Positions 1 to 64,000 of a stretch of 64,000 nucleotides of DNA are shown in pieces. The stretch is taken from the sequence record PP601403.1. One strand, 5' to 3'. Every line of letters starts with the position of its first letter. Position 1 is the stretch's first letter. Both the position numbers and the translations under genes were made by a program. The notes below the pieces were generated by a model, which searched no databases, was not told the DNA's origin, and was given only the letters and a program-made list of their open reading frames with translations.

Positions 1-23
1 AATCTTACTATAGTCCGTAGACT

Positions 24-51
24 GGAAAGCCCCTCAATAGAGGGGCTTTCC
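24..51. terminator. Stem-loop, probable intrinsic terminator
   Basis: ggaaagcccctc-aata-gaggggctttcc, 12-bp perfect stem. Confidence 0.7.
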
Positions 52-160
52 TTTATACAGCCATTTGGTAATCTCGCTTCCTGCTGTGTTTGCAGTATTC
101 CATCGGCAAGTCTTTCACTTCGGCCTTACTCTCTACACAAACACCGAGCGCTGGTGCTAG

Positions 161-344
161 TCACCGTCGTATCAATGAGTCTTTATTAGCACTCGCCCTG
201 GTTGAACCAACCCAGTACGTCACACACGACGTGAGTATCCCTGACACCTGACCTGCCATGTAAACCACAATGTCCTTGTTCTCACCAGGAATAGCCCAGA
301 TAAACAGAGCGCCGATAATGGCTCCGGTTTTTGAGTAAATACAT
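161..344 (-). pseudogene. Frameshifted or 5'-truncated holin-like membrane protein fragment of foreign composition
   Basis: Minus frame ending TGA at 163-161 reads KTGAIIGALFIWAIPGENKDIVVYMAGQVSGILTSCVTYWVGSTRASANKDSLIRR, resembling small phage holins (two hydrophobic segments, YWxGS..S..KD tail). The ATG at 344 is out of frame by one base in an A5 run. 61-360 is 50% GC by hand count. Confidence 0.45.
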
Positions 345-428
345 TGCCCCCGCTTCGCTGGGGTTATATTTATTGAAGTTGCAATAGATTATAAGATCAT
401 ATTCTACTTGTTTCACTTATTCTGTCGG

Positions 429-455
429 TGTAATATACAATAAATAAATTATTCT
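429..455 (-). promoter_or_regulatory. Putative phage early promoter (TATATTAC type)
   Basis: Minus strand agaataatttatttattgtatattaca aligns with the 27-nt motif family. Confidence 0.55.
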
Positions 456-460
456 GAATT

Positions 461-490
461 GTTCACCCAACTCAATAGAGTTGGGTGAAC
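461..490. terminator. Stem-loop terminator downstream of the 1060-aa gene
   Basis: gttcacccaactc-aata-gagttgggtgaac, 13-bp stem with AT-rich flanks. Confidence 0.75.
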
Positions 491-495
491 TTTAT

Positions 496-3400
496 TTATC
501 TTTTCATTTCGACGTTAACTATTACATCCCAACTTCTTTCATTATCTGTTAAAATAATTCTTAGTTGTGTTTCCCCTATCTTACCAGAACTACTGACATT
601 TATTCTATATTTTCCTTCTTCTAATAACTTAACCTTATTATTAACAGTAGTTATAAAGGAAGGATCGAAACCAATATTACCAATTACATCGGCATTCAAT
701 GGAACATTTGGATTATTGTATTTGTCCAACTTAACTCTGAACTCTATATCAGAGTTTACATTAAGAACAGCTATTCCATCAGATACTTCTGAAACCTTAG
801 GAACGACCGGATTAACTTCTATAGCAACTTTATCAGAACTAACAGTTACACTACCTAAGTTTACACTAATAATAAACCCGCCATTACCGCCCAGATGACT
901 TAACATCAAATGCGATTGATAAACACCATTTACTGGATCTATTAGTTCGATAAAACTATCAGTTCCAATAATAACCGGTAAATCTGGATTGTCATTGAAG
1001 TACCCGACACCTGCTGTTTTAGCATTATAAATGCATGAACCAGTTTGATCTTTTAGTTTATACAAAATAGCTTGTTTGGTACTAGCAGTAAAGTTCTTAG
1101 TTAGTAATTCAACAGTTATCCCAGTGACAACTTTCCTTGTTACTTGTATTAATCCCCCTACTTCCTTTCTATATAGATTTGTTCCATCTAACATTCTAAC
1201 TTCCAAATCTATTTCAGAAATATCAACTTCTCCCATAGGAACTGATTTAGTAGTTTCTAAAACTATCCCGTCTGGCTCAATTGATTTAACTAAAACTTCC
1301 GGGGAACTTAATTTTACATTTACAGTTATTCCAGGATCTGTTAACAAAACAGCATTTCCATTATAACTAACAGAGACACTAAGTTTACTACTTAAGTAAG
1401 ATTCAATACTCACCATCCCAGACATATTAAGTTTTAACGGATAGGAAGGCTGAATATCGCTGTTTACCAACAACTCTCCAATATCATCAAGATTAATTAT
1501 ATCATTGAACTTCAATACAGAAGTTACTGATCCTTGTTCCACTAAACTATAACCAATGGTGATAAACTGTTCAGTTACTTTCTTCAGTGGATTAAAATTG
1601 ATATTAGGATATAGAGTAGACAATTCAGATCTATATTTAACCCTAGTATTTATCCGTTCGCGTTTATTGTAAACACAAACATCAAATTCCCCAGTTTCTA
1701 ACTCCCTTCCTTCCAAGTCTTTAGATTTAGGTAACAGAACCAAATCAGGTCCAGTGTAACCTAAAATCTCAAACTCCTGTTCCCAAGAGAAGTCCTTCTC
1801 AATCCCATCTACCAAAACTTTAAATTTGAAATTAACTTTCTTATTAGTAGTTACGTCTTCCCCATCAACAACGATCCAAGTATCCTGAATACTCCAAGTA
1901 TCAAAACTCATAATCACTGGAGAAGTTTCGCTGTTCTCAATAACCACATTTCTAACTTTATCACTTGACTCGTTACCGTTAATGTAAACTTGGAATGGTA
2001 AAGGTCCTTTCTGATAACGTTCCACAGTTTTATTAAAACTGTTCCTAGGTCTAAGATCTACGGTAGAAACTTTAATCACTTCTACATTTAACTTATCAGT
2101 TCTAGAGTAAAGTTCTCCATTACTAGCAGGTAACTTTAATCCAAAGTTAATAGTATCAGTTATAATCATTCCAGGTGAATTAGAATCCTGAACAATCTCA
2201 TATTCAAAACGCTCTGTATCGACGTCTGTGACATTTATCAGTTGTCTTTGACCTACCAGGCCAATATTAACTCCGCATTTATTTAAAGCAATTGGGGAGT
2301 CTTTTAACTTAACCTGATAAGTTATACTTCCAATGTCACCTTTCTCACCTTTAATTAAAACTGGTTCTAAGTTAACTAACTCTAACTGATCCTGTTCGCC
2401 TAAAGGTTTAACTATTTCCAACTCTACAAATAAGTTACCTTTATTACCCTGATGACTAAACTCGCCAATAATTAGATCGTTGAAACTAGAGTTGTGATCG
2501 GGAAGAATAGTAGTCGGTACACCTGTGTAAAGTAACCCATCTTTCCAAGTTTTATCTAAGGTGTATTTGTCATTAGTGAGCTTACATGTTAGCCAACTAG
2601 GGTAAACATCAGGAATAACATTTTCACTATTTACTTGACACTTAACAACTATTCCTAGTTTATACAAAGTAGAAGTTCTAATACTTTCAGTTTGGGTAAT
2701 TACTTTTAGTTCAGATACTTCATCTTGATTAATCGTAAAACTAACTGTAACGACTTTAGAGAAGACATAATCATCGTGGACTACATTGATGCCAATTTCT
2801 ACTTCATCGCTTAATACGGAGCTTACAGAGCCTTTCACAAAGGTGAAAATACTCTCAAGTTTATTAGGAGATTGTTTTCCAGAAATATAACCATTTTTAC
2901 TTCTGTAAGTTAATTCCGTTTTAGCTGTTACATCAACACCATCAACTGTAAACAAGTTAGTGAAACGTAACTCATCACCCCGTTTACCAATTAATGTACT
3001 AGGGAAATTATCGGTAACCGTATTCTTATCTAACTGGTCTTGAACTAACTCTTCAACAAATAAGTGAACAGGTTCTACTCCTACTGAATCATCAGTAACC
3101 AATACACCACCAGATGTTAAGCCACTCTTACTAATATGAGTTTCATCTTCCCGATAAAACTCCGATTGTTCAAAGAACACATGACCCATTAATTCATTGA
3201 ATTTAGCTAACCCAAAAGCTTCCTCGTGCTTAACACAATAACCTAGAGCATTTCTCCAAACTAAGTTAAGTAGTTTACCTTGTACTTCTTTCCTATTAAA
3301 CTTATTCTTGAAATCAGTTAATGTATTACAAACAACGACTTCTCGATTAAAGTCTTTAGCAATAGTTAACATACTAACAGTAGAAACTGGAATATCTACC

Positions 3401-3678
3401 CTAGCGAATGACTTATCACGCTTCACTAAACAGATCTTCTTAGAACCATCATCGTCAGTATAGACAGACTCTATCATAAAGTCTTCTGGTTTCAAATCAG
3501 AGTAACGAGTATCTGCAAGATGACGTTCTACTAAATTACCTTGTTCGTTTACAATTTCATGTCTTTGTTTAAAGAACTGTTTCACAATAGAAAATAAAGG
3601 ATCATTTATCTTCTTTGGGAATACCTTATGTTCATTAGCTACCATAACGTAGTTTCCTTTGGCTTTAAGGATAGTCAA
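496..3678 (-). CDS. Large beta-rich protein, probable virion/fibre-like; N-terminal domain shared with 10526-11125 and 20351-21148
   Basis: 1060-aa ORF, V/I/T/K-rich alternating pattern; N-terminal KKINDPLFS..RYSDL motif. Confidence 0.6.
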   Translation of the reverse strand: MTILKAKGNYVMVANEHKVFPKKINDPLFSIVKQFFKQRHEIVNEQGNLVERHLADTRYSDLKPEDFMIESVYTDDDGSKKICLVKRDKSFARVDIPVSTVSMLTIAKDFNREVVVCNTLTDFKNKFNRKEVQGKLLNLVWRNALGYCVKHEEAFGLAKFNELMGHVFFEQSEFYREDETHISKSGLTSGGVLVTDDSVGVEPVHLFVEELVQDQLDKNTVTDNFPSTLIGKRGDELRFTNLFTVDGVDVTAKTELTYRSKNGYISGKQSPNKLESIFTFVKGSVSSVLSDEVEIGINVVHDDYVFSKVVTVSFTINQDEVSELKVITQTESIRTSTLYKLGIVVKCQVNSENVIPDVYPSWLTCKLTNDKYTLDKTWKDGLLYTGVPTTILPDHNSSFNDLIIGEFSHQGNKGNLFVELEIVKPLGEQDQLELVNLEPVLIKGEKGDIGSITYQVKLKDSPIALNKCGVNIGLVGQRQLINVTDVDTERFEYEIVQDSNSPGMIITDTINFGLKLPASNGELYSRTDKLNVEVIKVSTVDLRPRNSFNKTVERYQKGPLPFQVYINGNESSDKVRNVVIENSETSPVIMSFDTWSIQDTWIVVDGEDVTTNKKVNFKFKVLVDGIEKDFSWEQEFEILGYTGPDLVLLPKSKDLEGRELETGEFDVCVYNKRERINTRVKYRSELSTLYPNINFNPLKKVTEQFITIGYSLVEQGSVTSVLKFNDIINLDDIGELLVNSDIQPSYPLKLNMSGMVSIESYLSSKLSVSVSYNGNAVLLTDPGITVNVKLSSPEVLVKSIEPDGIVLETTKSVPMGEVDISEIDLEVRMLDGTNLYRKEVGGLIQVTRKVVTGITVELLTKNFTASTKQAILYKLKDQTGSCIYNAKTAGVGYFNDNPDLPVIIGTDSFIELIDPVNGVYQSHLMLSHLGGNGGFIISVNLGSVTVSSDKVAIEVNPVVPKVSEVSDGIAVLNVNSDIEFRVKLDKYNNPNVPLNADVIGNIGFDPSFITTVNNKVKLLEEGKYRINVSSSGKIGETQLRIILTDNERSWDVIVNVEMKR

Positions 3679-3728
3679 AACATCTTTATTTTATTTTTCA
3701 ATTGAGTTTACTATATTATAACTGACTA

Positions 3729-3812
3729 GGAAACCCCGGTTAGCCCGGTAGGGTAATTTGTTTGTTATATGGTGGAATGAACGTAGTGAATGACATCCTT
3801 CTTTATTTAATC
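3729..3812 (+). repeat. Intergenic structured element, copy 1
   Basis: GGAAACCCC, GCCC-GGTA-GGGT hairpin and GAACGTAGTGA are shared with 38312-38385. Confidence 0.6.
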
Positions 3813-3833
3813 TTTAATGTTTATTTTTCTACT

Positions 3834-3860
3834 TCCAAATATTTTCAAACATATATTATT
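3834..3860 (+). promoter_or_regulatory. Putative early promoter
   Basis: tccaaatattttcaaacatatattatt; matches motif family, upstream of 3904. Confidence 0.7.
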
Positions 3861-3903
3861 AAGATGAAAGAGTAATAATGTTAATTAAATCTAGGAGAAG
3901 AAA

Positions 3904-4302
3904 ATGTATAAAGCTGATGATCTTGAAGTAACTTTGGGTCCTGTTGATGTTCGTGTTGATCTCACCGCGCCGCAGGATAGTGTCACTGGTCGTGTTCTTC
4001 ATAAACTGATGTATAACAATACGTCTTTGTATGAACTTGCACCTAACCCGTCTGGGTGTCCTCACAATGGTGGTGAACATACCCTTTGTATGACTGGGCC
4101 GCGTGTGGAGGTTAATGCTTGGTTGGACTTGTTGTCTGAAACTTACCCAGAAGTAAGAATAATGGTCATTAATGTTAAACGTAAGATCCATAAGGACTTT
4201 CTCTCCGGTGACTGGCGGAAATTTAACCGGATTAATGTGAAACTTAAGGATCTCCAGTATCTGGAACAAAAAACCCCATCAAGAAAGACCTGTTGCGGTT
4301 AA
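3904..4302 (+). CDS. Hypothetical protein
   Basis: 132-aa ORF with AGGAG RBS. Confidence 0.7.
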   Translation: MYKADDLEVTLGPVDVRVDLTAPQDSVTGRVLHKLMYNNTSLYELAPNPSGCPHNGGEHTLCMTGPRVEVNAWLDLLSETYPEVRIMVINVKRKIHKDFLSGDWRKFNRINVKLKDLQYLEQKTPSRKTCCG

Positions 4303-4376
4303 ATGGTTCAATAGTGTAGTTGAGCAGCTTGTTCCTGGTAATAAGTGATCAAATATATAGTCTAGGAGAGAATACC

Positions 4377-5180
4377 ATGTTTTCAAGAAATAAAGATATT
4401 TTTGTTTATTCCAGTTATTGGAGAACTTGGTCACGCGTTCTGTTAAGAATGGGTGGGAATTTCAGATATCAACTGGAGGTTGATGTTACTCCAGTTAATC
4501 CCCAGTATAAGGAATCTTGGGAACAGAGCAAGAATATCCGTATTCGTCGACACTGTACTGTACATGGACCGAGGGATGTCTATACTCACGATCTTCCTGA
4601 TGAAGTTGTAGAGAGTATGAAAGAACACATCTCTGAGGAAGCTATTGACGTTATTCTTCACTCTGATCTCTACAATCTGATTGATTGGGAACGCTTTGAT
4701 GATGTTAACAACTCAAGCAGTGGTGGAGGTGTACACCTTCTCGATTGTATTAAGACTATCACCCCTATCTTTAGATTAGGGTATGTTAATGATCAAGGTA
4801 GTGATATCATTAACGGGGATGTTGAATCATTTTCCAACAAACTGAAAGAAGATTTCGGTAGGGACGTTTACGGTAAAGAAAGATTGGTTACTGGATGGAT
4901 TGAGATTCAATCCCAAGGAACCGTTTGTATTTACATTACTCAGGATGAGGAAACTGAGGTTTACACGACTCACTTTATCGTGAAGGATGGAAATAGTCAA
5001 CATTACGTAAACGCGTACATGTTCAAGTTTCCAAGTGATTGGTACAGTGAGATTAAAGGTCTTGTTGATCAGTTGCTTGGTGAGTATATTGACAAGCTTG
5101 AAATCAGGGGTGAGGTCGATAGCTATATTGATCAAGCTAAATTGGTTTTGGAGCACGATGTGTTATTGGGATTAGTATAA
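4377..5180 (+). CDS. Hypothetical protein
   Basis: ORF track 4320-5180; ATG at 4377 follows AGGAG RBS. Confidence 0.7.
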   Translation: MFSRNKDIFVYSSYWRTWSRVLLRMGGNFRYQLEVDVTPVNPQYKESWEQSKNIRIRRHCTVHGPRDVYTHDLPDEVVESMKEHISEEAIDVILHSDLYNLIDWERFDDVNNSSSGGGVHLLDCIKTITPIFRLGYVNDQGSDIINGDVESFSNKLKEDFGRDVYGKERLVTGWIEIQSQGTVCIYITQDEETEVYTTHFIVKDGNSQHYVNAYMFKFPSDWYSEIKGLVDQLLGEYIDKLEIRGEVDSYIDQAKLVLEHDVLLGLV

Positions 5181-5183
5181 CAA

Positions 5184-5711
5184 ATGTCTGAATTAGAACA
5201 AGAGTTGTCTTTAATTCTTTCTGAATCGGTTGGGGTAAGATCCCCAACCTTTACGGATTGTCAATTGATCGAATACATCGGCAAAGATACACCAAAGAAC
5301 GTAACATCTTTCAATATAGATAAACTCGTTATAACACCTGAGCAGGAACTTATAAAGAAAGATCTGTTGAATCGATTGGAACTTATTCCTCCAGGTGTAG
5401 TTGTGTCTATTAAAACACTTGGGTTGGATAAAGAAGAACTAGGTGAATTGTTTAAGCATTTGACAATAACTGGGTCTACAGTTCCTAATCGTTCTGTGGT
5501 TGAACAACCTAAACTGGAGTTCTTCTATACCAATTACAAAGGTAATGAAGAAAGAAGAGTTGTTTCAACCAAAGTCCATATCTGGCATGGAGTATCAAAA
5601 TACCATAAGGATAAACAACATTTCTTAAGAGCTTACGATTACGATCGTGAAGGAATAAGAGATTTTGCTATGCCGGATATTTCTTGTTTCTTACAAGTTC
5701 CTGGATACTGA
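5184..5711 (+). CDS. WYL-domain protein
   Basis: C-terminal FFYTNYKGNEERRVV...HGVSKYH..QHFLRAYDYDREGIRDFAM matches the WYL domain pattern. Confidence 0.7.
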   Translation: MSELEQELSLILSESVGVRSPTFTDCQLIEYIGKDTPKNVTSFNIDKLVITPEQELIKKDLLNRLELIPPGVVVSIKTLGLDKEELGELFKHLTITGSTVPNRSVVEQPKLEFFYTNYKGNEERRVVSTKVHIWHGVSKYHKDKQHFLRAYDYDREGIRDFAMPDISCFLQVPGY

Positions 5712-5712
5712 C

Positions 5713-6141
5713 ATGAACATATTTAGTTTACAACATCAATTGCTGTTTTATAAGAAAATGGAGTTGTGGGTAAAGTTAAAGAAAACTAAAACTCAACTCG
5801 CAATTCTCTTATATAAAGAGAAACTCCATAAGCTAATCTTTGGTGATCGTGTTAGATTTGTTCTAGCAACGTGGGATTGGAAAGAAATTGAATATCCTAA
5901 TGGCCAAGTAATCAAATATCGTAAAGTCTCTTGGTTCTGGACTTATCAACGTTTTGATTTTTCTGAAAAAGAGATCACTACCGGTTATCAGTTAGATGGG
6001 GAAGATGGATATTATCTTGCCAATGTAGAACCGGAACAATTTCAAAACCATTTACTATATATGGAAGACATCTATAGTAAAGCGGATAATCTTTGTATCC
6101 GGTTAGGTATTTTGACTAGTCAAATGGAGAAACGGAAATGA
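5713..6141 (+). CDS. Hypothetical protein
   Basis: ORF track 5665-6141; ATG at 5713 follows the previous stop. Confidence 0.65.
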   Translation: MNIFSLQHQLLFYKKMELWVKLKKTKTQLAILLYKEKLHKLIFGDRVRFVLATWDWKEIEYPNGQVIKYRKVSWFWTYQRFDFSEKEITTGYQLDGEDGYYLANVEPEQFQNHLLYMEDIYSKADNLCIRLGILTSQMEKRK

Positions 6142-6596
6142 ATGTAGTAGAAAAATCGTTCAAAGAGCTGATGGGTGATATCCAGGGATTTGTAGACATC
6201 CATGTTCGAGATATCATTATTGAAACTTTAAAAAATATTACCCATCAAAGTTTTGGTGACAAGAATATCTTCGAAAGCTCTTTGGTGAATTTTAAAGAAC
6301 GTGTTAAGTATAAGTACGGGTCATTTCCTAATCAACTCAGCGAAGTCCAGTATGGTGAAATGACTGATTACCAAGGTTTTTATTCAGAGTTTATTTCCGG
6401 ACTCTCTATCCCTCTGGTTTCACCTAAGTGGTCTGTCGGGAGTCGAGCAAGGTTGATTATCGCTATTCCTAACAATCTTCCTATTCCACAAATCTCAGTT
6501 CAGTTTTATGTTGACAATGTAGATGAATGGGTTTCTGTTCCTTGTCGGACAAACACTGTGAAAGAAACCATCATGAATTTGTTTCCCCAAGAATAA
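6138..6596 (+). CDS. Hypothetical protein
   Basis: 152-aa ORF, ATGA overlap with upstream gene. Confidence 0.65.
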   Translation: MNVVEKSFKELMGDIQGFVDIHVRDIIIETLKNITHQSFGDKNIFESSLVNFKERVKYKYGSFPNQLSEVQYGEMTDYQGFYSEFISGLSIPLVSPKWSVGSRARLIIAIPNNLPIPQISVQFYVDNVDEWVSVPCRTNTVKETIMNLFPQE

Positions 6597-6607
6597 AGGA
6601 TAAAGTA

Positions 6608-7150
6608 ATGGAAAAGTTTGATAATGTAGTTCCCGTAGACCAATCTCAATTTGCTAAGAACTTTTTGACCAGAGGTTATCCTGAGTCGTTTGTTCATCCT
6701 GGAGAGAACAAGCAAGAGCTAGATCTGGAAAAGGACTTTACTCTCTACCAGTTGTCATTTAAGAACATTATCTTTGGTTTGGTTGCTGTCAACAATAAGA
6801 CCAGTGATGATCTAGCGGAACTACAAAAGCAAGTTTGTGGGATTAAGAAGTATAAACATCCGTTCCACGATGCTGTCCGTATTAGTCCGGTATCCGATCG
6901 TTATGGATATAAGTGGCTGGGTCAAGCAATCGCCAATTACGTCGGTCAATCTCCGATCCAAGTTCACTCTTACATTAACCCTGATCAGAGTGTTGGGATG
7001 TTGATGTGTTGTCCTCGTAAAGCTTTGCGTAAAGGTTTTGTTAACGCTGCTGTATGGCAGGGTGTAGACGACCTTGATGGGATGAAGTTTGGTAAATACA
7101 TCTATCCTATTTTGGAAGCTGGTGGATTTACTAGTGTAGAAAAAGTTTAA
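6608..7150 (+). CDS. Hypothetical protein
   Basis: ORF track 6527-7150; ATG at 6608 after AAGGA. Confidence 0.7.
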   Translation: MEKFDNVVPVDQSQFAKNFLTRGYPESFVHPGENKQELDLEKDFTLYQLSFKNIIFGLVAVNNKTSDDLAELQKQVCGIKKYKHPFHDAVRISPVSDRYGYKWLGQAIANYVGQSPIQVHSYINPDQSVGMLMCCPRKALRKGFVNAAVWQGVDDLDGMKFGKYIYPILEAGGFTSVEKV

Positions 7151-7164
7151 TTGTCATGGTTATT

Positions 7165-7192
7165 CTCTCTAGCCGATTAATCGGCTAGAGAG
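7165..7192. terminator. Perfect palindrome, probable terminator
   Basis: ctctctagccgattaatcggctagagag. Confidence 0.7.
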
Positions 7193-7218
7193 TTTATTAA
7201 AGTCTAGGAGAATAAATT

Positions 7219-7722
7219 ATGTTACAACAAGTATGTGTCCACCAAGGTAAACGTCATCGTTATTTCATTATGGAACACCAGAATGTTCCTACTTTCGTTA
7301 AAGCTGTTAAAGAGTGTAAAGGTGATGATATTTATGTCACTGGTGCTATCGAAGGTGTCGACTTACATAAACGGTTCGTATCTGCGCATTACAAACTTTG
7401 TTTTAGTGTCGAACTGGGATTTGGGATCCTAGCTTACGGATTAAAAGAAGCTGATGGTAAAGGTATTCCAGGGTTTATCAACAAACACACCGATTGTCGT
7501 GAGAGTGTCAATAAACTAGGAATTGCTGAGTTTATTCGTCAAGGTGAAATGAAGTTCCTACTGGGTACTGAAGATCAAGCAACATTTGACTTCAGTGAGG
7601 TATCTGATGATAAGTTTCTTGACAAAGTAATCGTTGATAAGATTGACGAAACTTTACGTAAAGAAGGTCTCCAGCTTACTCCTTCCCAAATCCTAGTACT
7701 CAATAAATATATTAAGGATTGA
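7219..7722 (+). CDS. Hypothetical protein
   Basis: 167-aa ORF with AGGAG RBS. Confidence 0.7.
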   Translation: MLQQVCVHQGKRHRYFIMEHQNVPTFVKAVKECKGDDIYVTGAIEGVDLHKRFVSAHYKLCFSVELGFGILAYGLKEADGKGIPGFINKHTDCRESVNKLGIAEFIRQGEMKFLLGTEDQATFDFSEVSDDKFLDKVIVDKIDETLRKEGLQLTPSQILVLNKYIKD

Positions 7723-7725
7723 ACT

Positions 7726-8127
7726 ATGAATGAGAAAGAAAAAGGAATATTAATTATCCACTCACCGACAGATATCGAAAAAAGCAAAGTGTTACAGTAC
7801 GTTGGTGAAAGAAGAGTTGGTAGCGGAGTTGAAGTTACACCTGTCATTCATCTTGATCGATTGAAGCCAGAAGAAGCTGACACTCTGGGGTTGATCATGG
7901 AACCGACTGGTCAAGTCACAGTTAAACAACCGGTCGTTTTCTCTGGTACAGGAACTGTAACTTTGGTGAATCACCTTAATTCCCACTTGGCTATAATTAA
8001 TGAAGTTTGTAAATCAGTCGGTAAGTTATTTAAAGAGAGCGGGTATGAGGGTTGTCGAACCCCTGCTCCTTTTCGTAATGACAAAGGTATTTACAGACAG
8101 CATAAACGTCAAAGGAAACATAAATGA
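7726..8127 (+). CDS. Hypothetical protein with basic C-terminus
   Basis: 133-aa ORF in operon context. Confidence 0.65.
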   Translation: MNEKEKGILIIHSPTDIEKSKVLQYVGERRVGSGVEVTPVIHLDRLKPEEADTLGLIMEPTGQVTVKQPVVFSGTGTVTLVNHLNSHLAIINEVCKSVGKLFKESGYEGCRTPAPFRNDKGIYRQHKRQRKHK

Positions 8128-8387
8128 GAATAAGAGAATATATTATCTTGTTCTGTGGTTCAGCTATGTTATTTGGGCTATTACCAAACTTAATCAATAA
8201 AACAGGTGAAGAGTTTAAAGTCACTTTGTTTATATTTGGTATGGTTACTCTTTGTCTAATGTTAACCTGCGCAACCTACTATATAGAGTGGTTAATCAGA
8301 AAGGACAATAGAAAGAGATCACGAAAAGATCGTAAAGATTACAATGAAAATCTTAATCTATTAAACGATTTTTGTAATAAGGATTAA
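8124..8387 (+). CDS. Small membrane protein (2 TM)
   Basis: Two hydrophobic segments and a basic tail. Confidence 0.6.
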   Translation: MRIREYIILFCGSAMLFGLLPNLINKTGEEFKVTLFIFGMVTLCLMLTCATYYIEWLIRKDNRKRSRKDRKDYNENLNLLNDFCNKD

Positions 8388-8389
8388 GA

Positions 8390-8416
8390 TCCAAATAGTT
8401 TTAGAACTATATCATT
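8390..8416 (+). promoter_or_regulatory. Putative early promoter (variant)
   Basis: tccaaatagttttagaactatatcatt. Confidence 0.55.
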
Positions 8417-8455
8417 TAAGTGTTATTCAACCATAATGTTTAAGGAATCTAGGAT

Positions 8456-8839
8456 ATGATGAACGAACTGAAAGCTCAAATCTTCAAAAAGAAACTCTTT
8501 GGTCTGAAACACAAATTACGTTTCCTCAAAGATGATGAAGTTATCCAGGAAGGTGATCTTCACTTTAAGGTTAGCGGATATGGGGTTTTTGAATTCAAAT
8601 CCCAAGATGCGTTGATGGGATATTTGGAACATCGAATCAAAGAAGCAGAAGTTGGTAATTGGGAAGGTAAGGTTCTCAAATATCTTTCTGAAAATCTGGG
8701 TAAGTATCAAGAAGGTTACAAACTTATCCTGGTAGCGAGATTGATCGATAGTCCGGAACATACTGGTCTTTGGACTGCCGCTAGTTACGGTGAACCTGTA
8801 ACTGACTTCCCCATGCGTGTTTTCGTGCGTAAAATCTAG
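8456..8839 (+). CDS. Hypothetical protein
   Basis: 127-aa ORF, AGGA RBS. Confidence 0.7.
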   Translation: MMNELKAQIFKKKLFGLKHKLRFLKDDEVIQEGDLHFKVSGYGVFEFKSQDALMGYLEHRIKEAEVGNWEGKVLKYLSENLGKYQEGYKLILVARLIDSPEHTGLWTAASYGEPVTDFPMRVFVRKI

Positions 8840-8854
8840 ATAAGGAATATCAAA

Positions 8855-9217
8855 ATGAAACTACTTAATGTATTATTAGTAACACTTGTAATGTTCTGTT
8901 CTTCAGCATTTGCCAACGACACCCCGTTCAAAATTCGTAGTGCGATGAGTGAAGACTATTTCGGTGGTGTTCTTTTGGACATTGTTGTCACTTCTCTGAC
9001 TGACGACATCTTTGTAAAGAATGTCGAGGTAAACCGGGGTGCTTGTAAAGAAGGCCCTAGTAATTACCGGATGCAAAACAAGTCACTCAAGTTTGGACAA
9101 TCTGTCACTTATCAATGGCGTTTATTCAACGGAATAGATAAATCTCGTTATGAGTGTGAAGTGATCGAAGTAAAGGTTTACAGTAACGCTGGTGATTTTA
9201 CTTATTACCCTAATTAA
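8855..9217 (+). CDS. Secreted/periplasmic protein with signal peptide
   Basis: MKLLNVLLVTLVMFCSSAFA signal peptide; VNRGAC and a later Cys suggest a disulfide. Confidence 0.7.
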   Translation: MKLLNVLLVTLVMFCSSAFANDTPFKIRSAMSEDYFGGVLLDIVVTSLTDDIFVKNVEVNRGACKEGPSNYRMQNKSLKFGQSVTYQWRLFNGIDKSRYECEVIEVKVYSNAGDFTYYPN

Positions 9218-9244
9218 TAAAACCCTACCAAAAAGGAATAGAAG

Positions 9245-9622
9245 ATGATCAAAGGTATCAAACAAGGTCAAGTTGTAGTCGGTAAAGTTAAGCATCCTAA
9301 AGTAGGTATGCTCCCTACCAATCTCATTCTGTTTGCAGTAGAGGGTGAAGTAGAAGACCTTGGTCTGGAAGTTGAGTGGGTTCAAGAACCTGTAGTGTTT
9401 GAAACCACTGTTGATCTCGGTAATAAAGAAGGTTACGTGAAAGCTATTAAAGGCTTCGCTCGCACTCTAGATAAAGAGATCGGTCGTAAACTGGAATGTT
9501 TGGCTGATTCTATTCATGGATCTTCTTCCAGCTATTATCTTGACGTGTTGGATCCTAACCACTGCATTACACTGTTGCTCTCTAAGAACCACGGTGTACA
9601 ACTGGGTGATCGCTGGAAATAA
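9245..9622 (+). CDS. Hypothetical protein
   Basis: 125-aa ORF, AAGGA RBS. Confidence 0.7.
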   Translation: MIKGIKQGQVVVGKVKHPKVGMLPTNLILFAVEGEVEDLGLEVEWVQEPVVFETTVDLGNKEGYVKAIKGFARTLDKEIGRKLECLADSIHGSSSSYYLDVLDPNHCITLLLSKNHGVQLGDRWK

Positions 9623-9637
9623 GTATAGGAGAAAGGA

Positions 9638-10087
9638 ATGCTGAAATATCTTTATGGGAAACTTCCAGTAGCAAGTAAGTTGAATGGTGGTCGGGAAGAA
9701 CAAGCAGGGCGCGTTAATGCCCTGCTTTTCTCTGTCCGTCGTGACGCATACCAACATAAAGAAATGGCGTTTGATGCTTGTTTCATTGCTTTCAATGGAG
9801 GGTTTGCTAATTTCACTCCTAATTTGAAAGAACGTCATTTCTACGGGGAAAGTATTTCCTGTCGTGTTGAAACAGACAAGTCAATCATTGATAAGTTGAT
9901 TGAGCTGAAACACACTGGTCGAGTATTCTACACCAATGCAGTAGATAACAAACAAAAACTGTTTGCTATTATCGAAGGTGAAAATATTTATCCTCGTAAA
10001 ACTGAACGTACTGGTAACTGGATTCAATGTTCTTTGCAAGAGATGGAAAAACTCTGCAACGAAGAACGTTCCGCATTACCCTATTGA
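9638..10087 (+). CDS. Hypothetical protein
   Basis: 149-aa ORF, AGGAG/AAGGA RBS. Confidence 0.7.
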   Translation: MLKYLYGKLPVASKLNGGREEQAGRVNALLFSVRRDAYQHKEMAFDACFIAFNGGFANFTPNLKERHFYGESISCRVETDKSIIDKLIELKHTGRVFYTNAVDNKQKLFAIIEGENIYPRKTERTGNWIQCSLQEMEKLCNEERSALPY

Positions 10088-10103
10088 GTATAGGAAAGAA
10101 AAT

Positions 10104-10466
10104 ATGGCTGAGCCAGTAGCAAGATTTAACATCTATACTGTAAATGATCTGATCACTTATCTGTCAGCTTGTATAAATCCCGATCAGCCTATCTCTGGGA
10201 TGTATATAGTCAATACAGATCCTGTTGTGCAGGAAGAGTACTCAACGGAGTTTGGACTGGTGTTATCACAAGTTCCGGTTAAGTATCAGCCTTACGAACT
10301 CGATATTGATCTTATCATTTCTGAGAACGTCACCATTGAACAAGTTATTGGTATCTTGAAGAATGTCAAAGATCCGTTTACATTAATCAAGAACATCAGA
10401 CTCAAAGGTGCAGGTAATATGATCTATGCTTGTGTTGATGAGAACGGGTTTGTAATGCACGATTAA
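10104..10466 (+). CDS. Hypothetical protein
   Basis: ORF track 9963-10466; ATG at 10104 after AGGA. Confidence 0.65.
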   Translation: MAEPVARFNIYTVNDLITYLSACINPDQPISGMYIVNTDPVVQEEYSTEFGLVLSQVPVKYQPYELDIDLIISENVTIEQVIGILKNVKDPFTLIKNIRLKGAGNMIYACVDENGFVMHD

Positions 10467-10475
10467 TAAAGTATT

Positions 10476-10505
10476 CCCAACCTAACCCAATTGGGTTAGG
10501 TTGGG
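10476..10505. terminator. Perfect 30-bp palindrome between convergent genes
   Basis: cccaacctaacccaattgggttaggttggg. Confidence 0.75.
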
Positions 10506-10525
10506 TTATTTTACATATTTATTTT

Positions 10526-11125
10526 TTATTCTTGTAGGTGAGGTTTGTAATAAATAGGAACTACTTTATCATCCATATTTAATGACTTAATTAAAACACT
10601 CCCAGAACGCTCTGTAACAGGATCTTTAGTATCAGGTATAGTAAGTGTCATCTCGTACCAATGGATCTTCCCAAGAAGCTGGTAAACCGCATCTATGGTT
10701 TTATTACCTGGATCTAGAACAAGCACCTGTTCTACCGTGTCAGTTAGCTGGTATAGTCCAACGGAAACATCTTGGGTTTTGATCGCGTCTCTTAATTCGC
10801 TCTCTGTGTATTCCGCTAATGGCTTAACATTAAAATCAGTTAAGATATCATTGAACGTTACTTTCCCAATAATTGCATCAGCGTGAAAGAACCCTCTAGT
10901 TCTTGATACAAAACAAGCTCTAATCTTACCATTATCAAACTTAACACCAGGTTCTATTTGTACGTCAGTATGACGAAGATCTTCATATCTCTGTTTAGCA
11001 ACTTTGATCTTTTCTTCATTACCTTCCGCGATAATGAGTGTTAATTGATTTTCTAGATATTTCTTTATTGAACTAAATAATGGATCATAAATCTTCTTAC
11101 GTTTAATAGATTCTTCATAAATCAT
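10526..11125 (-). CDS. Hypothetical protein, paralog of the N-terminal domain of 496-3678
   Basis: KKIYDPLFSSIK...RYEDL...CFVSRTRGF...DFN aligns with KKINDPLFSIVK...RYSDL...CLVKRDKSF...DFN. Confidence 0.7.
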   Translation of the reverse strand: MIYEESIKRKKIYDPLFSSIKKYLENQLTLIIAEGNEEKIKVAKQRYEDLRHTDVQIEPGVKFDNGKIRACFVSRTRGFFHADAIIGKVTFNDILTDFNVKPLAEYTESELRDAIKTQDVSVGLYQLTDTVEQVLVLDPGNKTIDAVYQLLGKIHWYEMTLTIPDTKDPVTERSGSVLIKSLNMDDKVVPIYYKPHLQE

Positions 11126-11197
11126 GTTAATTCCTTACTTAGTGTACTATTCTAAGAAGAATGTTAAAAGTCATTCAAACGATCTTAAATTGATAAC

Positions 11198-11224
11198 TCT
11201 ATATTTTTTCAAGTAGATATTATT
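11198..11224 (+). promoter_or_regulatory. Putative early promoter
   Basis: tctatattttttcaagtagatattatt. Confidence 0.7.
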
Positions 11225-11258
11225 AAAATGAGTAAGTATAGAGTATTAAGGAATATAC

Positions 11259-11762
11259 ATGTCGAACACCGCGTTCATAAGCGATTTACATTTAGATCAC
11301 CTAAAGGCTTTACAAGTAAGAGGGTGGTTTCCTACCCTAAAGGAATACCAAGAATATGTTTGCGATATTTGGATTGATAAAGTCACTCCAAGAACTACTA
11401 TATATCTTTTAGGCGATATTGCATTCACTTGGGAAGGTTTAAGTATTCTAAAGAAGCTCCCAGGTAAAAAGTTACTTGTTGGTGGAAATCATGACCACAC
11501 ACGTAATTCAACTAGAGATCTATTAGAAGTCTACGATGAAATTTACGGACTTCATAGACATCGTTCTGGTCTGTGGTTAAGCCACGCCCCAATTCATCAT
11601 TCTGAACTACGTGGTAAATTGAATGTCCATGGACATACACATGAAAAGGTTATACAAGACCCAAGGTACATCAACGTTGCCATAGATCATTTAAGAAATG
11701 GTCCAGTTGATTTGGAATTGATTAGATCTGGTGAATATAGAACATGGAGAGATAACAAATGA
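11259..11762 (+). CDS. Calcineurin-like metallophosphoesterase
   Basis: SDLHLDH, LGDI, GNHD, SHAP, HGHTH motifs. Confidence 0.9.
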   Translation: MSNTAFISDLHLDHLKALQVRGWFPTLKEYQEYVCDIWIDKVTPRTTIYLLGDIAFTWEGLSILKKLPGKKLLVGGNHDHTRNSTRDLLEVYDEIYGLHRHRSGLWLSHAPIHHSELRGKLNVHGHTHEKVIQDPRYINVAIDHLRNGPVDLELIRSGEYRTWRDNK

Positions 11763-12232
11763 GCGAAGAGTCTACAAAGAGAATAGAACTTGAGTTCAGA
11801 ACAAGAGTTAGATATCTTAAGTTCCAATTGGAAGAAGATTACAATACCTTCTATCAGAAAACTCCTGATTCAGATAGAATTGATCTTTGTGTAAAGATGC
11901 TAGGAATTGTCCCTACACATAAAGAAGCTGGAAGGTATATTGTTCCTAAACTACTCAAAGTGCTCGACTCTATTAATAATGGTAAACTCAGTACTCTTCT
12001 TTCTAATGAGAGGGATTACCGTGAAACCAACATGTTGTTACAGACGGAATTTTGTAGGTCTGTTTTAACAACATTTAATAAGAGAAGGTTAGTTTTCTCG
12101 GTTAGAGGGGATATAGAAATTCCCGAAACCAGAACAGTAATAAAAGACACGTTTGATTTGATGGTCTTTGTAGAAGCAGTTAACCAATTTGTTAAAATCG
12201 AATCTGTTAAACCAATCTTTGCTGGTGAATAA
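11759..12232 (+). CDS. Hypothetical protein
   Basis: 157-aa ORF, ATGA overlap. Confidence 0.65.
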   Translation: MSEESTKRIELEFRTRVRYLKFQLEEDYNTFYQKTPDSDRIDLCVKMLGIVPTHKEAGRYIVPKLLKVLDSINNGKLSTLLSNERDYRETNMLLQTEFCRSVLTTFNKRRLVFSVRGDIEIPETRTVIKDTFDLMVFVEAVNQFVKIESVKPIFAGE

Positions 12233-12234
12233 TA

Positions 12235-13479
12235 ATGTCTGAAGCTTCTGTAATGAAAATGAATATAGATCCCTCTAAATGTCCATTTTGTAATTCACCT
12301 GAAGTGGAGTACCCCAGTCCTCGCACTGTTTATTCTTGCGGAACTAGTGATTATGATGGTCGACCTGAATCGGCAATGCAATCTGAAACGTGTAAAGAAC
12401 GTGTGTTAGTTAAACCTGTTTACGCTACCCAGTTTGAAAAGAAGTTTGGTATTAAAGAAGAAGATTGCAAAAACCAGTATGAACTGTGGTATTTCAAAAC
12501 ACTTCTTTCTCTACTGGAAGATGGTACAGTTAAAGACGATCGCACTAATACAGGAACACGTTCTATTCCGTTCCATACTTATCAACACGATCTTCGTGAA
12601 TCTTACCCATTGATGAAGTCCCGTTATTTGAATCCATTTAACCCGATTAAAGAAATGATCTGGATGTTGAGTGGTTCTTCTAATGTTAAGCCTCTTCAGG
12701 AAATGGGAGTTCCTTTCTGGAATTGTTTTGCTGATGAAGATGGAGAGTTGGGTCCTGTATATGGTGTTCAGTGGCGACACTGGAAAACCCCTGATGGTGA
12801 AGAAGTAGACCAAATCCAATATGTTCTTGATCTACTGGAGAATGAACCTACTTCACGTCGCATGGTGGTTAGTTGCTGGAATCCATCGTTTATCCCAGTG
12901 GCTAAAACAGCACCTAAAGATAACCCTAAACTTGGTAAGATGTCCCTCACAGCTTGCCATTTTTCGTTCGTTCTCACAGCAACACCAATGAACTTTGGTG
13001 ATCGACTGAACTCTTTCAAACACTCTCACACAGCTATCCATGCTAATCTTTATCCAATTTCTGGTAAAGGCTGGGCTGAACATGCTGAAGAAGTAATGGA
13101 TCGTCATAATGTTCCTAAGTTCTATCTGGATCTTAGCTTCATCATGCGTTCTAATGACTTCGTTCTAGGCAACCCAGCTAACTTGAACGAATATGCTGCT
13201 CTGTGTATGATGTTTGCCGAGCAACGTAATATGGTTGCTCGTTACGTCAACTATACCGGTATCGACGTTCACGTTTACTCTGATCACATCACTGGTGCTA
13301 GAGATCAGATCGATTATGCTAAGAAGCATCCAGAGATCTTTACTGATAAACCAGCACAAGTGTATTTGACTGGTGATAAACCAGAAACCATCTTTGACTA
13401 CACAGCTGATCATTTCTCGGTACAAGGTTATAGCAAAGAAAATACTGGTCCGGTAATTCGTTTCCCAATTGCTGTATAA
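12235..13479 (+). CDS. thyA: Thymidylate synthase with N-terminal Cys-rich extension
   Basis: DDRTNTGT, ELGPVYGVQWR, SRRMVVSCWNP, LTACH, RSND..LGNPAN, DVHVYSDH. Confidence 0.95.
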   Translation: MSEASVMKMNIDPSKCPFCNSPEVEYPSPRTVYSCGTSDYDGRPESAMQSETCKERVLVKPVYATQFEKKFGIKEEDCKNQYELWYFKTLLSLLEDGTVKDDRTNTGTRSIPFHTYQHDLRESYPLMKSRYLNPFNPIKEMIWMLSGSSNVKPLQEMGVPFWNCFADEDGELGPVYGVQWRHWKTPDGEEVDQIQYVLDLLENEPTSRRMVVSCWNPSFIPVAKTAPKDNPKLGKMSLTACHFSFVLTATPMNFGDRLNSFKHSHTAIHANLYPISGKGWAEHAEEVMDRHNVPKFYLDLSFIMRSNDFVLGNPANLNEYAALCMMFAEQRNMVARYVNYTGIDVHVYSDHITGARDQIDYAKKHPEIFTDKPAQVYLTGDKPETIFDYTADHFSVQGYSKENTGPVIRFPIAV

Positions 13480-13501
13480 CTAAATAAAGAGGTCGATTAA
13501 A

Positions 13502-13612
13502 ATGCTGTTTGGTGCTTTGTTGTTAATTGGTGTATTGTATCTTATTGGTGTTTTGATCGATCTAATCATTAATAAGAAAGATAAACGTCCTAAGGGATTC
13601 AGGGAGGGATAA
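13502..13612 (+). CDS. Small membrane protein (36 aa, not in ORF track)
   Basis: MLFGALLLIGVLYLIGVLIDLIINKKDKRPKGFREG; GAGG RBS. Confidence 0.55.
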   Translation: MLFGALLLIGVLYLIGVLIDLIINKKDKRPKGFREG

Positions 13613-13693
13613 ATGATAAAGGGAATTTCTATACTAATAATCTTTGGGATGATAGTATTACCATTTGTAATTTTCATGGAGAAATTGTATTGA
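13613..13693 (+). CDS. Small membrane peptide (26 aa, not in ORF track)
   Basis: MIKGISILIIFGMIVLPFVIFMEKLY; GGAGG RBS; abuts both neighbours. Confidence 0.5.
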   Translation: MIKGISILIIFGMIVLPFVIFMEKLY

Positions 13694-13938
13694 CATTTAT
13701 TCTAGAGTTTAGCTTAGGGTTTCTTCAGTTCATCAAAGAGTACTGGGTAACTGTTTTATTGGTATCTTGTATTTTCATTATCTTCGATATTATCGATCTA
13801 AAGAAACGCGAACATAAATCTGTTAGACAGCATCGTGTAATGTTATTTTGGTTATTTATTCAATATAACGTTATTACGGTAGTCTTTGGATACATTCTAT
13901 TACTTGTCGGTAAGACATTTCACTTCATAGTAAGTTAG
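13690..13938 (+). CDS. Membrane protein (2 TM)
   Basis: 82-aa hydrophobic ORF, TTG start after GGAG. Confidence 0.55.
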   Translation: MTFILEFSLGFLQFIKEYWVTVLLVSCIFIIFDIIDLKKREHKSVRQHRVMLFWLFIQYNVITVVFGYILLLVGKTFHFIVS

Positions 13939-13947
13939 GAGAGTTAA

Positions 13948-14220
13948 ATGGATTTTCTCACTTTTATTACCAGTCAAGACATTTTGTTCTGGGTGTTTAT
14001 GTTCCTAGCTATTGTAGTGGCGTACTTATTGTCACTACTACGAGTTATTCTAGTAGATGTAAAAGACACTAAGCTTGCTTATGGTCAACATTGTAGTAAT
14101 TTGAATCTACTTTACAAACCTTATAAACAGTGTTTGAAAGAAGCTTTCACCCAAGAGTGGAAGACTATGGTTTTGTTTGTAGTGCTTTATATTAGCTACT
14201 TCTATTACCAATTCGGTTAA
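13948..14220 (+). CDS. Membrane protein (2 TM)
   Basis: 90-aa hydrophobic ORF, AGGAG RBS. Confidence 0.6.
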   Translation: MDFLTFITSQDILFWVFMFLAIVVAYLLSLLRVILVDVKDTKLAYGQHCSNLNLLYKPYKQCLKEAFTQEWKTMVLFVVLYISYFYYQFG

Positions 14221-14283
14221 TTTCATTTGGAGGTGGGAAACTACCTCCAATCTTTTTTATGTTTCAATGTAGGATTTTTAATA

Positions 14284-14934
14284 ATGAGTAAATTGGTTCT
14301 CGCATTCGACCTAGATGACACAATCACCCAAACTGGGATCTTTATTAACGAAAAGATCAAAGAGTTCTTCCAGCTTAATGACATGAAAGAAGAACTGGAA
14401 TATGTTCTTGCCAATGAAGCAAACGTTTCTACTATGTTGTATCCAGATTGGATTAAGAAACACGTAGATAAAGAAATAATTGGACCTGGATTGTACATGC
14501 TGGAAGCTGGTAAAACTGCTTTGTGTTCAGCTTTCTCCATTGGTACTTTAGAAGCCCTGCTGGAACATCACGGCGATGACATCATTGTAACTGTGTGTTC
14601 ACATCGTGGGTTCCATCCGTATGGTGAAGTGTACTCACGTCAGTGGCTGGAAGAAAATGATCTTCTTCATCTGTTCGATGAAATTCACATGTTGGATTCT
14701 TCAGTACAACCGGATAAGGTTGCTTTCCTGAAGGAAACTTATCCTGATCACGAGATTCTGCTGGTTGATGATAATCCGATGTCTAAGCACTTGGGTGAAG
14801 TTATTCCTCATCACGAAGAAATCCTTATCTATGATGAAGAACACAAACTACCAGCTTATGTTAACCAAACCCGTTATCAATCTCCTAAGCAATTTAGTCG
14901 TTTGATTATGGATCGACTGGAACGTCTTCTATAA
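14284..14934 (+). CDS. HAD-superfamily hydrolase (nucleotidase-like)
   Basis: LAFDLDDTI motif I, LLVDDNP motif IV; ATG at 14284 after AGGA. Confidence 0.75.
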   Translation: MSKLVLAFDLDDTITQTGIFINEKIKEFFQLNDMKEELEYVLANEANVSTMLYPDWIKKHVDKEIIGPGLYMLEAGKTALCSAFSIGTLEALLEHHGDDIIVTVCSHRGFHPYGEVYSRQWLEENDLLHLFDEIHMLDSSVQPDKVAFLKETYPDHEILLVDDNPMSKHLGEVIPHHEEILIYDEEHKLPAYVNQTRYQSPKQFSRLIMDRLERLL

Positions 14935-14946
14935 GGATTAAACTAA

Positions 14947-15432
14947 ATGGAACTTAAATTCCTTTCCGTTAATCTTAATACTGTTAATCAAGTATTGAGT
15001 GAAAAACAGATTGACAAAGTAATCGAATTGCAAAACAATCTGATTAAGTGGGAAATTGAAAATAAGAAGTTTCTATGTGATCAAGAAACCTTATCTCCTT
15101 TATCAACTGATATTGGTGGATTGCTCAGACACGAGTCTCAAGTACTGTATGTCGCAATGAACCCAATTAATAATCTACCTGTAGCAATTACTGTAGCTGA
15201 ACCACATCCTGAGAATCCACTTATCTGTGGACTGATGTCTGTTTGTGTTGAACCTATGTACAAACGGGAAGGGATTGGTTCTCAGCTGATGAGTAAAATT
15301 AAAGAAGATCTTTCTAATAATGGATTTAAGGAAATTGTTTTGTTTCTAGATTTCAGAAGTCCAGAAGCGTTAGGTTTCTATACTAGTTTAGGGTTTCAAC
15401 TTACTTTTGCAAATGCTTCTTTAGGGATTTAA
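14947..15432 (+). CDS. GNAT family acetyltransferase
   Basis: VCVEPMYKREGIGSQLM acetyl-CoA motif; ALGFYTSLGF. Confidence 0.85.
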   Translation: MELKFLSVNLNTVNQVLSEKQIDKVIELQNNLIKWEIENKKFLCDQETLSPLSTDIGGLLRHESQVLYVAMNPINNLPVAITVAEPHPENPLICGLMSVCVEPMYKREGIGSQLMSKIKEDLSNNGFKEIVLFLDFRSPEALGFYTSLGFQLTFANASLGI

Positions 15433-15433
15433 G

Positions 15434-15958
15434 ATGACTTGTCAGGTATCAATGATTTTTGCTAGTGATGAGCAATATGCGATTGGTTATCAGAATGGAC
15501 TACCATGGAAAGGTTATCCTGAGGACATGGAGTGGTTTAAGCAGAACACTATGGGTAAAGTCGTAGTTATGGGTAGACGAACTTACGAGTCTCTACCAGC
15601 GCGATTTAGACCGCTTCCTGGTCGCACCAATGTGGTTCTCACTTCTAACACTGAAACCTTTATTGATGCAATTGTTTCACCATCCGTAGAAGCTGTGTTG
15701 GAACGATTTAAAGATGAGAAAGAAATTGTAGTTATTGGTGGGGGTGAAGTCTACAAGTCTTTTGCTCCTTATATTACAAAGGTATATCAAACTCATATTC
15801 CTCACAGTCACGATAATGATATTAGAATGGAAGTTGAGTGTCATGACTGGGATTTAGTTTATCACGATTCTCGTTTAGGTGAAAACAGACCAACATTCCA
15901 AATCTTTGAAAAGATGGATAGTAATGACGAACTAGAAATCAATATTAGAAAATATTGA
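15434..15958 (+). CDS. folA: Dihydrofolate reductase
   Basis: AIGYQNGLPW, DMEWFK, VVMGRRTYESLP, PLPGRTNVVLT, VIGGGEVY. Confidence 0.95.
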   Translation: MTCQVSMIFASDEQYAIGYQNGLPWKGYPEDMEWFKQNTMGKVVVMGRRTYESLPARFRPLPGRTNVVLTSNTETFIDAIVSPSVEAVLERFKDEKEIVVIGGGEVYKSFAPYITKVYQTHIPHSHDNDIRMEVECHDWDLVYHDSRLGENRPTFQIFEKMDSNDELEINIRKY

Positions 15959-15959
15959 G

Positions 15960-15986
15960 TCTATAATTTTTCAAACCTATATTATT
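15960..15986 (+). promoter_or_regulatory. Putative early promoter
   Basis: tctataatttttcaaacctatattatt. Confidence 0.75.
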
Positions 15987-16024
15987 AATACGTATAAGTA
16001 CAAAAGGTATTTAGGAGAACCCCG

Positions 16025-16771
16025 ATGAGTGAAGAACAAAAAGTTGTAGAAACAGAACAGTCACAAGTACCAGAAAGACCTGTATGGGACACATATTCAT
16101 TATACGGTGAAATAGAATACAGTGTAGCCGATAAATTTAGTAATTTAATGCGAACTAAAGCCCCTAGTACACCAATGACATTGTTAGTTAGATCTGGCGG
16201 TGGTTCCGGTAACCCATCAAACACTATTGCAGATGTAATTAACGCCCAACATTGCAAAAAGGTGATTATTGGGTTGTCTATGGTTTGTTCCAGCGCTTGG
16301 GTTCTGTTTACGCCCATACAGGCACTTAGACTTTGTTACCGCACGTCATTATTTATGCAACACCAAGCAGGGTACAACATTGAAGGTTGTTCCAGAGACG
16401 AAGCTAATATGACGTTAGGTGTTCAGAATCATATCACAACCACCATGGATGAGATGTTCAAGGAAGGATTTGGGATAGACGATAAAACTCTACAAAAACT
16501 TATTGCCAAGGAAAGTTGGATTTCTTCCTCTGAAGCTTTGTTCTTTGGTGAGCGAGGTGTGGTGGATGGTATTATTGCTAAAGAACTAAGAACTGAGGAT
16601 TACATCGTTCTTACTCGTGAAGGTTATAAGCGCATTGATGTTAATGAAGTTTATAACTCAGGACTTCTTAAACAACAACCACTACTCACTGAAGAAGAGT
16701 GTAAAGAGTTTGGACTCAAACAACACGTTCCAGTTCCCGTTGGATTGAAGTTCCCTAAAGCTTTTGCTTAA
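16025..16771 (+). CDS. clpP: ClpP-like serine protease
   Basis: LYGEI, LLVRSGGGS, VCSSAWVLF (catalytic Ser position), FMQHQ (His), WISSSEAL..GVVDGII. Confidence 0.75.
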   Translation: MSEEQKVVETEQSQVPERPVWDTYSLYGEIEYSVADKFSNLMRTKAPSTPMTLLVRSGGGSGNPSNTIADVINAQHCKKVIIGLSMVCSSAWVLFTPIQALRLCYRTSLFMQHQAGYNIEGCSRDEANMTLGVQNHITTTMDEMFKEGFGIDDKTLQKLIAKESWISSSEALFFGERGVVDGIIAKELRTEDYIVLTREGYKRIDVNEVYNSGLLKQQPLLTEEECKEFGLKQHVPVPVGLKFPKAFA

Positions 16772-16823
16772 TGCTTAACCTAAGTCTAGTAATGTAAACC
16801 TATAATTAAATAAGGATCCGATC

Positions 16824-18377
16824 ATGTCTATTTTGACCGAACAAACTTTTACCAATAAAGAAGAAACTCGTGCCATTATCGATGAAGTAATTCAAATGGC
16901 GTATGAAAGTGTGACCGCGACCATGGGTCCAAACGGAAGCTATGTCGTTATTAATCAGCTCAATAAACCGAAGCTCACCAAAGATGGTGTATCGGTCGCT
17001 AAAGCGTTGGATTTTAACGAAGCTCGTCGTAATCTCATCGCTGATGTGATCAAAGAACCTTCTATCAAAACTGATCTGGAAGTCGGTGACGGTACCACCA
17101 CTACTGTATTCCTGACTTACAATCTTTACAAAATGTTTAAAAATAAAATGGGTTTCACTCAAACTCGTTTTGTGGACAAACTGGTTAAAGAAGCGATAGA
17201 AGAGATCAATAAGCTTATCATCCCAGGTGATATTCATTCTGATACATTCCGCAAGATGTTGATGACAACTTCTAACTACGAATCAGAAATCGTAGATAAG
17301 GTATTGGAAATTTATCAAACTCACGATAATCCCAATATCCGTTTGGAAAACTGCCCAACTCTTCCGGCAGATCAGATTGTGGAAACCAAGGAGATTCTGT
17401 TCCCTGGTAATTATGGTAAAGATATCTTTACTCCTCCGCATCCTGGTATTTTGAATGTTCCTCTGGAAGCCACATGTCCGGTAGTGATCATTGATGGTGT
17501 TGTTAATATGATTGCTGTTAACAAACTCGTTGCTGCTTTTACCGGTTATAAGAACGTGGTAATGTTTGCACGTAGTTTTGAACCTATTGCATTGAGTACT
17601 CTGCAATCTATTAATGGTCAAGGTACTACTAAGTTCATTCCGTTCAAAGTAGAAGCAGCTGGTTCGCTTGGTAGCAACATTCTATCTGAACTGGGTAAAC
17701 TAATTGGTGTTACTCCTGTTGTAGGTGTAGAAGAGATCTATGAACGTGAAACAGTAGAATTGGCTACAAGTTCATTTATCCTCACTACACAAGGTGTTAT
17801 GTTCACTAAAGAAGATCCAGCTATTAGTAAAGTAGCTGAAGAGATTCTTTCTGAACTTGTACCTCGTTATGAGAAGATGAATGCCATTGACAAACAAACT
17901 CCAATTGGGTTGTCTCTGTTCACTCGTATCTCTCGTTTGCGTGCTAACAATGTAACAATCAAAGTAACTGGTACTGTTCCATCAGAAGCTACTGAACGTT
18001 ACTACCGTTATGAAGATGCAATGAAGGCAGCTAAGACTGGTTCTATTTATGGTATCCTTCCTGGTATCGGTTGGGCTTATTTGACTGTAGCTCAAACACT
18101 GCTCGAGAAGTATAACCAGATGGAACTGACCACAGAGCAAGAAGAGTTAGTACTTGATTTTACCTCAGTACTTACTCAACCTTATCTGCACCTCACTGGT
18201 AACACACTGGAGAATATCAAATTCCTTGATCTGGTAACAGGTGAGGAAGAAGACATTCCTACTAGTGTGTTTGATAATGCAGCTGCGACTATGACAGCGT
18301 TGACTGGCGGTTGGGCTTGTTGTAAGACTCTTGCTAAGATCAACAACATTATGGGTCGTTCTAGTAAATCGTATTAA
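16824..18377 (+). CDS. groEL: GroEL-like chaperonin
   Basis: TMGPNG, TKDGVSVA, GDGTTT, GILPGIG motifs; 517 aa. Confidence 0.9.
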   Translation: MSILTEQTFTNKEETRAIIDEVIQMAYESVTATMGPNGSYVVINQLNKPKLTKDGVSVAKALDFNEARRNLIADVIKEPSIKTDLEVGDGTTTTVFLTYNLYKMFKNKMGFTQTRFVDKLVKEAIEEINKLIIPGDIHSDTFRKMLMTTSNYESEIVDKVLEIYQTHDNPNIRLENCPTLPADQIVETKEILFPGNYGKDIFTPPHPGILNVPLEATCPVVIIDGVVNMIAVNKLVAAFTGYKNVVMFARSFEPIALSTLQSINGQGTTKFIPFKVEAAGSLGSNILSELGKLIGVTPVVGVEEIYERETVELATSSFILTTQGVMFTKEDPAISKVAEEILSELVPRYEKMNAIDKQTPIGLSLFTRISRLRANNVTIKVTGTVPSEATERYYRYEDAMKAAKTGSIYGILPGIGWAYLTVAQTLLEKYNQMELTTEQEELVLDFTSVLTQPYLHLTGNTLENIKFLDLVTGEEEDIPTSVFDNAAATMTALTGGWACCKTLAKINNIMGRSSKSY

Positions 18378-18387
18378 TGCGGGGTTT

Positions 18388-18413
18388 GATGGGGGAGTTG
18401 AATCTCCCCCATC
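18388..18413 (+). terminator. Intrinsic terminator
   Basis: gatgggggag-ttgaat-ctcccccatc followed by cttttt. Confidence 0.75.
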
Positions 18414-18437
18414 CTTTTTATAAACTGTTATTTATTT

Positions 18438-18707
18438 TTGTGTGAGGAAATGAAAATGAATATAGCGGCAAGGCGTAGAGCTAACTTATTGAGCAATACT
18501 AATCTGATACTAATGATTAGTTTAGTATTTATAGCTGGTGTGATGACATTAGTTAAGAGTGATCACTTTGGTTTATTTTTATTTGTTTTCACTTTAATCA
18601 GAGTTGGTCAAATGCTCTTTACTGATATCCGTTGGGTAATAAGTCCTATGACAATGTTGATCATTGTCTGCGCAGCAATAGGGAATGTTATCGGTTATCT
18701 TCTTTAA
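18438..18707 (+). CDS. Small membrane protein
   Basis: Three hydrophobic segments. Confidence 0.6.
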   Translation: MCEEMKMNIAARRRANLLSNTNLILMISLVFIAGVMTLVKSDHFGLFLFVFTLIRVGQMLFTDIRWVISPMTMLIIVCAAIGNVIGYLL

Positions 18708-18719
18708 AGGAATAAAGAG

Positions 18720-18998
18720 ATGAACTGTAGTGTAGAATTGAAAACTATTAAAAACGATTTCTTTAATTGGCTAGAAAGCAATCTATTAAACTTTATATTC
18801 ACAGTTATAGCAGCTGGATTAGTTAGCATTTTAGCCTACTATTATGTTCCTTATCATATTGGAACTATCTACGGACCTTTCTCAATAATAGCTTTGGTTA
18901 TTCAAGGATATAAGTCTAATTATATATTTCATCCATTAATGTTTCTTATTTGGATAATCGCAGTAATTTGCGAAGTTACTAGAATCTTTATTATTTAG
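18720..18998 (+). CDS. Small membrane protein
   Basis: Three hydrophobic segments. Confidence 0.6.
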   Translation: MNCSVELKTIKNDFFNWLESNLLNFIFTVIAAGLVSILAYYYVPYHIGTIYGPFSIIALVIQGYKSNYIFHPLMFLIWIIAVICEVTRIFII

Positions 18999-19024
18999 AT
19001 TAATAACTTATAAAGGATAAAATA

Positions 19025-19699
19025 ATGGCAAAGAAGGTTTACTTGCAATATGGTTGCATGAACAGTTCTAAAACCGCTAGTTTAATTATGACTCATTTCA
19101 ATTATCGGGAACAGGGTCAGAACCCGATGATTCTAAAACCTAGTATTGATAACCGAGAAGGTACTGAACCTCTAGTAAAGTGTCGCGCCGGATTGTCAGC
19201 TAGCGCTACTATCTTCTCTCAAACAGATAACTTGTTCTTCCTAGCAGCACGACTAGCTGGAGCTAAAGACGCAGATTTCAATCGATATAACAAATTTGAA
19301 ACTGAGATTGAGTCTGAACACGAACAAAAGGTTCGCTTTGGTAAAAGCTTTGATAAGACTGTTGACTGTTTCCTAATTGATGAGATTCAGTTCCTTACCC
19401 TGGAACAAGTTAAACAACTTACTGATATTGCAGATTACCTTGACATCCCAGTAATGTGTTTTGGTCTTCGCAATGATTTCCAATCTAATCCTTTCCCTGC
19501 TTCTGCTTATCTTCAGGCTAATGCTGAGGAACTAAAAGAAACTAAAGGTATGTGTTTCTGTAAGCGTAAAGCTACGCACGTTCTTCGAGTAGATGATGAA
19601 GGTAAAGTGATTAAGGAAGGTGAACAGATCTGTGTTGGAGGAGAAGATAGATATCTTTCGGTATGTCGTTTCCATTGGAAAGCGGGAATTTATCGATAA
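19025..19699 (+). CDS. tdk: Thymidine kinase
   Basis: YGCMNSSKT P-loop, LIDEIQF, CFGLRNDF, CFC..ATH..R zinc site, YLSVCRFHW. Confidence 0.92.
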   Translation: MAKKVYLQYGCMNSSKTASLIMTHFNYREQGQNPMILKPSIDNREGTEPLVKCRAGLSASATIFSQTDNLFFLAARLAGAKDADFNRYNKFETEIESEHEQKVRFGKSFDKTVDCFLIDEIQFLTLEQVKQLTDIADYLDIPVMCFGLRNDFQSNPFPASAYLQANAEELKETKGMCFCKRKATHVLRVDDEGKVIKEGEQICVGGEDRYLSVCRFHWKAGIYR

Positions 19700-19708
19700 C
19701 ATTTAAGA

Positions 19709-19735
19709 TCCATGGATTTTCAAACCTATATTACT
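19709..19735 (+). promoter_or_regulatory. Putative early promoter
   Basis: tccatggattttcaaacctatattact. Confidence 0.7.
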
Positions 19736-19793
19736 ATAGTGATAAATAGAAGAGATGTTTTTAATCCCTTCTTTAACTTAACCAAATATAGGA

Positions 19794-20228
19794 ATGAACA
19801 TCATGAACACTGTAAACACTGAAGCTCTGAAAGCCGCTGTCAACACTTCCTCTATCCTGGGTCAAATGGATGCCGAACAGAACTCCTTTGCTCAGATGGT
19901 TGAAGTAAGTAAGAACGAAGCCCTGCTGGGTGAAAACACTAACATCGCAGCGGCGTTGGCTGGTGTCGGTTTGGCTGTTGGTTTGGAACTGGTTTCCAGC
20001 AACGGTAACAAACTCTCTGCCGCTGTAGCGGGTGTAACTGGTGGAGTTGCTGTATATGCAGCTAAAGACACGCTGCGCGGTTATCAGTCTACTGGTACTG
20101 CCGTAGTGGCTGGGCTTGTTGCTTACAAGCTGTCGGCAATGGCTGGACGTACTGTCGCTTCGTATTTCCCCGCCGTTAACACAGTAGAACGTGTCATCGA
20201 AGTTCCGGTGCAAGTTAATGCTGAGTAA
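19794..20228 (+). CDS. Gly/Ala-rich hydrophobic protein, monocistronic
   Basis: 144 aa; three G/A/V-rich helices; own promoter and UUCG terminator. Confidence 0.7.
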   Translation: MNIMNTVNTEALKAAVNTSSILGQMDAEQNSFAQMVEVSKNEALLGENTNIAAALAGVGLAVGLELVSSNGNKLSAAVAGVTGGVAVYAAKDTLRGYQSTGTAVVAGLVAYKLSAMAGRTVASYFPAVNTVERVIEVPVQVNAE

Positions 20229-20247
20229 GGATCCTTCGGGGTCCTTA
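20226..20247 (+). terminator. UUCG hairpin, probable terminator
   Basis: taaggatcc-ttcg-gggtcctta; second hairpin aaacccc-aat-ggggttt at 20252-20268. Confidence 0.6.
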
Positions 20248-20350
20248 CAATAAACCCCAATGGGGTTTATTTTTTGTTTCAAAGATACTATGAACTTGGG
20301 ATAACGTAATAGTTTCCCTCATTTTTATTTTGTTTATAAAGGATAAATTT

Positions 20351-21148
20351 ATGGCTCAGCTTATTGATCCTCGTCAGTACTTTCTGAACATTATCGCTAA
20401 ATCCCGTTTGGCTAGTGCACAACAAACAGGTGTACAACTTCAAATGGATATCGCTAAAGGTCGTTACGAAGATCTGGATATCAGTGAAGTTGTATTTGGC
20501 GAAGAACAGTTTGATCAGGAAACTGGTGAGTGGAAAGTAGACATCGCTTGTAAAGGTCGTAGCTACATGCTAGAAGGTGTTAAGTATCGTTCCGGTACTC
20601 TGGCTCCTATGATCAAAGCAAACGCTGTAGAAGCAGCTGGAGAGCTTCTGGAGATCACTACTCCAGGTTTCTATCTGTTTAATGATCAACTCTATCTCCT
20701 TGCTCACAAGACTATGGAAGTATCTGAGCTGCTCGCATGGACTGGTTATGAGATCACTGAGAAACATTACTCAGTAATTGAACATGAACAGCGTGACGAA
20801 GTTACCAAAGCTGATGCAGAAATTGATGTAGAATACAGCTTCCTTAAAGGTAAACTGTTTGTAACTTATATCGACCCCATTCCTTCTACTCCGGCAATTG
20901 ATCTTGATACTGTTGGTATGGATCACGACATTGCTAAACTGGAAGAAGCCCAGCTTGAGCATAAAGTTGAGGTTGATGATGAAGACCAACATGTTACTGA
21001 AGAAGTTGTTCAAGATGAAGTTGTATTCGAAGAACCAGTAACTGAGACAGATACCAGTGTTGTAGAAGCTGAACCTGTTCAGGAAGAGGAAGTACAAGCT
21101 CCTGTTCAACAAGTTCAAGAAAACCGTAAAGGTAACAAACGTCGCTAA
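20351..21148 (+). CDS. Hypothetical protein with acidic C-terminal tail; distant paralog of 10526-11125
   Basis: LIDPRQYFLNII...RYEDL; E/V/Q-rich tail; ATG at 20351 after AAGGA. Confidence 0.7.
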   Translation: MAQLIDPRQYFLNIIAKSRLASAQQTGVQLQMDIAKGRYEDLDISEVVFGEEQFDQETGEWKVDIACKGRSYMLEGVKYRSGTLAPMIKANAVEAAGELLEITTPGFYLFNDQLYLLAHKTMEVSELLAWTGYEITEKHYSVIEHEQRDEVTKADAEIDVEYSFLKGKLFVTYIDPIPSTPAIDLDTVGMDHDIAKLEEAQLEHKVEVDDEDQHVTEEVVQDEVVFEEPVTETDTSVVEAEPVQEEEVQAPVQQVQENRKGNKRR

Positions 21149-21160
21149 GACTTTCTAATC

Positions 21161-21190
21161 GAACCTCTTAGCCAATTGGCTAAGAGGTTC
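21161..21190. terminator. Perfect 30-bp palindrome
   Basis: gaacctcttagccaattggctaagaggttc. Confidence 0.75.
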
Positions 21191-21234
21191 ATTCCTTCTT
21201 TATAATAACGAACTTACGGGACTATTTTCTTTGT

Positions 21235-21261
21235 TCTATAATTTTTGAGATAGATATTATT
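21235..21261 (+). promoter_or_regulatory. Putative early promoter, identical to 35984-36010
   Basis: tctataatttttgagatagatattatt. Confidence 0.75.
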
Positions 21262-21315
21262 TAAGTGTTATTACGATATGATCTTCACTTAAGTATAGAA
21301 AAGAGAGAATAGAAA

Positions 21316-21963
21316 ATGATTATGATAAATGAGAAAACAATTGCAAATGCTTTAGCTTTAAGTATTAGTCAAGTAGAATATAAAGACGACCCACGTTTAT
21401 ATCTCTATGAAGTTAATCAAGTTCTTAATCGTTATAAAACTAATCTGTATAAACTAATGGATGAGTCAAAATCCAATATTGATCCTGCTACTGTTATTCA
21501 GTTTGTACTTCGTAGTTCTGTCGATATTAGTGGTCAGGGTAATGTAGTAAACCTGGTCAGAAAGAACAGTACAATGTTGAAAGTTTATGGTACACGTGCT
21601 TATGGTCCAGAGGTCTATGTGGAATATGAGCCATTCCAATGTGCTATTGACATTACAGATAAGTTTCATTCAGAAGCTTTAGCACAGATTCGTGACGATC
21701 TGTTCTTAAGAGAAACTCGTAATGAAAAATGTAATAACGCAATGTTGGAACATCCAAATATTCTAGAATCAAGAATGTCAATTGGATTTCAATTGATCAA
21801 ATCTGGTCACACTGATGGCTGTTTATCTATTCTTATGTCTGGTATTATTTACCCTGAAGAACTAGAGAAAGGACGGATGAGATGTCCTATGCAATTTGAT
21901 CCTGGTGAACCAAAACGTAATCAGAAACAACGTAAACCTGACGCTTATTACCTTACTGCTTAA
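21316..21963 (+). CDS. Hypothetical protein
   Basis: 215-aa ORF after promoter. Confidence 0.7.
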   Translation: MIMINEKTIANALALSISQVEYKDDPRLYLYEVNQVLNRYKTNLYKLMDESKSNIDPATVIQFVLRSSVDISGQGNVVNLVRKNSTMLKVYGTRAYGPEVYVEYEPFQCAIDITDKFHSEALAQIRDDLFLRETRNEKCNNAMLEHPNILESRMSIGFQLIKSGHTDGCLSILMSGIIYPEELEKGRMRCPMQFDPGEPKRNQKQRKPDAYYLTA

Positions 21964-21990
21964 TACAATAATAAAATCTAGGGATAAACA

Positions 21991-22578
21991 ATGAAGCAAG
22001 ATGTTTCTATTAAGAATACGATTACCGAATTGAGTACTGAGAACTCTGGCTTTTATGGGGTCAGGTTTGGTGCTTTGGGAGAACCTTATATTACGTTTTA
22101 CAAGGATCGATTTAACGTATTATGTTTCGATGCTAAAACGTGTAGCAAGGTATTTGGGTTTATTCATCGCACTACGGCAATTACAATTGAGATCTCTTGT
22201 CAAACTCTGAAAGTTAATTTCTTTTCTAAAGGGTCTGAGCAAGGAACAAGTTTCGCTATTGTTATTAATGACACTGATTACACAACACGCCGTATGAGCG
22301 CTTCAGACGTCCTTATTTTGATTAAGAGGGAATTGATATCTAACTGCATGGATAAGCTGTTAGAACTTCCCTCACGTCGTCGTAAGGCGTTATGTTCGAT
22401 GCTCTCGTTGATAAACGATGAACATGTTACTAAGTACAAGATAGGACCGCGATATAAACTTATCAAACATCGTGGAAGACTTAGATTGTTATTTGGTGAT
22501 AGTATCGCATCAGATGTTAACTGTATGGAAGAGTTGACTAAAGATATGTTTGTTCATCAATATCCAGCTTGTGTATAA
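21991..22578 (+). CDS. Hypothetical protein
   Basis: 195-aa ORF. Confidence 0.65.
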   Translation: MKQDVSIKNTITELSTENSGFYGVRFGALGEPYITFYKDRFNVLCFDAKTCSKVFGFIHRTTAITIEISCQTLKVNFFSKGSEQGTSFAIVINDTDYTTRRMSASDVLILIKRELISNCMDKLLELPSRRRKALCSMLSLINDEHVTKYKIGPRYKLIKHRGRLRLLFGDSIASDVNCMEELTKDMFVHQYPACV

Positions 22579-22588
22579 AGGAAATAAT

Positions 22589-22618
22589 CCCTCTACTATC
22601 CCTAGGGATAGTAGAGGG
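22589..22618. terminator. Bidirectional terminator, CTACT-family palindrome
   Basis: ccctctactatccctagggatagtagaggg between convergent genes. Confidence 0.75.
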
Positions 22619-22627
22619 TAGATTACT

Positions 22628-23263
22628 TTAAGGATTTGTTTGACCAGTAATGGTTGCTTCTAACTCTTTAATATAAGTTTGAAGTTCACTAATAGTTTTA
22701 TTAGCCTCTGCCAATTTAATCGTGTCACTAGGTTCTTCAGTGATTTGTAATTGGCGAGAACGTTCCCAGTTCTCAGCAGTTTCTCTACTAACATATCCGC
22801 GAGTCGGAATAGTACCTAAAGTAGTATTAGGTTCTTTAATTCCAACACTCTCTTTAATATAGTTATTGATATGTTCGATAGCTACATTAAGTCGATCTTT
22901 CATAGAAGGAGGGCAAGCACCTAAGCTTACGATTAAAGCTAGGTTCTCATAAATAACGCCATCTAAAAGAGGGATACTTTTAAGAAAGGTAGAGAGCACG
23001 TATACTGGACCTCTTCCTCTACTAGTTAAAGAAACTACAACTGCTTTGTTGTCAATAGCAGTTTGAATCTCTTGCTGTGTTTGTTCAGTGGTATATCCAG
23101 CTGGTTGGAACACAGTAGTGAAAAGATCTATGTTTAAAGCTTGCATCTCAGGAAGAGTTCTAACAGCTTCCACTGTATAGAAAACTTCTGGATTAACAAC
23201 TTTATCATAAGGAACATTAGCAACAAATTTACCAGCCGAACGGATAGATGGAATGTTATTCAT
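22628..23263 (-). CDS. Conserved phiKZ-like protein, probable virion component
   Basis: 211-aa ORF with C-terminal coiled coil; core-region context. Confidence 0.55.
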   Translation of the reverse strand: MNNIPSIRSAGKFVANVPYDKVVNPEVFYTVEAVRTLPEMQALNIDLFTTVFQPAGYTTEQTQQEIQTAIDNKAVVVSLTSRGRGPVYVLSTFLKSIPLLDGVIYENLALIVSLGACPPSMKDRLNVAIEHINNYIKESVGIKEPNTTLGTIPTRGYVSRETAENWERSRQLQITEEPSDTIKLAEANKTISELQTYIKELEATITGQTNP

Positions 23264-24590
23264 CGATCAACCCATCCTGTACAAATTGGTATCGTGAGAT
23301 CATAGTCAATTTAACCTTACTAGACCGTTTGCTCAAGTAAAGTCGATTGTTCTTGATAACACGTTGTATACCTTGCGGAGGGAGTGAGTTAGGAGTAACT
23401 ACTTCACCAGCTGCTAACAGCGCTTCCAGATCTTTAATGAGTAAAGCAGTTTCTTTACTCATCATTCCAGCTTGAGAATCAGAACTTGGAATGAGTTGAT
23501 AATCAGAGAAGATATTAGTCAGAAGGATTCGACCATCACTGTTGGTAGGTTTACCCACTACACCTAGTTTAGCTGATTTATACAAGTGCGGAACGATTTG
23601 TAGCGATTTTATGATGTCGCTCTGAGGATAAAAGTCCGCATACTTCTTCGGAAGCACGTCTCCACCTTGGTAGGTGAATATAGGACTGTAAGTGGATCCA
23701 AGTGCAGTTTCATTAATCAAACCCAATTCATTCCAATACGGTACTACGACAAACTCAAGTGGATTGAACAAATCAGGAATAACTTCTTCCCATTTAGTTT
23801 CAGGATACACAGAGTTAGCCAGAATTTGTTTACGAATCTCTTCGTAAGTTTCTTCTTCTGCGTCGTTAGGATTACCGTAGTAAATCACTGTCCAATACGC
23901 TGTATTCTTTTGGGGTTTATTGATCAGATCGTAAACGTCAAAAGGAAGTACAATACGACGAGTATATGGATCTTGATTACCAACCAAATCGTACACACGT
24001 TGTTCGATCTTGTCAGTGGTTTCTTCTGCTAAGCGATTTTGCACTTCTTTATAGTTGTGCTCAGCAAAGTAGTCAATACCACCAATTGGGAGGGAATGAA
24101 TTACATAGATTTCTCGGTACGGGAACTCACTTTCAAAACTACTATTTGCAAACCAGATTTTGAACTCATGAATCACACCACCTACTTCGTAAGTGAAGCT
24201 GATACTTGAGGGCAACCAGATGGCGTTGTTAGTTACCATCTTAGCCACATCTTTCCACACCCAACCCTGAGTATAGTTCGTTTGTAGAGCCTGCAAACAC
24301 GCTTGTGAGTTTTCAGACAAGTTTCCTTTCTTGGCTTCTTCATAGAGCCAATTGATCATTGTCAACACAGGGGTAGCGTGAGTGCTAGGAATTTTCTCAT
24401 AACGGACATCTGGATTTGCTTGGTTAACACCTCGGAAACCTACCAGTTGACAAGGTTGATTATTCAAGTAGTAGTAATCCGGAGACTTGGCATAGGTTTT
24501 GGTCTCGTTGGTCAACTCTCCAAGTGGAGATGTTGAACCATTGAGTACCAGTTCAGTAATAGTGGTAAAACAGCTAAAAAGAGTTGACAT
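23256..24590 (-). CDS. Probable virion structural protein
   Basis: 444-aa ORF; core-region context. Confidence 0.55.
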   Translation of the reverse strand: MSTLFSCFTTITELVLNGSTSPLGELTNETKTYAKSPDYYYLNNQPCQLVGFRGVNQANPDVRYEKIPSTHATPVLTMINWLYEEAKKGNLSENSQACLQALQTNYTQGWVWKDVAKMVTNNAIWLPSSISFTYEVGGVIHEFKIWFANSSFESEFPYREIYVIHSLPIGGIDYFAEHNYKEVQNRLAEETTDKIEQRVYDLVGNQDPYTRRIVLPFDVYDLINKPQKNTAYWTVIYYGNPNDAEEETYEEIRKQILANSVYPETKWEEVIPDLFNPLEFVVVPYWNELGLINETALGSTYSPIFTYQGGDVLPKKYADFYPQSDIIKSLQIVPHLYKSAKLGVVGKPTNSDGRILLTNIFSDYQLIPSSDSQAGMMSKETALLIKDLEALLAAGEVVTPNSLPPQGIQRVIKNNRLYLSKRSSKVKLTMISRYQFVQDGLIDE

Positions 24591-24638
24591 AGTTGACCTT
24601 TAAGCGTATAATGTTGGTAGTTAATAAAATGGTGGGCA

Positions 24639-25058
24639 GTGGCGATGCTGATTATATTGCGAGCCCTGGTCAATCGATGGATTGACCATTTGATGCATGG
24701 GACTACGGGTGAAGTCTCTTTAAAACGATTACGTCAATTGTTACTGCGTTCAATTATCATTGCGATAAGTGCAATCACCTTTAGTATAGGATTGACGGTA
24801 CGATCTCTCATTTGGTATTTGGATTCCAGAACAATGGAACAGTCTATCAGGAAGATTGACGTACATCTTGTTCAACAACAAGAGAACATCAATGACCTGT
24901 TTCGTATTAACAGTGAACAACACAAAGCAAGTGTCAGACTTACGTCTGAGAACATTGAGTTGAAAAACGACGTGTTCACACTGCTTCGTAAGAACAAACA
25001 ACTCACCCAAGAAGTAAAAAAGCTAAGGGAAGAGTTGATTGATCAAACCAAAACTTAA
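24639..25058 (+). CDS. Membrane-anchored coiled-coil protein
   Basis: One TM segment followed by a heptad-rich C-terminus. Confidence 0.55.
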   Translation: MAMLIILRALVNRWIDHLMHGTTGEVSLKRLRQLLLRSIIIAISAITFSIGLTVRSLIWYLDSRTMEQSIRKIDVHLVQQQENINDLFRINSEQHKASVRLTSENIELKNDVFTLLRKNKQLTQEVKKLREELIDQTKT

Positions 25059-25124
25059 GAGAGGTGATTTAAGACTACACTTGCCATCAGTTGTCTAAAA
25101 GTAAACCAACGTACAGGGAACATT

Positions 25125-26549
25125 ATGAATATCGTTTATTATCTTGTCAGCTCATTAGTAAAAGATAAAAACGTAGGACTCTCTGGTGGTCATGGTTATA
25201 CCTACGATCAAACTAAAGAGAGTTCCCGTAAGCTGATAAAAGACACTCCATCCGGTTACGGTTACTTTGTGAATGGGAGTTATCAAAGTATCCCCGTTGA
25301 ACAAGTAATGATATTGAATGGTCGTGGTCTTCGACAGGAGACTGATGTAGATGCATTCTTAGCTCATTTGATTGATCTGCTGGAATATGCAGAACGAGAA
25401 AACGCTGAGAAAGTATTGATCATTCACGATAGTGTCAATGGTCAGAAACTCTTGGAAAATAATAAAGTATCTGAAAAGTTTGCTGATAATAACTATGTAA
25501 AGAGAGCGCGTGAACTTTACAGCAAACTTAAAGGTAAGATTATCTTTGACCTTGAGTATTACGCTAAAGGTGGGGAAGGTCCGAAACAAGCTCACAAACA
25601 GATGGAACTTGCTCAAGCAATGTTGGAACTACCCATTGGGGAACCAGTGAGTATTGATATTGTTACTGTAAAAGAGTATAAGAATCCTGAGAACGATTTT
25701 AACAAGGTGGTTACAGCGTCCCGTTGGTTCTTTAATACTGGTGACAAATCAGAGTTTTATAACATTGATGAAAACGGTTATCGTCGGTATGAGTTTGGTC
25801 GGATAGATCCTCAGAAAGCGTATTATGGTAAAGCTACTCCTGATGTCTTTTATTCAGCACTGTTTACCAAAACCCCGATTGTTATTTTAGATAAGTTGTA
25901 CGACTTCTGTAAAGCAGTTAAACCTAATCCGTTGAATCTGTTAGCAGCCGCTGATGTTGGAATGGTTAAGTCCAAGGAAATTAGCCGAGTAATCGATACT
26001 ATCCCTGGAACGTTGACTAAGAACGATCTGAAAGCATCTATGAGCATTGCTGGTGTCACAGATCCTGTATTGGTTAACTTCATTGATCCTCCTGGCTTGA
26101 GTTATCGAATTAAAGATTTCCAATATAAGTTGAAAATGCTTCATTCGTACTTTATGCGCAGGGATGAGAATAACCAATTCCAGAAACAACATTTCTTGGA
26201 TATCACTGATAAGTTCTTTGAACAAGATGCTAAAGGTAAATGGAAGATTCATTCTGACTTTACTAATAACACCTTGACTGTACCTATCATGATTGATGCT
26301 CCAGGTTGTGTGAAACAAGTTAAGATCAATTTGGCTATTCGTTATGACATTCCAGAACGTAACGCTTTGAACAGTATTATCAATAATAAGATAACTGATT
26401 TCAAAGTGTGGATTGGATTGGACTTTAACGATGACGCTGGTGTGATGTATTACACTGTGATTCAAACACCCGATTTCAACTTGGTACACTGTAACTCATG
26501 TGCTTCTCTTCGAGTGTACAACTTGAAAGAGTTGGGAAAAGCTAAGTAA
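25125..26549 (+). CDS. RNase H-like protein of phiKZ-like phages, possibly degenerate
   Basis: GGHGYTY strand and HDS motif resemble the jumbo-phage RNase HI fold; the first catalytic Asp appears absent. Confidence 0.45.
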   Translation: MNIVYYLVSSLVKDKNVGLSGGHGYTYDQTKESSRKLIKDTPSGYGYFVNGSYQSIPVEQVMILNGRGLRQETDVDAFLAHLIDLLEYAERENAEKVLIIHDSVNGQKLLENNKVSEKFADNNYVKRARELYSKLKGKIIFDLEYYAKGGEGPKQAHKQMELAQAMLELPIGEPVSIDIVTVKEYKNPENDFNKVVTASRWFFNTGDKSEFYNIDENGYRRYEFGRIDPQKAYYGKATPDVFYSALFTKTPIVILDKLYDFCKAVKPNPLNLLAAADVGMVKSKEISRVIDTIPGTLTKNDLKASMSIAGVTDPVLVNFIDPPGLSYRIKDFQYKLKMLHSYFMRRDENNQFQKQHFLDITDKFFEQDAKGKWKIHSDFTNNTLTVPIMIDAPGCVKQVKINLAIRYDIPERNALNSIINNKITDFKVWIGLDFNDDAGVMYYTVIQTPDFNLVHCNSCASLRVYNLKELGKAK

Positions 26550-26563
26550 CAATATGATGAATG

Positions 26564-26592
26564 ACCTCTACTCTCCATTGGAGAGTAGAGGT
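26564..26592. terminator. Bidirectional terminator, CTACTCTCC family
   Basis: acctctactctcc-att-ggagagtagaggt. Confidence 0.75.
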
Positions 26593-26614
26593 TTACTTTA
26601 TGTTTGTTTATTTC

Positions 26615-27571
26615 TTACCAGTTAACTTCTTTGATGTTGTCGTTAGTCATAACAGTGTCAAAGACACTTTGATCTTCGCTCAGTACGGCAATAGAAACAC
26701 TACCAAAGATCTCTGCAATTTTACCAATGGTCTTGTTGCAACTCTTGATGCAGTTAGCAGTGTGACTAGAAAGGTTAGCCAGATAGTTAGTTACTTTCTT
26801 GGAGTAACGATGGTCTTGCTCGTTCTCAGCTTTGCCTTCTGCAAGTTTCTTAGTTTGTTCGTTAGACTTCTCAAGAGCAGGAGTAACTTTAGCTTGCAAG
26901 GATTTGAAAGCAGAACGCAGTTCAGCGATCTTGGCACACAGAGCCGCCGCTTCAGTCAAAGATTTAACATCTGCTTCTACTTTCTTACCAACCAGCTTAC
27001 CCATATCCTGATAAAGAGTGTTGATTTTACTAAGGTCAGAAGAGAAATCAGGGAAGTCTGCTTTGATTTTCTCAGCAGTTCCTTTGATATCTTTCATAAG
27101 CCCATCTTTATCGATCAAATAGACATCGTTCATCTTACGAAGACCGACTGTATGGACAACTGTCTCTGGATCGAGCTTAGCAACGTGAGTTTTCAGTTTA
27201 GCTTCGGCTTTCTCACGTTCTTCTGGGGACATTGCAGCCAGAGCTTTATTAACCTTACCAGGGAGTTCATTAGCTGCCTTTACAGTTTTAGCTACCTGTT
27301 GATCTTGCTTAGCGCCAGCCGCTCCAAAGAAGAACTCTTTGACAGATTTGAGCCAAGATTTAATCATCTCGTAGAACTTGACAGCGCCATCTTTGATGGT
27401 CTGAACGAAACCTTCATTACCAGCGTACTGATTAAAGGAAACGCCGTTCAAAGACAAGCAGGTACGAGTGTAAGCGGCGTTACCATCTTTAGCATTGATG
27501 TCGTTATCGAGTGATTCAAAACCAGCCAGCAGACTTTGGAAATGTTCTACATCAGAAACAAAAACGTTCAT
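26615..27571 (-). CDS. Internal head protein (paralog family with G-x-E processing sites)
   Basis: LAGFESL and YAGNEGFVQTIK; similar to 54966-55949. Confidence 0.65.
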   Translation of the reverse strand: MNVFVSDVEHFQSLLAGFESLDNDINAKDGNAAYTRTCLSLNGVSFNQYAGNEGFVQTIKDGAVKFYEMIKSWLKSVKEFFFGAAGAKQDQQVAKTVKAANELPGKVNKALAAMSPEEREKAEAKLKTHVAKLDPETVVHTVGLRKMNDVYLIDKDGLMKDIKGTAEKIKADFPDFSSDLSKINTLYQDMGKLVGKKVEADVKSLTEAAALCAKIAELRSAFKSLQAKVTPALEKSNEQTKKLAEGKAENEQDHRYSKKVTNYLANLSSHTANCIKSCNKTIGKIAEIFGSVSIAVLSEDQSVFDTVMTNDNIKEVNW

Positions 27572-27583
27572 AAATACAGTCCT

Positions 27584-29710
27584 TTAAAATACATCAGAAA
27601 TAGAAGTACGGATAAGAGAAATACTTGGAACAGCTTCCACAACATCCAATGGAATATCTAACAAAGGATCCGTGGTAGGAATGTCCCAAATATATTCACC
27701 AGATTCCATCCCACCAATTGCAGTTGTGTTAACACCAAGTTCAGCAACACCTGGTATTTTACCACCACCAAGTAAAGCCTCTACCTGCTCCCTAGACCAT
27801 TCCATGATATCAATTGATCTACTAGTGATGTTCTCTTCCTCACCAGTATCAAGATCAATTAGATAAACATAACACTTTTCATCCTGTCCTCTACGATGAA
27901 CCCGAGCGATGGTCTGTGTCAATTCGTAGGATCTAAATGGGGAGTTCATTAAGATGATCTGGTTAGCCATTAACATTGGCTTACCTTCCCTCAGTGTTTG
28001 GAAGGTAGTGATCAATGGGTTGGTATCTGGGTCATCGGTTAACTGTTCAATTACTTTATCAATCTCAGTACTGTTATTACCATACACGGAAACTGATTTT
28101 AAACCAACTTCTTTGAAGTAATCTTCCAACTCCTTAATAACTTCTACATAAGAAGTATAAACCAGAGTTTTCTTTTTAACACCTTCAATAAGTTTAGGTA
28201 AATTAGCATGACGAATGGTTTCCTTAATGGCATTCATTCGGGCTTTACCTAACACATTACCAAGAGCTTCACCTCTGATCTTTAAACCAACATATTTAAC
28301 AGCTGACTTAATGTGTCTAAAGTAATGAAGATCTTCTCCTTTCAAATAGGACTCAATTTCCTTTTCAACCGAAGCACAGAACTTTGATTTATCTGCATCA
28401 GTAAAGTTATTGTATCCATTAGCTTGAAAGTAGTTAACATAGTCCACATAAGTCTTTACTCTAGCCTGAATAGATTGGTCACTCCACTTACGTTCTTTGA
28501 AATCATTAACGTAAATTAACCAATCTTCCTTATAAGTACTCATACGTTCTTTATAGAACCTAACACGTTCTGTGATATAGGTCAACATATCAGTACGGAT
28601 GTTATTCAGGGTAAAGGCTTCAGCACCTGGGAAGGAAACTTTAATTACCTCAGGCTCAGGAGGAGCTTCCATGGTTGTAATAGCCGGGATGGTGTATTTG
28701 ATTCTACCTAATCTATGAGCAAGCATCTCATTAAGGAACGTGTTATCTCTCCCATACATTTTCAAGAAGTTATCTCTGACATTCTTATCAAAGAACTTAT
28801 CGATGATGGTAAACAAAGCGTAAGTTTCTTTACCTTGCGCTTTAATAGGAGTACCTGACATAAAGAGCACATCAGAGATATATGGGTGAGAACAGAAATC
28901 AATTAAACCTTTAGTTTGTTGAGAACTGTGTTCATTGTAGTTATGGCATTCATCTACAATCACTTTGGCTGGAAGTTGACCATTCTTAGTAATGGTTTTA
29001 ATAGCCAGTTCCCAACTCTCTGTGCGAATGGGTTCTTTATGAATAATAAAGATCTCAGCATCCACGTGGTTTAGGATGTTAGTTCCATCCAGAGAAGTCC
29101 AAACTTTAGGGGGTTTCTTATACACTTTATTGATTTCATTTACCCAAGGTGAATAGACCAACCCCTTTGGAACTACAATAAATAATTTACCTTTGGAGAT
29201 CATTTTACTCCAAATCAAAGACGTCGGACTCTTTCCAGAACCAACTACAGCGTCTAGTAAGCACCCCTTAAGTTGGAAACCGTATTTAATCCGACTGTAT
29301 TCTTCCAGGAAATCCCGTTGGTCAGGATAAGGTGTTATGGTAAACTCTTTAAGAGCTTCGTCAACAGGATAACTAGGAAAAGTTTGGTAAGTTGTTTCCA
29401 ACCATGTTTTGGTTTTGACTTCATCGTACAATTGTTTATAACGAAACAGACCGACGTAATAACGATCAACTGTACGTTTATTCTTTTGGTTAGTAAGATG
29501 ATCTAGAATCCAAGCAAGTTCCACCATAAAGAACTTGTGAATTTTAAATGATCTTGCATTAATCCTGGTAATAAGACGATTGAAAATAACACTTGTGCCG
29601 AAGTTATTTTTCAAGTCACTTTCAAATGCCTTTGTATTAATACCCGTAACTACATAAAACGAACCTACTTGCTCTACCTTTGGGCTGAGTGTAAAGTAAC
29701 CAGATAACAT
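27584..29710 (-). CDS. SF2 (SNF2/DEAD-like) helicase
   Basis: DAVVGSGKS Walker A, IVDECH, SGTPI, QTIARVHRRGQ. Confidence 0.88.
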   Translation of the reverse strand: MLSGYFTLSPKVEQVGSFYVVTGINTKAFESDLKNNFGTSVIFNRLITRINARSFKIHKFFMVELAWILDHLTNQKNKRTVDRYYVGLFRYKQLYDEVKTKTWLETTYQTFPSYPVDEALKEFTITPYPDQRDFLEEYSRIKYGFQLKGCLLDAVVGSGKSPTSLIWSKMISKGKLFIVVPKGLVYSPWVNEINKVYKKPPKVWTSLDGTNILNHVDAEIFIIHKEPIRTESWELAIKTITKNGQLPAKVIVDECHNYNEHSSQQTKGLIDFCSHPYISDVLFMSGTPIKAQGKETYALFTIIDKFFDKNVRDNFLKMYGRDNTFLNEMLAHRLGRIKYTIPAITTMEAPPEPEVIKVSFPGAEAFTLNNIRTDMLTYITERVRFYKERMSTYKEDWLIYVNDFKERKWSDQSIQARVKTYVDYVNYFQANGYNNFTDADKSKFCASVEKEIESYLKGEDLHYFRHIKSAVKYVGLKIRGEALGNVLGKARMNAIKETIRHANLPKLIEGVKKKTLVYTSYVEVIKELEDYFKEVGLKSVSVYGNNSTEIDKVIEQLTDDPDTNPLITTFQTLREGKPMLMANQIILMNSPFRSYELTQTIARVHRRGQDEKCYVYLIDLDTGEEENITSRSIDIMEWSREQVEALLGGGKIPGVAELGVNTTAIGGMESGEYIWDIPTTDPLLDIPLDVVEAVPSISLIRTSISDVF

Positions 29711-29723
29711 AAGGAACCCTTAG

Positions 29724-30803
29724 ATGGAAAATTTTAACTCTGATAAATTTGTTAGTTTTCTTCACTTCGCTAACTTTGTACTCCCTGAAGAAGGCATTAT
29801 GGAGCTAGATGAAGATACTGTAAACGAAGTAATCAAAATATCTCTTGGTGAACATCTCTTTACTGTTACTAGAAAGTTCTGGAATAAGTTTTGTAAGATT
29901 GTTGAGAAAGAAGAGTTAGGTGAACTACTTCAAATGCTGGAAGAAGTTGATGGTCCATTTAAGTATTCTGCTAAACCTAGTGTAGATGATTTCTTACCTA
30001 ACTTAGCTGAAGATCTGAAAGAACTTCCTGATAATGTTAAAGACGTTATTCAACAGCGTATTTCCGGTATTGTTAATATCACTGGTATTCAGATTCGTCG
30101 TTTGGCAGAGATCATTAACAAACGTATTGAAGACGTTAGTCGTGATGTTAACATTATCAAAGACTTTGATGCTTTTCTAACTCTTGATGTTACCTATGAG
30201 AAAGGATTTAAGCTGTTTCTCTGTTTTGATAAGATCAACCCGATCTTTGATGAACCAACTGATATTCAGATTCTTCGTACTCCAATGAGTAATGAAGACA
30301 TTAAACTTTATATCGGTGATGACTATAAAGAGATTCGTCGTTTGTTCACTTTGATCGAAGAAGCTGTCAATAGTCTACTGGAATGTAAAGCAGTTAGCTT
30401 TAGTAGTTTAGCTAAGGACTTTGCAATCAGCTTGGTTAATGGTTCTATCGTTCAACATCTACTTCAGATTACTCCAGTATTTATCTCGTTTGGTGGTGTA
30501 GATAACTGGAGACTGTTTGGTGACCTTACTCCTAACTCTACAGTTTGTCATAAACTGCTCGATCAGGAACTTGAGTACATTGTTAAGTACCTCAAAGAGA
30601 TTCCTTTAGAAGAAGGCGTCGACTATTACGCAGTGGATATTAACCATCTCACTGTATATGGTCGCAATAACCTCAATAAGACAGTCTCCGGTCCGCACAG
30701 TAAACATAGTGACCACCTATCCCTGCGTTACAATGACGGCTTCTTTAATCTACTCCTGTTGCGTTTAAAACAAGCTGACAATAAAATCTGTTTTAGTTAC
30801 TAA
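29724..30803 (+). CDS. Hypothetical protein
   Basis: 359-aa ORF. Confidence 0.7.
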   Translation: MENFNSDKFVSFLHFANFVLPEEGIMELDEDTVNEVIKISLGEHLFTVTRKFWNKFCKIVEKEELGELLQMLEEVDGPFKYSAKPSVDDFLPNLAEDLKELPDNVKDVIQQRISGIVNITGIQIRRLAEIINKRIEDVSRDVNIIKDFDAFLTLDVTYEKGFKLFLCFDKINPIFDEPTDIQILRTPMSNEDIKLYIGDDYKEIRRLFTLIEEAVNSLLECKAVSFSSLAKDFAISLVNGSIVQHLLQITPVFISFGGVDNWRLFGDLTPNSTVCHKLLDQELEYIVKYLKEIPLEEGVDYYAVDINHLTVYGRNNLNKTVSGPHSKHSDHLSLRYNDGFFNLLLLRLKQADNKICFSY

Positions 30804-30815
30804 GCAAACATAAAG

Positions 30816-30843
30816 CCTAAGGTAGACAATCGTCTACCTTAGG
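30816..30843. terminator. Bidirectional terminator
   Basis: cctaaggtagac-aatc-gtctaccttagg between convergent genes. Confidence 0.75.
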
Positions 30844-30846
30844 TAT

Positions 30847-31620
30847 TTACAGTTTCACTAATTCTTCAGAATGAATATTGAGAACTCGTGTTACTTCTGC
30901 GAGCAAAGTAAAAGAGTAACCAATGAAAGTCATGTTATCTGAAAGGAATTGAATAGACTCATTAAGCAAAGCAAAGTCAGCAGGAGATAGAATAATCTCA
31001 TTACTATCGACTTTACGCTTAACCAGTTTAACAATCTCTACAACTTGATCTGCTTGTTTAGCAAGAACTTCTGCATCACGAGATTTCAAAGTAACAACTT
31101 CTTTATTGAAGTATTTGATTACATCTCCCACTTCTGACCAATTGGTATAAAGTTCAGAAACAGGACGAGTGAATACTTTACTTTCTTTAAGCTGTTCTAC
31201 TTTCTCACGTAGTTCGCTAATTAGAACCAAGTGATCACCATTACGAATACTAAAAGGAACCTTACCAGTTGCGGCAGTATTCTTTAGTGCTCGATAAAGA
31301 TCTTCAGCTTGAGTCATAACCAGTTTCATAGCACCGATAGATTGGAGTAACAAAATAGCATACTCTTTGAAACTCATCTGTGCTGGGTTAAAGAAAACTG
31401 GGGATTGGATATGTTTGAACGAGACATCAAAATAAGTTTTATTACTTTTCAACCAAACACTTGGATCTGTTTTAACAGTATGAATGGACTTATTAAAATG
31501 TTTGGCATTGAACTTATCAATACCTAGAGAAAACTCTTTATACAGAGATGAAATACGCTCACCAACGGTAAGTGCTTCATTTCCAGTGATCTGATCAAGA
31601 TCAAAAATACGAGTAGTCAT
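30847..31620 (-). CDS. Probable virion head protein
   Basis: 257 aa; N-terminal ITGNEAL putative processing site. Confidence 0.55.
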   Translation of the reverse strand: MTTRIFDLDQITGNEALTVGERISSLYKEFSLGIDKFNAKHFNKSIHTVKTDPSVWLKSNKTYFDVSFKHIQSPVFFNPAQMSFKEYAILLLQSIGAMKLVMTQAEDLYRALKNTAATGKVPFSIRNGDHLVLISELREKVEQLKESKVFTRPVSELYTNWSEVGDVIKYFNKEVVTLKSRDAEVLAKQADQVVEIVKLVKRKVDSNEIILSPADFALLNESIQFLSDNMTFIGYSFTLLAEVTRVLNIHSEELVKL

Positions 31621-31677
31621 GCTATGGAAATCCCATTAGTGTGAATCGATTCATAACATTTGAGAAAAGGGTTGATT

Positions 31678-33144
31678 ATGCTTTCTGCTTTGAGTTTCAT
31701 TAAAGATTATGGTGCCGATTCTAATCTGCAAATCGGGCTAAACGTCTCTCCAATTTTTGATATGCAAACCACGAACATGATCAAGGGTGAAGATGATGTT
31801 TGGTATATGAATGGTGGGTTGATGCCAATCAATGCATTGGCTGGTGGTAACAACACCCAGAAGACTGGTCGACTGGTTAAAGACTGCGCGGCTCTACTTC
31901 ACCGATTCCGTCACGCAACTATTCTTTACGGTGATACTGAATCTACTCTGGATGTTAACCGTCTTGCTGAAGAAGTAAACCGTTTGTATGGCATTGAAAA
32001 CTACTTCGAAGATTATATCGAGGATAAGCGTTTCTTCTACATGCCTAACTCTGCTGGTATTGACGGTACTGAGCTTCATAACAAAGTACTTGATATCTAT
32101 AAACGTATCCAAACACTCTCAGAGTCCAAAGATAAAGCTGAACAAGAAGCGTATAAAGAACTCTTCATGGATACCCCGTGGACTTCTAAGAAGACAGGTA
32201 AACGTATTCAAGTTCAACATCCTATTCTCTTTATCTGTGATTCCATTTCAGAAGTCATGTTTGACAAACTAATGTTCAAACAGTTTGATGAAGGTGATAT
32301 GGATGAGGGTGGTAAGAAACGTACTCGTGATATGGAGATCGGTAACCTTCGTCGTATCCTGATGACTGATGTTTGTATCCTCGGTCCTCGAGTAGGTATT
32401 CGTTCTTACTGGATCGCACAATCTGCTGATGTAATCAATATGGATGGTAAACCTAAAGAGAAAGACTCTACCTTCCTTCGTCACAACAAGAAACTCTCTG
32501 CTCCTAAAGCAATGTTGAAACTCCCTCACATTGGTGTAGAGATTATCAAGGGGACGGTATTGAAGCAGACAGATCACTCCGTTACTTATCCTCGTGGTAA
32601 AGAAAGTCAGATCGAAGTTAATGCTAAGAGTAATCCAGATCTTGTTGAATACTTCACTACAGTGTTTCGTAACAAGTCAGGTAGCTCAGGTGGTGACATC
32701 TCCTTTATCGGTTCTCAGGAGCTGGGTATTCAGGAAGGCATGAGTATGTATCACATGCTCAAAGAAGCTAAGTACTTTGGGTTGACGGGTTCTGCTGTTC
32801 GCCACGCTTGTGCTCTTTATCCTGAGTGTAGTTTGATGCGCACCACAGTACGTGATCTGGTAGAAGGTGAAACACGCGATCCTAAGTTGTACCGTGCTAT
32901 TGAGATCACTTGGCAACTGTGGTTTATTCAGACCTTCTGGAGTAACATCCCTGCCAACTTCCGTATCACCCCAGAGGAGCTTTATAACGCTGTTAAAGAA
33001 CAAGGTATCGATTGGAATGATATCCTTGAGAACACAGTTTACTTCTGGCACGATAACCCGGAACACATTAAGAAACACACACTGACTGTTTATGAACTTC
33101 TAGAGATTGCAGTCAATAAGAAAAAACCTTATTGGATTAAATAA
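31678..33144 (+). CDS. uvsX: UvsX/RecA-like recombinase
   Basis: AGGNNTQKTG Walker A-like, YGDTESTL, LFICDSIS Walker B. Confidence 0.75.
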   Translation: MLSALSFIKDYGADSNLQIGLNVSPIFDMQTTNMIKGEDDVWYMNGGLMPINALAGGNNTQKTGRLVKDCAALLHRFRHATILYGDTESTLDVNRLAEEVNRLYGIENYFEDYIEDKRFFYMPNSAGIDGTELHNKVLDIYKRIQTLSESKDKAEQEAYKELFMDTPWTSKKTGKRIQVQHPILFICDSISEVMFDKLMFKQFDEGDMDEGGKKRTRDMEIGNLRRILMTDVCILGPRVGIRSYWIAQSADVINMDGKPKEKDSTFLRHNKKLSAPKAMLKLPHIGVEIIKGTVLKQTDHSVTYPRGKESQIEVNAKSNPDLVEYFTTVFRNKSGSSGGDISFIGSQELGIQEGMSMYHMLKEAKYFGLTGSAVRHACALYPECSLMRTTVRDLVEGETRDPKLYRAIEITWQLWFIQTFWSNIPANFRITPEELYNAVKEQGIDWNDILENTVYFWHDNPEHIKKHTLTVYELLEIAVNKKKPYWIK

Positions 33145-33146
33145 TT

Positions 33147-33500
33147 ATGCTTCACGACTATTCTGTATTGGTATTGGTAGAACCGGATTTCAACTTCAAA
33201 GCGAAAGATGTCGAAACTTATCTAGCTAAACTTAAAACGTTTCTGTTAAAACGTGCTGGTGATATTAATCTGCGTGTGGTAACAGTAGAAGGTAAGTACG
33301 GTATTCCTGGTGTAGAAGTTATGCCAACCGATAATCGAAATAAGACTGCTTTCATTAAAGCTGTCGAAGATTATTTGGGACAACTCAATGAGATTGTCGT
33401 AATTGCTAACTTCCAGAAAGAACCTTATTTAGATGCGGTTAGTATTAAAGCGTCAGAAGCATCTAAGACATTCACTGTTTATGGTTACGAGACCAAGTAA
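33147..33500 (+). CDS. Hypothetical protein
   Basis: 117-aa ORF in operon. Confidence 0.65.
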   Translation: MLHDYSVLVLVEPDFNFKAKDVETYLAKLKTFLLKRAGDINLRVVTVEGKYGIPGVEVMPTDNRNKTAFIKAVEDYLGQLNEIVVIANFQKEPYLDAVSIKASEASKTFTVYGYETK

Positions 33501-34178
33501 ATGAAACATCGTAGCGAAATTGAAGAAGAGATTCTGACATTCGCAAAGCGCATGACACCAGGTGGCGGAAGTCACCTGGTTTATAAAGCTCTGTTTAAGA
33601 AAATGAACGATGAGCAATTTAAAGCGTTTTGGAATGGTATTTGTGACAGTAACTTTATTCCTGTCTTTGTGAATAACTTTGACAATAAGGAGATGATTGA
33701 TTACGATGATGTTTGTTTGTTCGCAAAAGAACTAAACATTCCGTTGGAGCAACAACTCGTTATTACTGATCCTGATTCTGGTTTGGAATATACCACTCCT
33801 GAGACAGCCATTGTAGGTTACGCAGAGATGCGTAAACAGCGTCAGTTGCAAGCTAAGAAGTTTGGTGCTAGTAAGAACGACCATGAGACAGAAGACCTTA
33901 CAGGACAACCTACAGGAGATTCTAAAGCAGGTGGTATTAGTTCACCTGAAATTCGGGTACTGTTGTCTCTGGGGTTGAAAACTACTGCTAAAGAGCTCTT
34001 TGATGTTCGTGGTGGTGATGTTAAAGCTTATCGGGCTTACAAGTCAGATATTCTTACTAGCGGTGAAACGACTACGCAATCTTCTTTGCAACGTGGTTCT
34101 GGTGTTAAGTCTCTTCAGACAGCACACTTCTTACTGCGTGGTAGAATGCTTGATAACAATCTCAACGCTAAGGGTTAA
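33501..34178 (+). CDS. Virion RNA polymerase beta subunit, C-terminal fragment (phiKZ gp149-like)
   Basis: LTGQPTGDSKAGGISSPEIRVLLSLG...ELFDVRGGD parallels RpoB [22 protein letters not shown]...EMLTVKSDD. Confidence 0.75.
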   Translation: MKHRSEIEEEILTFAKRMTPGGGSHLVYKALFKKMNDEQFKAFWNGICDSNFIPVFVNNFDNKEMIDYDDVCLFAKELNIPLEQQLVITDPDSGLEYTTPETAIVGYAEMRKQRQLQAKKFGASKNDHETEDLTGQPTGDSKAGGISSPEIRVLLSLGLKTTAKELFDVRGGDVKAYRAYKSDILTSGETTTQSSLQRGSGVKSLQTAHFLLRGRMLDNNLNAKG

Positions 34179-34180
34179 CT

Positions 34181-34633
34181 ATGAATCAACTACCTATTCC
34201 AGGCCAACTTGCTGATCCTGTTGAAGCTCTGCTAGGGGATATTGTTGAAGAAGCAATGATTGAGATTATTGCTAATAAAGACAGTTCTCTATTTTGGACT
34301 AAGCTTAAAGATCATCTTTACGATACTGCTTTAATTTCGTTTGAAGAAAACTACAATAATCTAATTGCTGACTTGGGACAAACCCCAGATGCATTTGATT
34401 ACTTTGTTAGATTTGTTCAACGCGTATTAGCTAAACCTTACTGCTCTGAAGCTTTGCGTAAAGTAGAGTCTACTAGAGAGTTGGTTAATAAAACAGCTGG
34501 GCTAGATAACATGTTGGTTGTTACTGCCGATAATAAAGATCAGGTTAAACCTATCTGTTATATGCTCGCTGTGTACGCTCCAATCACGATGTATCGAATT
34601 AATGTCATTGGTGTAGATAAAGGGGAAGAATAA
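34181..34633 (+). CDS. Hypothetical protein
   Basis: 150-aa ORF in operon. Confidence 0.65.
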   Translation: MNQLPIPGQLADPVEALLGDIVEEAMIEIIANKDSSLFWTKLKDHLYDTALISFEENYNNLIADLGQTPDAFDYFVRFVQRVLAKPYCSEALRKVESTRELVNKTAGLDNMLVVTADNKDQVKPICYMLAVYAPITMYRINVIGVDKGEE

Positions 34634-35361
34634 TGGACATCCTCGTATACACTGATCTAGACAGCTTATTTGATACACGCCGTGGAATCCTTCACAAACT
34701 TGCTTTAGAATCTGGTAATGTTAACTTCAACTGGGATAGTCAATTCTCCCAAATCTACGCTAGGCGAAAGTACGATATCTTTAATCAGCCGGAACTTGGA
34801 ATTACTCAAGAGAAGTTCGAAGAGAGGTTTGATAAAAGAACTCTTGATGATTTTGCTGACTCAAAGTGCGCTTATGTGCTTCCGAGTAAGCTTATCAATC
34901 ATATGTTTAATATTGTACGCGAGTTGGAATTTGGTGTAGGTAAGATGTTGTCCATGAGCACATTCAATGTGACAGTTAACCTATACCCATTCGAGCTCAG
35001 TTTAGAAAGACAGAAAGCACTGGAAGATACGTTACGTGGCGCTGTGAAGTTTAACATAGGTATTAACTTTGTTAATATTCCTTATGATGATCAACGTGCT
35101 AAGTATCTTAACAGTTTTCAATATGTCTTTAAGTATGATATCTTCTTGTCTAAACACATGAAGAATTATTGGTCAGATTACGGAACGTGCCAACCTAGCA
35201 ACGTGAAGTTTATCGTACCTGATGTATTAGCAAAACAAACAGAACTACCCGAAGGAATGGATGCTGAATCTCCCAGATCTCTCATCAGTAAGCTGAATAT
35301 CTCCCTTGGCGGTAAAACGACCTTTGTAGCAATTGATAAGACTATCTACGACTATCGTTAG
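34633..35361 (+). CDS. Hypothetical protein with HAD-like N-terminal DLD motif
   Basis: ILVYTDLDSLFDTR; TAATG overlap with upstream gene. Confidence 0.55.
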   Translation: MDILVYTDLDSLFDTRRGILHKLALESGNVNFNWDSQFSQIYARRKYDIFNQPELGITQEKFEERFDKRTLDDFADSKCAYVLPSKLINHMFNIVRELEFGVGKMLSMSTFNVTVNLYPFELSLERQKALEDTLRGAVKFNIGINFVNIPYDDQRAKYLNSFQYVFKYDIFLSKHMKNYWSDYGTCQPSNVKFIVPDVLAKQTELPEGMDAESPRSLISKLNISLGGKTTFVAIDKTIYDYR

Positions 35362-35374
35362 ATAACGGCAAATA

Positions 35375-35406
35375 CTCCTACTCTCCCTTAACTGGGAGAG
35401 TAGGAG
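35375..35406. terminator. Bidirectional terminator, CTACTCTCC family
   Basis: ctcctactctccc-ttaact-gggagagtaggag. Confidence 0.75.
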
Positions 35407-35421
35407 ATTTATGTCTAGTAT

Positions 35422-35961
35422 TTATTCGTCAAAACTTTCTTCAATTTCTTTTGAATCTACAACAATCAAACCTTGAGCTAATTCCTCTGCTTTGATCATT
35501 GTTTCGGAATCCAATTGTGTGACAGGTTTTAGGGGATCTAAAATAATACCCATGTCGCCATAGTTGGGAATTACAAGTTTACCATTAGCTACTTCATTAA
35601 GAGCATTAACAAAAGCTGCAAAGGAAGTCTTGTTGTCTTCCATCTCTTTTGCCTTTTGAAGTTCCTTTCTGTTATCACGTACTGACTTCTCTAATTGACC
35701 GATCAGAGTGTTGATAGAATCAAGTAGTTTACAGTTAGATGGTTTACTAATGTAAGTTTGAGTGGCAATGTCCAACAGCAAAGTACGTTGCTTTTGAACT
35801 AAATTAATAAGCTCATTTTCTGTCTCGCTATTTTGATCTTTCTTCAAAATAGCATTAATGTTACTAATAAGGACATCCTTATCTTTCAACATTACATCGC
35901 TCTTAGTACCTTCTACTGGAGGAGGTAGGATTCCTGAATCCTCCATTTCATCATCGTACAT
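35422..35961 (-). CDS. Hypothetical coiled-coil protein
   Basis: 179-aa ORF. Confidence 0.65.
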   Translation of the reverse strand: MYDDEMEDSGILPPPVEGTKSDVMLKDKDVLISNINAILKKDQNSETENELINLVQKQRTLLLDIATQTYISKPSNCKLLDSINTLIGQLEKSVRDNRKELQKAKEMEDNKTSFAAFVNALNEVANGKLVIPNYGDMGIILDPLKPVTQLDSETMIKAEELAQGLIVVDSKEIEESFDE

Positions 35962-35983
35962 AATTTACTCCAATTTTAGTCTT

Positions 35984-36010
35984 TCTATAATTTTTGAGAT
36001 AGATATTATT
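35984..36010 (+). promoter_or_regulatory. Putative early promoter
   Basis: tctataatttttgagatagatattatt, identical to 21235-21261. Confidence 0.75.
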
Positions 36011-36065
36011 CTCATGGTAAACACATGAGAAGTTTTCTACTAATGAGAATAAGGATACATTACTC

Positions 36066-36614
36066 ATGTTCTTTAAGAAGTTGCTTGCTAAGATACCATT
36101 TATTCGTAAAAGAATGATTAAGTCAATTAGAACTAAACTAACTGAGATCTTAGAAGACTTTGATTCTGGAGCATTTAACGATATCTACGTTAAAGCTTTA
36201 CAAAGCATTCTAAAATCGCCTGTAATCGATTTTAACGAAGAGTTGGTACTTGGTTCAATCAATCCCATTAAGACGTTTAGCAATAGCTCAGCGGCTCTTG
36301 TATTAAGTATAGAGAAGAAGGAAGTAAAGAAGTCAGTAATGATGAAGAATGGGTCAGTGGCTTTAACCCAGAATACCAGATCGTTCTCTAGATGGTATTC
36401 AAATAAAGAAAGTATAGAAACGTTTGTTGGTGTACTTAGCGTATGCTTGGAAAAACAAGTTATGCTAATGGAACCAGTTCTTGTCAACGGAGATAAAGTA
36501 GTCGAAGTTGTTATGACACCAGATGAGGATGAATTCCTTGATAGTCTATTGTATAGACTAGCTCTGGTTGATCTAGTTAACATCATCGACTTCTACCTAG
36601 AGAGACAGGTATGA
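36066..36614 (+). CDS. Hypothetical protein
   Basis: 182-aa ORF after promoter, AAGGA RBS. Confidence 0.7.
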   Translation: MFFKKLLAKIPFIRKRMIKSIRTKLTEILEDFDSGAFNDIYVKALQSILKSPVIDFNEELVLGSINPIKTFSNSSAALVLSIEKKEVKKSVMMKNGSVALTQNTRSFSRWYSNKESIETFVGVLSVCLEKQVMLMEPVLVNGDKVVEVVMTPDEDEFLDSLLYRLALVDLVNIIDFYLERQV

Positions 36615-37033
36615 ATGACCAAAAGAAAACAAAAACAGTTCCCTTTGGAAAGAATAAAAACTACGTTCCAAAAGAGCAACTAACTGATACCCCGAGTCGA
36701 ATGTTTAGAGATATCATGGACGTCATGGGAGTCAATGCAGCTAAGTGGAAATCCTACATGGATGAATACTTGCGTTGGATCCACCCAGATGACTCCGGTA
36801 CACCATTAGAGGTTAAGAAAGCCAGAGGTACTTCATTAGGTAATGCGCAGAGTGCTTACTTTTGTAGTCGTACTTTGAGTTTTAACAAACTCATTACTGG
36901 TTTAAAGATTCTTAAACTCAAACGTGTAACTTTCAAGATAGAGTGTGAAACAGAATCAGGAGAAATCTTTGATGTTTCTGAAACTACTATTTTGAGACGT
37001 TCACGTTCAGATGTAATTGATGATAAAGATTAA
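36611..37033 (+). CDS. Hypothetical protein
   Basis: 140-aa ORF, ATGA overlap. Confidence 0.7.
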   Translation: MNDQKKTKTVPFGKNKNYVPKEQLTDTPSRMFRDIMDVMGVNAAKWKSYMDEYLRWIHPDDSGTPLEVKKARGTSLGNAQSAYFCSRTLSFNKLITGLKILKLKRVTFKIECETESGEIFDVSETTILRRSRSDVIDDKD

Positions 37034-37043
37034 TTAGAGTAGT

Positions 37044-37069
37044 TCGATACCTCCTGTTGGAGGTATCGA
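37044..37069. terminator. Stem-loop terminator
   Basis: tcgatacctcc-tgtt-ggaggtatcga. Confidence 0.65.
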
Positions 37070-37105
37070 CACTCTTCATACTTATTTTATTTTTAAGGGT
37101 TTATT

Positions 37106-38221
37106 ATGAACTTACTTCAAAACAATAATCTATTCAAAGGCGTCGATTTAGATAACCCTTTGCAAGCTGCGTCTAAATCAATCTCTGATGCAATGAGTGG
37201 GTTTAGTGATCAGTTAATTAATCCAATGAAGAACATAACAGAATCTGTTAGTTCTGGGGTTGCTTTGGTTGGTGAAAAGGACTCTATGCTCACCAAGGCA
37301 CTTACTACCTTTAAGTCCATCAACATTGAGAAGATTCAATCAGGAGTAACTGACTTAGTAGGGGGTATTCTTAACTCTCCTGATTTAGGATCTATTCTCT
37401 CTTATGAAGATGGATTCAAAGTAGACACTGATCAGTTGATGAGGATTGCGTCCCAGGGACTTGGTTACAGTATTAATGGTATCTCAGATATTAAGAATCA
37501 ATTAGGTTCTAGTTTCCTAGATGAACTAAACTCCATGACTGGTGGATTAGCCTCTGGTCTTTATTTCGATGATGGGATGAAACTTCGGATTAACGATGGC
37601 TGGGAAATGGGTGCTATTGATACGCTCACCGCTTTCCTTGGTAAGAACAATCCAGCATTCGCTAAGATCCAAAGTTTAGCTGGAGTTAACTCTATCCTCA
37701 ATACCATGTTGAAACAGGCTGCTCAAAACGGCATGTATCAAAGTTTTGAAGATTTCAGTAATCAATATTTGTTCACTAGCGACTATGTTGATGCTATTAT
37801 CAATTCACTAGAGTACTGTATTGGTAAAGGTGATATTCAATCAATTAACAAGATCTTTGAAATTATTAGTTCTGATGGATTACCAGTAGTAAGAGCTAAA
37901 TATCCAGATCTAATTGAAAGGATGTTGGCTAACTTTACGTTTAGTTCTGAAACTAATCCTGAAGATTATCAAGAGCTCGGTATATTGCTTAAGAAGCTCT
38001 GTGAGATCGTTGGTGGTGAACACTGGTATCTTTACCAAACAGAGTTCGGAATGGCTGTAAACCTCGTTACAGTGGCTTTAATTAGCGATGATGCTAAACT
38101 ACTCCTTTCTGACTATCCTGAGTACTGTCCATTCTTATGTGCTTCTGGTATTTATCAAGAAGTAGATGCTAGGGAACACTTCTTATCACAATTCCCTAAT
38201 GCAATAGCATTTGAAAACTAA
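37106..38221 (+). CDS. Probable virion (tail/baseplate) protein
   Basis: 371-aa ORF next to the tail genes. Confidence 0.5.
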   Translation: MNLLQNNNLFKGVDLDNPLQAASKSISDAMSGFSDQLINPMKNITESVSSGVALVGEKDSMLTKALTTFKSINIEKIQSGVTDLVGGILNSPDLGSILSYEDGFKVDTDQLMRIASQGLGYSINGISDIKNQLGSSFLDELNSMTGGLASGLYFDDGMKLRINDGWEMGAIDTLTAFLGKNNPAFAKIQSLAGVNSILNTMLKQAAQNGMYQSFEDFSNQYLFTSDYVDAIINSLEYCIGKGDIQSINKIFEIISSDGLPVVRAKYPDLIERMLANFTFSSETNPEDYQELGILLKKLCEIVGGEHWYLYQTEFGMAVNLVTVALISDDAKLLLSDYPEYCPFLCASGIYQEVDAREHFLSQFPNAIAFEN

Positions 38222-38226
38222 TATCT

Positions 38227-38256
38227 CCTTACCTAACCTTAATTGGTTAGGTAAGG
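38227..38256. terminator. Stem-loop terminator
   Basis: ccttacctaacc-ttaatt-ggttaggtaagg. Confidence 0.75.
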
Positions 38257-38311
38257 TTTAACACTATATTAAATTATTTTATTAAGTAGATAGTCTATTA
38301 TATGTTACCAT

Positions 38312-38385
38312 GGAAACCCCTGGACGCCCGGGTAGGGCTTTGATTGTATATTAGCGGAACGTAGTGACTTCCTTTATTCTTTAAT
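38312..38385 (+). repeat. Intergenic structured element, copy 2
   Basis: GGAAACCCC, GCCC-GGGTA-GGGC, GAACGTAGTGA, CCTTTATT shared with copy 1. Confidence 0.6.
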
Positions 38386-38454
38386 CAGTAGTCTTTAAAG
38401 ACAAGAAACTAAAGAGAAAGGGAAATAAGAAAGTAATAATAATTCAAATATCAA

Positions 38455-38486
38455 ACTCTACTTACCCAATTAAGGGTAAGTAGAGT
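38455..38486. terminator. Stem-loop terminator, CTACT family
   Basis: actctacttaccc-aattaa-gggtaagtagagt. Confidence 0.75.
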
Positions 38487-38517
38487 TATGTTTATTAATG
38501 CCACAGTAACATCGATA

Positions 38518-40713
38518 TCATCGATTGAGAGGTCTTGATACTACCAAACGTCCAAAATCACCTATCAAGGAATCGGATAATGAATTCGCAAGAGTAGAAG
38601 CCTTGAACATGTTTTTCGTGTCTGTAGTAAAACGTGTAAGTCTCCTGTTAAGATCAGCATAACGTAGCACTGTGTCAAGATAATCAACACCTGCGGTTCT
38701 AGAGATGAAATCTTGATACTTACCTCTATCACCTAGATAACGACTAGATTGAGCTGCCATGTTAGCAAGATCCAATGGATTAGTGACACGACTAATTGGC
38801 ACAGAAAGAATCGGTTCGAAATCTGCCACATCAATTGTGACACGACAGTTACGAGGTTTCATATCTGTAGTCCAACCAAGAGGACCTTCTCCAAAGGTAA
38901 TGCTGGCGTTTCTTACCATCCCCATACGGATAATTGACTTACCTCGTTGGAAACATTTAATCATGAATGGTGAACCGTAGGTTGAACCACCTGTACTAAA
39001 CGGCACAATGAACGGTAGGATAAGAGACAGTGGTAGGAAAACGTTAGTGGCAATGGAGTAAGGATGAGCATAAGGAGCTTCAAAGAACAAACTGAAACTT
39101 TCTGTATGAAGATTAGCTGTACTATCTTGCCAGTGTTCCGGTATTTCTACACGGGAGTTACCAAGAATACTAAGTGGCACCGCACCCAATACTGAACCAG
39201 CAGCCACCCCAGCCACAGCTTGCTTAGTAGTTTCTATTAATCCATCGATTAACCCAATACCAGTAGCACCACCTTGGATATTAAACTTGAAATCTGAAAC
39301 AGCTTGGACTGTACTATTGAATGTGGAAGCTATAGCTGACTGTTGGAAGCTATTACTAAATGAATCTGATACAGGTCCAGTACCTTCTACTCTGAATGTA
39401 ACACCATCCATACCACCGTAGAGTTGATCCATTAATACAGAACCGATTTCAGTTAACCAGCCACCTTCGTCAATACCTGAGTCATCAGTGATAGTGGGGA
39501 CATTACCTTCTAGTTGCGGAGGATTGGAACTTGCAGCACTAGAACTGTTGTTGTCCAATCCAACACTTTCGTTGTTAAGTGCGTTTACTCGTGCTCTAAT
39601 ATCATTAAGTGGATTTTCAGATATACCGCTAGAAACAGAAAGAGCTGGATTAGAAGGTTTGATCTTAGAGTAAGCTTCTGGATCGGTATAAGCTGAAGCT
39701 ACTTCAGGGTAAGCTATTTCATCTTCCCCTCTAGAAGCCGCTACACTACGTAATTCAGCATCCAAATACTCTTTAGTGCCTTTACCTTCAGCTCTGGTTC
39801 CTCTTCCGTTAACGAAGTTACCATCACGGATAAGTTGATCTAGGATCTGTTCAATAGCTTGATCTTTTTCTTCAACCGTTCTAATCCCAGTATTCTTATC
39901 AAGGTCTTTTACTTTAGATAAGAAATGACGATACTTACGAACACCACGTAGACTTAATCTAGTAATATCAATTGTACCATCTTCGTTAATAGCATCTGGG
40001 AATAAGGAGTTCATATACGCAAAGTTATTACGCATAGCGGAACTATTAGTTTCGTATCCCCTATTACCAGCTTTAGCGCGATCACCGGCTCTTACGTCTA
40101 AGGTATTACCTTGTTTCGGTAATACAGTAAGAGTGTAACCGGCATTTACCATTAAGTCATTGAAGATACCTTGAGCAGCGGTAAAGTACATACCCATTGC
40201 TGGTTTACCGTAATACCACTTATTCTTAGGTTCGTTCATCAAGTATTCAAAGAAGTTGTAACTAGTAGCTAGGATCTGAGCTGGCCAGAATGCAATAGCG
40301 CCTGCGGCTTGACCTATGTAGAAAGCCCAAGAAGGAGCACGTCCTTTAGTTACCATTACAGAAGCAGAATAATCGAACATGTTCAAAAGGAATGTCAAGA
40401 GCCCTGTAAACTCTGGTACACAAGCCGTAAATGTAGCAGTTTGTGCATTATCATGATGAATACGTTTATAAAACCTGCCCATATTTCCCATCCGGTTTTC
40501 CATTATCGGTTTAGGATAAGGATCGGTATTTAAACCATAACCAGGTAGGGGATTAATGTATCGGTTATCTCCAATAGCTGTGGAGAAGAAACTGGTATAA
40601 AGATCGTAGTCAGATCTGATAAGCACTTCTTCTGGATTACGAATACCGTCGCTCATTAAACGAAATGAACGAGATATCACGTTATCGTCTTTATAAGGAA
40701 GCTTGACGCTCAT
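38518..40713 (-). CDS. Probable tail tip/baseplate protein (phiKZ gp182-like position)
   Basis: 731 aa, directly downstream of the large tail protein on the same strand. Confidence 0.55.
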   Translation of the reverse strand: MSVKLPYKDDNVISRSFRLMSDGIRNPEEVLIRSDYDLYTSFFSTAIGDNRYINPLPGYGLNTDPYPKPIMENRMGNMGRFYKRIHHDNAQTATFTACVPEFTGLLTFLLNMFDYSASVMVTKGRAPSWAFYIGQAAGAIAFWPAQILATSYNFFEYLMNEPKNKWYYGKPAMGMYFTAAQGIFNDLMVNAGYTLTVLPKQGNTLDVRAGDRAKAGNRGYETNSSAMRNNFAYMNSLFPDAINEDGTIDITRLSLRGVRKYRHFLSKVKDLDKNTGIRTVEEKDQAIEQILDQLIRDGNFVNGRGTRAEGKGTKEYLDAELRSVAASRGEDEIAYPEVASAYTDPEAYSKIKPSNPALSVSSGISENPLNDIRARVNALNNESVGLDNNSSSAASSNPPQLEGNVPTITDDSGIDEGGWLTEIGSVLMDQLYGGMDGVTFRVEGTGPVSDSFSNSFQQSAIASTFNSTVQAVSDFKFNIQGGATGIGLIDGLIETTKQAVAGVAAGSVLGAVPLSILGNSRVEIPEHWQDSTANLHTESFSLFFEAPYAHPYSIATNVFLPLSLILPFIVPFSTGGSTYGSPFMIKCFQRGKSIIRMGMVRNASITFGEGPLGWTTDMKPRNCRVTIDVADFEPILSVPISRVTNPLDLANMAAQSSRYLGDRGKYQDFISRTAGVDYLDTVLRYADLNRRLTRFTTDTKNMFKASTLANSLSDSLIGDFGRLVVSRPLNR

Positions 40714-40738
40714 CTTGTTACCTCTAAAAAGAAAAAGG

Positions 40739-40764
40739 GAGTAGGAGGTTTGACCCTCCTACTC
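40739..40764. terminator. Stem-loop, inverted CTACT-family hairpin
   Basis: gagtaggagg-tttgac-cctcctactc. Confidence 0.65.
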
Positions 40765-40771
40765 AGTTTTA

Positions 40772-43700
40772 TTAATTCATCCTCACCCCACTTTGTTGTT
40801 TAGCGAGACGATTGATACCTTCATTCAGAGTATCAACGGATGTGATCAACCTAGCCATTGCGGCTGTGTTGGCTTCATCGTTAACAGCCAGAGGTCCATC
40901 AGGTAACTTGAGTTCTACCGGAACTTCTTTGGTAGGTGTCTTCATTACATTAGACGGATTAACAGCAGGAGTATTAGTTGCTGTATTAACTGGTTGTTGC
41001 GGAGCAGCAATACTCGGTGGAGGAGTAGGTGCTTTAGGTTTACTAGCAGGTGATGCGGTCGGAACACTAGTTGGTGAAACAGGTTTATTAGAAACCTTAG
41101 CAGTATCTGCTGCGTTCATCAAACTGTTGATGTCTTCCTTAGCATCTGGGTTAACAGCTTTGTTACCATCAACGTGATCAGGTGGAACATTACTATCTGG
41201 AACAGAAGGTAACTGGGCTTGTTCATTACTAATTTGAACCGCTCCTTGTTCACCAGTATCAGGTACAGAGATATCTCCACGGTTAAGACGATCCAGGTAC
41301 TCTTGATAGTATTGTCTACGTTCATCGGAACCAGGAACAGGATTACCGCCATTGATACCACGCATAGCGGTTTCAAAATCACCTGTCTGGGCAATAGAAC
41401 GCATCGCTTTACTATTGAGTAAGAATCGTACAGCAGACTCAGCCATTACATTAGGATCTTCAGACACGATACGCGGATTAGATACAACATCAATCCCAGT
41501 TTCTTGTTTGAATTTCTCGTAGTTAGCTTTACCTGTTAACTGGAATAGTCCTCTACCACGATATAGCCAACCGTCTTCCGGTTTAGTGTTACCAAGTGTT
41601 GGACCTTTAGGAGCTTTACCGTAAACGTACATGGCACGTTCCGCAGGGGACAAAGCAGCAACTTTCTCAGCAGTAGCCATATCAGGAATATTTCTAAAGT
41701 ACTTCTTCAGAGTAGGAGCAGACCAGTTGGTATTCTCTACTGTAGCTGAATAGTTACCCGTTTCCTTCTTAGCCATCGCCAGTGCAAGAGCCAACATCTT
41801 CTTATCAGTTACACCTGCTTTTAACAAGTGGTTCAATAAGAGTTGTTCTCCTTGGGCAGGATCCATCTTGATCCCTTTGTCATCACCAGCTAACTTCTGG
41901 AACTCTGGATTAAAGGTATCTGACCAACCAAGGTTAACATTACCACCTTGCAGGTTGTAGTTAGTACCATATCCAAGACCATTGTTATTACGACCATCAG
42001 CAGTAAATGAATTACCAGTACCACCACCGTAAATACCAACATTACCAGCGGAGACATTACGGTTCTTACCATACACTTTATCAAACAGTGCATTGGTATT
42101 AGCCTGAACTTGACTATAGTTGACCTTACTTCCACTTAATTTCTCATCGTAAGTAAGTGAACGTTCATCTTCTAACTCAGGTTCTTTCAATCTTGCTTTA
42201 GTAGCTTTAGCATCCAAAGACTTAAGATACTTCTCAACTCTATCAGGCCAGCTACCAGAATTGGAATTTTCAAATGGTGAAACTTTTACATCCCACACTG
42301 ATACTTCTTCTTGTTGATAGATAACTCGAGTTTCTGACAAGAATCTAGCCAACTTAGCTTTATTAGTATCAGAGAGTGATCTCCAACCTTGCTTAGGTAG
42401 TTGATTACGAAGACGTTTCATTTCCTTAACGTATTGCTGTAATACAGGTAAGAAACGATTCTGGAACCACAGATGCCAGTTAGTCTCGCCGTTAGTTGTT
42501 TCAATTCTAAATTGAGCTTTAAACAGATTAAATACTCTAGTAGGATTACCACTAAAGACTGTTTCTGTTCCAAGCGTATTAATTAAATCTTCACAATAAC
42601 GTTCCAGTCTAAGTACAGCATCAACTCGCCAAGGCATATTGTCGATGTTACCATAAACACCTAAACGAACCATAGTAAAGGCATCGATTGCTGTATTAGC
42701 GTCTTTATGCAAATCAGAGATATCGATTTCTCTTACAGCTTGAGGTGTTTGGAACTTACGATCAACTTCTTCTTGAGCAAGTTTATTTACTCTGTCTCCA
42801 TAACTATTACTAAACCACCCTGCAAGTCCATCTGGGGTCTTTTCGTTGAGTACTCTGTTACGACGCTCTACATCTGTTTCTAGTTTGAACTCTTCTTCAG
42901 GAGTGGGGTATTTCTTACGAAGTTCTGACAGTAAAGAACTAACCAAGTTCTCAGTCATCACTCGATTAAGAATACCTTCCCTTGGATCTATCTGAACTTG
43001 TACTTCATAAGGGAATGGATCCAAAGTACCCATAGAGGTTCTTACACGTTCACAGAGTAGTGTAACTTCATAACTCTCTTTACGATCAAACTCGTTGATG
43101 TCACCATGTCTCCCGATAGATACCGCTACAGCATACAACAAGAACACGGGTTTAAAACGAGCATTAAACCAAGTGTGAACTTGATCAAATGGAACACTAT
43201 CTCCACCTTTAGCAAACTGTTGTAGAATCTGTGCAACAGGAGCACTTTGAGAGAAACTTGCTCTGTTATTAGCAATAGCTAAATGAGGAATTAAAGCTTG
43301 CTCCAACTTAGATACACGTTTAGCCAAATTACCGTCAATACTCTTTATACCGTACTGAGCATAACGAATACGACGTTGTAGTGAATCAGGAATCTCTTTA
43401 GCACTAACTCCACCGGTGCCATCAATGTAAGCTTGTGCTTCACGACGGTCAGTAAAGAAGGTTCCATCAGGAGCCCAGAATACACCCTTGTTCTCGATAA
43501 AGTCAGTAGCAGCTTTTGGTAACAGGAATTCCTTAGCGGTTTTCAAAGCAAGTGTAGGTAAGAAGAAATCAGAAGCTGTATCAACAACTTTCTCCATAGT
43601 AGTTAACTTTGGACCATTGTCGTCTTTACCATCTTCATACACATCTCCGTCAGTGGGCTCAGCTTCACTACCAAAAGCATCGGCTGCGTACATACCACCA

Positions 43701-46700
43701 CCTACCACAGCACCAGTACCTAACAAAGCAGCCAACATCTTACCTCGACCACCTAACTTACTAAGTACTCCACCGATCTTACCTCTCATCCCTCCTCTAC
43801 CGGCACCACCCAATGTGTCCCCTAAGCCACTTGCTGCTGTTTTAGCCATGGTGGCTTTAGTTAGAGCAGTGAACCCCCACTTCATTAATTTGAAGATAGG
43901 AGAAGCTGCTCCTAACACACCTGAGAACAACATCTTACCAATAGAAGCTAAGCGTTTTCCAGAGTTAACCAGAGAACCCATTATCAAACCACCTAAGGTT
44001 CCAATGGGATTCTTAATAAGACGCATGGCAAAATCACCCATACCTCCCATCAAGCTAAAGAGTTTACCGAAGATACCTTGCTTTTCGGTTTTCTCTCCCT
44101 CTTTAGGTTCTTTCATCCCTTCAGCAATATCGATGATAGAATCCTGAACCTTTTCTTGTTTCTCTGCTTTGGCTTGTCTGATCTTATCTTCCAAAGAGTT
44201 CAGTCTTAGCCCCTTAGCGATGGGCGAACCAATGGGGTCACTTTCACCGTCAAAGTTATCTGGAATATCAATACCGAACTTCTGGGAGAGTATGGCGTAA
44301 ATGCGATCTAAACGACGTTCCACACCACGGTTACTACTTTGTCCTGGTTTACCTGTTCCAGAAGCTTCTGTATCGCCTTGTGGACGATTGTAACCGAACT
44401 TCCCTAGGATGTTATCTAAACCTGATCTAGCGAGTCCTGCGGCCGTTCCAGCTAATCCTGAAGCAGCACTACCTACCGCTCTTACTTTCTGTCCAGTAGC
44501 TGTAATAAGACCTTGGTCAAATTCTACTTGGGAGATTACTTCGTTACCTTCACTATCGTAGACAGGACCATTAATCTCATTCCATCCCCAAATAGGTTTA
44601 ATGGAACCAGTGCTATCTTCGATAGAATACTCACCTTCTTTGAACTTGATCGCTCTCAGTCTAGGTGTTTTCTCACCCTTTACATATACGTCTTGTTGGT
44701 AAATGAGATTCTTACCCATTTCCATGACAGACTTAATACGTGTTAAGGGATCAATGAAGTTATAAGCACCAACTGCTGCATCTTTGATCTTAGTAATCCC
44801 TGATAGAACTACTGCTCGACCATCGGGACCAAAGATCTTACCACCTAACTCTTTAATAGTGATAGTGACTTTATTGGCAGCGTCAAATAACGGACCTTTG
44901 ATATCACGCCAAGTTTTTATCACGCGACGTTTTACAGCGTCGTAATAATCACCAGCTTTAAGTTTAGCAGAAGTTAATATCTTGTTTCCATTCTCATCGA
45001 GGATATCTTCATCGTCAGACGGTTCGTCACCTACACCTTCTGCATAATCCGTTTTACCCCAATGTTGAACTAACGCTCCTAGTGCAATACCACCTACGCC
45101 AGCGGCTGCTGCAAGAATAGGATTTTGGATAAAGTGTGAACTTACACCACCCAAGATAGAACCAAGAATCAATGGTTGATTTTGCATAACCATTTCAAAC
45201 CCTTTTCCGAGAATATTAGTCGGAAGGATTTTCTTGAGTCTATTTACTACATCAAAGTTATATCGATCAGCTTGACGTTCTTCAGTTTGCGATTTAGCTT
45301 GCTTACTAAAGAGTTTCCCGTCTTTTACAATACTGAGTAATTCAGTAAAGAGAAGATCCATATTGGACGTTGAAGTAGCAATCTTATCGATGTTTGAAAC
45401 AACTTCGCCAGTATGAGTGTCAAAGTAAGCCCGAGGGCCACTAGAACGCTCTGTATCAACTTTGGAAGTATTATCAATCAATCTACCAAGCTGTGCTGAC
45501 AAATCGCTTATAGAGCTGTTTAGCTCGTTAAACGTGTTGTTAGTTGAAGAAGACCCGGTTGGTGACTTAGGTACTATAAACCCACCTTTACCATCACTTA
45601 CTGGTTTCTTAGATGTATTATCAAACATCCCCTTTAACTGTGGGTTATTTGGGTTCTCCATGAACTGTCCCAATCTTTCATGGAAGATGTCCATGTTAAC
45701 TTTCTCTACCCCGGCTTCGGTGTAGATAACGCCCAGATCTCTAAGGAGTTGTTCATTACCGGTAGAACGTAGCATATCAATGCGTTCTGCTACATTGGGG
45801 AAAAGATCCTTCATGTTAGCAGCAGTAGCGGAGGCCACATTAAGACGTTCGTTACCTTCATTACTACGCATATCAGTCATGCGTTTGAGTTTATCAAACC
45901 CTTTAGCGGATTTAAACTCGGAAACGTCTTGATCGTTAAGACCAAAGTGACGTTTCATTACAGCGTGGATTTCTTTTTGATGAGAACCAGATACGTTAGG
46001 AATATCACCCAAATAGTAAAATGGATTAAACCCCTTTTCTTGGTCAACATCTTTAGCGATTTGCTGAGCTAATGCTTTTCTAGCACCAGGACTAAGTGTG
46101 CGTTCTGGATCTAGTCCATCAACCATTTCCAAAGCAGCTTGAGCATAGCGACTAAAGTCGCCATAAGGCATTAAATCAGCTTTAACAGAAATGCGTTTTT
46201 CTGAATCAGTTTGGAACTGACCACGCATATAGTTATAGCTTACACTTTCGATATTCTTTTCACCAGTACGAATACCTTCAGTACTAGTTAAGATCTTACT
46301 AAGTAAACCTGGGATAACTTCATTAAGAGTAATGTTATTGGTCTCTTTCCAGATACCTGGATTATTGAGATCTTTTACATTGCGCTTATTAAGTGTATAT
46401 TGAGTCCCACGAGATTTAGTAATCTCTGACATGAAGCTGTTAACAGAGGCTTTAGCTTTGTTGGTAGCCGCATTCTTAGCAACCCAAATAGCCTTTGGAA
46501 TTGGCTTCTTACCTGGAGGAAGTTGATCTAAGTAATCTTGATAATCAAGATACTGCATCTCATCCATAGCTTCGTAATCTTCAGCAAGGTAGTTTATTAA
46601 CCCAACGCCAGAAGTAGAAGCATAAGAAGCTTTATTACCAAAGTTAGTCAGTTTACCAAACATCTCTTGGAACTGTTTAGCTTCTTTGGGATTTTTAGCT

Positions 46701-47815
46701 GCTAACTTATTAATCCAATCTTTACCTTTACCACGTTCAAAGAAGTAAGGAATATTGGAAACAAACATACTACCTAGTTGTTTGCCAATTAGATCACCAA
46801 TCATCCCTTTGGACATCGGCATTCCATCTGACATATCCAACATGTCAGCAATTTGTTCTAAAGCAAAGTTACCGCCCTGATAACCTTCCTGTCTAGCTGA
46901 TTTACCAAACTTGTCTTTAATTAAACCAGTAAGACCACCTACTCGTTTACCTACTGTGTTAAAAAGCTTATTTCTCATAAACTCTTTAGATGCAGTAAAT
47001 GTAGAAGTCTTTTGGTAATCACTCATCATACTGGCTTTTTGAATCTTCTTCAATTCAGCAATTTCAGTATGGATTCCTTTCTCCATGAACTTATAGTACT
47101 TAACGTTAGAAACGTAAGTCTTAGCTAATAAAGAAAGTTTAGCCTGATCCATTCGAAGTTGAACGTTACGTTGGTAGTTAACCAAATCACGCATTCCAGA
47201 TTCGATGTTAACAAGCTGTCTATTACCAGATGAGATACTTGCAGTGATCATCCCGCCAACGTGAGCAGACATGGTATTAAGAGTTTCGCCTAATGCCGAG
47301 AACATTCCTTCTTGAGCTTCTAAGGAACGATCTAAAGCAGCAGCAACATCATACTCACTTGTCTCTTCAATAGACAAACCACCAGTTTCATAACTACCTA
47401 ATTTCTCCCAACTAGAAAAGTCTTTCTGGGAGAAATTCTCGAGTTCATTTGTAATTGAACTGGGCATTCTTTCGCCCATTTTCTTTGACAGATGACCCGC
47501 AATGCTTTGTAACGATTTAACAGAAGAAGCATTTTCTTCTTTAAATTCTGTTTTTAATTCGTCAAATCTACGACCAGCCCAGCTGACCCGATCTAACGCT
47601 GTGGAGAATGATTTAGGGAGAATAGTTCGAAGTGAACGCATTCTTGCTTCGCCACTTCCAACTGTTTCATCGACAATCCCAGAAAGGAATCCGGAGACCA
47701 TACCTCCGACAAAACCTTTCTTTGCATATGGATCCATATCGAAATCCATATCAAAGTCGATATCTCCACCAAAAGGATCATCATCCCAGTCTAGATCATA
47801 AGTATCACTTGCCAT
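40772..47815 (-). CDS. Large tail protein (tape-measure/tail-associated lysin, phiKZ gp181-like) with C-terminal GH19 peptidoglycan hydrolase
   Basis: About 2350 aa; KETG, DGWLYRGRGLFQLTGKANY, INGG GH19 motifs; P/T/A-rich tail; ATG at 47815. Confidence 0.8.
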   Translation of the reverse strand: MASDTYDLDWDDDPFGGDIDFDMDFDMDPYAKKGFVGGMVSGFLSGIVDETVGSGEARMRSLRTILPKSFSTALDRVSWAGRRFDELKTEFKEENASSVKSLQSIAGHLSKKMGERMPSSITNELENFSQKDFSSWEKLGSYETGGLSIEETSEYDVAAALDRSLEAQEGMFSALGETLNTMSAHVGGMITASISSGNRQLVNIESGMRDLVNYQRNVQLRMDQAKLSLLAKTYVSNVKYYKFMEKGIHTEIAELKKIQKASMMSDYQKTSTFTASKEFMRNKLFNTVGKRVGGLTGLIKDKFGKSARQEGYQGGNFALEQIADMLDMSDGMPMSKGMIGDLIGKQLGSMFVSNIPYFFERGKGKDWINKLAAKNPKEAKQFQEMFGKLTNFGNKASYASTSGVGLINYLAEDYEAMDEMQYLDYQDYLDQLPPGKKPIPKAIWVAKNAATNKAKASVNSFMSEITKSRGTQYTLNKRNVKDLNNPGIWKETNNITLNEVIPGLLSKILTSTEGIRTGEKNIESVSYNYMRGQFQTDSEKRISVKADLMPYGDFSRYAQAALEMVDGLDPERTLSPGARKALAQQIAKDVDQEKGFNPFYYLGDIPNVSGSHQKEIHAVMKRHFGLNDQDVSEFKSAKGFDKLKRMTDMRSNEGNERLNVASATAANMKDLFPNVAERIDMLRSTGNEQLLRDLGVIYTEAGVEKVNMDIFHERLGQFMENPNNPQLKGMFDNTSKKPVSDGKGGFIVPKSPTGSSSTNNTFNELNSSISDLSAQLGRLIDNTSKVDTERSSGPRAYFDTHTGEVVSNIDKIATSTSNMDLLFTELLSIVKDGKLFSKQAKSQTEERQADRYNFDVVNRLKKILPTNILGKGFEMVMQNQPLILGSILGGVSSHFIQNPILAAAAGVGGIALGALVQHWGKTDYAEGVGDEPSDDEDILDENGNKILTSAKLKAGDYYDAVKRRVIKTWRDIKGPLFDAANKVTITIKELGGKIFGPDGRAVVLSGITKIKDAAVGAYNFIDPLTRIKSVMEMGKNLIYQQDVYVKGEKTPRLRAIKFKEGEYSIEDSTGSIKPIWGWNEINGPVYDSEGNEVISQVEFDQGLITATGQKVRAVGSAASGLAGTAAGLARSGLDNILGKFGYNRPQGDTEASGTGKPGQSSNRGVERRLDRIYAILSQKFGIDIPDNFDGESDPIGSPIAKGLRLNSLEDKIRQAKAEKQEKVQDSIIDIAEGMKEPKEGEKTEKQGIFGKLFSLMGGMGDFAMRLIKNPIGTLGGLIMGSLVNSGKRLASIGKMLFSGVLGAASPIFKLMKWGFTALTKATMAKTAASGLGDTLGGAGRGGMRGKIGGVLSKLGGRGKMLAALLGTGAVVGGGMYAADAFGSEAEPTDGDVYEDGKDDNGPKLTTMEKVVDTASDFFLPTLALKTAKEFLLPKAATDFIENKGVFWAPDGTFFTDRREAQAYIDGTGGVSAKEIPDSLQRRIRYAQYGIKSIDGNLAKRVSKLEQALIPHLAIANNRASFSQSAPVAQILQQFAKGGDSVPFDQVHTWFNARFKPVFLLYAVAVSIGRHGDINEFDRKESYEVTLLCERVRTSMGTLDPFPYEVQVQIDPREGILNRVMTENLVSSLLSELRKKYPTPEEEFKLETDVERRNRVLNEKTPDGLAGWFSNSYGDRVNKLAQEEVDRKFQTPQAVREIDISDLHKDANTAIDAFTMVRLGVYGNIDNMPWRVDAVLRLERYCEDLINTLGTETVFSGNPTRVFNLFKAQFRIETTNGETNWHLWFQNRFLPVLQQYVKEMKRLRNQLPKQGWRSLSDTNKAKLARFLSETRVIYQQEEVSVWDVKVSPFENSNSGSWPDRVEKYLKSLDAKATKARLKEPELEDERSLTYDEKLSGSKVNYSQVQANTNALFDKVYGKNRNVSAGNVGIYGGGTGNSFTADGRNNNGLGYGTNYNLQGGNVNLGWSDTFNPEFQKLAGDDKGIKMDPAQGEQLLLNHLLKAGVTDKKMLALALAMAKKETGNYSATVENTNWSAPTLKKYFRNIPDMATAEKVAALSPAERAMYVYGKAPKGPTLGNTKPEDGWLYRGRGLFQLTGKANYEKFKQETGIDVVSNPRIVSEDPNVMAESAVRFLLNSKAMRSIAQTGDFETAMRGINGGNPVPGSDERRQYYQEYLDRLNRGDISVPDTGEQGAVQISNEQAQLPSVPDSNVPPDHVDGNKAVNPDAKEDINSLMNAADTAKVSNKPVSPTSVPTASPASKPKAPTPPPSIAAPQQPVNTATNTPAVNPSNVMKTPTKEVPVELKLPDGPLAVNDEANTAAMARLITSVDTLNEGINRLAKQQSGVRMN

Positions 47816-47840
47816 ACATTCCCTCACTTAGGAAATAGCG

Positions 47841-49292
47841 ATGAGTAGACAACCTACTAACTTTACGCTGCTTGATCCTAAAACGTTTCCAATAGAACTC
47901 ATGTCACCCGTGACAGTAGCAGATTCGTTTGAAGGTCAAACCACTAACTTGCACGAAGACGGACTCTACTCGACCAGGATCTTTGGTCGAGTAGGTACTG
48001 ATGAACGAGATAAAACTGAATCTTACATTAATACCCTATTACCTATTTTCAATCCCACGTATTTTAAAGCATTAGTGCAGTTAAAATCACTTTACTTAGA
48101 TATAGTAAAGGGTAAGACATATGCTGTATGGGATGAGACAGAACGTGATTTCATAAAATCTAACGTCCTGGAAGGCGATACAGGATTTGCGTTTTTTATG
48201 ACTCATTTTGGTGAATTAGATCCAAAACCAAATCAGTCTTTTAAACGGACTCAGAAGATCACGCTGGTTAATAATTTCCGTGATCGAGCTTTGAATAAAC
48301 ATATTCCAGTGATCCCAGCAGGTATCCGAGACATTGAAATCGGTCCTACCGGATTAGTTACTGAAAATGAGATTAACGATCTTTATCGTAAATTGATTTT
48401 CCGAACTAAATCACTAACTACCAAGAACCCTGATCCACTTGATCCAGTTTATGATAACATTCACTGGGGGATGCAGGAGTCTTTGAATAACATTGACCAA
48501 CATCTCTTTGAATTACAGGAAGGTAAACGAGGGTTCATGCAGCGTCGAATGAGTCGACGTTCTATCCACTCCGCAACTCGTAACGTAATCGTCTCTCGTA
48601 AAGTCTCTGTAGAGAATATGGACGATAATGCTACCGGCGATCCTAACTCTACTTTTATTGGGATGTACCAAGCACTACTTGGCTATAACCTAGTTGCTAC
48701 TCATGAACTTCTTAACGGTTTCTTATCTGAAGTATTTACTCCTGGATTGGATAAAGCTCGGTTAGTGGAACCTAAGAGTTTAGAGAGTGCTTACGTAGAT
48801 GTAGATCCTTACACAGTAGATAAGTTTACTTCTGCTGATGGAATTGGCAAACTCTTTAATGGATTTAGTGATCCTAACGTTCGTAACCGTCCTATTAAGG
48901 TAGCAGGTCATTACCTAGGTCTACTTTATGATGATGGTAAAAACGTTTGCTTAGTTCACGATGTAAATGATCTAGGTGAAGGAATGGATAAGAAGTACCT
49001 CCATCCTGTTACCTATATGCAATTCTTTTATATCCAGACCGTAAAAGCAATTGAAAAGAAGATGTTACAAATTACTCGTTACCCAATTACTGGGATAGGT
49101 TCTATTGTACCTACACGAGTGTTTGTTCTTCCAACTACAGCCACATCAGAATCAAGAACATTGATCGATATTGATGGTAGTAAATTGGATAGTTTTCACT
49201 TCTTTCCAGTGTGGACTAAAAATCCCAGTTTCTTTGATGGGATGAGTATTAGTAACATACGCTTAGCTGCTGCTGGTGGTGATTTTGACGGT
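47841..49292 (+). CDS. rpoC: Virion RNA polymerase beta-prime subunit, exon 1 (phiKZ gp180-like)
   Basis: IPVIPAGIR, NDLYRKLIFR, GKRGFM, TRYP and GGDFDG match RpoC regions; the final catalytic Asp is supplied by exon 2. Confidence 0.9.
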
Positions 49293-49550
49293 ATTTCAGC
49301 TTGCCGCTTTTAGTAGTAATACTAATCGAATAAGTGCGGAATGAAGCAAGGAACCTCTCCATTTAGAGATAACTTGAACCGAAGGCTTATTGTAAATAGT
49401 AAGTCAGGGGCAGAGCGTAGATAGTGAACCTCTTTCATTAAAGAGAATATAATCTATCCAAGAGGCCGCACCATCCTACTGGGATGAAAACGTACGCCGA
49501 TACCCGGAGTGATCTGGGAGTGAAGATAAAAAGCTTCACATTAACATTTG
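49293..49550 (+). mobile_element. Group I self-splicing intron, 258 nt, no internal ORF
   Basis: Exon ends in U and intron ends in G. P2 tagta-GTAA-tacta; P3 GTGCGG(49334-39)/CCGCAC(49466-71); P4 CAAG/CTTG; P7 G(A)GCGTA(49413-19)/TACGCC(49493-98); P8 catcc/ggatg; P9 cccgga-GTGA-tctggg. Splicing restores DFDGD. Confidence 0.9.
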
Positions 49551-49718
49551 GACCAACTATCCGCCAACAGTATTCAAGCTAAAGATTCAGTAGATGAAAT
49601 TGAAACTTTGTTTGGTAAACGTATATTCTATATTTCTGGAGCAGGTGACTTTCTATATGACCCTGTACAGGAACCACACGCATTCCTTTTACGTTCATTG
49701 ACCAATGGATTATCGTAA
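49551..49718 (+). CDS. rpoC: Virion RNA polymerase beta-prime subunit, exon 2 (55 aa, not in ORF track)
   Basis: DQLSANSIQAKDSVDEIETLFGKRIFYISGAGDFLYDPVQEPHAFLLRSLTNGLS*; spliced product is 539 aa; the stop overlaps the beta ATG (TAATG). Confidence 0.85.
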   Translation, partial: DQLSANSIQAKDSVDEIETLFGKRIFYISGAGDFLYDPVQEPHAFLLRSLTNGLS

Positions 49719-52700
49719 TGCAAGAACATCCAGTAAACTTTGACGAACTTAGCGGACTAGAGGGTTTGTTGTACTCTCAGTTCATTAAACTACACGGCAC
49801 GCGAGAACGTGCTAATGATGTAGTGAACCCACGATATCAAGTAGTCGGGGATATCATGTTACCTCGTAACAGTCTCATTCATTACCAGGGAAATATTCCT
49901 GGTGAATTGGGACCTAGTAACACCGCTGCTTTTATTAGCAACTACGACAAACGTATTAACATCTTTTTTAATGTTAATTACGAAACACCTCTGGGAACTA
50001 CCAAGATTGTTCCTATTCAGTTGACTAAGTTGATCAAGCAATATGAAGGCGGACATTACCTTTATACTCGTGCTCGTCAATACCAAACTGTAATTCACAA
50101 AGAAGGTGAATTGCTAGTTAACAACTTAGCTATTGGTAAGATCCCTGTTCAGTATCGTAGACAAACTGTTTTCACTCCATTCCAACGTTCTTATAATGAA
50201 CTCTATACATTAATGGAGTCAGTGAATGAGTTTAGCCAATACGATATTCATCAGTTTGTGGAGTTTAAACTTCCTCGGTCGTTCCCCTCTTATAAAACGT
50301 TAGAACTTAAATTTGAAAAGTATAAACGTTTCTTTAATAATGAAGGTGTTATTGAGAAGTATGAGAAGGAAGCTTTAAAAGAGTTCCAAGCTGAAGAATC
50401 TTTCTGGTTATTAGATCTATTTGGTATTCTGATTGGTTTTGAGAATAAACAATACAGTTTGTTTAATAGATTGAATGATCGAGCTAGAAGTCAACTGGAA
50501 TTGATCTTTACTTATAACGGGGTGTGTTGGATTGCTAATCTTCAAACACTAATCAATTTGATTGGGTACGATGATAAACCAGAAGACACTTCTCCCCGTC
50601 CTATTAAGTTTAACTACTTCAAGCGTTTCTACCTTGCTTTGATTTCTCTGGTGAGTCCGCTTTCTGAAGAAGTTGTGGAAGAGAGTTATGAGCAACCAGA
50701 AGAAACCACCAAAGAAAAGGTGGTGGCAGATCGATCGGAAAAAGGAGGGAGAGGATCTGGACGAGAGTCTGAAGAAAAGTCCCCTCTGGTACCTAATACT
50801 ACTCCTGGTGGCTTGGCTGATCTTTATGCCAGCAGTAAGGGAACTACTCCTGCGGTGTCTGATACCTCAGGAACAAAAGGAGAGAAGGTTACTGAAGGAA
50901 CACTTCCTGGGAGTTCCGAATCCGAGAACAACTCAGTTCCTACTGAAACCTCTGAGAAATCCCCGGAAGAAGAATGGGGTGCTGACATAGATGATAGTGT
51001 CTTTGAACGCGCCAGCATCGAACAAGCCACTATTGTTAACTCTGAAGAAGCTTATTCGCCAGTTAGTACGATCAATCGTATTCTGGAACGTAAAGCAGCA
51101 AGAGGTCAATTAACAACCAAAGAGAAAGAGTATTACACAAACGCAAGTGTCTCTTATAAAGACATTGAGTTTGGTGGTCATTTACTCTCAGAGATTGTTG
51201 ATATCAAACCTGAAGACTTGGTGATGAAACCTAAAACGTTTGCACCTAAGTCAGAAGCTGTTACAGATGAGTCTGTATTGCGTTCTAGAAGCATGGAACT
51301 TACTAAGGGATATGTAGAGCAGTTCCTTGAACGAGATATCATGGGGTCTATTCTAGCTGTTCAGAACGGCGGTACTGCTTTACTTGATCTGAATCGTGAA
51401 ACCATTATCACCGCTGATTCCAAGTACGATGTTTACAAGATGAAACTCCAACCTGTGGATAATGGTAACCAGTCTACCAGACAGTTCCGTTTACCTAAGG
51501 TGGCTTCTGACGGTAGTTTTACTATTAACGGGGTTAAGTCATATGCTCAGTTAGTACGTATGGATCTTCCGGTTAGAAAGATCAATCCAGTTAAGGTTGC
51601 TATTAGTTCTTATTACGATAAGAAACTGATGATCGAACGTTCTGCTTATAAAGTAGACGATTACAATCATTGGCTTAAGACTAATATCATTCAGAAGAGT
51701 TATGAAGACAAATCTATTACAGTTAAATTAGGTTCATTTAAATCTGAACTTAAAGAAGTGTGTTGGTATTATTCAGTACTAGCTTCTCGCTTTAAAGAGA
51801 TTACTGTTGGTGGTTTGGAATTTAACTTTGATACTGAATCTATTTTGGTGAAACATCCTAAATGGAAGAAGTATTGTAAAGCTGATAGTTGGGTCATTGG
51901 TGATGAACACGGGGTTCCTGTACTAATCGATAATACTGGCTTGGTAATGATCGATGGTGTAGAGAAAGGTTACATTGAAGAGATCCTTCGGTTACCTATG
52001 GCTAAAGCTCCAGTCCCCACTGCAACTGCGAACATTAATGGTTATAAGTTCCCTGTAGTAGTAGTTCTTGCTTACTGGATTGGTTTTAGTGAACTAGTGA
52101 AACGTCTCAAACCCACTCATCGTGTTGTTGAGCCAGGTACTCGTCCTATGCTTAATGCTAACGAGTATATTGTTCAGTTTGCTGATGAACGTTTGATTCT
52201 TGATCGTCGAGATGGGCTGAGTACTCTGATATTCTCGGGACTGAGAAAGTTAGATGGGTTAGCCAACTTCTCCAAAGCTCAATTGGATGATCCTAACGTA
52301 TGGTTCAGTTTAATTAATGATAGTCGTGTTAAACCATCTCACTTTAAAGAGATGGATTTGATTTACGATATGTTCATTGATCCTATCACTGCTCGTGAAT
52401 TGGAACGTCGTGGTTATCCTCTCATTATGGATAAGTTGATTATCCGTGCCGTAGAGATGCTTCTTAATAACGAAGCAGAACACGAAGTAGAGATTGCTGA
52501 ACAGCGTTTGGTTGGATTCGAGAGATTCCCTGGTCACGTATATCGAGAACTGGTTAAGTCTACTAGACAGTTTAGGAACAAACCTAATACTGGTAAGAAG
52601 ACCTTTGACTTGAACCCAGAAGCTATCATGATGAATATCCTGACTGATAGCAGTATGCAGCCAGTTGAAGAAGTCAACCCGGCTCACCAGATCAAGCAAC

Positions 52701-54085
52701 AGGAAGAAGTTACCTTTGGTGGCACCTTTGGTCGAAGTGATCAAGCAATGGTACGCCGTACTCGTGGTCAATTACCAAGTTACGCAGGGATTATTTCTGA
52801 AGCTGGTAAGGACTCGGGTAAAGTAGGATTTATCTCTTATCTAACTTCTGATGCCAAGATTGTTGACTACGCTGGTAACGTGGATGTAACCCAAGAAACC
52901 ACCAATGCAGGTCGTGGATCAGTAACTGCTAACTTACTTTATGGTACAACGCGCGACGATTCGAAGCGAAGCTTGTTCTCAGGTGTTCAGCTAAGTCAAT
53001 GGATGGCTACTGATAGTTACGTTGCTAACCCTATTAGAACTCCTTCTGATAGCGTAGTAGCTTATCGTAACTCAGAACTATATTGCTCTTATGCTAAAGA
53101 CGCCGGAACAGTGGCTAATATTTCACCAGACGGGATGACTGTTAAGTATGACAATGGCAGTGAAGAGAAATTCCCACTTGGCTATGAAGTAGGTAAAGGT
53201 GCTGGTGAGTATCACAAACATCTTAAAATCACCGATATGAAAGTTGGTGATAAAGTTGATAAGGGTGATGTTCTTGCTTGGGATGATTGTTTCTACACTC
53301 GGGATTTAACTAATCCAAAACGGATTGTTATTAAGCTTGGGACAATGGCACGTATTGCATTGGTAGAAGATCAATTCACATTTGAAGACTCCATCGGTAT
53401 TACCCAGAAGTATGCCGATTTGAATACCACTCCTTACTTGAAAAACAATGTGTTTAATATCGGTTATGAACAAGCGATTAAACTCTATGTTAAGGTAGGC
53501 GACAAGGTTGAGTACGATCAAGTACTGGCTGATGTAATGGATCCTTCTTCTGCTATGTTCGAGGAGGAAGGTGTTAATTCCATTGCTGGTTTGGATCGTC
53601 TTGGCATTAAACAAATCAAGGCTAAACAAGCTGGTGTGATTACCAAGATCGATGTTATTTATAATGGCGATCTTGATACAGCTGAAGAGTCTTTGAAAGC
53701 GTTTATCCAAGAACAAGATAAACTACGTGCCAAGAAAGCTAAGTTCCGAGAACTCGCTGCTGATAATGGTAACGTAGGTGGTAACACCTCAGTAGGTAAA
53801 TCTAAGGTTTATCCTAACACTGCTTCTGTTACTATTACCATTGAGAGCAAACTCACTACCACCACTGCTGATAAGTTCGTAGCAGGTAACCAGATGAAAG
53901 GTACTGTAGGTTTCATTTATCCAGATCCTATCTATACTGTCGATGGTCGGGAAGTTGATGTTAAGTTCTCTTTGAAGTCTTTGCTTAACCGAATGGTATT
54001 GAGTCTTCGTGATAAACTGGTAGCTAATGAATTGAACCATGTTTACACTAGTCGTATGATGAAGAAATATGGGAGATATGAATAA
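49718..54085 (+). CDS. rpoB: Virion RNA polymerase beta subunit, large part (phiKZ gp178-like)
   Basis: DDSKRSLFSG..LSQ, FEDSIGI, ADKFVAGNQMKG, KSLLNRM parallel RpoB DDANRALMG, FEDS, GDKMAGRHGNKG, SRM. Confidence 0.9.
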   Translation: MQEHPVNFDELSGLEGLLYSQFIKLHGTRERANDVVNPRYQVVGDIMLPRNSLIHYQGNIPGELGPSNTAAFISNYDKRINIFFNVNYETPLGTTKIVPIQLTKLIKQYEGGHYLYTRARQYQTVIHKEGELLVNNLAIGKIPVQYRRQTVFTPFQRSYNELYTLMESVNEFSQYDIHQFVEFKLPRSFPSYKTLELKFEKYKRFFNNEGVIEKYEKEALKEFQAEESFWLLDLFGILIGFENKQYSLFNRLNDRARSQLELIFTYNGVCWIANLQTLINLIGYDDKPEDTSPRPIKFNYFKRFYLALISLVSPLSEEVVEESYEQPEETTKEKVVADRSEKGGRGSGRESEEKSPLVPNTTPGGLADLYASSKGTTPAVSDTSGTKGEKVTEGTLPGSSESENNSVPTETSEKSPEEEWGADIDDSVFERASIEQATIVNSEEAYSPVSTINRILERKAARGQLTTKEKEYYTNASVSYKDIEFGGHLLSEIVDIKPEDLVMKPKTFAPKSEAVTDESVLRSRSMELTKGYVEQFLERDIMGSILAVQNGGTALLDLNRETIITADSKYDVYKMKLQPVDNGNQSTRQFRLPKVASDGSFTINGVKSYAQLVRMDLPVRKINPVKVAISSYYDKKLMIERSAYKVDDYNHWLKTNIIQKSYEDKSITVKLGSFKSELKEVCWYYSVLASRFKEITVGGLEFNFDTESILVKHPKWKKYCKADSWVIGDEHGVPVLIDNTGLVMIDGVEKGYIEEILRLPMAKAPVPTATANINGYKFPVVVVLAYWIGFSELVKRLKPTHRVVEPGTRPMLNANEYIVQFADERLILDRRDGLSTLIFSGLRKLDGLANFSKAQLDDPNVWFSLINDSRVKPSHFKEMDLIYDMFIDPITARELERRGYPLIMDKLIIRAVEMLLNNEAEHEVEIAEQRLVGFERFPGHVYRELVKSTRQFRNKPNTGKKTFDLNPEAIMMNILTDSSMQPVEEVNPAHQIKQQEEVTFGGTFGRSDQAMVRRTRGQLPSYAGIISEAGKDSGKVGFISYLTSDAKIVDYAGNVDVTQETTNAGRGSVTANLLYGTTRDDSKRSLFSGVQLSQWMATDSYVANPIRTPSDSVVAYRNSELYCSYAKDAGTVANISPDGMTVKYDNGSEEKFPLGYEVGKGAGEYHKHLKITDMKVGDKVDKGDVLAWDDCFYTRDLTNPKRIVIKLGTMARIALVEDQFTFEDSIGITQKYADLNTTPYLKNNVFNIGYEQAIKLYVKVGDKVEYDQVLADVMDPSSAMFEEEGVNSIAGLDRLGIKQIKAKQAGVITKIDVIYNGDLDTAEESLKAFIQEQDKLRAKKAKFRELAADNGNVGGNTSVGKSKVYPNTASVTITIESKLTTTTADKFVAGNQMKGTVGFIYPDPIYTVDGREVDVKFSLKSLLNRMVLSLRDKLVANELNHVYTSRMMKKYGRYE

Positions 54086-54955
54086 ATGACTAACACTAAC
54101 AAAGAAGTGTTTGGGTTAAAAACCATTCAATCACTTTTTCGGGAAGTTGGTCTCTATGGAGGGCGCATTGACGCCCTCTTTGGGACTGGTTGTGTAGACG
54201 CCATGCATAGTGTTGTTAAACACGTTAATCCGAACTACAACCCGATTGTAGCTGTTCCTACTTACTTGGCTAGTGATGTATTTAAGTGGGTTCAAGAATA
54301 CCTTGTACGAGCTGGTAAGGTACCTGCTGAGTTTAAGGTAGATGGAAAGTGGGGACCTGCTAGTAAAGGTGAATTAGAGAAGCTTTGTAATATCTACGCT
54401 CAGGATAATAACCTTCCTCAATATAGTTACGCATGGACTAGCCACAAGAACTTAACTCCTGAAGTAATTAAGAAAGTTGAAGACTGGATGGTGAAGTGGG
54501 GTAAGCCATTAGATCATGTAAGTTATCTTTTTAGTTGTTTTGCTTTGGAGACTGGACGTACTTTTGATCCCGCTGCTTTGAACAAACATAGCAAAGCTCG
54601 GGGCCTCATTCAGTTTATGCCAAATGGTTCAATGAAGGATCTAGGTGTAACAGATAGTCAACTTAAAGTAATGACTGTATTTGAACAACTTGACTGGGTT
54701 TTCAAATACTTTGAAAAGTACAACTATATAAAGAAGTGTAACTGTCTTGAAGATTATTACCTTTCCATTTTCTATCCCGCCCACGTTGGTAAAGATCCTA
54801 ACTTGGTAGTAGGAACTAAAGGAACCAAACTCTATGAACAAAATTCCGGGTTTGATTCCGAGAAAAAAGGTTTCTACACCGTAGGTGATATTGCATCGGC
54901 GATTACAACTTTCTATTGGGAAGGTATGGATCCAAAACTTCGAATCACTAAATAA
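54086..54955 (+). CDS. Endolysin / lytic transglycosylase with N-terminal peptidoglycan-binding-like region
   Basis: IDALFG and VDGKWGP binding-repeat-like motifs; FALETGRTFDP...ARGLIQFMP SLT-like catalytic region. Confidence 0.78.
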   Translation: MTNTNKEVFGLKTIQSLFREVGLYGGRIDALFGTGCVDAMHSVVKHVNPNYNPIVAVPTYLASDVFKWVQEYLVRAGKVPAEFKVDGKWGPASKGELEKLCNIYAQDNNLPQYSYAWTSHKNLTPEVIKKVEDWMVKWGKPLDHVSYLFSCFALETGRTFDPAALNKHSKARGLIQFMPNGSMKDLGVTDSQLKVMTVFEQLDWVFKYFEKYNYIKKCNCLEDYYLSIFYPAHVGKDPNLVVGTKGTKLYEQNSGFDSEKKGFYTVGDIASAITTFYWEGMDPKLRITK

Positions 54956-54965
54956 AGGATCTATA

Positions 54966-55949
54966 ATGAAATTAGAACATTTTGAAAAACCGGAAATGTT
55001 GGTTTTAAGTTATTCAATGAATAAAGATTTGAAAACTTTGGAAAACATTCTTCCTGAATTAAAAACAAGTTGGGTTAATGGGTTCGAATCATTGCAAAAT
55101 GATAAGGTTAAAATCGAACAGGCTTGTTATTATATTAAGGAAACTTATGGTAAAGAAGTAGAACCTTCTATTGCCGGTTTAGAAGGTTTTGTGGATACTT
55201 TAAAAACTGGGATTGAAAAAATACGTCTTGGTTTGAAGTCTGACCAAAGTAAAAACAATGTCATTTTTAAGGGCAGTTTTAAAGAAATCGAAACGGCTGC
55301 AAATCTGTATAAATCACAGAGCTGGGTCTCCGATAAGACTTTCATTGATAAAGAAATTGTGATTTCCGTTCCAACTGAGTATGGGACCAATGTAACACCG
55401 GATGTTATTCTTAAATATGTTAAAAAGATTACCTCTTCCACCTTGCCTGAGTTAGAAAAATCTCGTAAGAATTTAGAGGCTAGACTTAAAAACGCTAACA
55501 CCGAGTTAGGGAAAGCGGTCAAAGCCTATAAACGCGGCGAGAACATGTATGAATACTCGAAAACAATTCCAGAAATTAAGCCGGAATTGTACCAAATACA
55601 AGATAAAATATTTGACTCGCTGATCCCGGTAGAAAGAACTAGCAAAGATATTAAACTTAAGACAATGAAACAAACTGATCTTTCAGTTGTTAATGAATGT
55701 TTTAAAGTTATCATTGAGGCTCTTAAGCACACTGGCCCCATCAACGACCTCTATTCTCTAACTATGGATATTACCGAGTTTGAGGAAGTTACATATGAAG
55801 ATTCTTGGGATGGTGCTCTTGAGTCTCTATTTGATGTAATAGATGCTCATACTCTTGATGACATTGGTATCTTTGAATGGAAAACATTTGAAGGACTTTT
55901 GCGGGCGGCAAAAACCTTAGAATCGTGGCTACTCAAATCTGTTAAATAA
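54966..55949 (+). CDS. Internal head protein paralog
   Basis: NGFESLQND and IAGLEGFVDTLK match 26615-27571; ATG at 54966 after AAGGA. Confidence 0.65.
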   Translation: MKLEHFEKPEMLVLSYSMNKDLKTLENILPELKTSWVNGFESLQNDKVKIEQACYYIKETYGKEVEPSIAGLEGFVDTLKTGIEKIRLGLKSDQSKNNVIFKGSFKEIETAANLYKSQSWVSDKTFIDKEIVISVPTEYGTNVTPDVILKYVKKITSSTLPELEKSRKNLEARLKNANTELGKAVKAYKRGENMYEYSKTIPEIKPELYQIQDKIFDSLIPVERTSKDIKLKTMKQTDLSVVNECFKVIIEALKHTGPINDLYSLTMDITEFEEVTYEDSWDGALESLFDVIDAHTLDDIGIFEWKTFEGLLRAAKTLESWLLKSVK

Positions 55950-55958
55950 GGTATTCTC

Positions 55959-56123
55959 ATGGAAAACACTGTCGACAACATCATTACGTTGTCTAATATG
56001 TACGAGGTCGTTTCACAGACCTTGAAGAAAGTAGGTTACGAGTTCCAAGCTCCCTTGAGTGAAGTTGAGGAACAAGAAGTAATCTCCCGTCAAATCAAAT
56101 CTGCTGTAGTGGGAGAAGAATAA
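55959..56123 (+). CDS. Small hypothetical protein (54 aa, not in ORF track)
   Basis: MENTVDNIITLSNMYEVVSQTLKKVGYEFQAPLSEVEEQEVISRQIKSAVVGEE; TAATG overlap with next gene. Confidence 0.55.
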   Translation: MENTVDNIITLSNMYEVVSQTLKKVGYEFQAPLSEVEEQEVISRQIKSAVVGEE

Positions 56124-57643
56124 TGATTCCTCAAAGCACTATTCTAGTTGTTACCCCTATTGCAATGGAAGCAGACCAGAAAGGTACTGTATTGTCAGAA
56201 GGTAGTTCTGATATCATCAAAGGTCTGAATGACACTACTGCTTCTTTGGGTGGATTTACTCCTGACAACATCGCGACTGAACTTCCTGATTACACCAAGT
56301 TGGTTCCTGAACATACCGAAGTAATGGATATGGTCTCCACTAAGCTTGCTGAGATCATTCGTAGTTCTCTGTACGTAATCAGTAAATACGTTAAACCTAT
56401 TTTGAAGGAAGCGGATAACGAAATTGCTCGTAATCTGAATGTTCAGAATGTAGTCGATCTCTCCTTTGATTACCTGAATGTCAAAATGGTTAACATGGAA
56501 CCGGATTTCCTTAACTCTCCGTTCTGTCCAACTGAACTTCCCAATACCTTGAAGGAAACTTCCAAAGTAGCACTTAATGAACTACTTAAAGGTAATTGGG
56601 CTGATGACAAAACTGGTGAAGAACTGATTGATCTGATCCGTGTTGATTCTGGTGTTCTTTATACTTTCTTTGAAAGTCCTGATGAAGTACTGGAAGTATA
56701 TCGCCGGATCTTTGTTAACAAAGCTTGGCATGACTTCTTTAGTAGCGCCGGTATTCAGAATGGTGTTGTAGATGTCATGCATCAGGATAGTTACCATATT
56801 GGTAAATTCCGTGCTATTGTTATTGCCAACTTGTTGGTAAATAAACTGTGTGCTATGGAAGATCCGATGGAAGGTGTAACTGGTGTTAGTCTGGTTGACT
56901 ATCGTGGTTCCCTTGCTATGACCCGCGACATCCTGTCTGGTTCACTAGTACGTTTCCGTAACATCTGGTTGGGTCAAGCTGCTAGCGGTATTGTTATCGT
57001 TGATGGTGACGTTAAGTACACAGAAGCTAACTGGGGTTTACTCAACGGCACTAAACTTCTTACTGGTAATGTTACTGTTGGTTACAATAACAAAGTCCTG
57101 GGTCTCTTTAGTGAAGCTTCCAGTTACAGTCTGTCTGAATACGTTCTTGGTTATCTGTATGCTAAAGAACGTGGGTATCGTGTTAAAGATATCATGACCG
57201 ACGCTAATGTAATTGAAGATGCATTGCGCGAATACCAGCAAGATCTCACCACTCGTCTTTATGACAACCTTCAGAAAGTCTCTAAGGAATCTTTCATTAC
57301 TGCGATTAAGCGTATGGAGATGCACGAGAACCTTGAAGGTGTTGTTAACACCATGGACGAGAGTGTTCCTAAAGGTGTCCGTATTATTAGCAAACTTCAA
57401 GAAGCGATGAACCTTAACGATTTCTTCGGTAATCCGATGATGATCGAGGATATCTGTAAGGGTAAACGTTCCCTGCTTCAAACTGGTATGGCTAAAGAGC
57501 TCTGTCTGGTATTTGGTTCAGAGATCGCAGCTGAAATCCTGTTGGAGAATGCTAAAGGTGAACCAGGTCCAGTAGAACATCAACGTAAAGTTCTCACTGG
57601 TGCGATTATCAAAGCGATTATCAAACGGATCTATACCAAGTGA
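56123..57643 (+). CDS. Conserved virion/head-assembly protein
   Basis: 506 aa; synteny between RNAP beta and prohead protease as in phiKZ-like phages. Confidence 0.6.
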   Translation: MIPQSTILVVTPIAMEADQKGTVLSEGSSDIIKGLNDTTASLGGFTPDNIATELPDYTKLVPEHTEVMDMVSTKLAEIIRSSLYVISKYVKPILKEADNEIARNLNVQNVVDLSFDYLNVKMVNMEPDFLNSPFCPTELPNTLKETSKVALNELLKGNWADDKTGEELIDLIRVDSGVLYTFFESPDEVLEVYRRIFVNKAWHDFFSSAGIQNGVVDVMHQDSYHIGKFRAIVIANLLVNKLCAMEDPMEGVTGVSLVDYRGSLAMTRDILSGSLVRFRNIWLGQAASGIVIVDGDVKYTEANWGLLNGTKLLTGNVTVGYNNKVLGLFSEASSYSLSEYVLGYLYAKERGYRVKDIMTDANVIEDALREYQQDLTTRLYDNLQKVSKESFITAIKRMEMHENLEGVVNTMDESVPKGVRIISKLQEAMNLNDFFGNPMMIEDICKGKRSLLQTGMAKELCLVFGSEIAAEILLENAKGEPGPVEHQRKVLTGAIIKAIIKRIYTK

Positions 57644-58386
57644 TCGAATTCGATAAGCTGAAGAAAGACACAGGGCGGATTAATTCCGCCCTTAAAGTCA
57701 TGCCTGATAATACGGTCGTTGCTCTTAAGAAGATGACGTGTTACATTCCTAAGCGTTTCGAACAATCTGGTTTGGCTGAAGTTGGTGATTCGGTAAATAC
57801 AATTATGGCAGTTGGGGTAGTGGTTGATGACTACTATTCTTGCTTTGGTTCTCTGACACGGTTTAGTATGAAGCCTGGTGATACTTCTGAGGAAGTTATT
57901 AAAGGTGAACGTTACTATGTCATGCATTTTGAACCGGGTGATATTGTTATTGAAAACATCTTTGTTCCGCAGGATGCTAACCTGATCTATTACTTCTATT
58001 TGGAATTCATCAAATACGCTCGTTATCCATGGTATATGGATGAAAGCGTACTATTGAATATCTTTGATGAAAGTTCTTATTTTGCAGGTAAGAAAGTAGG
58101 TAGTTCTGCTCAAGTGCTCAGAGTGTTGTTTTCGTTAACAATGCGAGATCCTGTCAACTTGGATATTCCGTTTCGTTATTCCCCACAGTTTAAAGATCTC
58201 TCCGTGAAACCTCGTATCATCGGTATTAACAACCCAGGTCAACTACTTAATAGTACATTTAGTAGATTGTCTTCGGGTTATATGTCTGATAACATTGTCA
58301 GTGGTATTCTTAACCCAGATACACAGATGACAACGTTGGAAGAGGTGATCCGTGGTCTTCCTGAAGAGTATGGAGAGTTACAATGA
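57640..58386 (+). CDS. Conserved virion/head-assembly protein
   Basis: 248 aa; overlaps both neighbours. Confidence 0.6.
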   Translation: MIEFDKLKKDTGRINSALKVMPDNTVVALKKMTCYIPKRFEQSGLAEVGDSVNTIMAVGVVVDDYYSCFGSLTRFSMKPGDTSEEVIKGERYYVMHFEPGDIVIENIFVPQDANLIYYFYLEFIKYARYPWYMDESVLLNIFDESSYFAGKKVGSSAQVLRVLFSLTMRDPVNLDIPFRYSPQFKDLSVKPRIIGINNPGQLLNSTFSRLSSGYMSDNIVSGILNPDTQMTTLEEVIRGLPEEYGELQ

Positions 58387-59237
58387 GTGAAATTAGCTTT
58401 GGGAATATCGTTCTAGCTAATAGTGGTAAGAAAGGTATTCTCAAACCAAACTCGGATGGTATTTACCGTTTGAATGCCGGTGGGTTCAATATTCCTAACC
58501 ACGCCGGTATTGTTTATCCTGCTAACAAATACATTCGTGAACAAATGGAAGCTAATAGCGATTTGAACCGTCGTGTTAGCATGGGTTATTGCTTGATGGA
58601 ACAAGAACATCCGCAACCTTTCTTTTATGTAGAGGAGAATGGTGTTCGTTATCGTAAAGCAATGACTTCTGTACTGGAATGGATTAATCGTCTTCGTAGT
58701 TATGATCACGATAATGTCTGTGGACTTATCAGTAAGATTATCTTCCGTCCTGAGAATCCTAACAATCTTTCAGCTCCTATTTGGAATGAGATCGACTGTA
58801 AACCATTTGGTGCTAAAGGTGAATGGTTCCGTGAATCTCTGGAAACTCCGCAGCACAACACTGCTGTAAGTATCCGTACGCAGATCTCCCCTTTCAAACC
58901 TGGTGAAACTCGCAAGGAAGTTGAGTTCTGGACGGGCTATGACGCAGTTAGCGAACCTGGGTTCTTACACGCTAATAAGCATCTCTCAGCTGGTTGCGAG
59001 TCCATGCTTTCTGACTTTAATCTGGGGATGGATAACGTCATTAAGTTCAAAGCCTCTGATGTTATTGAACAGATTGATAATCAACTTGCTCTTGCTGCTA
59101 ATAGTGACTTTGAACTCCAACGTGTAGGTGGTATGGAATCACTTAACATGATGAAGGACATGGTAGAAGCTGTTAAGCGCAGTTACAAGTCTGGTGACAC
59201 AACTCGTGTTGGTGTTTCCTTTAGCGACGTATTCTAA
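58383..59237 (+). CDS. Prohead protease (phiKZ gp175-like)
   Basis: EQEHPQP (His), NTAVSIR (Ser), YDAVSEPG; C-terminal AGCE and GGME putative autocleavage sites. Confidence 0.78.
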   Translation: MSEISFGNIVLANSGKKGILKPNSDGIYRLNAGGFNIPNHAGIVYPANKYIREQMEANSDLNRRVSMGYCLMEQEHPQPFFYVEENGVRYRKAMTSVLEWINRLRSYDHDNVCGLISKIIFRPENPNNLSAPIWNEIDCKPFGAKGEWFRESLETPQHNTAVSIRTQISPFKPGETRKEVEFWTGYDAVSEPGFLHANKHLSAGCESMLSDFNLGMDNVIKFKASDVIEQIDNQLALAANSDFELQRVGGMESLNMMKDMVEAVKRSYKSGDTTRVGVSFSDVF

Positions 59238-59240
59238 TAT

Positions 59241-59272
59241 AACCTACTTCTCCTTAATTGGAGAAGTAGGTT
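59241..59272. terminator. Terminator, CTACT family
   Basis: aacctacttctcc-ttaatt-ggagaagtaggtt. Confidence 0.75.
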
Positions 59273-59345
59273 TATTTATGTTTTTACTCTATTTGACATT
59301 TATCGTAGAGCTATTTCATTTAATATATCCATCAGGAGTTTTCTA

Positions 59346-59903
59346 ATGCATTTTAATCTGGAAGTTATTCGTCGTTATTCCCACGCTATTGAATTTGTGG
59401 AACAAGCCTTTACTGTTGAGAACACCTTTAAGGAAATGATCCCTACTTGGGAGAAACTTCTTTCTGAAGATGGAAGTTCTATTATTGTTCGTGAAACTTT
59501 AACCCGTTCTAAAGCTCAGTTGGTTCAACTGTATGCTCGTGATCTGATGAAATATGTAAACTCTATTATCGGGTTGACTCTGTTCCCTATTACTCAAGAA
59601 GATATCAAGGTAGGTAACTGGCGAGTAGATTCCATTATTCTACAGATTGCTAGTAATGAGATTAAAGATCATCGTCATTTGTTTGATTTGATGATGACTA
59701 ACTTGTATGGCGTTCCTACTGTAATGTTTGAGTTTAGTAAGGAAAAGAGTTCTACTATTCTTGCCAAGTACCTAGAGAACACTTTCCAAGGTATTAAACT
59801 TCAATATGATGAAACCAGAGAAGTTTCTTTGGTAGGCTTGGAAGATAAGTTGGTTAGTTATCTGAACTCTGAAGAAGTTGAAACTGTAATTACTTTGAAC
59901 TAA
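59346..59903 (+). CDS. Hypothetical protein, possibly virion-associated
   Basis: 185 aa; LVGLED near C-terminus. Confidence 0.6.
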   Translation: MHFNLEVIRRYSHAIEFVEQAFTVENTFKEMIPTWEKLLSEDGSSIIVRETLTRSKAQLVQLYARDLMKYVNSIIGLTLFPITQEDIKVGNWRVDSIILQIASNEIKDHRHLFDLMMTNLYGVPTVMFEFSKEKSSTILAKYLENTFQGIKLQYDETREVSLVGLEDKLVSYLNSEEVETVITLN

Positions 59904-59914
59904 ATGATTTTATT

Positions 59915-59944
59915 AACAGAAGAGGGGTCGGTCCTTCTTCTGTT
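59915..59944 (+). terminator. Intrinsic terminator
   Basis: aacagaagaggg/ccttcttctgtt followed by attttt. Confidence 0.65.
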
Positions 59945-59955
59945 ATTTTTATAGT

Positions 59956-59982
59956 TCTATAATTTTTCAAACCGATATAATT
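59956..59982 (+). promoter_or_regulatory. Putative early promoter
   Basis: tctataatttttcaaaccgatataatt. Confidence 0.7.
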
Positions 59983-60053
59983 ATGGTGAAGCGATTACGC
60001 TGGGAGACGAAACAGTCGTTCTCTCATTTCTTATTTGTTTAAGGGAGTCTTAG

Positions 60054-60959
60054 GTGAAACGAAGTTATCAAGATTTCTTTCTAGGTCATAGTCCTGATTT
60101 AATAGGACGTTTATATTGTAATAAAATGTCAGGTGATAATGAACCACGAATTACAATATTCAAAATGGATAAGTGGTTTACTCATCATTCCATTGAAGTA
60201 TCTGAAACTCTCTTAAAAGCTGTTAGAAAGCTTTCCAAGGGAAAGATGGGTGAACGTACTAGCATTCCTGTAAAGTCTCTTACAATCGTTCGTGGAGAGT
60301 CTGGGAGGATGTTTATCACTAGGGGTGAAACAATCTCTATTTGTTTGGTAGATTATGTTTCTGGTGAACTGGTAGAAGAGAACGAACTTAGGCTAAAGGA
60401 AAGTTATGACTTTCTAATTAAGACTTTGAGTTTAATTCTCAAATGGGGTAAAGAGAGTAAACCTGGAAGTAAACCAAAGATTAAATTCCCAGTTCATCCA
60501 TCTGCTGATAAAGTAAATAACAAAAGTTATTTTATTGATTATCCCAATAGCGAAACTCCTAGTGTATTTAGTTGGTACGAACTTCCTAATGCTGGTGGGT
60601 TTAATATCAACATAGAAAGTGGTCAATACACTGGATTTGTAACTAATAAGAATGGAGAAGTCCAAGGTCATTTACCAGATCTAATTGAAGGACTTGAACT
60701 GATACAAAAGAACAGTCAAGTTTATCAAATGGTTAAATTGAGTAAATCTAATCCTAGTCATTATGTAACATCTTCTCCCGGTGAACATAAAGGTAAAGAT
60801 GGTAAACGCATTCCAATAGTAGTAATCAACTTTGACAATACTAAGTCTTTAAACAAAGTGTTATTTGCAGGTTATCCTGAAACACTTAAAGATTTGATTA
60901 TTAAGTTAAAAGAAGCTAATAAAGGTTTAACCAAACACTTTAATAAGGAAATAGAATAA
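60054..60959 (+). CDS. Hypothetical protein
   Basis: 301-aa ORF, GTG start after AGGGAG. Confidence 0.7.
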   Translation: MKRSYQDFFLGHSPDLIGRLYCNKMSGDNEPRITIFKMDKWFTHHSIEVSETLLKAVRKLSKGKMGERTSIPVKSLTIVRGESGRMFITRGETISICLVDYVSGELVEENELRLKESYDFLIKTLSLILKWGKESKPGSKPKIKFPVHPSADKVNNKSYFIDYPNSETPSVFSWYELPNAGGFNINIESGQYTGFVTNKNGEVQGHLPDLIEGLELIQKNSQVYQMVKLSKSNPSHYVTSSPGEHKGKDGKRIPIVVINFDNTKSLNKVLFAGYPETLKDLIIKLKEANKGLTKHFNKEIE

Positions 60960-61675
60960 TGAACACCATAACAAAATCAAAGATATTTGAACCTGGAGTA
61001 ATGTTGGAAGCTGTTAAGGACGGATCAGTATCTGTACCTGAGTTTATTACCGTGAATAACAACGGAAGTTTTACAGTACCTGTTTCAGAAAAGGATCATT
61101 TTAAATTAGCATACCTTAAATGGTGTCAAATGTTCTATATTCAAACTAGTAAACGCAAGACATATATTGTTCTAGCCGATGTGGCTAAAAAGATTATTCT
61201 TGCTTTGTACAGAAATGACACGGAACTCTTGGAAAAAGCTGAATCAGTTAAACATGAAAATATGTTCTCTGCGCAAATGGTAGCACAACTCTGTTTTGTT
61301 TTGTTGACCATGCGGGTTGACTTAACTACAGATTTAGTTAAGTTCGGTGACTTCGATCTAATTGGTAGCGGTGATAAAGTTGAATACGTCATTGTGATGA
61401 AATTGCGGGGTTGTAACTTTATCACCTTTAAGTTTACAGCTGGTTGTATAGATGTTAGCACAGATTCAGTAAGTTCTAAACAACCTACACCGCACATGTT
61501 ACACATGTCTATTATTACCATACTTGATATGTGGAAAATGGTTGAAGAAGATTTAACCATTTTATCTATTACTAAGCTGGTAGACGACGATCTAGATCAA
61601 GTTGCGCACCAGTATTTGTTACGAGCGTTGCCTGTTAGTGTTAAGCGTATTGTAGAGACCGAATTCATCAGTTAA
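60959..61675 (+). CDS. Hypothetical protein
   Basis: 238-aa ORF, TAATG overlap. Confidence 0.7.
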   Translation: MNTITKSKIFEPGVMLEAVKDGSVSVPEFITVNNNGSFTVPVSEKDHFKLAYLKWCQMFYIQTSKRKTYIVLADVAKKIILALYRNDTELLEKAESVKHENMFSAQMVAQLCFVLLTMRVDLTTDLVKFGDFDLIGSGDKVEYVIVMKLRGCNFITFKFTAGCIDVSTDSVSSKQPTPHMLHMSIITILDMWKMVEEDLTILSITKLVDDDLDQVAHQYLLRALPVSVKRIVETEFIS

Positions 61676-61685
61676 AATTAGTAGT

Positions 61686-61712
61686 TCTATAATTTTTCAA
61701 ACCTATATTACT
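61686..61712 (+). promoter_or_regulatory. Putative early promoter
   Basis: tctataatttttcaaacctatattact. Confidence 0.75.
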
Positions 61713-61773
61713 AGAGTGTATAGATAAGAAAGTTATTTTAATCCCCCGTAAACAATCAAAGGAAATCAAAACA

Positions 61774-62208
61774 ATGTCTAAAGCAAACGCATTCGCTAAA
61801 TCCATGGATTCTTCTATCGCTGAACTGGTTAAGAATGCAACCATTCACAAAGATACTCATCACGTAGCTTTTGCTGCTCCTACTCTTCCTAAAGGTATCA
61901 CTGCTGAATCGTTGACTCTTCATAACGATTTCGTCAACCAAGTATCTGTGGCAGCTGAAGCAGCTCTGAGTGAAATCGCTATTGCCCAGTATCCTGATAC
62001 CAAGGTCACTGATTGGGATGCTGAACTGAGCCTGATTCCTGGGATCGATATCACCGCAACTGCAATGTTGAAAACTACAGTTGGTGAAGAGACTATGTAT
62101 GGAATCACTGATCTGTGCGTGGATCACATGTTCAATGAAGAACTCTCTACTTGGTATGACGAGTTCCAAGGTGTTAACCAGGAACGTGTTAAGAAACTGT
62201 TTGATTAA
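61774..62208 (+). CDS. Hypothetical acidic protein, monocistronic
   Basis: 144 aa; AAGGA RBS; own promoter and terminator. Confidence 0.75.
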   Translation: MSKANAFAKSMDSSIAELVKNATIHKDTHHVAFAAPTLPKGITAESLTLHNDFVNQVSVAAEAALSEIAIAQYPDTKVTDWDAELSLIPGIDITATAMLKTTVGEETMYGITDLCVDHMFNEELSTWYDEFQGVNQERVKKLFD

Positions 62209-62220
62209 TTGAACGTTATG

Positions 62221-62248
62221 GTTACTCTCGGCTTAGGTCGAGAGTAAC
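62221..62248 (+). terminator. Stem-loop terminator
   Basis: gttactctcggc-ttag-gtcgagagtaac. Confidence 0.7.
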
Positions 62249-62279
62249 TTCTCTACCTTACTTTTATTTTAGGATAAGT

Positions 62280-62642
62280 ATGAAACAAGATCCAGTACAG
62301 ATGTTTGCAAATTACAGACACTTGGTTAATAAGCTAGTCTATATCAAATTTAGTAATGACTACATGGCAGCTCGATTTAAAATCCTGAAAGAACTTCGAA
62401 GGTTTGCGTGTGACTTTGAAAAAGGTTCTATTGATATAGATTCTTATAAAGAGAGTTTCAAGATAAGAAAAATCTACATTCCAGATACGTACGAAATTTG
62501 TACAGCGGAGTTATGGACAATTGCGATTAATAAAAACTCTGTTAAGGATTTAGTGTTATTTCTTAAATCAGAAGGACTAAATATAGATGAGTACGAAAGT
62601 CTGTGCCAAAGTAGTAAAGAGAGTTTGGTTGGAGGGGAATGA
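62280..62642 (+). CDS. Hypothetical protein
   Basis: 120-aa ORF, AGGA RBS. Confidence 0.65.
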   Translation: MKQDPVQMFANYRHLVNKLVYIKFSNDYMAARFKILKELRRFACDFEKGSIDIDSYKESFKIRKIYIPDTYEICTAELWTIAINKNSVKDLVLFLKSEGLNIDEYESLCQSSKESLVGGE

Positions 62643-63186
62643 TCGTATTAGTGCAGCTGTGTTTCAACATCACCTAACTGAACAAAGTTGGTTACGTGCT
62701 AACAAGAATGAAGAATCGGAAGAGTTTGTTAACTTTCACGATAGTACTAAAGTAACTTTCTTCTTCGGTGGTGAACTAATTATAATTCACAGTAACGACT
62801 TTATTCCCGTTATAGATTCTTATGAAGACTTTATTAAGAAACTTAAAGTCATTCAAAACAGCGTAGAAGACGCTATAGAGAGACTTCAGTCAAAAGACAA
62901 GGAAACGTATTACTTTAACATCAAACGCTTTCTAAACGATTCTGAAGGTCCTTCCTCGATATATACTTCTACTATTGCCATTACGTCCTCTACTACACAT
63001 GGGAGAACATTTGAAATTGCATCATGCGACCATAAGAGTAGGATCTATTTAGGTGGTAAAGGTAATTCACTTCGCTTTCTAAATAGGTTTAACAATTTCA
63101 TCATTTTCTGTGTAGGGGAAGTTGAAAAGACTCTCGCTAAACATGGAGATACATTAAGGGACTACAAAGATAAAATAAAATTTTAA
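62587..63186 (+). CDS. Hypothetical protein (start uncertain)
   Basis: 199-aa ORF overlapping the upstream gene. Confidence 0.6.
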   Translation: MSTKVCAKVVKRVWLEGNDRISAAVFQHHLTEQSWLRANKNEESEEFVNFHDSTKVTFFFGGELIIIHSNDFIPVIDSYEDFIKKLKVIQNSVEDAIERLQSKDKETYYFNIKRFLNDSEGPSSIYTSTIAITSSTTHGRTFEIASCDHKSRIYLGGKGNSLRFLNRFNNFIIFCVGEVEKTLAKHGDTLRDYKDKIKF

Positions 63187-63262
63187 GATGCAAACTTTTT
63201 CAAACCAATATCATTTTAGTGTATTGAGTAGGAATTGTTTAACTTCAAAAGGAACATTTGTT

Positions 63263-63787
63263 ATGAAAAAGTATTTTATTGCTGCTATGATCTCTATGGT
63301 AAGTTTCTTCAGTGTGGCTACCGAGGTTAAAGTAATTGGTTGGAAAGAGAAACAGGACGATAAGCTAGTCACTTATCAAATCAGTAACACTGGTAATAAA
63401 GACGGTGTTCTCACCATCGGCTGTGAAAAGAAAGGTGAACCGTTTACCGTTAAATATGTAATTAATGGTAAAGAGGTAGAAATGTTTATTATCGAGACTC
63501 TGAGTACTCGTGGTAAAGATACCTTTCCGTATGTCAGTATCTATGGTCTGAATTCCATGACTTCTGATATGGTACTGGAGCAAATCGAGAACACCGATCA
63601 AGGTTTTGTGATCAGTCGTTTTGAAAATGGTGATCGTGCTCGTTATCGTGAGTCACGGGAAACTGGTGACAAAAGCATGACACCTATTCCTGTCGGTAAC
63701 GAACTGTTTACTGGTTATGAATTCGTTGGTGAATTTGTAGCTGATTTGAAACAGGTATGTGGTAAAGCTGAAGATCGTAAATTTTAA
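63263..63787 (+). CDS. Secreted/periplasmic protein with signal peptide
   Basis: MKKYFIAAMISMVSFFSVA signal peptide; ATG at 63263 after AAGGA; two Cys. Confidence 0.7.
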   Translation: MKKYFIAAMISMVSFFSVATEVKVIGWKEKQDDKLVTYQISNTGNKDGVLTIGCEKKGEPFTVKYVINGKEVEMFIIETLSTRGKDTFPYVSIYGLNSMTSDMVLEQIENTDQGFVISRFENGDRARYRESRETGDKSMTPIPVGNELFTGYEFVGEFVADLKQVCGKAEDRKF

Positions 63788-63789
63788 GA

Positions 63790-63816
63790 TCCAAGATATT
63801 TCAGTTCTATATTACC
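63790..63816 (+). promoter_or_regulatory. Putative early promoter
   Basis: tccaagatatttcagttctatattacc. Confidence 0.65.
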
Positions 63817-63850
63817 TGACTGTATTAACCTTGCGGTAGTTTGTACCATG

Positions 63851-63879
63851 CTCCTATTCTCCTTGTAGGAGAATAGGAG
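63851..63879. terminator. CTA(C/T)TCTCC-family hairpin lying between a promoter and the next gene
   Basis: ctcctattctcc-ttgta-ggagaataggag. Confidence 0.55.
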
Positions 63880-63911
63880 TAAAGACTTTCATGTGATAAA
63901 AGGAAATTATT

Positions 63912-64000
63912 ATGAAAATCCAATCTATGTTGTTTGCTCTGTTTATGGCTGTAGTTGGTTCTGATGTAGTGGCAATGTCTGCTGATCCTGAACCGATTAA
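63912..64000 (+). CDS. 5' end of a probable secreted protein (runs off the window)
   Basis: MKIQSMLFALFMAVVGSDVVAMSADPEPI; AAGGA RBS. Confidence 0.55.
   Translation, partial: MKIQSMLFALFMAVVGSDVVAMSADPEPI

Follow-up and report, generated by a model that had tools for sequence, protein, structure and literature searches.

The stretch of DNA analysed here (64,000 nt; the window) belongs to the genome of Aeromonas phage ACP1 (PP601403.1), which it matches at 100% identity over the same coordinates. ACP1 is a 236-kb Ferozepurvirus whose isolation host is Aeromonas caviae. Genomes of relatives from the sister genus Chaoshanvirus have a chimallin gene, which places the ACP1 lineage among the phiKZ-like, nucleus-forming phages (PMC10321303). 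In the region of interest, a 490-aa open reading frame (ORF) at 47841-49313 ends ...AAAGGDFDG-ISACRF*, a small ORF at 49548-49718 starts 234 nt past it, and a 1455-aa ORF follows that matches the virion RNA polymerase (RNAP) beta family PHROG 3148. The 490-aa ORF is beta′-like (see below), and its gene is syntenic with this virion beta gene and with a gene for a 2351-aa lysin. The GenBank record of ACP1 gives the first two ORFs as separate “hypothetical protein” entries, ACP1_0054 and ACP1_0055, the latter with an annotated start at TTG 49548. The PS1 and CF8 records also hold two CDSs, as in ACP1, and in the ZPAH34 and AhC3_1 records only the first piece is annotated. The window contains no second gene with a DFDGD motif; the sole near match is a DYDG at 12349, where the next residue is not Asp.

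The first two ORFs can be read as the parts of a single interrupted gene:

47841..49292, plus strand: exon 1 of a beta′-like (virion-type) RNAP N-terminal subunit gene; 484 codons, ending GGT GAT TTT GAC GGT (GDFDG)
49293..49550, plus strand: predicted ORF-less group I (IA-like) intron; 258 nt, first base A, last base G (omegaG)
49551..49718, plus strand: exon 2; 55 codons and a stop, the first codon, GAC, being the third Asp of DFDGD

Exon 2 opens GAC CAA CTA at 49551 and its stop codon lies at 49716-49718, so that exons of 1452 and 168 nt yield 539 codons plus the stop. Excision of 49293-49550 joins GAC GGT to GAC CAA in frame and gives DFDG|DQ, as in the intron-less protein. In a profile search against PHROG 2986, which has 539 positions, the 490-aa ORF covers positions 6-487 (E=3e-177) and the translation of 49551-49715 covers 488-539 (E=3e-8), abutting position 487 with neither overlap nor gap. 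Two phages, pAEv1810 and AVP1, have an exon 1 that is 96.1% identical to that of ACP1 and carry the gene as one 1620-nt CDS (539 aa) that reads GGDFDG|DQLSANS, GGA being directly followed by GAT. PS1 and PS2 (96.9% identical), ZPAH34 (85%), CF8 (85%) and AhC3_1 (79%) carry the insert at the same position as ACP1. The original prediction had been made from the letters of ACP1; its reading of the 490-aa ORF as ending GGDFDG-ISACRF* is what the sequence says, its 539-aa DFDGD product agrees both with the contiguous profile match at 487/488 and with the uninterrupted genes of pAEv1810 and AVP1, the alignment to intron-less homologs that it had proposed as a check continues across DFDG|DQLSANS, and GenBank does list the gene as two fragments, where it had expected automated annotation to report a truncated subunit.

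Exon 2 has a constant length of 168 nt in seven phages, including all five intron-bearing Aeromonas phages, and its omega is 0.07-0.10 where dS is measurable. This is strong purifying selection, from which we conclude that exon 2 is translated, its reading frame being the continuation of that of exon 1. The exon-1 protein matches the AR9 nvRNAP beta′ chains 7S00_d and 7S01_d (E~6e-7), with a weak second stretch in which AAGGDFDG is aligned to LSGDYDG of AR9 beta′ (7S00/7S01), and homologs in OBP, N1M2 and SXP01 carry the annotation virion-associated beta′. By homology, then, the split gene is that of a beta′-like RNAP N-terminal subunit, and a role for this subunit in the ACP1 virion would be expected from its relatives.

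We next consider the insert itself. No endonuclease ORF lies within the 258 nt, in keeping with the original prediction, and the longest stretch free of stops reaches 43 codons, both strands considered. Compared with its shuffles, the sense strand has the better fold (z = -2.2), which is not so for the antisense strand (z = -0.9). RNAalifold, run on the introns of five Aeromonas phages with no prior structure supplied, recovered P1, P2, P3, P4/P5, P6a, P7.1, P7.2, P8, P9 and P9.1, with 20 compensatory pairs. The P7 pseudoknot, G(A)GCGUA/UACGCC, was added after this prediction, and the register of P6 was set with the help of the phiR1-37 and CB457 sequences. The elements of the resulting structure are as follows, with compensatory changes in P2, P9 and P9.1 counted in the five Aeromonas phages, and class-wide referring to the wider class of related introns described below:

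49289..49306, plus strand: P1, CGGU+A (49289-49293) with the guide UGCCG (49302-49306); from RNAalifold
49307..49328, plus strand: P2 hairpin with a GUAA (GNRA) loop; 4 of 7 pairs compensatory
49334..49339 with 49466-49471, plus strand: P3, GUGCGG/CCGCAC; 6 of 6 pairs covary class-wide, 98.5% paired
49347-49350 with 49373-49376, plus strand: P4, CAAG/CUUG; 4 of 4 pairs covary class-wide, 98.5% paired
49353-49358 with 49365-49370, plus strand: P5, enclosed by P4, with A-rich J4/5 and J5/4
49379-49380 with 49407-49408, plus strand: P6, CC/GG; 2 of 2 pairs covary class-wide, 99% paired
49384-49391 with 49398-49405, plus strand: P6a, inside P6; 8 of 8 pairs covary class-wide
49413..49419 with 49493-49498, plus strand: P7, G(A)GCGUA/UACGCC, forming a pseudoknot with P3; A49414 bulged
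49420-49424 with 49454-49458, plus strand: P7.1, between P7 and P3′; 4 of 5 pairs compensatory
49430-49435 with 49440-49445, plus strand: P7.2 (P7.1a), nested in P7.1; 4 of 5 pairs compensatory
49472-49477 with 49481-49486, plus strand: P8 hairpin; 5 of 5 pairs covary class-wide
49487-49492, plus strand: J8/7, AAAACG; class-wide six nucleotides, AAAA(G/U/C)(A/G)
49503-49508 with 49513-49518, plus strand: P9, with a GUGA loop; 4 of 6 pairs compensatory
49520-49525 with 49534-49539, plus strand: P9.1; 2 of 6 pairs compensatory

The helices follow one another in the group I order P3-P4-P5-P6-P7-P3′-P8-P7′, with the P3/P7 pseudoknot. A wobble pair in P1, U49292.G49303, marks the 5′ splice site, and the P1 pairing is invariant in seven sequences at the DFDG|D site. 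The adenines of J4/5 and J5/4 are conserved in 96-101 of 105 class sequences, J6/7 reads (C/G)GCA across the class, and the G49415-C49497 pair in P7 is the predicted guanosine-binding site. Extra helices P7.1/P7.2 (or P7.1a) between P7 and P3′ are a feature of subgroup IA, and here a P7.1 with a second helix nested in it occupies that place and covaries; this extension (49420..49458) also carries a conserved internal loop, GAAUAUAAU. We consider the architecture to be IA-like. The intron deviates from the canonical form in having a P4 of only 4 bp, a P6 of only 2 bp and a J3/4 of 7 nt against the usual 3, and P10, judged by eye, is weak at 2-4 bp.

Comparative data support this structure at increasing evolutionary depth. 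In the five Aeromonas phages, with P7 included, 98.6% of cells are paired and 21 of 73 pairs show compensatory change, against 7.9 +/- 1.9 in shuffled controls and 3-4 when partners are slid. Within these phages P3, P4 and P6 are invariant and P7 and P8 vary at one pair each, and because the core varies so little among them we widened the search to distant relatives. BLASTN with the intron alone gave weaker matches in other phages, in gaps that carry no annotation: Raoultella VB_ZK_P1, Klebsiella phiKp_32, Listeria LIS04 and Enterocloster phages, as well as, near gyrA, Yersinia phiR1-37 (between g328 and gyrA g329) and Bacillus BpSp (before gyrA). For ten sequences, drawn from four gene contexts, pairing in the core reaches 94.7%, and compensatory change is seen at 27 of 51 pairs, against 4-8 in slid controls. 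MAFFT put the Enterocloster sequence one column off in P3/P4, and alignment was therefore made with a covariance model. A covariance model of the class core without P7, R1, found a single copy in the window at 176.9 bits (next best 13 bits, filters off) and gave 105 full-length matches on fetched loci.

The class alignment that follows from these matches, A5, was fitted to R1 for all helices but P7. With P7 added, pairing across its 98 distinct sequences stands at 94.6%, compensatory change is seen in 42 of the 46 core pairs, and the covariation score is 0.70, against 0.19 for shuffles and at most 0.09 for slid partners. P7, which is absent from R1, and whose 5′ strand was fixed in part by the retrieval pattern (together with the P7.1/P7.2 loop) while its 3′ strand was absent from that pattern, is yet 94.5% paired in the class alignment, with compensatory change in 4 of 6 pairs. 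Its first pair is AU in 56 sequences and GC in 35; at the second pair, that of the guanosine site, 88 of 98 sequences have G-C, and the bulged nucleotide is C (65) or A (40). Among distant members P3 changes from GUGCGG/CCGCAC to UUGGGG/CCCCGA (six aligned pairs, the fifth a U.G wobble), P4 from CAAG/CUUG to CGGG/UCCG, CUGG/UCAG or CGUA/UGCG, and P6 from CC/GG to UG/CA; their P7, A(C)GCAUA/UAUGCU, lies between the canonical A(C)GACUA/UAGUCU and the ACP1 form. The helices and signals that had been named from one sequence (P1, P2, P3, P4, P8, P9, J8/7 and the terminal G) are thus all present in the comparative structure, and the proposal that P7 covaries while keeping its bulge and its G-C site holds across the class.

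These introns escape the standard model. RF00028, searched at its gathering score (50 bits), matches nothing in the window, and in the 451 nt of 49200-49650 nothing even at E<=10; a permissive Rfam scan returned an isrI match on the opposite strand with E=9.2, which is noise. The original prediction had named this search as a check and had counted the lack of a hit against itself. We regard the result as uninformative, since a single Rfam group I alignment is known to miss subtype diversity (Nawrocki et al., PMC6125680), and we attribute the silence of RF00028 to the narrowness of the model and not to the absence of an intron. RF00028 does find canonical introns, at 59-106 bits, on contigs that carry class members, some of them only a few hundred bases away; on L008, L009, L013, L019 and L037 it matched the canonical introns and never the class members. 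A fixed-spacing motif search for further copies in the window gave chance-level matches only. The signature pattern of P7-P7.1-P7.2, in turn, occurs on more than 111 IMG/VR contigs among the matches listed. The class is a common kind of phage intron undetected by Rfam, and we count this as new here. Because RF00028 misses so common a class, phage and virome intron surveys that rely on it undercount. Split genes have been left unexplained in this way, among them gyrA of phiR1-37 and BpSp and the beta′ gene of the Raoultella and Klebsiella phages.

The DFDG|D site has been used more than once. The class member of the Raoultella and Klebsiella phages is preceded by GAT TTT GAC GGT, and the exon resumes with GAT ACC ATG. 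The host gene there belongs to PHROG 2987, a paralogous beta′-like family that aligns to PHROG 2986 only around DFDGD; we had considered the Raoultella gene as an ortholog of ACP1 exon 1 and rejected this, as BLASTP finds no similarity and PHROGs place the gene in 2987. The same gene also holds a canonical RF00028 intron about 60 nt upstream of the class member. On three IMG/VR contigs (L103, L154 and L181) a class member directly follows DFDG, the upstream exons being very short in all three, and in L103 and L181 the exon resumes DEMW..., indicating a more canonical NADFDGDEM gene. A loose scan of IMG/VR for P1 plus DFDG returned mostly chance matches, with an intron core in only 2 of 83. The repeated use of DFDG|D in paralogous beta′ genes we also count as new.

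We tentatively suggest, as a possibility we would not favour at present, that the class is a large phage-specific group I subclass that spreads without endonucleases and has repeatedly colonised DFDG|D in at least three beta′-like families, often beside other introns. The material cited for a subclass comprises over 100 IMG/VR contigs and the unannotated members in phiR1-37, BpSp and the Listeria, Enterocloster, Raoultella and Klebsiella phages. If the conserved GAY GGU is chosen by the guide UGCCG itself, as reverse splicing might do, or by a shared trans-acting nuclease, then RNAP active-site codons would be a hotspot, and such a hotspot would mean intron traffic and competition among nucleus-forming phages.

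The history of the ACP1 intron at the DNA level is recorded in its flanks. Across genera the intron is 79-89% identical, against 68-74% for exon 1 and 62-77% for exon 2. Within Ferozepurvirus there are 34 positions at which both intron-plus phages differ from both intron-minus phages, and many of them fall in one tract:

49261..49577, plus strand: clustered exon tract around the insertion, -31..+26 in exon coordinates, with 12 synonymous intron-plus/minus differences

Twelve of the 34 fixed differences lie within -31..+26, where 1.2 would be expected (binomial P = 1.2e-9; 0 of 100,000 permutations), and all twelve are synonymous, including a switch of Ser codon between AGT/AGC and TCA. At positions close to the junction (GAC GGT | GAC CAA ... 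AAC AGY) the intron-plus version is that of the Chaoshanvirus intron-plus alleles; farther from the junction it does not always match them. The tract keeps the U needed for P1, where intron-less alleles read GGA. This synonymous cluster points to a recent gain or loss of the intron at the DNA level. It is the trace expected from co-conversion during homing, or from the reverse event, and could alternatively reflect loss of the intron by recombination with an intron-less allele.

Present in some Ferozepurvirus and absent in others, the intron appears to be mobile now or to have been so recently. Because it has no endonuclease, its transfer probably proceeds by recombination in mixed infections, possibly begun by a free-standing endonuclease acting in trans. 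Trans-acting, free-standing endonucleases are a known route for ORF-less introns (PMC3984707), and the close relative Z90 is reported to have four free-standing HNH genes (PMC12837969); in ACP1, Pfam finds no nuclease domain among nine ORFs neighbouring the gene, one of which is a Peptidase_S80. Presence and absence between 96%-identical phages, together with the junction tract, make these phages a natural pair for studying how introns without endonucleases move. Work on PhiPA3 has shown that introns in jumbo-phage RNAP genes can decide the outcome of co-infection (PMC11620839).

Taken together, we hold it to be very probable that 49293-49550 is a self-splicing, IA-like group I intron without a homing-endonuclease gene, interrupting a virion-type beta′ gene between the Gly and the last Asp of the Mg-binding DFDGD. 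Splicing would proceed as follows. In the late pre-mRNA, CGGU at the exon end is predicted to pair with the guide UGCCG to form P1, with the U.G pair at the splice site; the A-rich J4/5 and the P3-P8 / P4-P6 core would dock P1; a free guanosine, bound at G49415-C49497 of P7, would attack after U49292; and G49550 would then take the guanosine site, so that the freed 3′-OH of exon 1 could attack after G49550. Ligation of GAC GGU to GAC CAA would give the 539-aa subunit with DFDGD intact and a predicted junction-spanning peptide ...AAAGGDFDGDQLSANSIQAK. If splicing failed, only the 490-aa protein, lacking the third Asp, would be expected. Those papers on these Aeromonas phages that we checked make no mention of an intron, and the phiR1-37 RNA-seq paper is silent on gyrA splicing.

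Several other kinds of insert were considered and rejected. An intein would need an open frame, and the exon-1 frame meets a TAG after 6 codons and further stops beyond. Group II introns have domains D1-D6 with a catalytic triad in D5, lengths of about 600 nt or more, and GUGYG...AY boundaries; the insert matches neither RF00029 nor D1-D4, has no D5/D6, and is 258 nt long with the boundaries AUUUC...UUUG, and the scan used on ACP1 does detect the group II intron of AR9. Translational bypass is set aside as well, 258 nt being far beyond known hops.

Of the explanations that deserve fuller weighing, one accepts the group I origin and questions autonomy: the insert may be a group I intron by descent that depends in vivo on a maturase- or chaperone-like protein, or that splices inefficiently and so limits the virion polymerase. 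The short P4 and P6, the long J3/4, and the extra internal loop conserved in the class would fit such dependence, but the core is complete and strongly conserved and the sequence indicates no cofactor. Similar-sized ORF-less phage introns generally self-splice in vitro, which also speaks against a need for protein. Many group I introns do require protein factors (PMC3984707), and we judge this account unlikely; self-splicing is the most likely behaviour.

The remaining two explanations would have the insert stay in the message. According to one, the gene is naturally split and chains of 490 and 56 aa (the second from TTG 49548) assemble, like other split RNAP subunits of jumbo phages. GenBank's two CDSs accord with this, as does the existence of jumbo-phage beta and beta′ as separate polypeptides (PMC7598289), and purifying selection on exon 2 would be predicted here too. 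The break, however, would fall within the Mg-binding loop, so that one of the chains would carry two of the Asp and the other chain the third, and by eye we see no Shine-Dalgarno sequence before 49548. Moreover, a split gene explains neither why a spacer of 258 nt should show 21 compensatory pairs and boundaries of group I type nor its clean presence or absence between 96%-identical phages, and we consider it very improbable. More improbable still is a decayed mobile element that has left the beta′ gene a pseudogene in five phages. The first ORF does stop 6 codons into the insert, and Rfam gives no match; yet the frame of exon 2 and its 168-nt length are kept in all five intron-bearing phages with omega ~0.1, and the RNA structure is held by compensatory change. 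In addition, early transcription in phiKZ-like phages requires this packaged core enzyme (PMC7598289, PMC11620839), and the isolates are viable.

A spliced beta′ gene has consequences for annotation. An essential polymerase subunit is now deposited in truncated form, either accompanied by a tiny hypothetical protein or with exon 2 omitted, where the correct product would be one subunit of 539-541 aa with its catalytic loop intact. Five deposited Aeromonas jumbo-phage genomes (the ACP1, PS1, PS2, ZPAH34, CF8, AhC3_1 group) need re-annotation, and this correction, too, we count as new.

The closest known counterpart is AR9 gp144, the virion RNAP beta′ N-terminal subunit, in which the same kind of gene is split at the same motif and annotated as a three-exon join; the locus is treated in PMC12350094 (Fig. 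5A), and we also read it directly from sequence. Its exon 2 ends ...LKALGGDYD and its exon 3 starts GDTVSL, so that the split is DYD|GD, 3 nt upstream of the ACP1 DFDG|D, and a group I split of this motif one codon upstream is therefore already on record. Like that of ACP1, the AR9 intron has a U before the 5′ splice site and a terminal G. It differs in being about 1.8 kb long with a homing endonuclease, gp145, where ACP1 has 258 nt and no ORF, and in its canonical core (GUUCAACGACUA ... AAGAUAUAGUC), which RF00028 scores at 86.7 bits and in which R1 finds no match at E<=0.001. AR9 gp144 additionally has a group II intron, and invasion of virion beta′ N-terminal genes by introns of group I as well as of group II has been described (2025 NAR, PMC12350094).

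A second counterpart comes from among the nucleus-forming phages. In PhiPA3 a putative group I intron, gp210, interrupts the virion RNAP beta gene gp211/209 at conserved Asp codons of the catalytic region (PMC11620839). The PhiPA3 intron is in beta and not beta′, its site follows two Asp that correspond to E. coli RpoB D675, and it encodes an HNH nicking endonuclease that acts in phage-phage competition, whereas that of ACP1 has no coding content. In ACP1 the interrupted PhiPA3 / phiKZ gp178 gene has as its homolog the neighbouring 1455-aa gene (PHROG 3148). The ORF-less phage introns of “collaborative homing” (PMC3984707) resemble that of ACP1 in being small, in occupying a conserved site of an essential gene, in their patchy distribution and in the altered tract at their junction.

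With group I introns in such RNAP genes known from AR9 and PhiPA3, the novelty of the ACP1 intron is modest, and the view of what group I introns are is unchanged. As regards architecture, a comparison may be drawn with the classical IA2 phage introns (T4 td, nrdB and nrdD; Twort orf142), which we take to share with ACP1 the general topology, a P7.1/P7.2 before P3′, GNRA-capped peripheral helices and a location in genes of nucleic-acid metabolism. The classical IA2 P7 is A(C)GACUA/UAGUCU, against G(A)GCGUA/UACGCC or A(C)GCAUA/UAUGCU in the class described here, and this class presumably differs from the classical introns also in nesting P7.2 inside P7.1 and in the sequences of P4 and J6/7.

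The exon downstream of the ACP1 intron (exon 2; called ORF at 49548-49718) is annotated inconsistently in databases among intron-bearing phages. It is entered as a separate, TTG-initiated hypothetical protein of 56 aa in ACP1 and PS1 (PS1_0228) and as a separate, shorter hypothetical protein in CF8 (CF8_0226), and carries no annotation at the ZPAH34 and AhC3_1 loci. The window contains one D-[FY]-D-G match besides DFDG, GTSDYDGRPES at 12349-12360 (+) inside the ORF at 12235-13479; this has no following Asp and no RNA polymerase context, and is probably coincidental. The neighborhood of the ACP1 intron mirrors phiKZ gp175-gp181, and includes:

40772-47827, minus strand, ORF of 2351 aa that relatives' records label "putative endolysin"
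49718-54085, plus strand, 1455-aa virion beta gene (PHROG 3148)
58383-59237, plus strand, prohead protease (Peptidase_S80)

The virion beta gene is uninterrupted in ACP1, in contrast to its PhiPA3 homolog, which is the gene interrupted by the PhiPA3 intron.

Introns of ACP1-like structure, all missed by the canonical Rfam group I model RF00028, also occur at other loci. Unannotated members, scored with R1, our covariance model of the class core built without P7, lie between g328 and g329 of Yersinia phage phiR1-37 (fetched locus L010, about 1935-2240; 157 bits) and before gyrA gp106 of Bacillus phage BpSp (L012, about 2400-2790; 130 bits). Parts of a DNA gyrase A gene stand on either side of each, which suggests that gyrA of both phages is a spliced gene entered as separate CDSs. 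Listeria phage LIS04 has a further member (L011, 2468-2617; 121.7 bits) directly 3' of a CDS annotated "endonuclease," flanked by CDSs annotated as intein/Hint fragments and with a terminase gene downstream. Its P2 is seemingly missing and its P8 nearly absent; it may be related to the ORF-less form but carry an endonuclease.

Class-wide, the internal loop GAAUAUAAU, which separates P7.2 from the 3' strand of P7.1, is almost invariant (49446-49453 in the window), and the P9.1 loop GAUAAAAA is conserved; both are candidates for class-specific tertiary contacts.

Members of the class also occur close to other introns. In a beta'-like gene from the paralogous PHROG 2987 family, Raoultella phage VB_ZK_P1 and Klebsiella phage phiKp_32 each carry two introns about 60 nt apart:

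L008 1607-2304 (PV662128, about 25825-26522), intron pair of VB_ZK_P1
L009 1607-2304, intron pair of phiKp_32, coordinates as in L008

The upstream intron of each pair, at 1607-1933, is canonical (RF00028, 63.8 and 58.6 bits in L008 and L009, respectively), and the downstream intron, beginning at 1994 immediately after GATTTTGACGGT, is of the ACP1 class. Unrelated "hypothetical" CDSs are called across both introns in the two records. In several IMG/VR contigs, two to three introns follow one another inside about 1-2 kb; the series consists of two class members or has class members beside canonical RF00028 introns:

L019, 1672-2593
L037, 4634-6653
L064, L016, L024, L074, L094 and L027

The virion beta' gene of AR9 is also interrupted by introns:

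L208 (NC_031039 116500-123500), minus strand, AR9 virion beta' gene

Here a canonical group I intron splits beta' at DYD|GD, 3 nt from the ACP1 insertion site, and a group II intron splits it further upstream; adjacent phosphodiester bonds in the same beta' motif are therefore targets of two structurally different classes of group I intron, one in AR9 and the other in ACP1.
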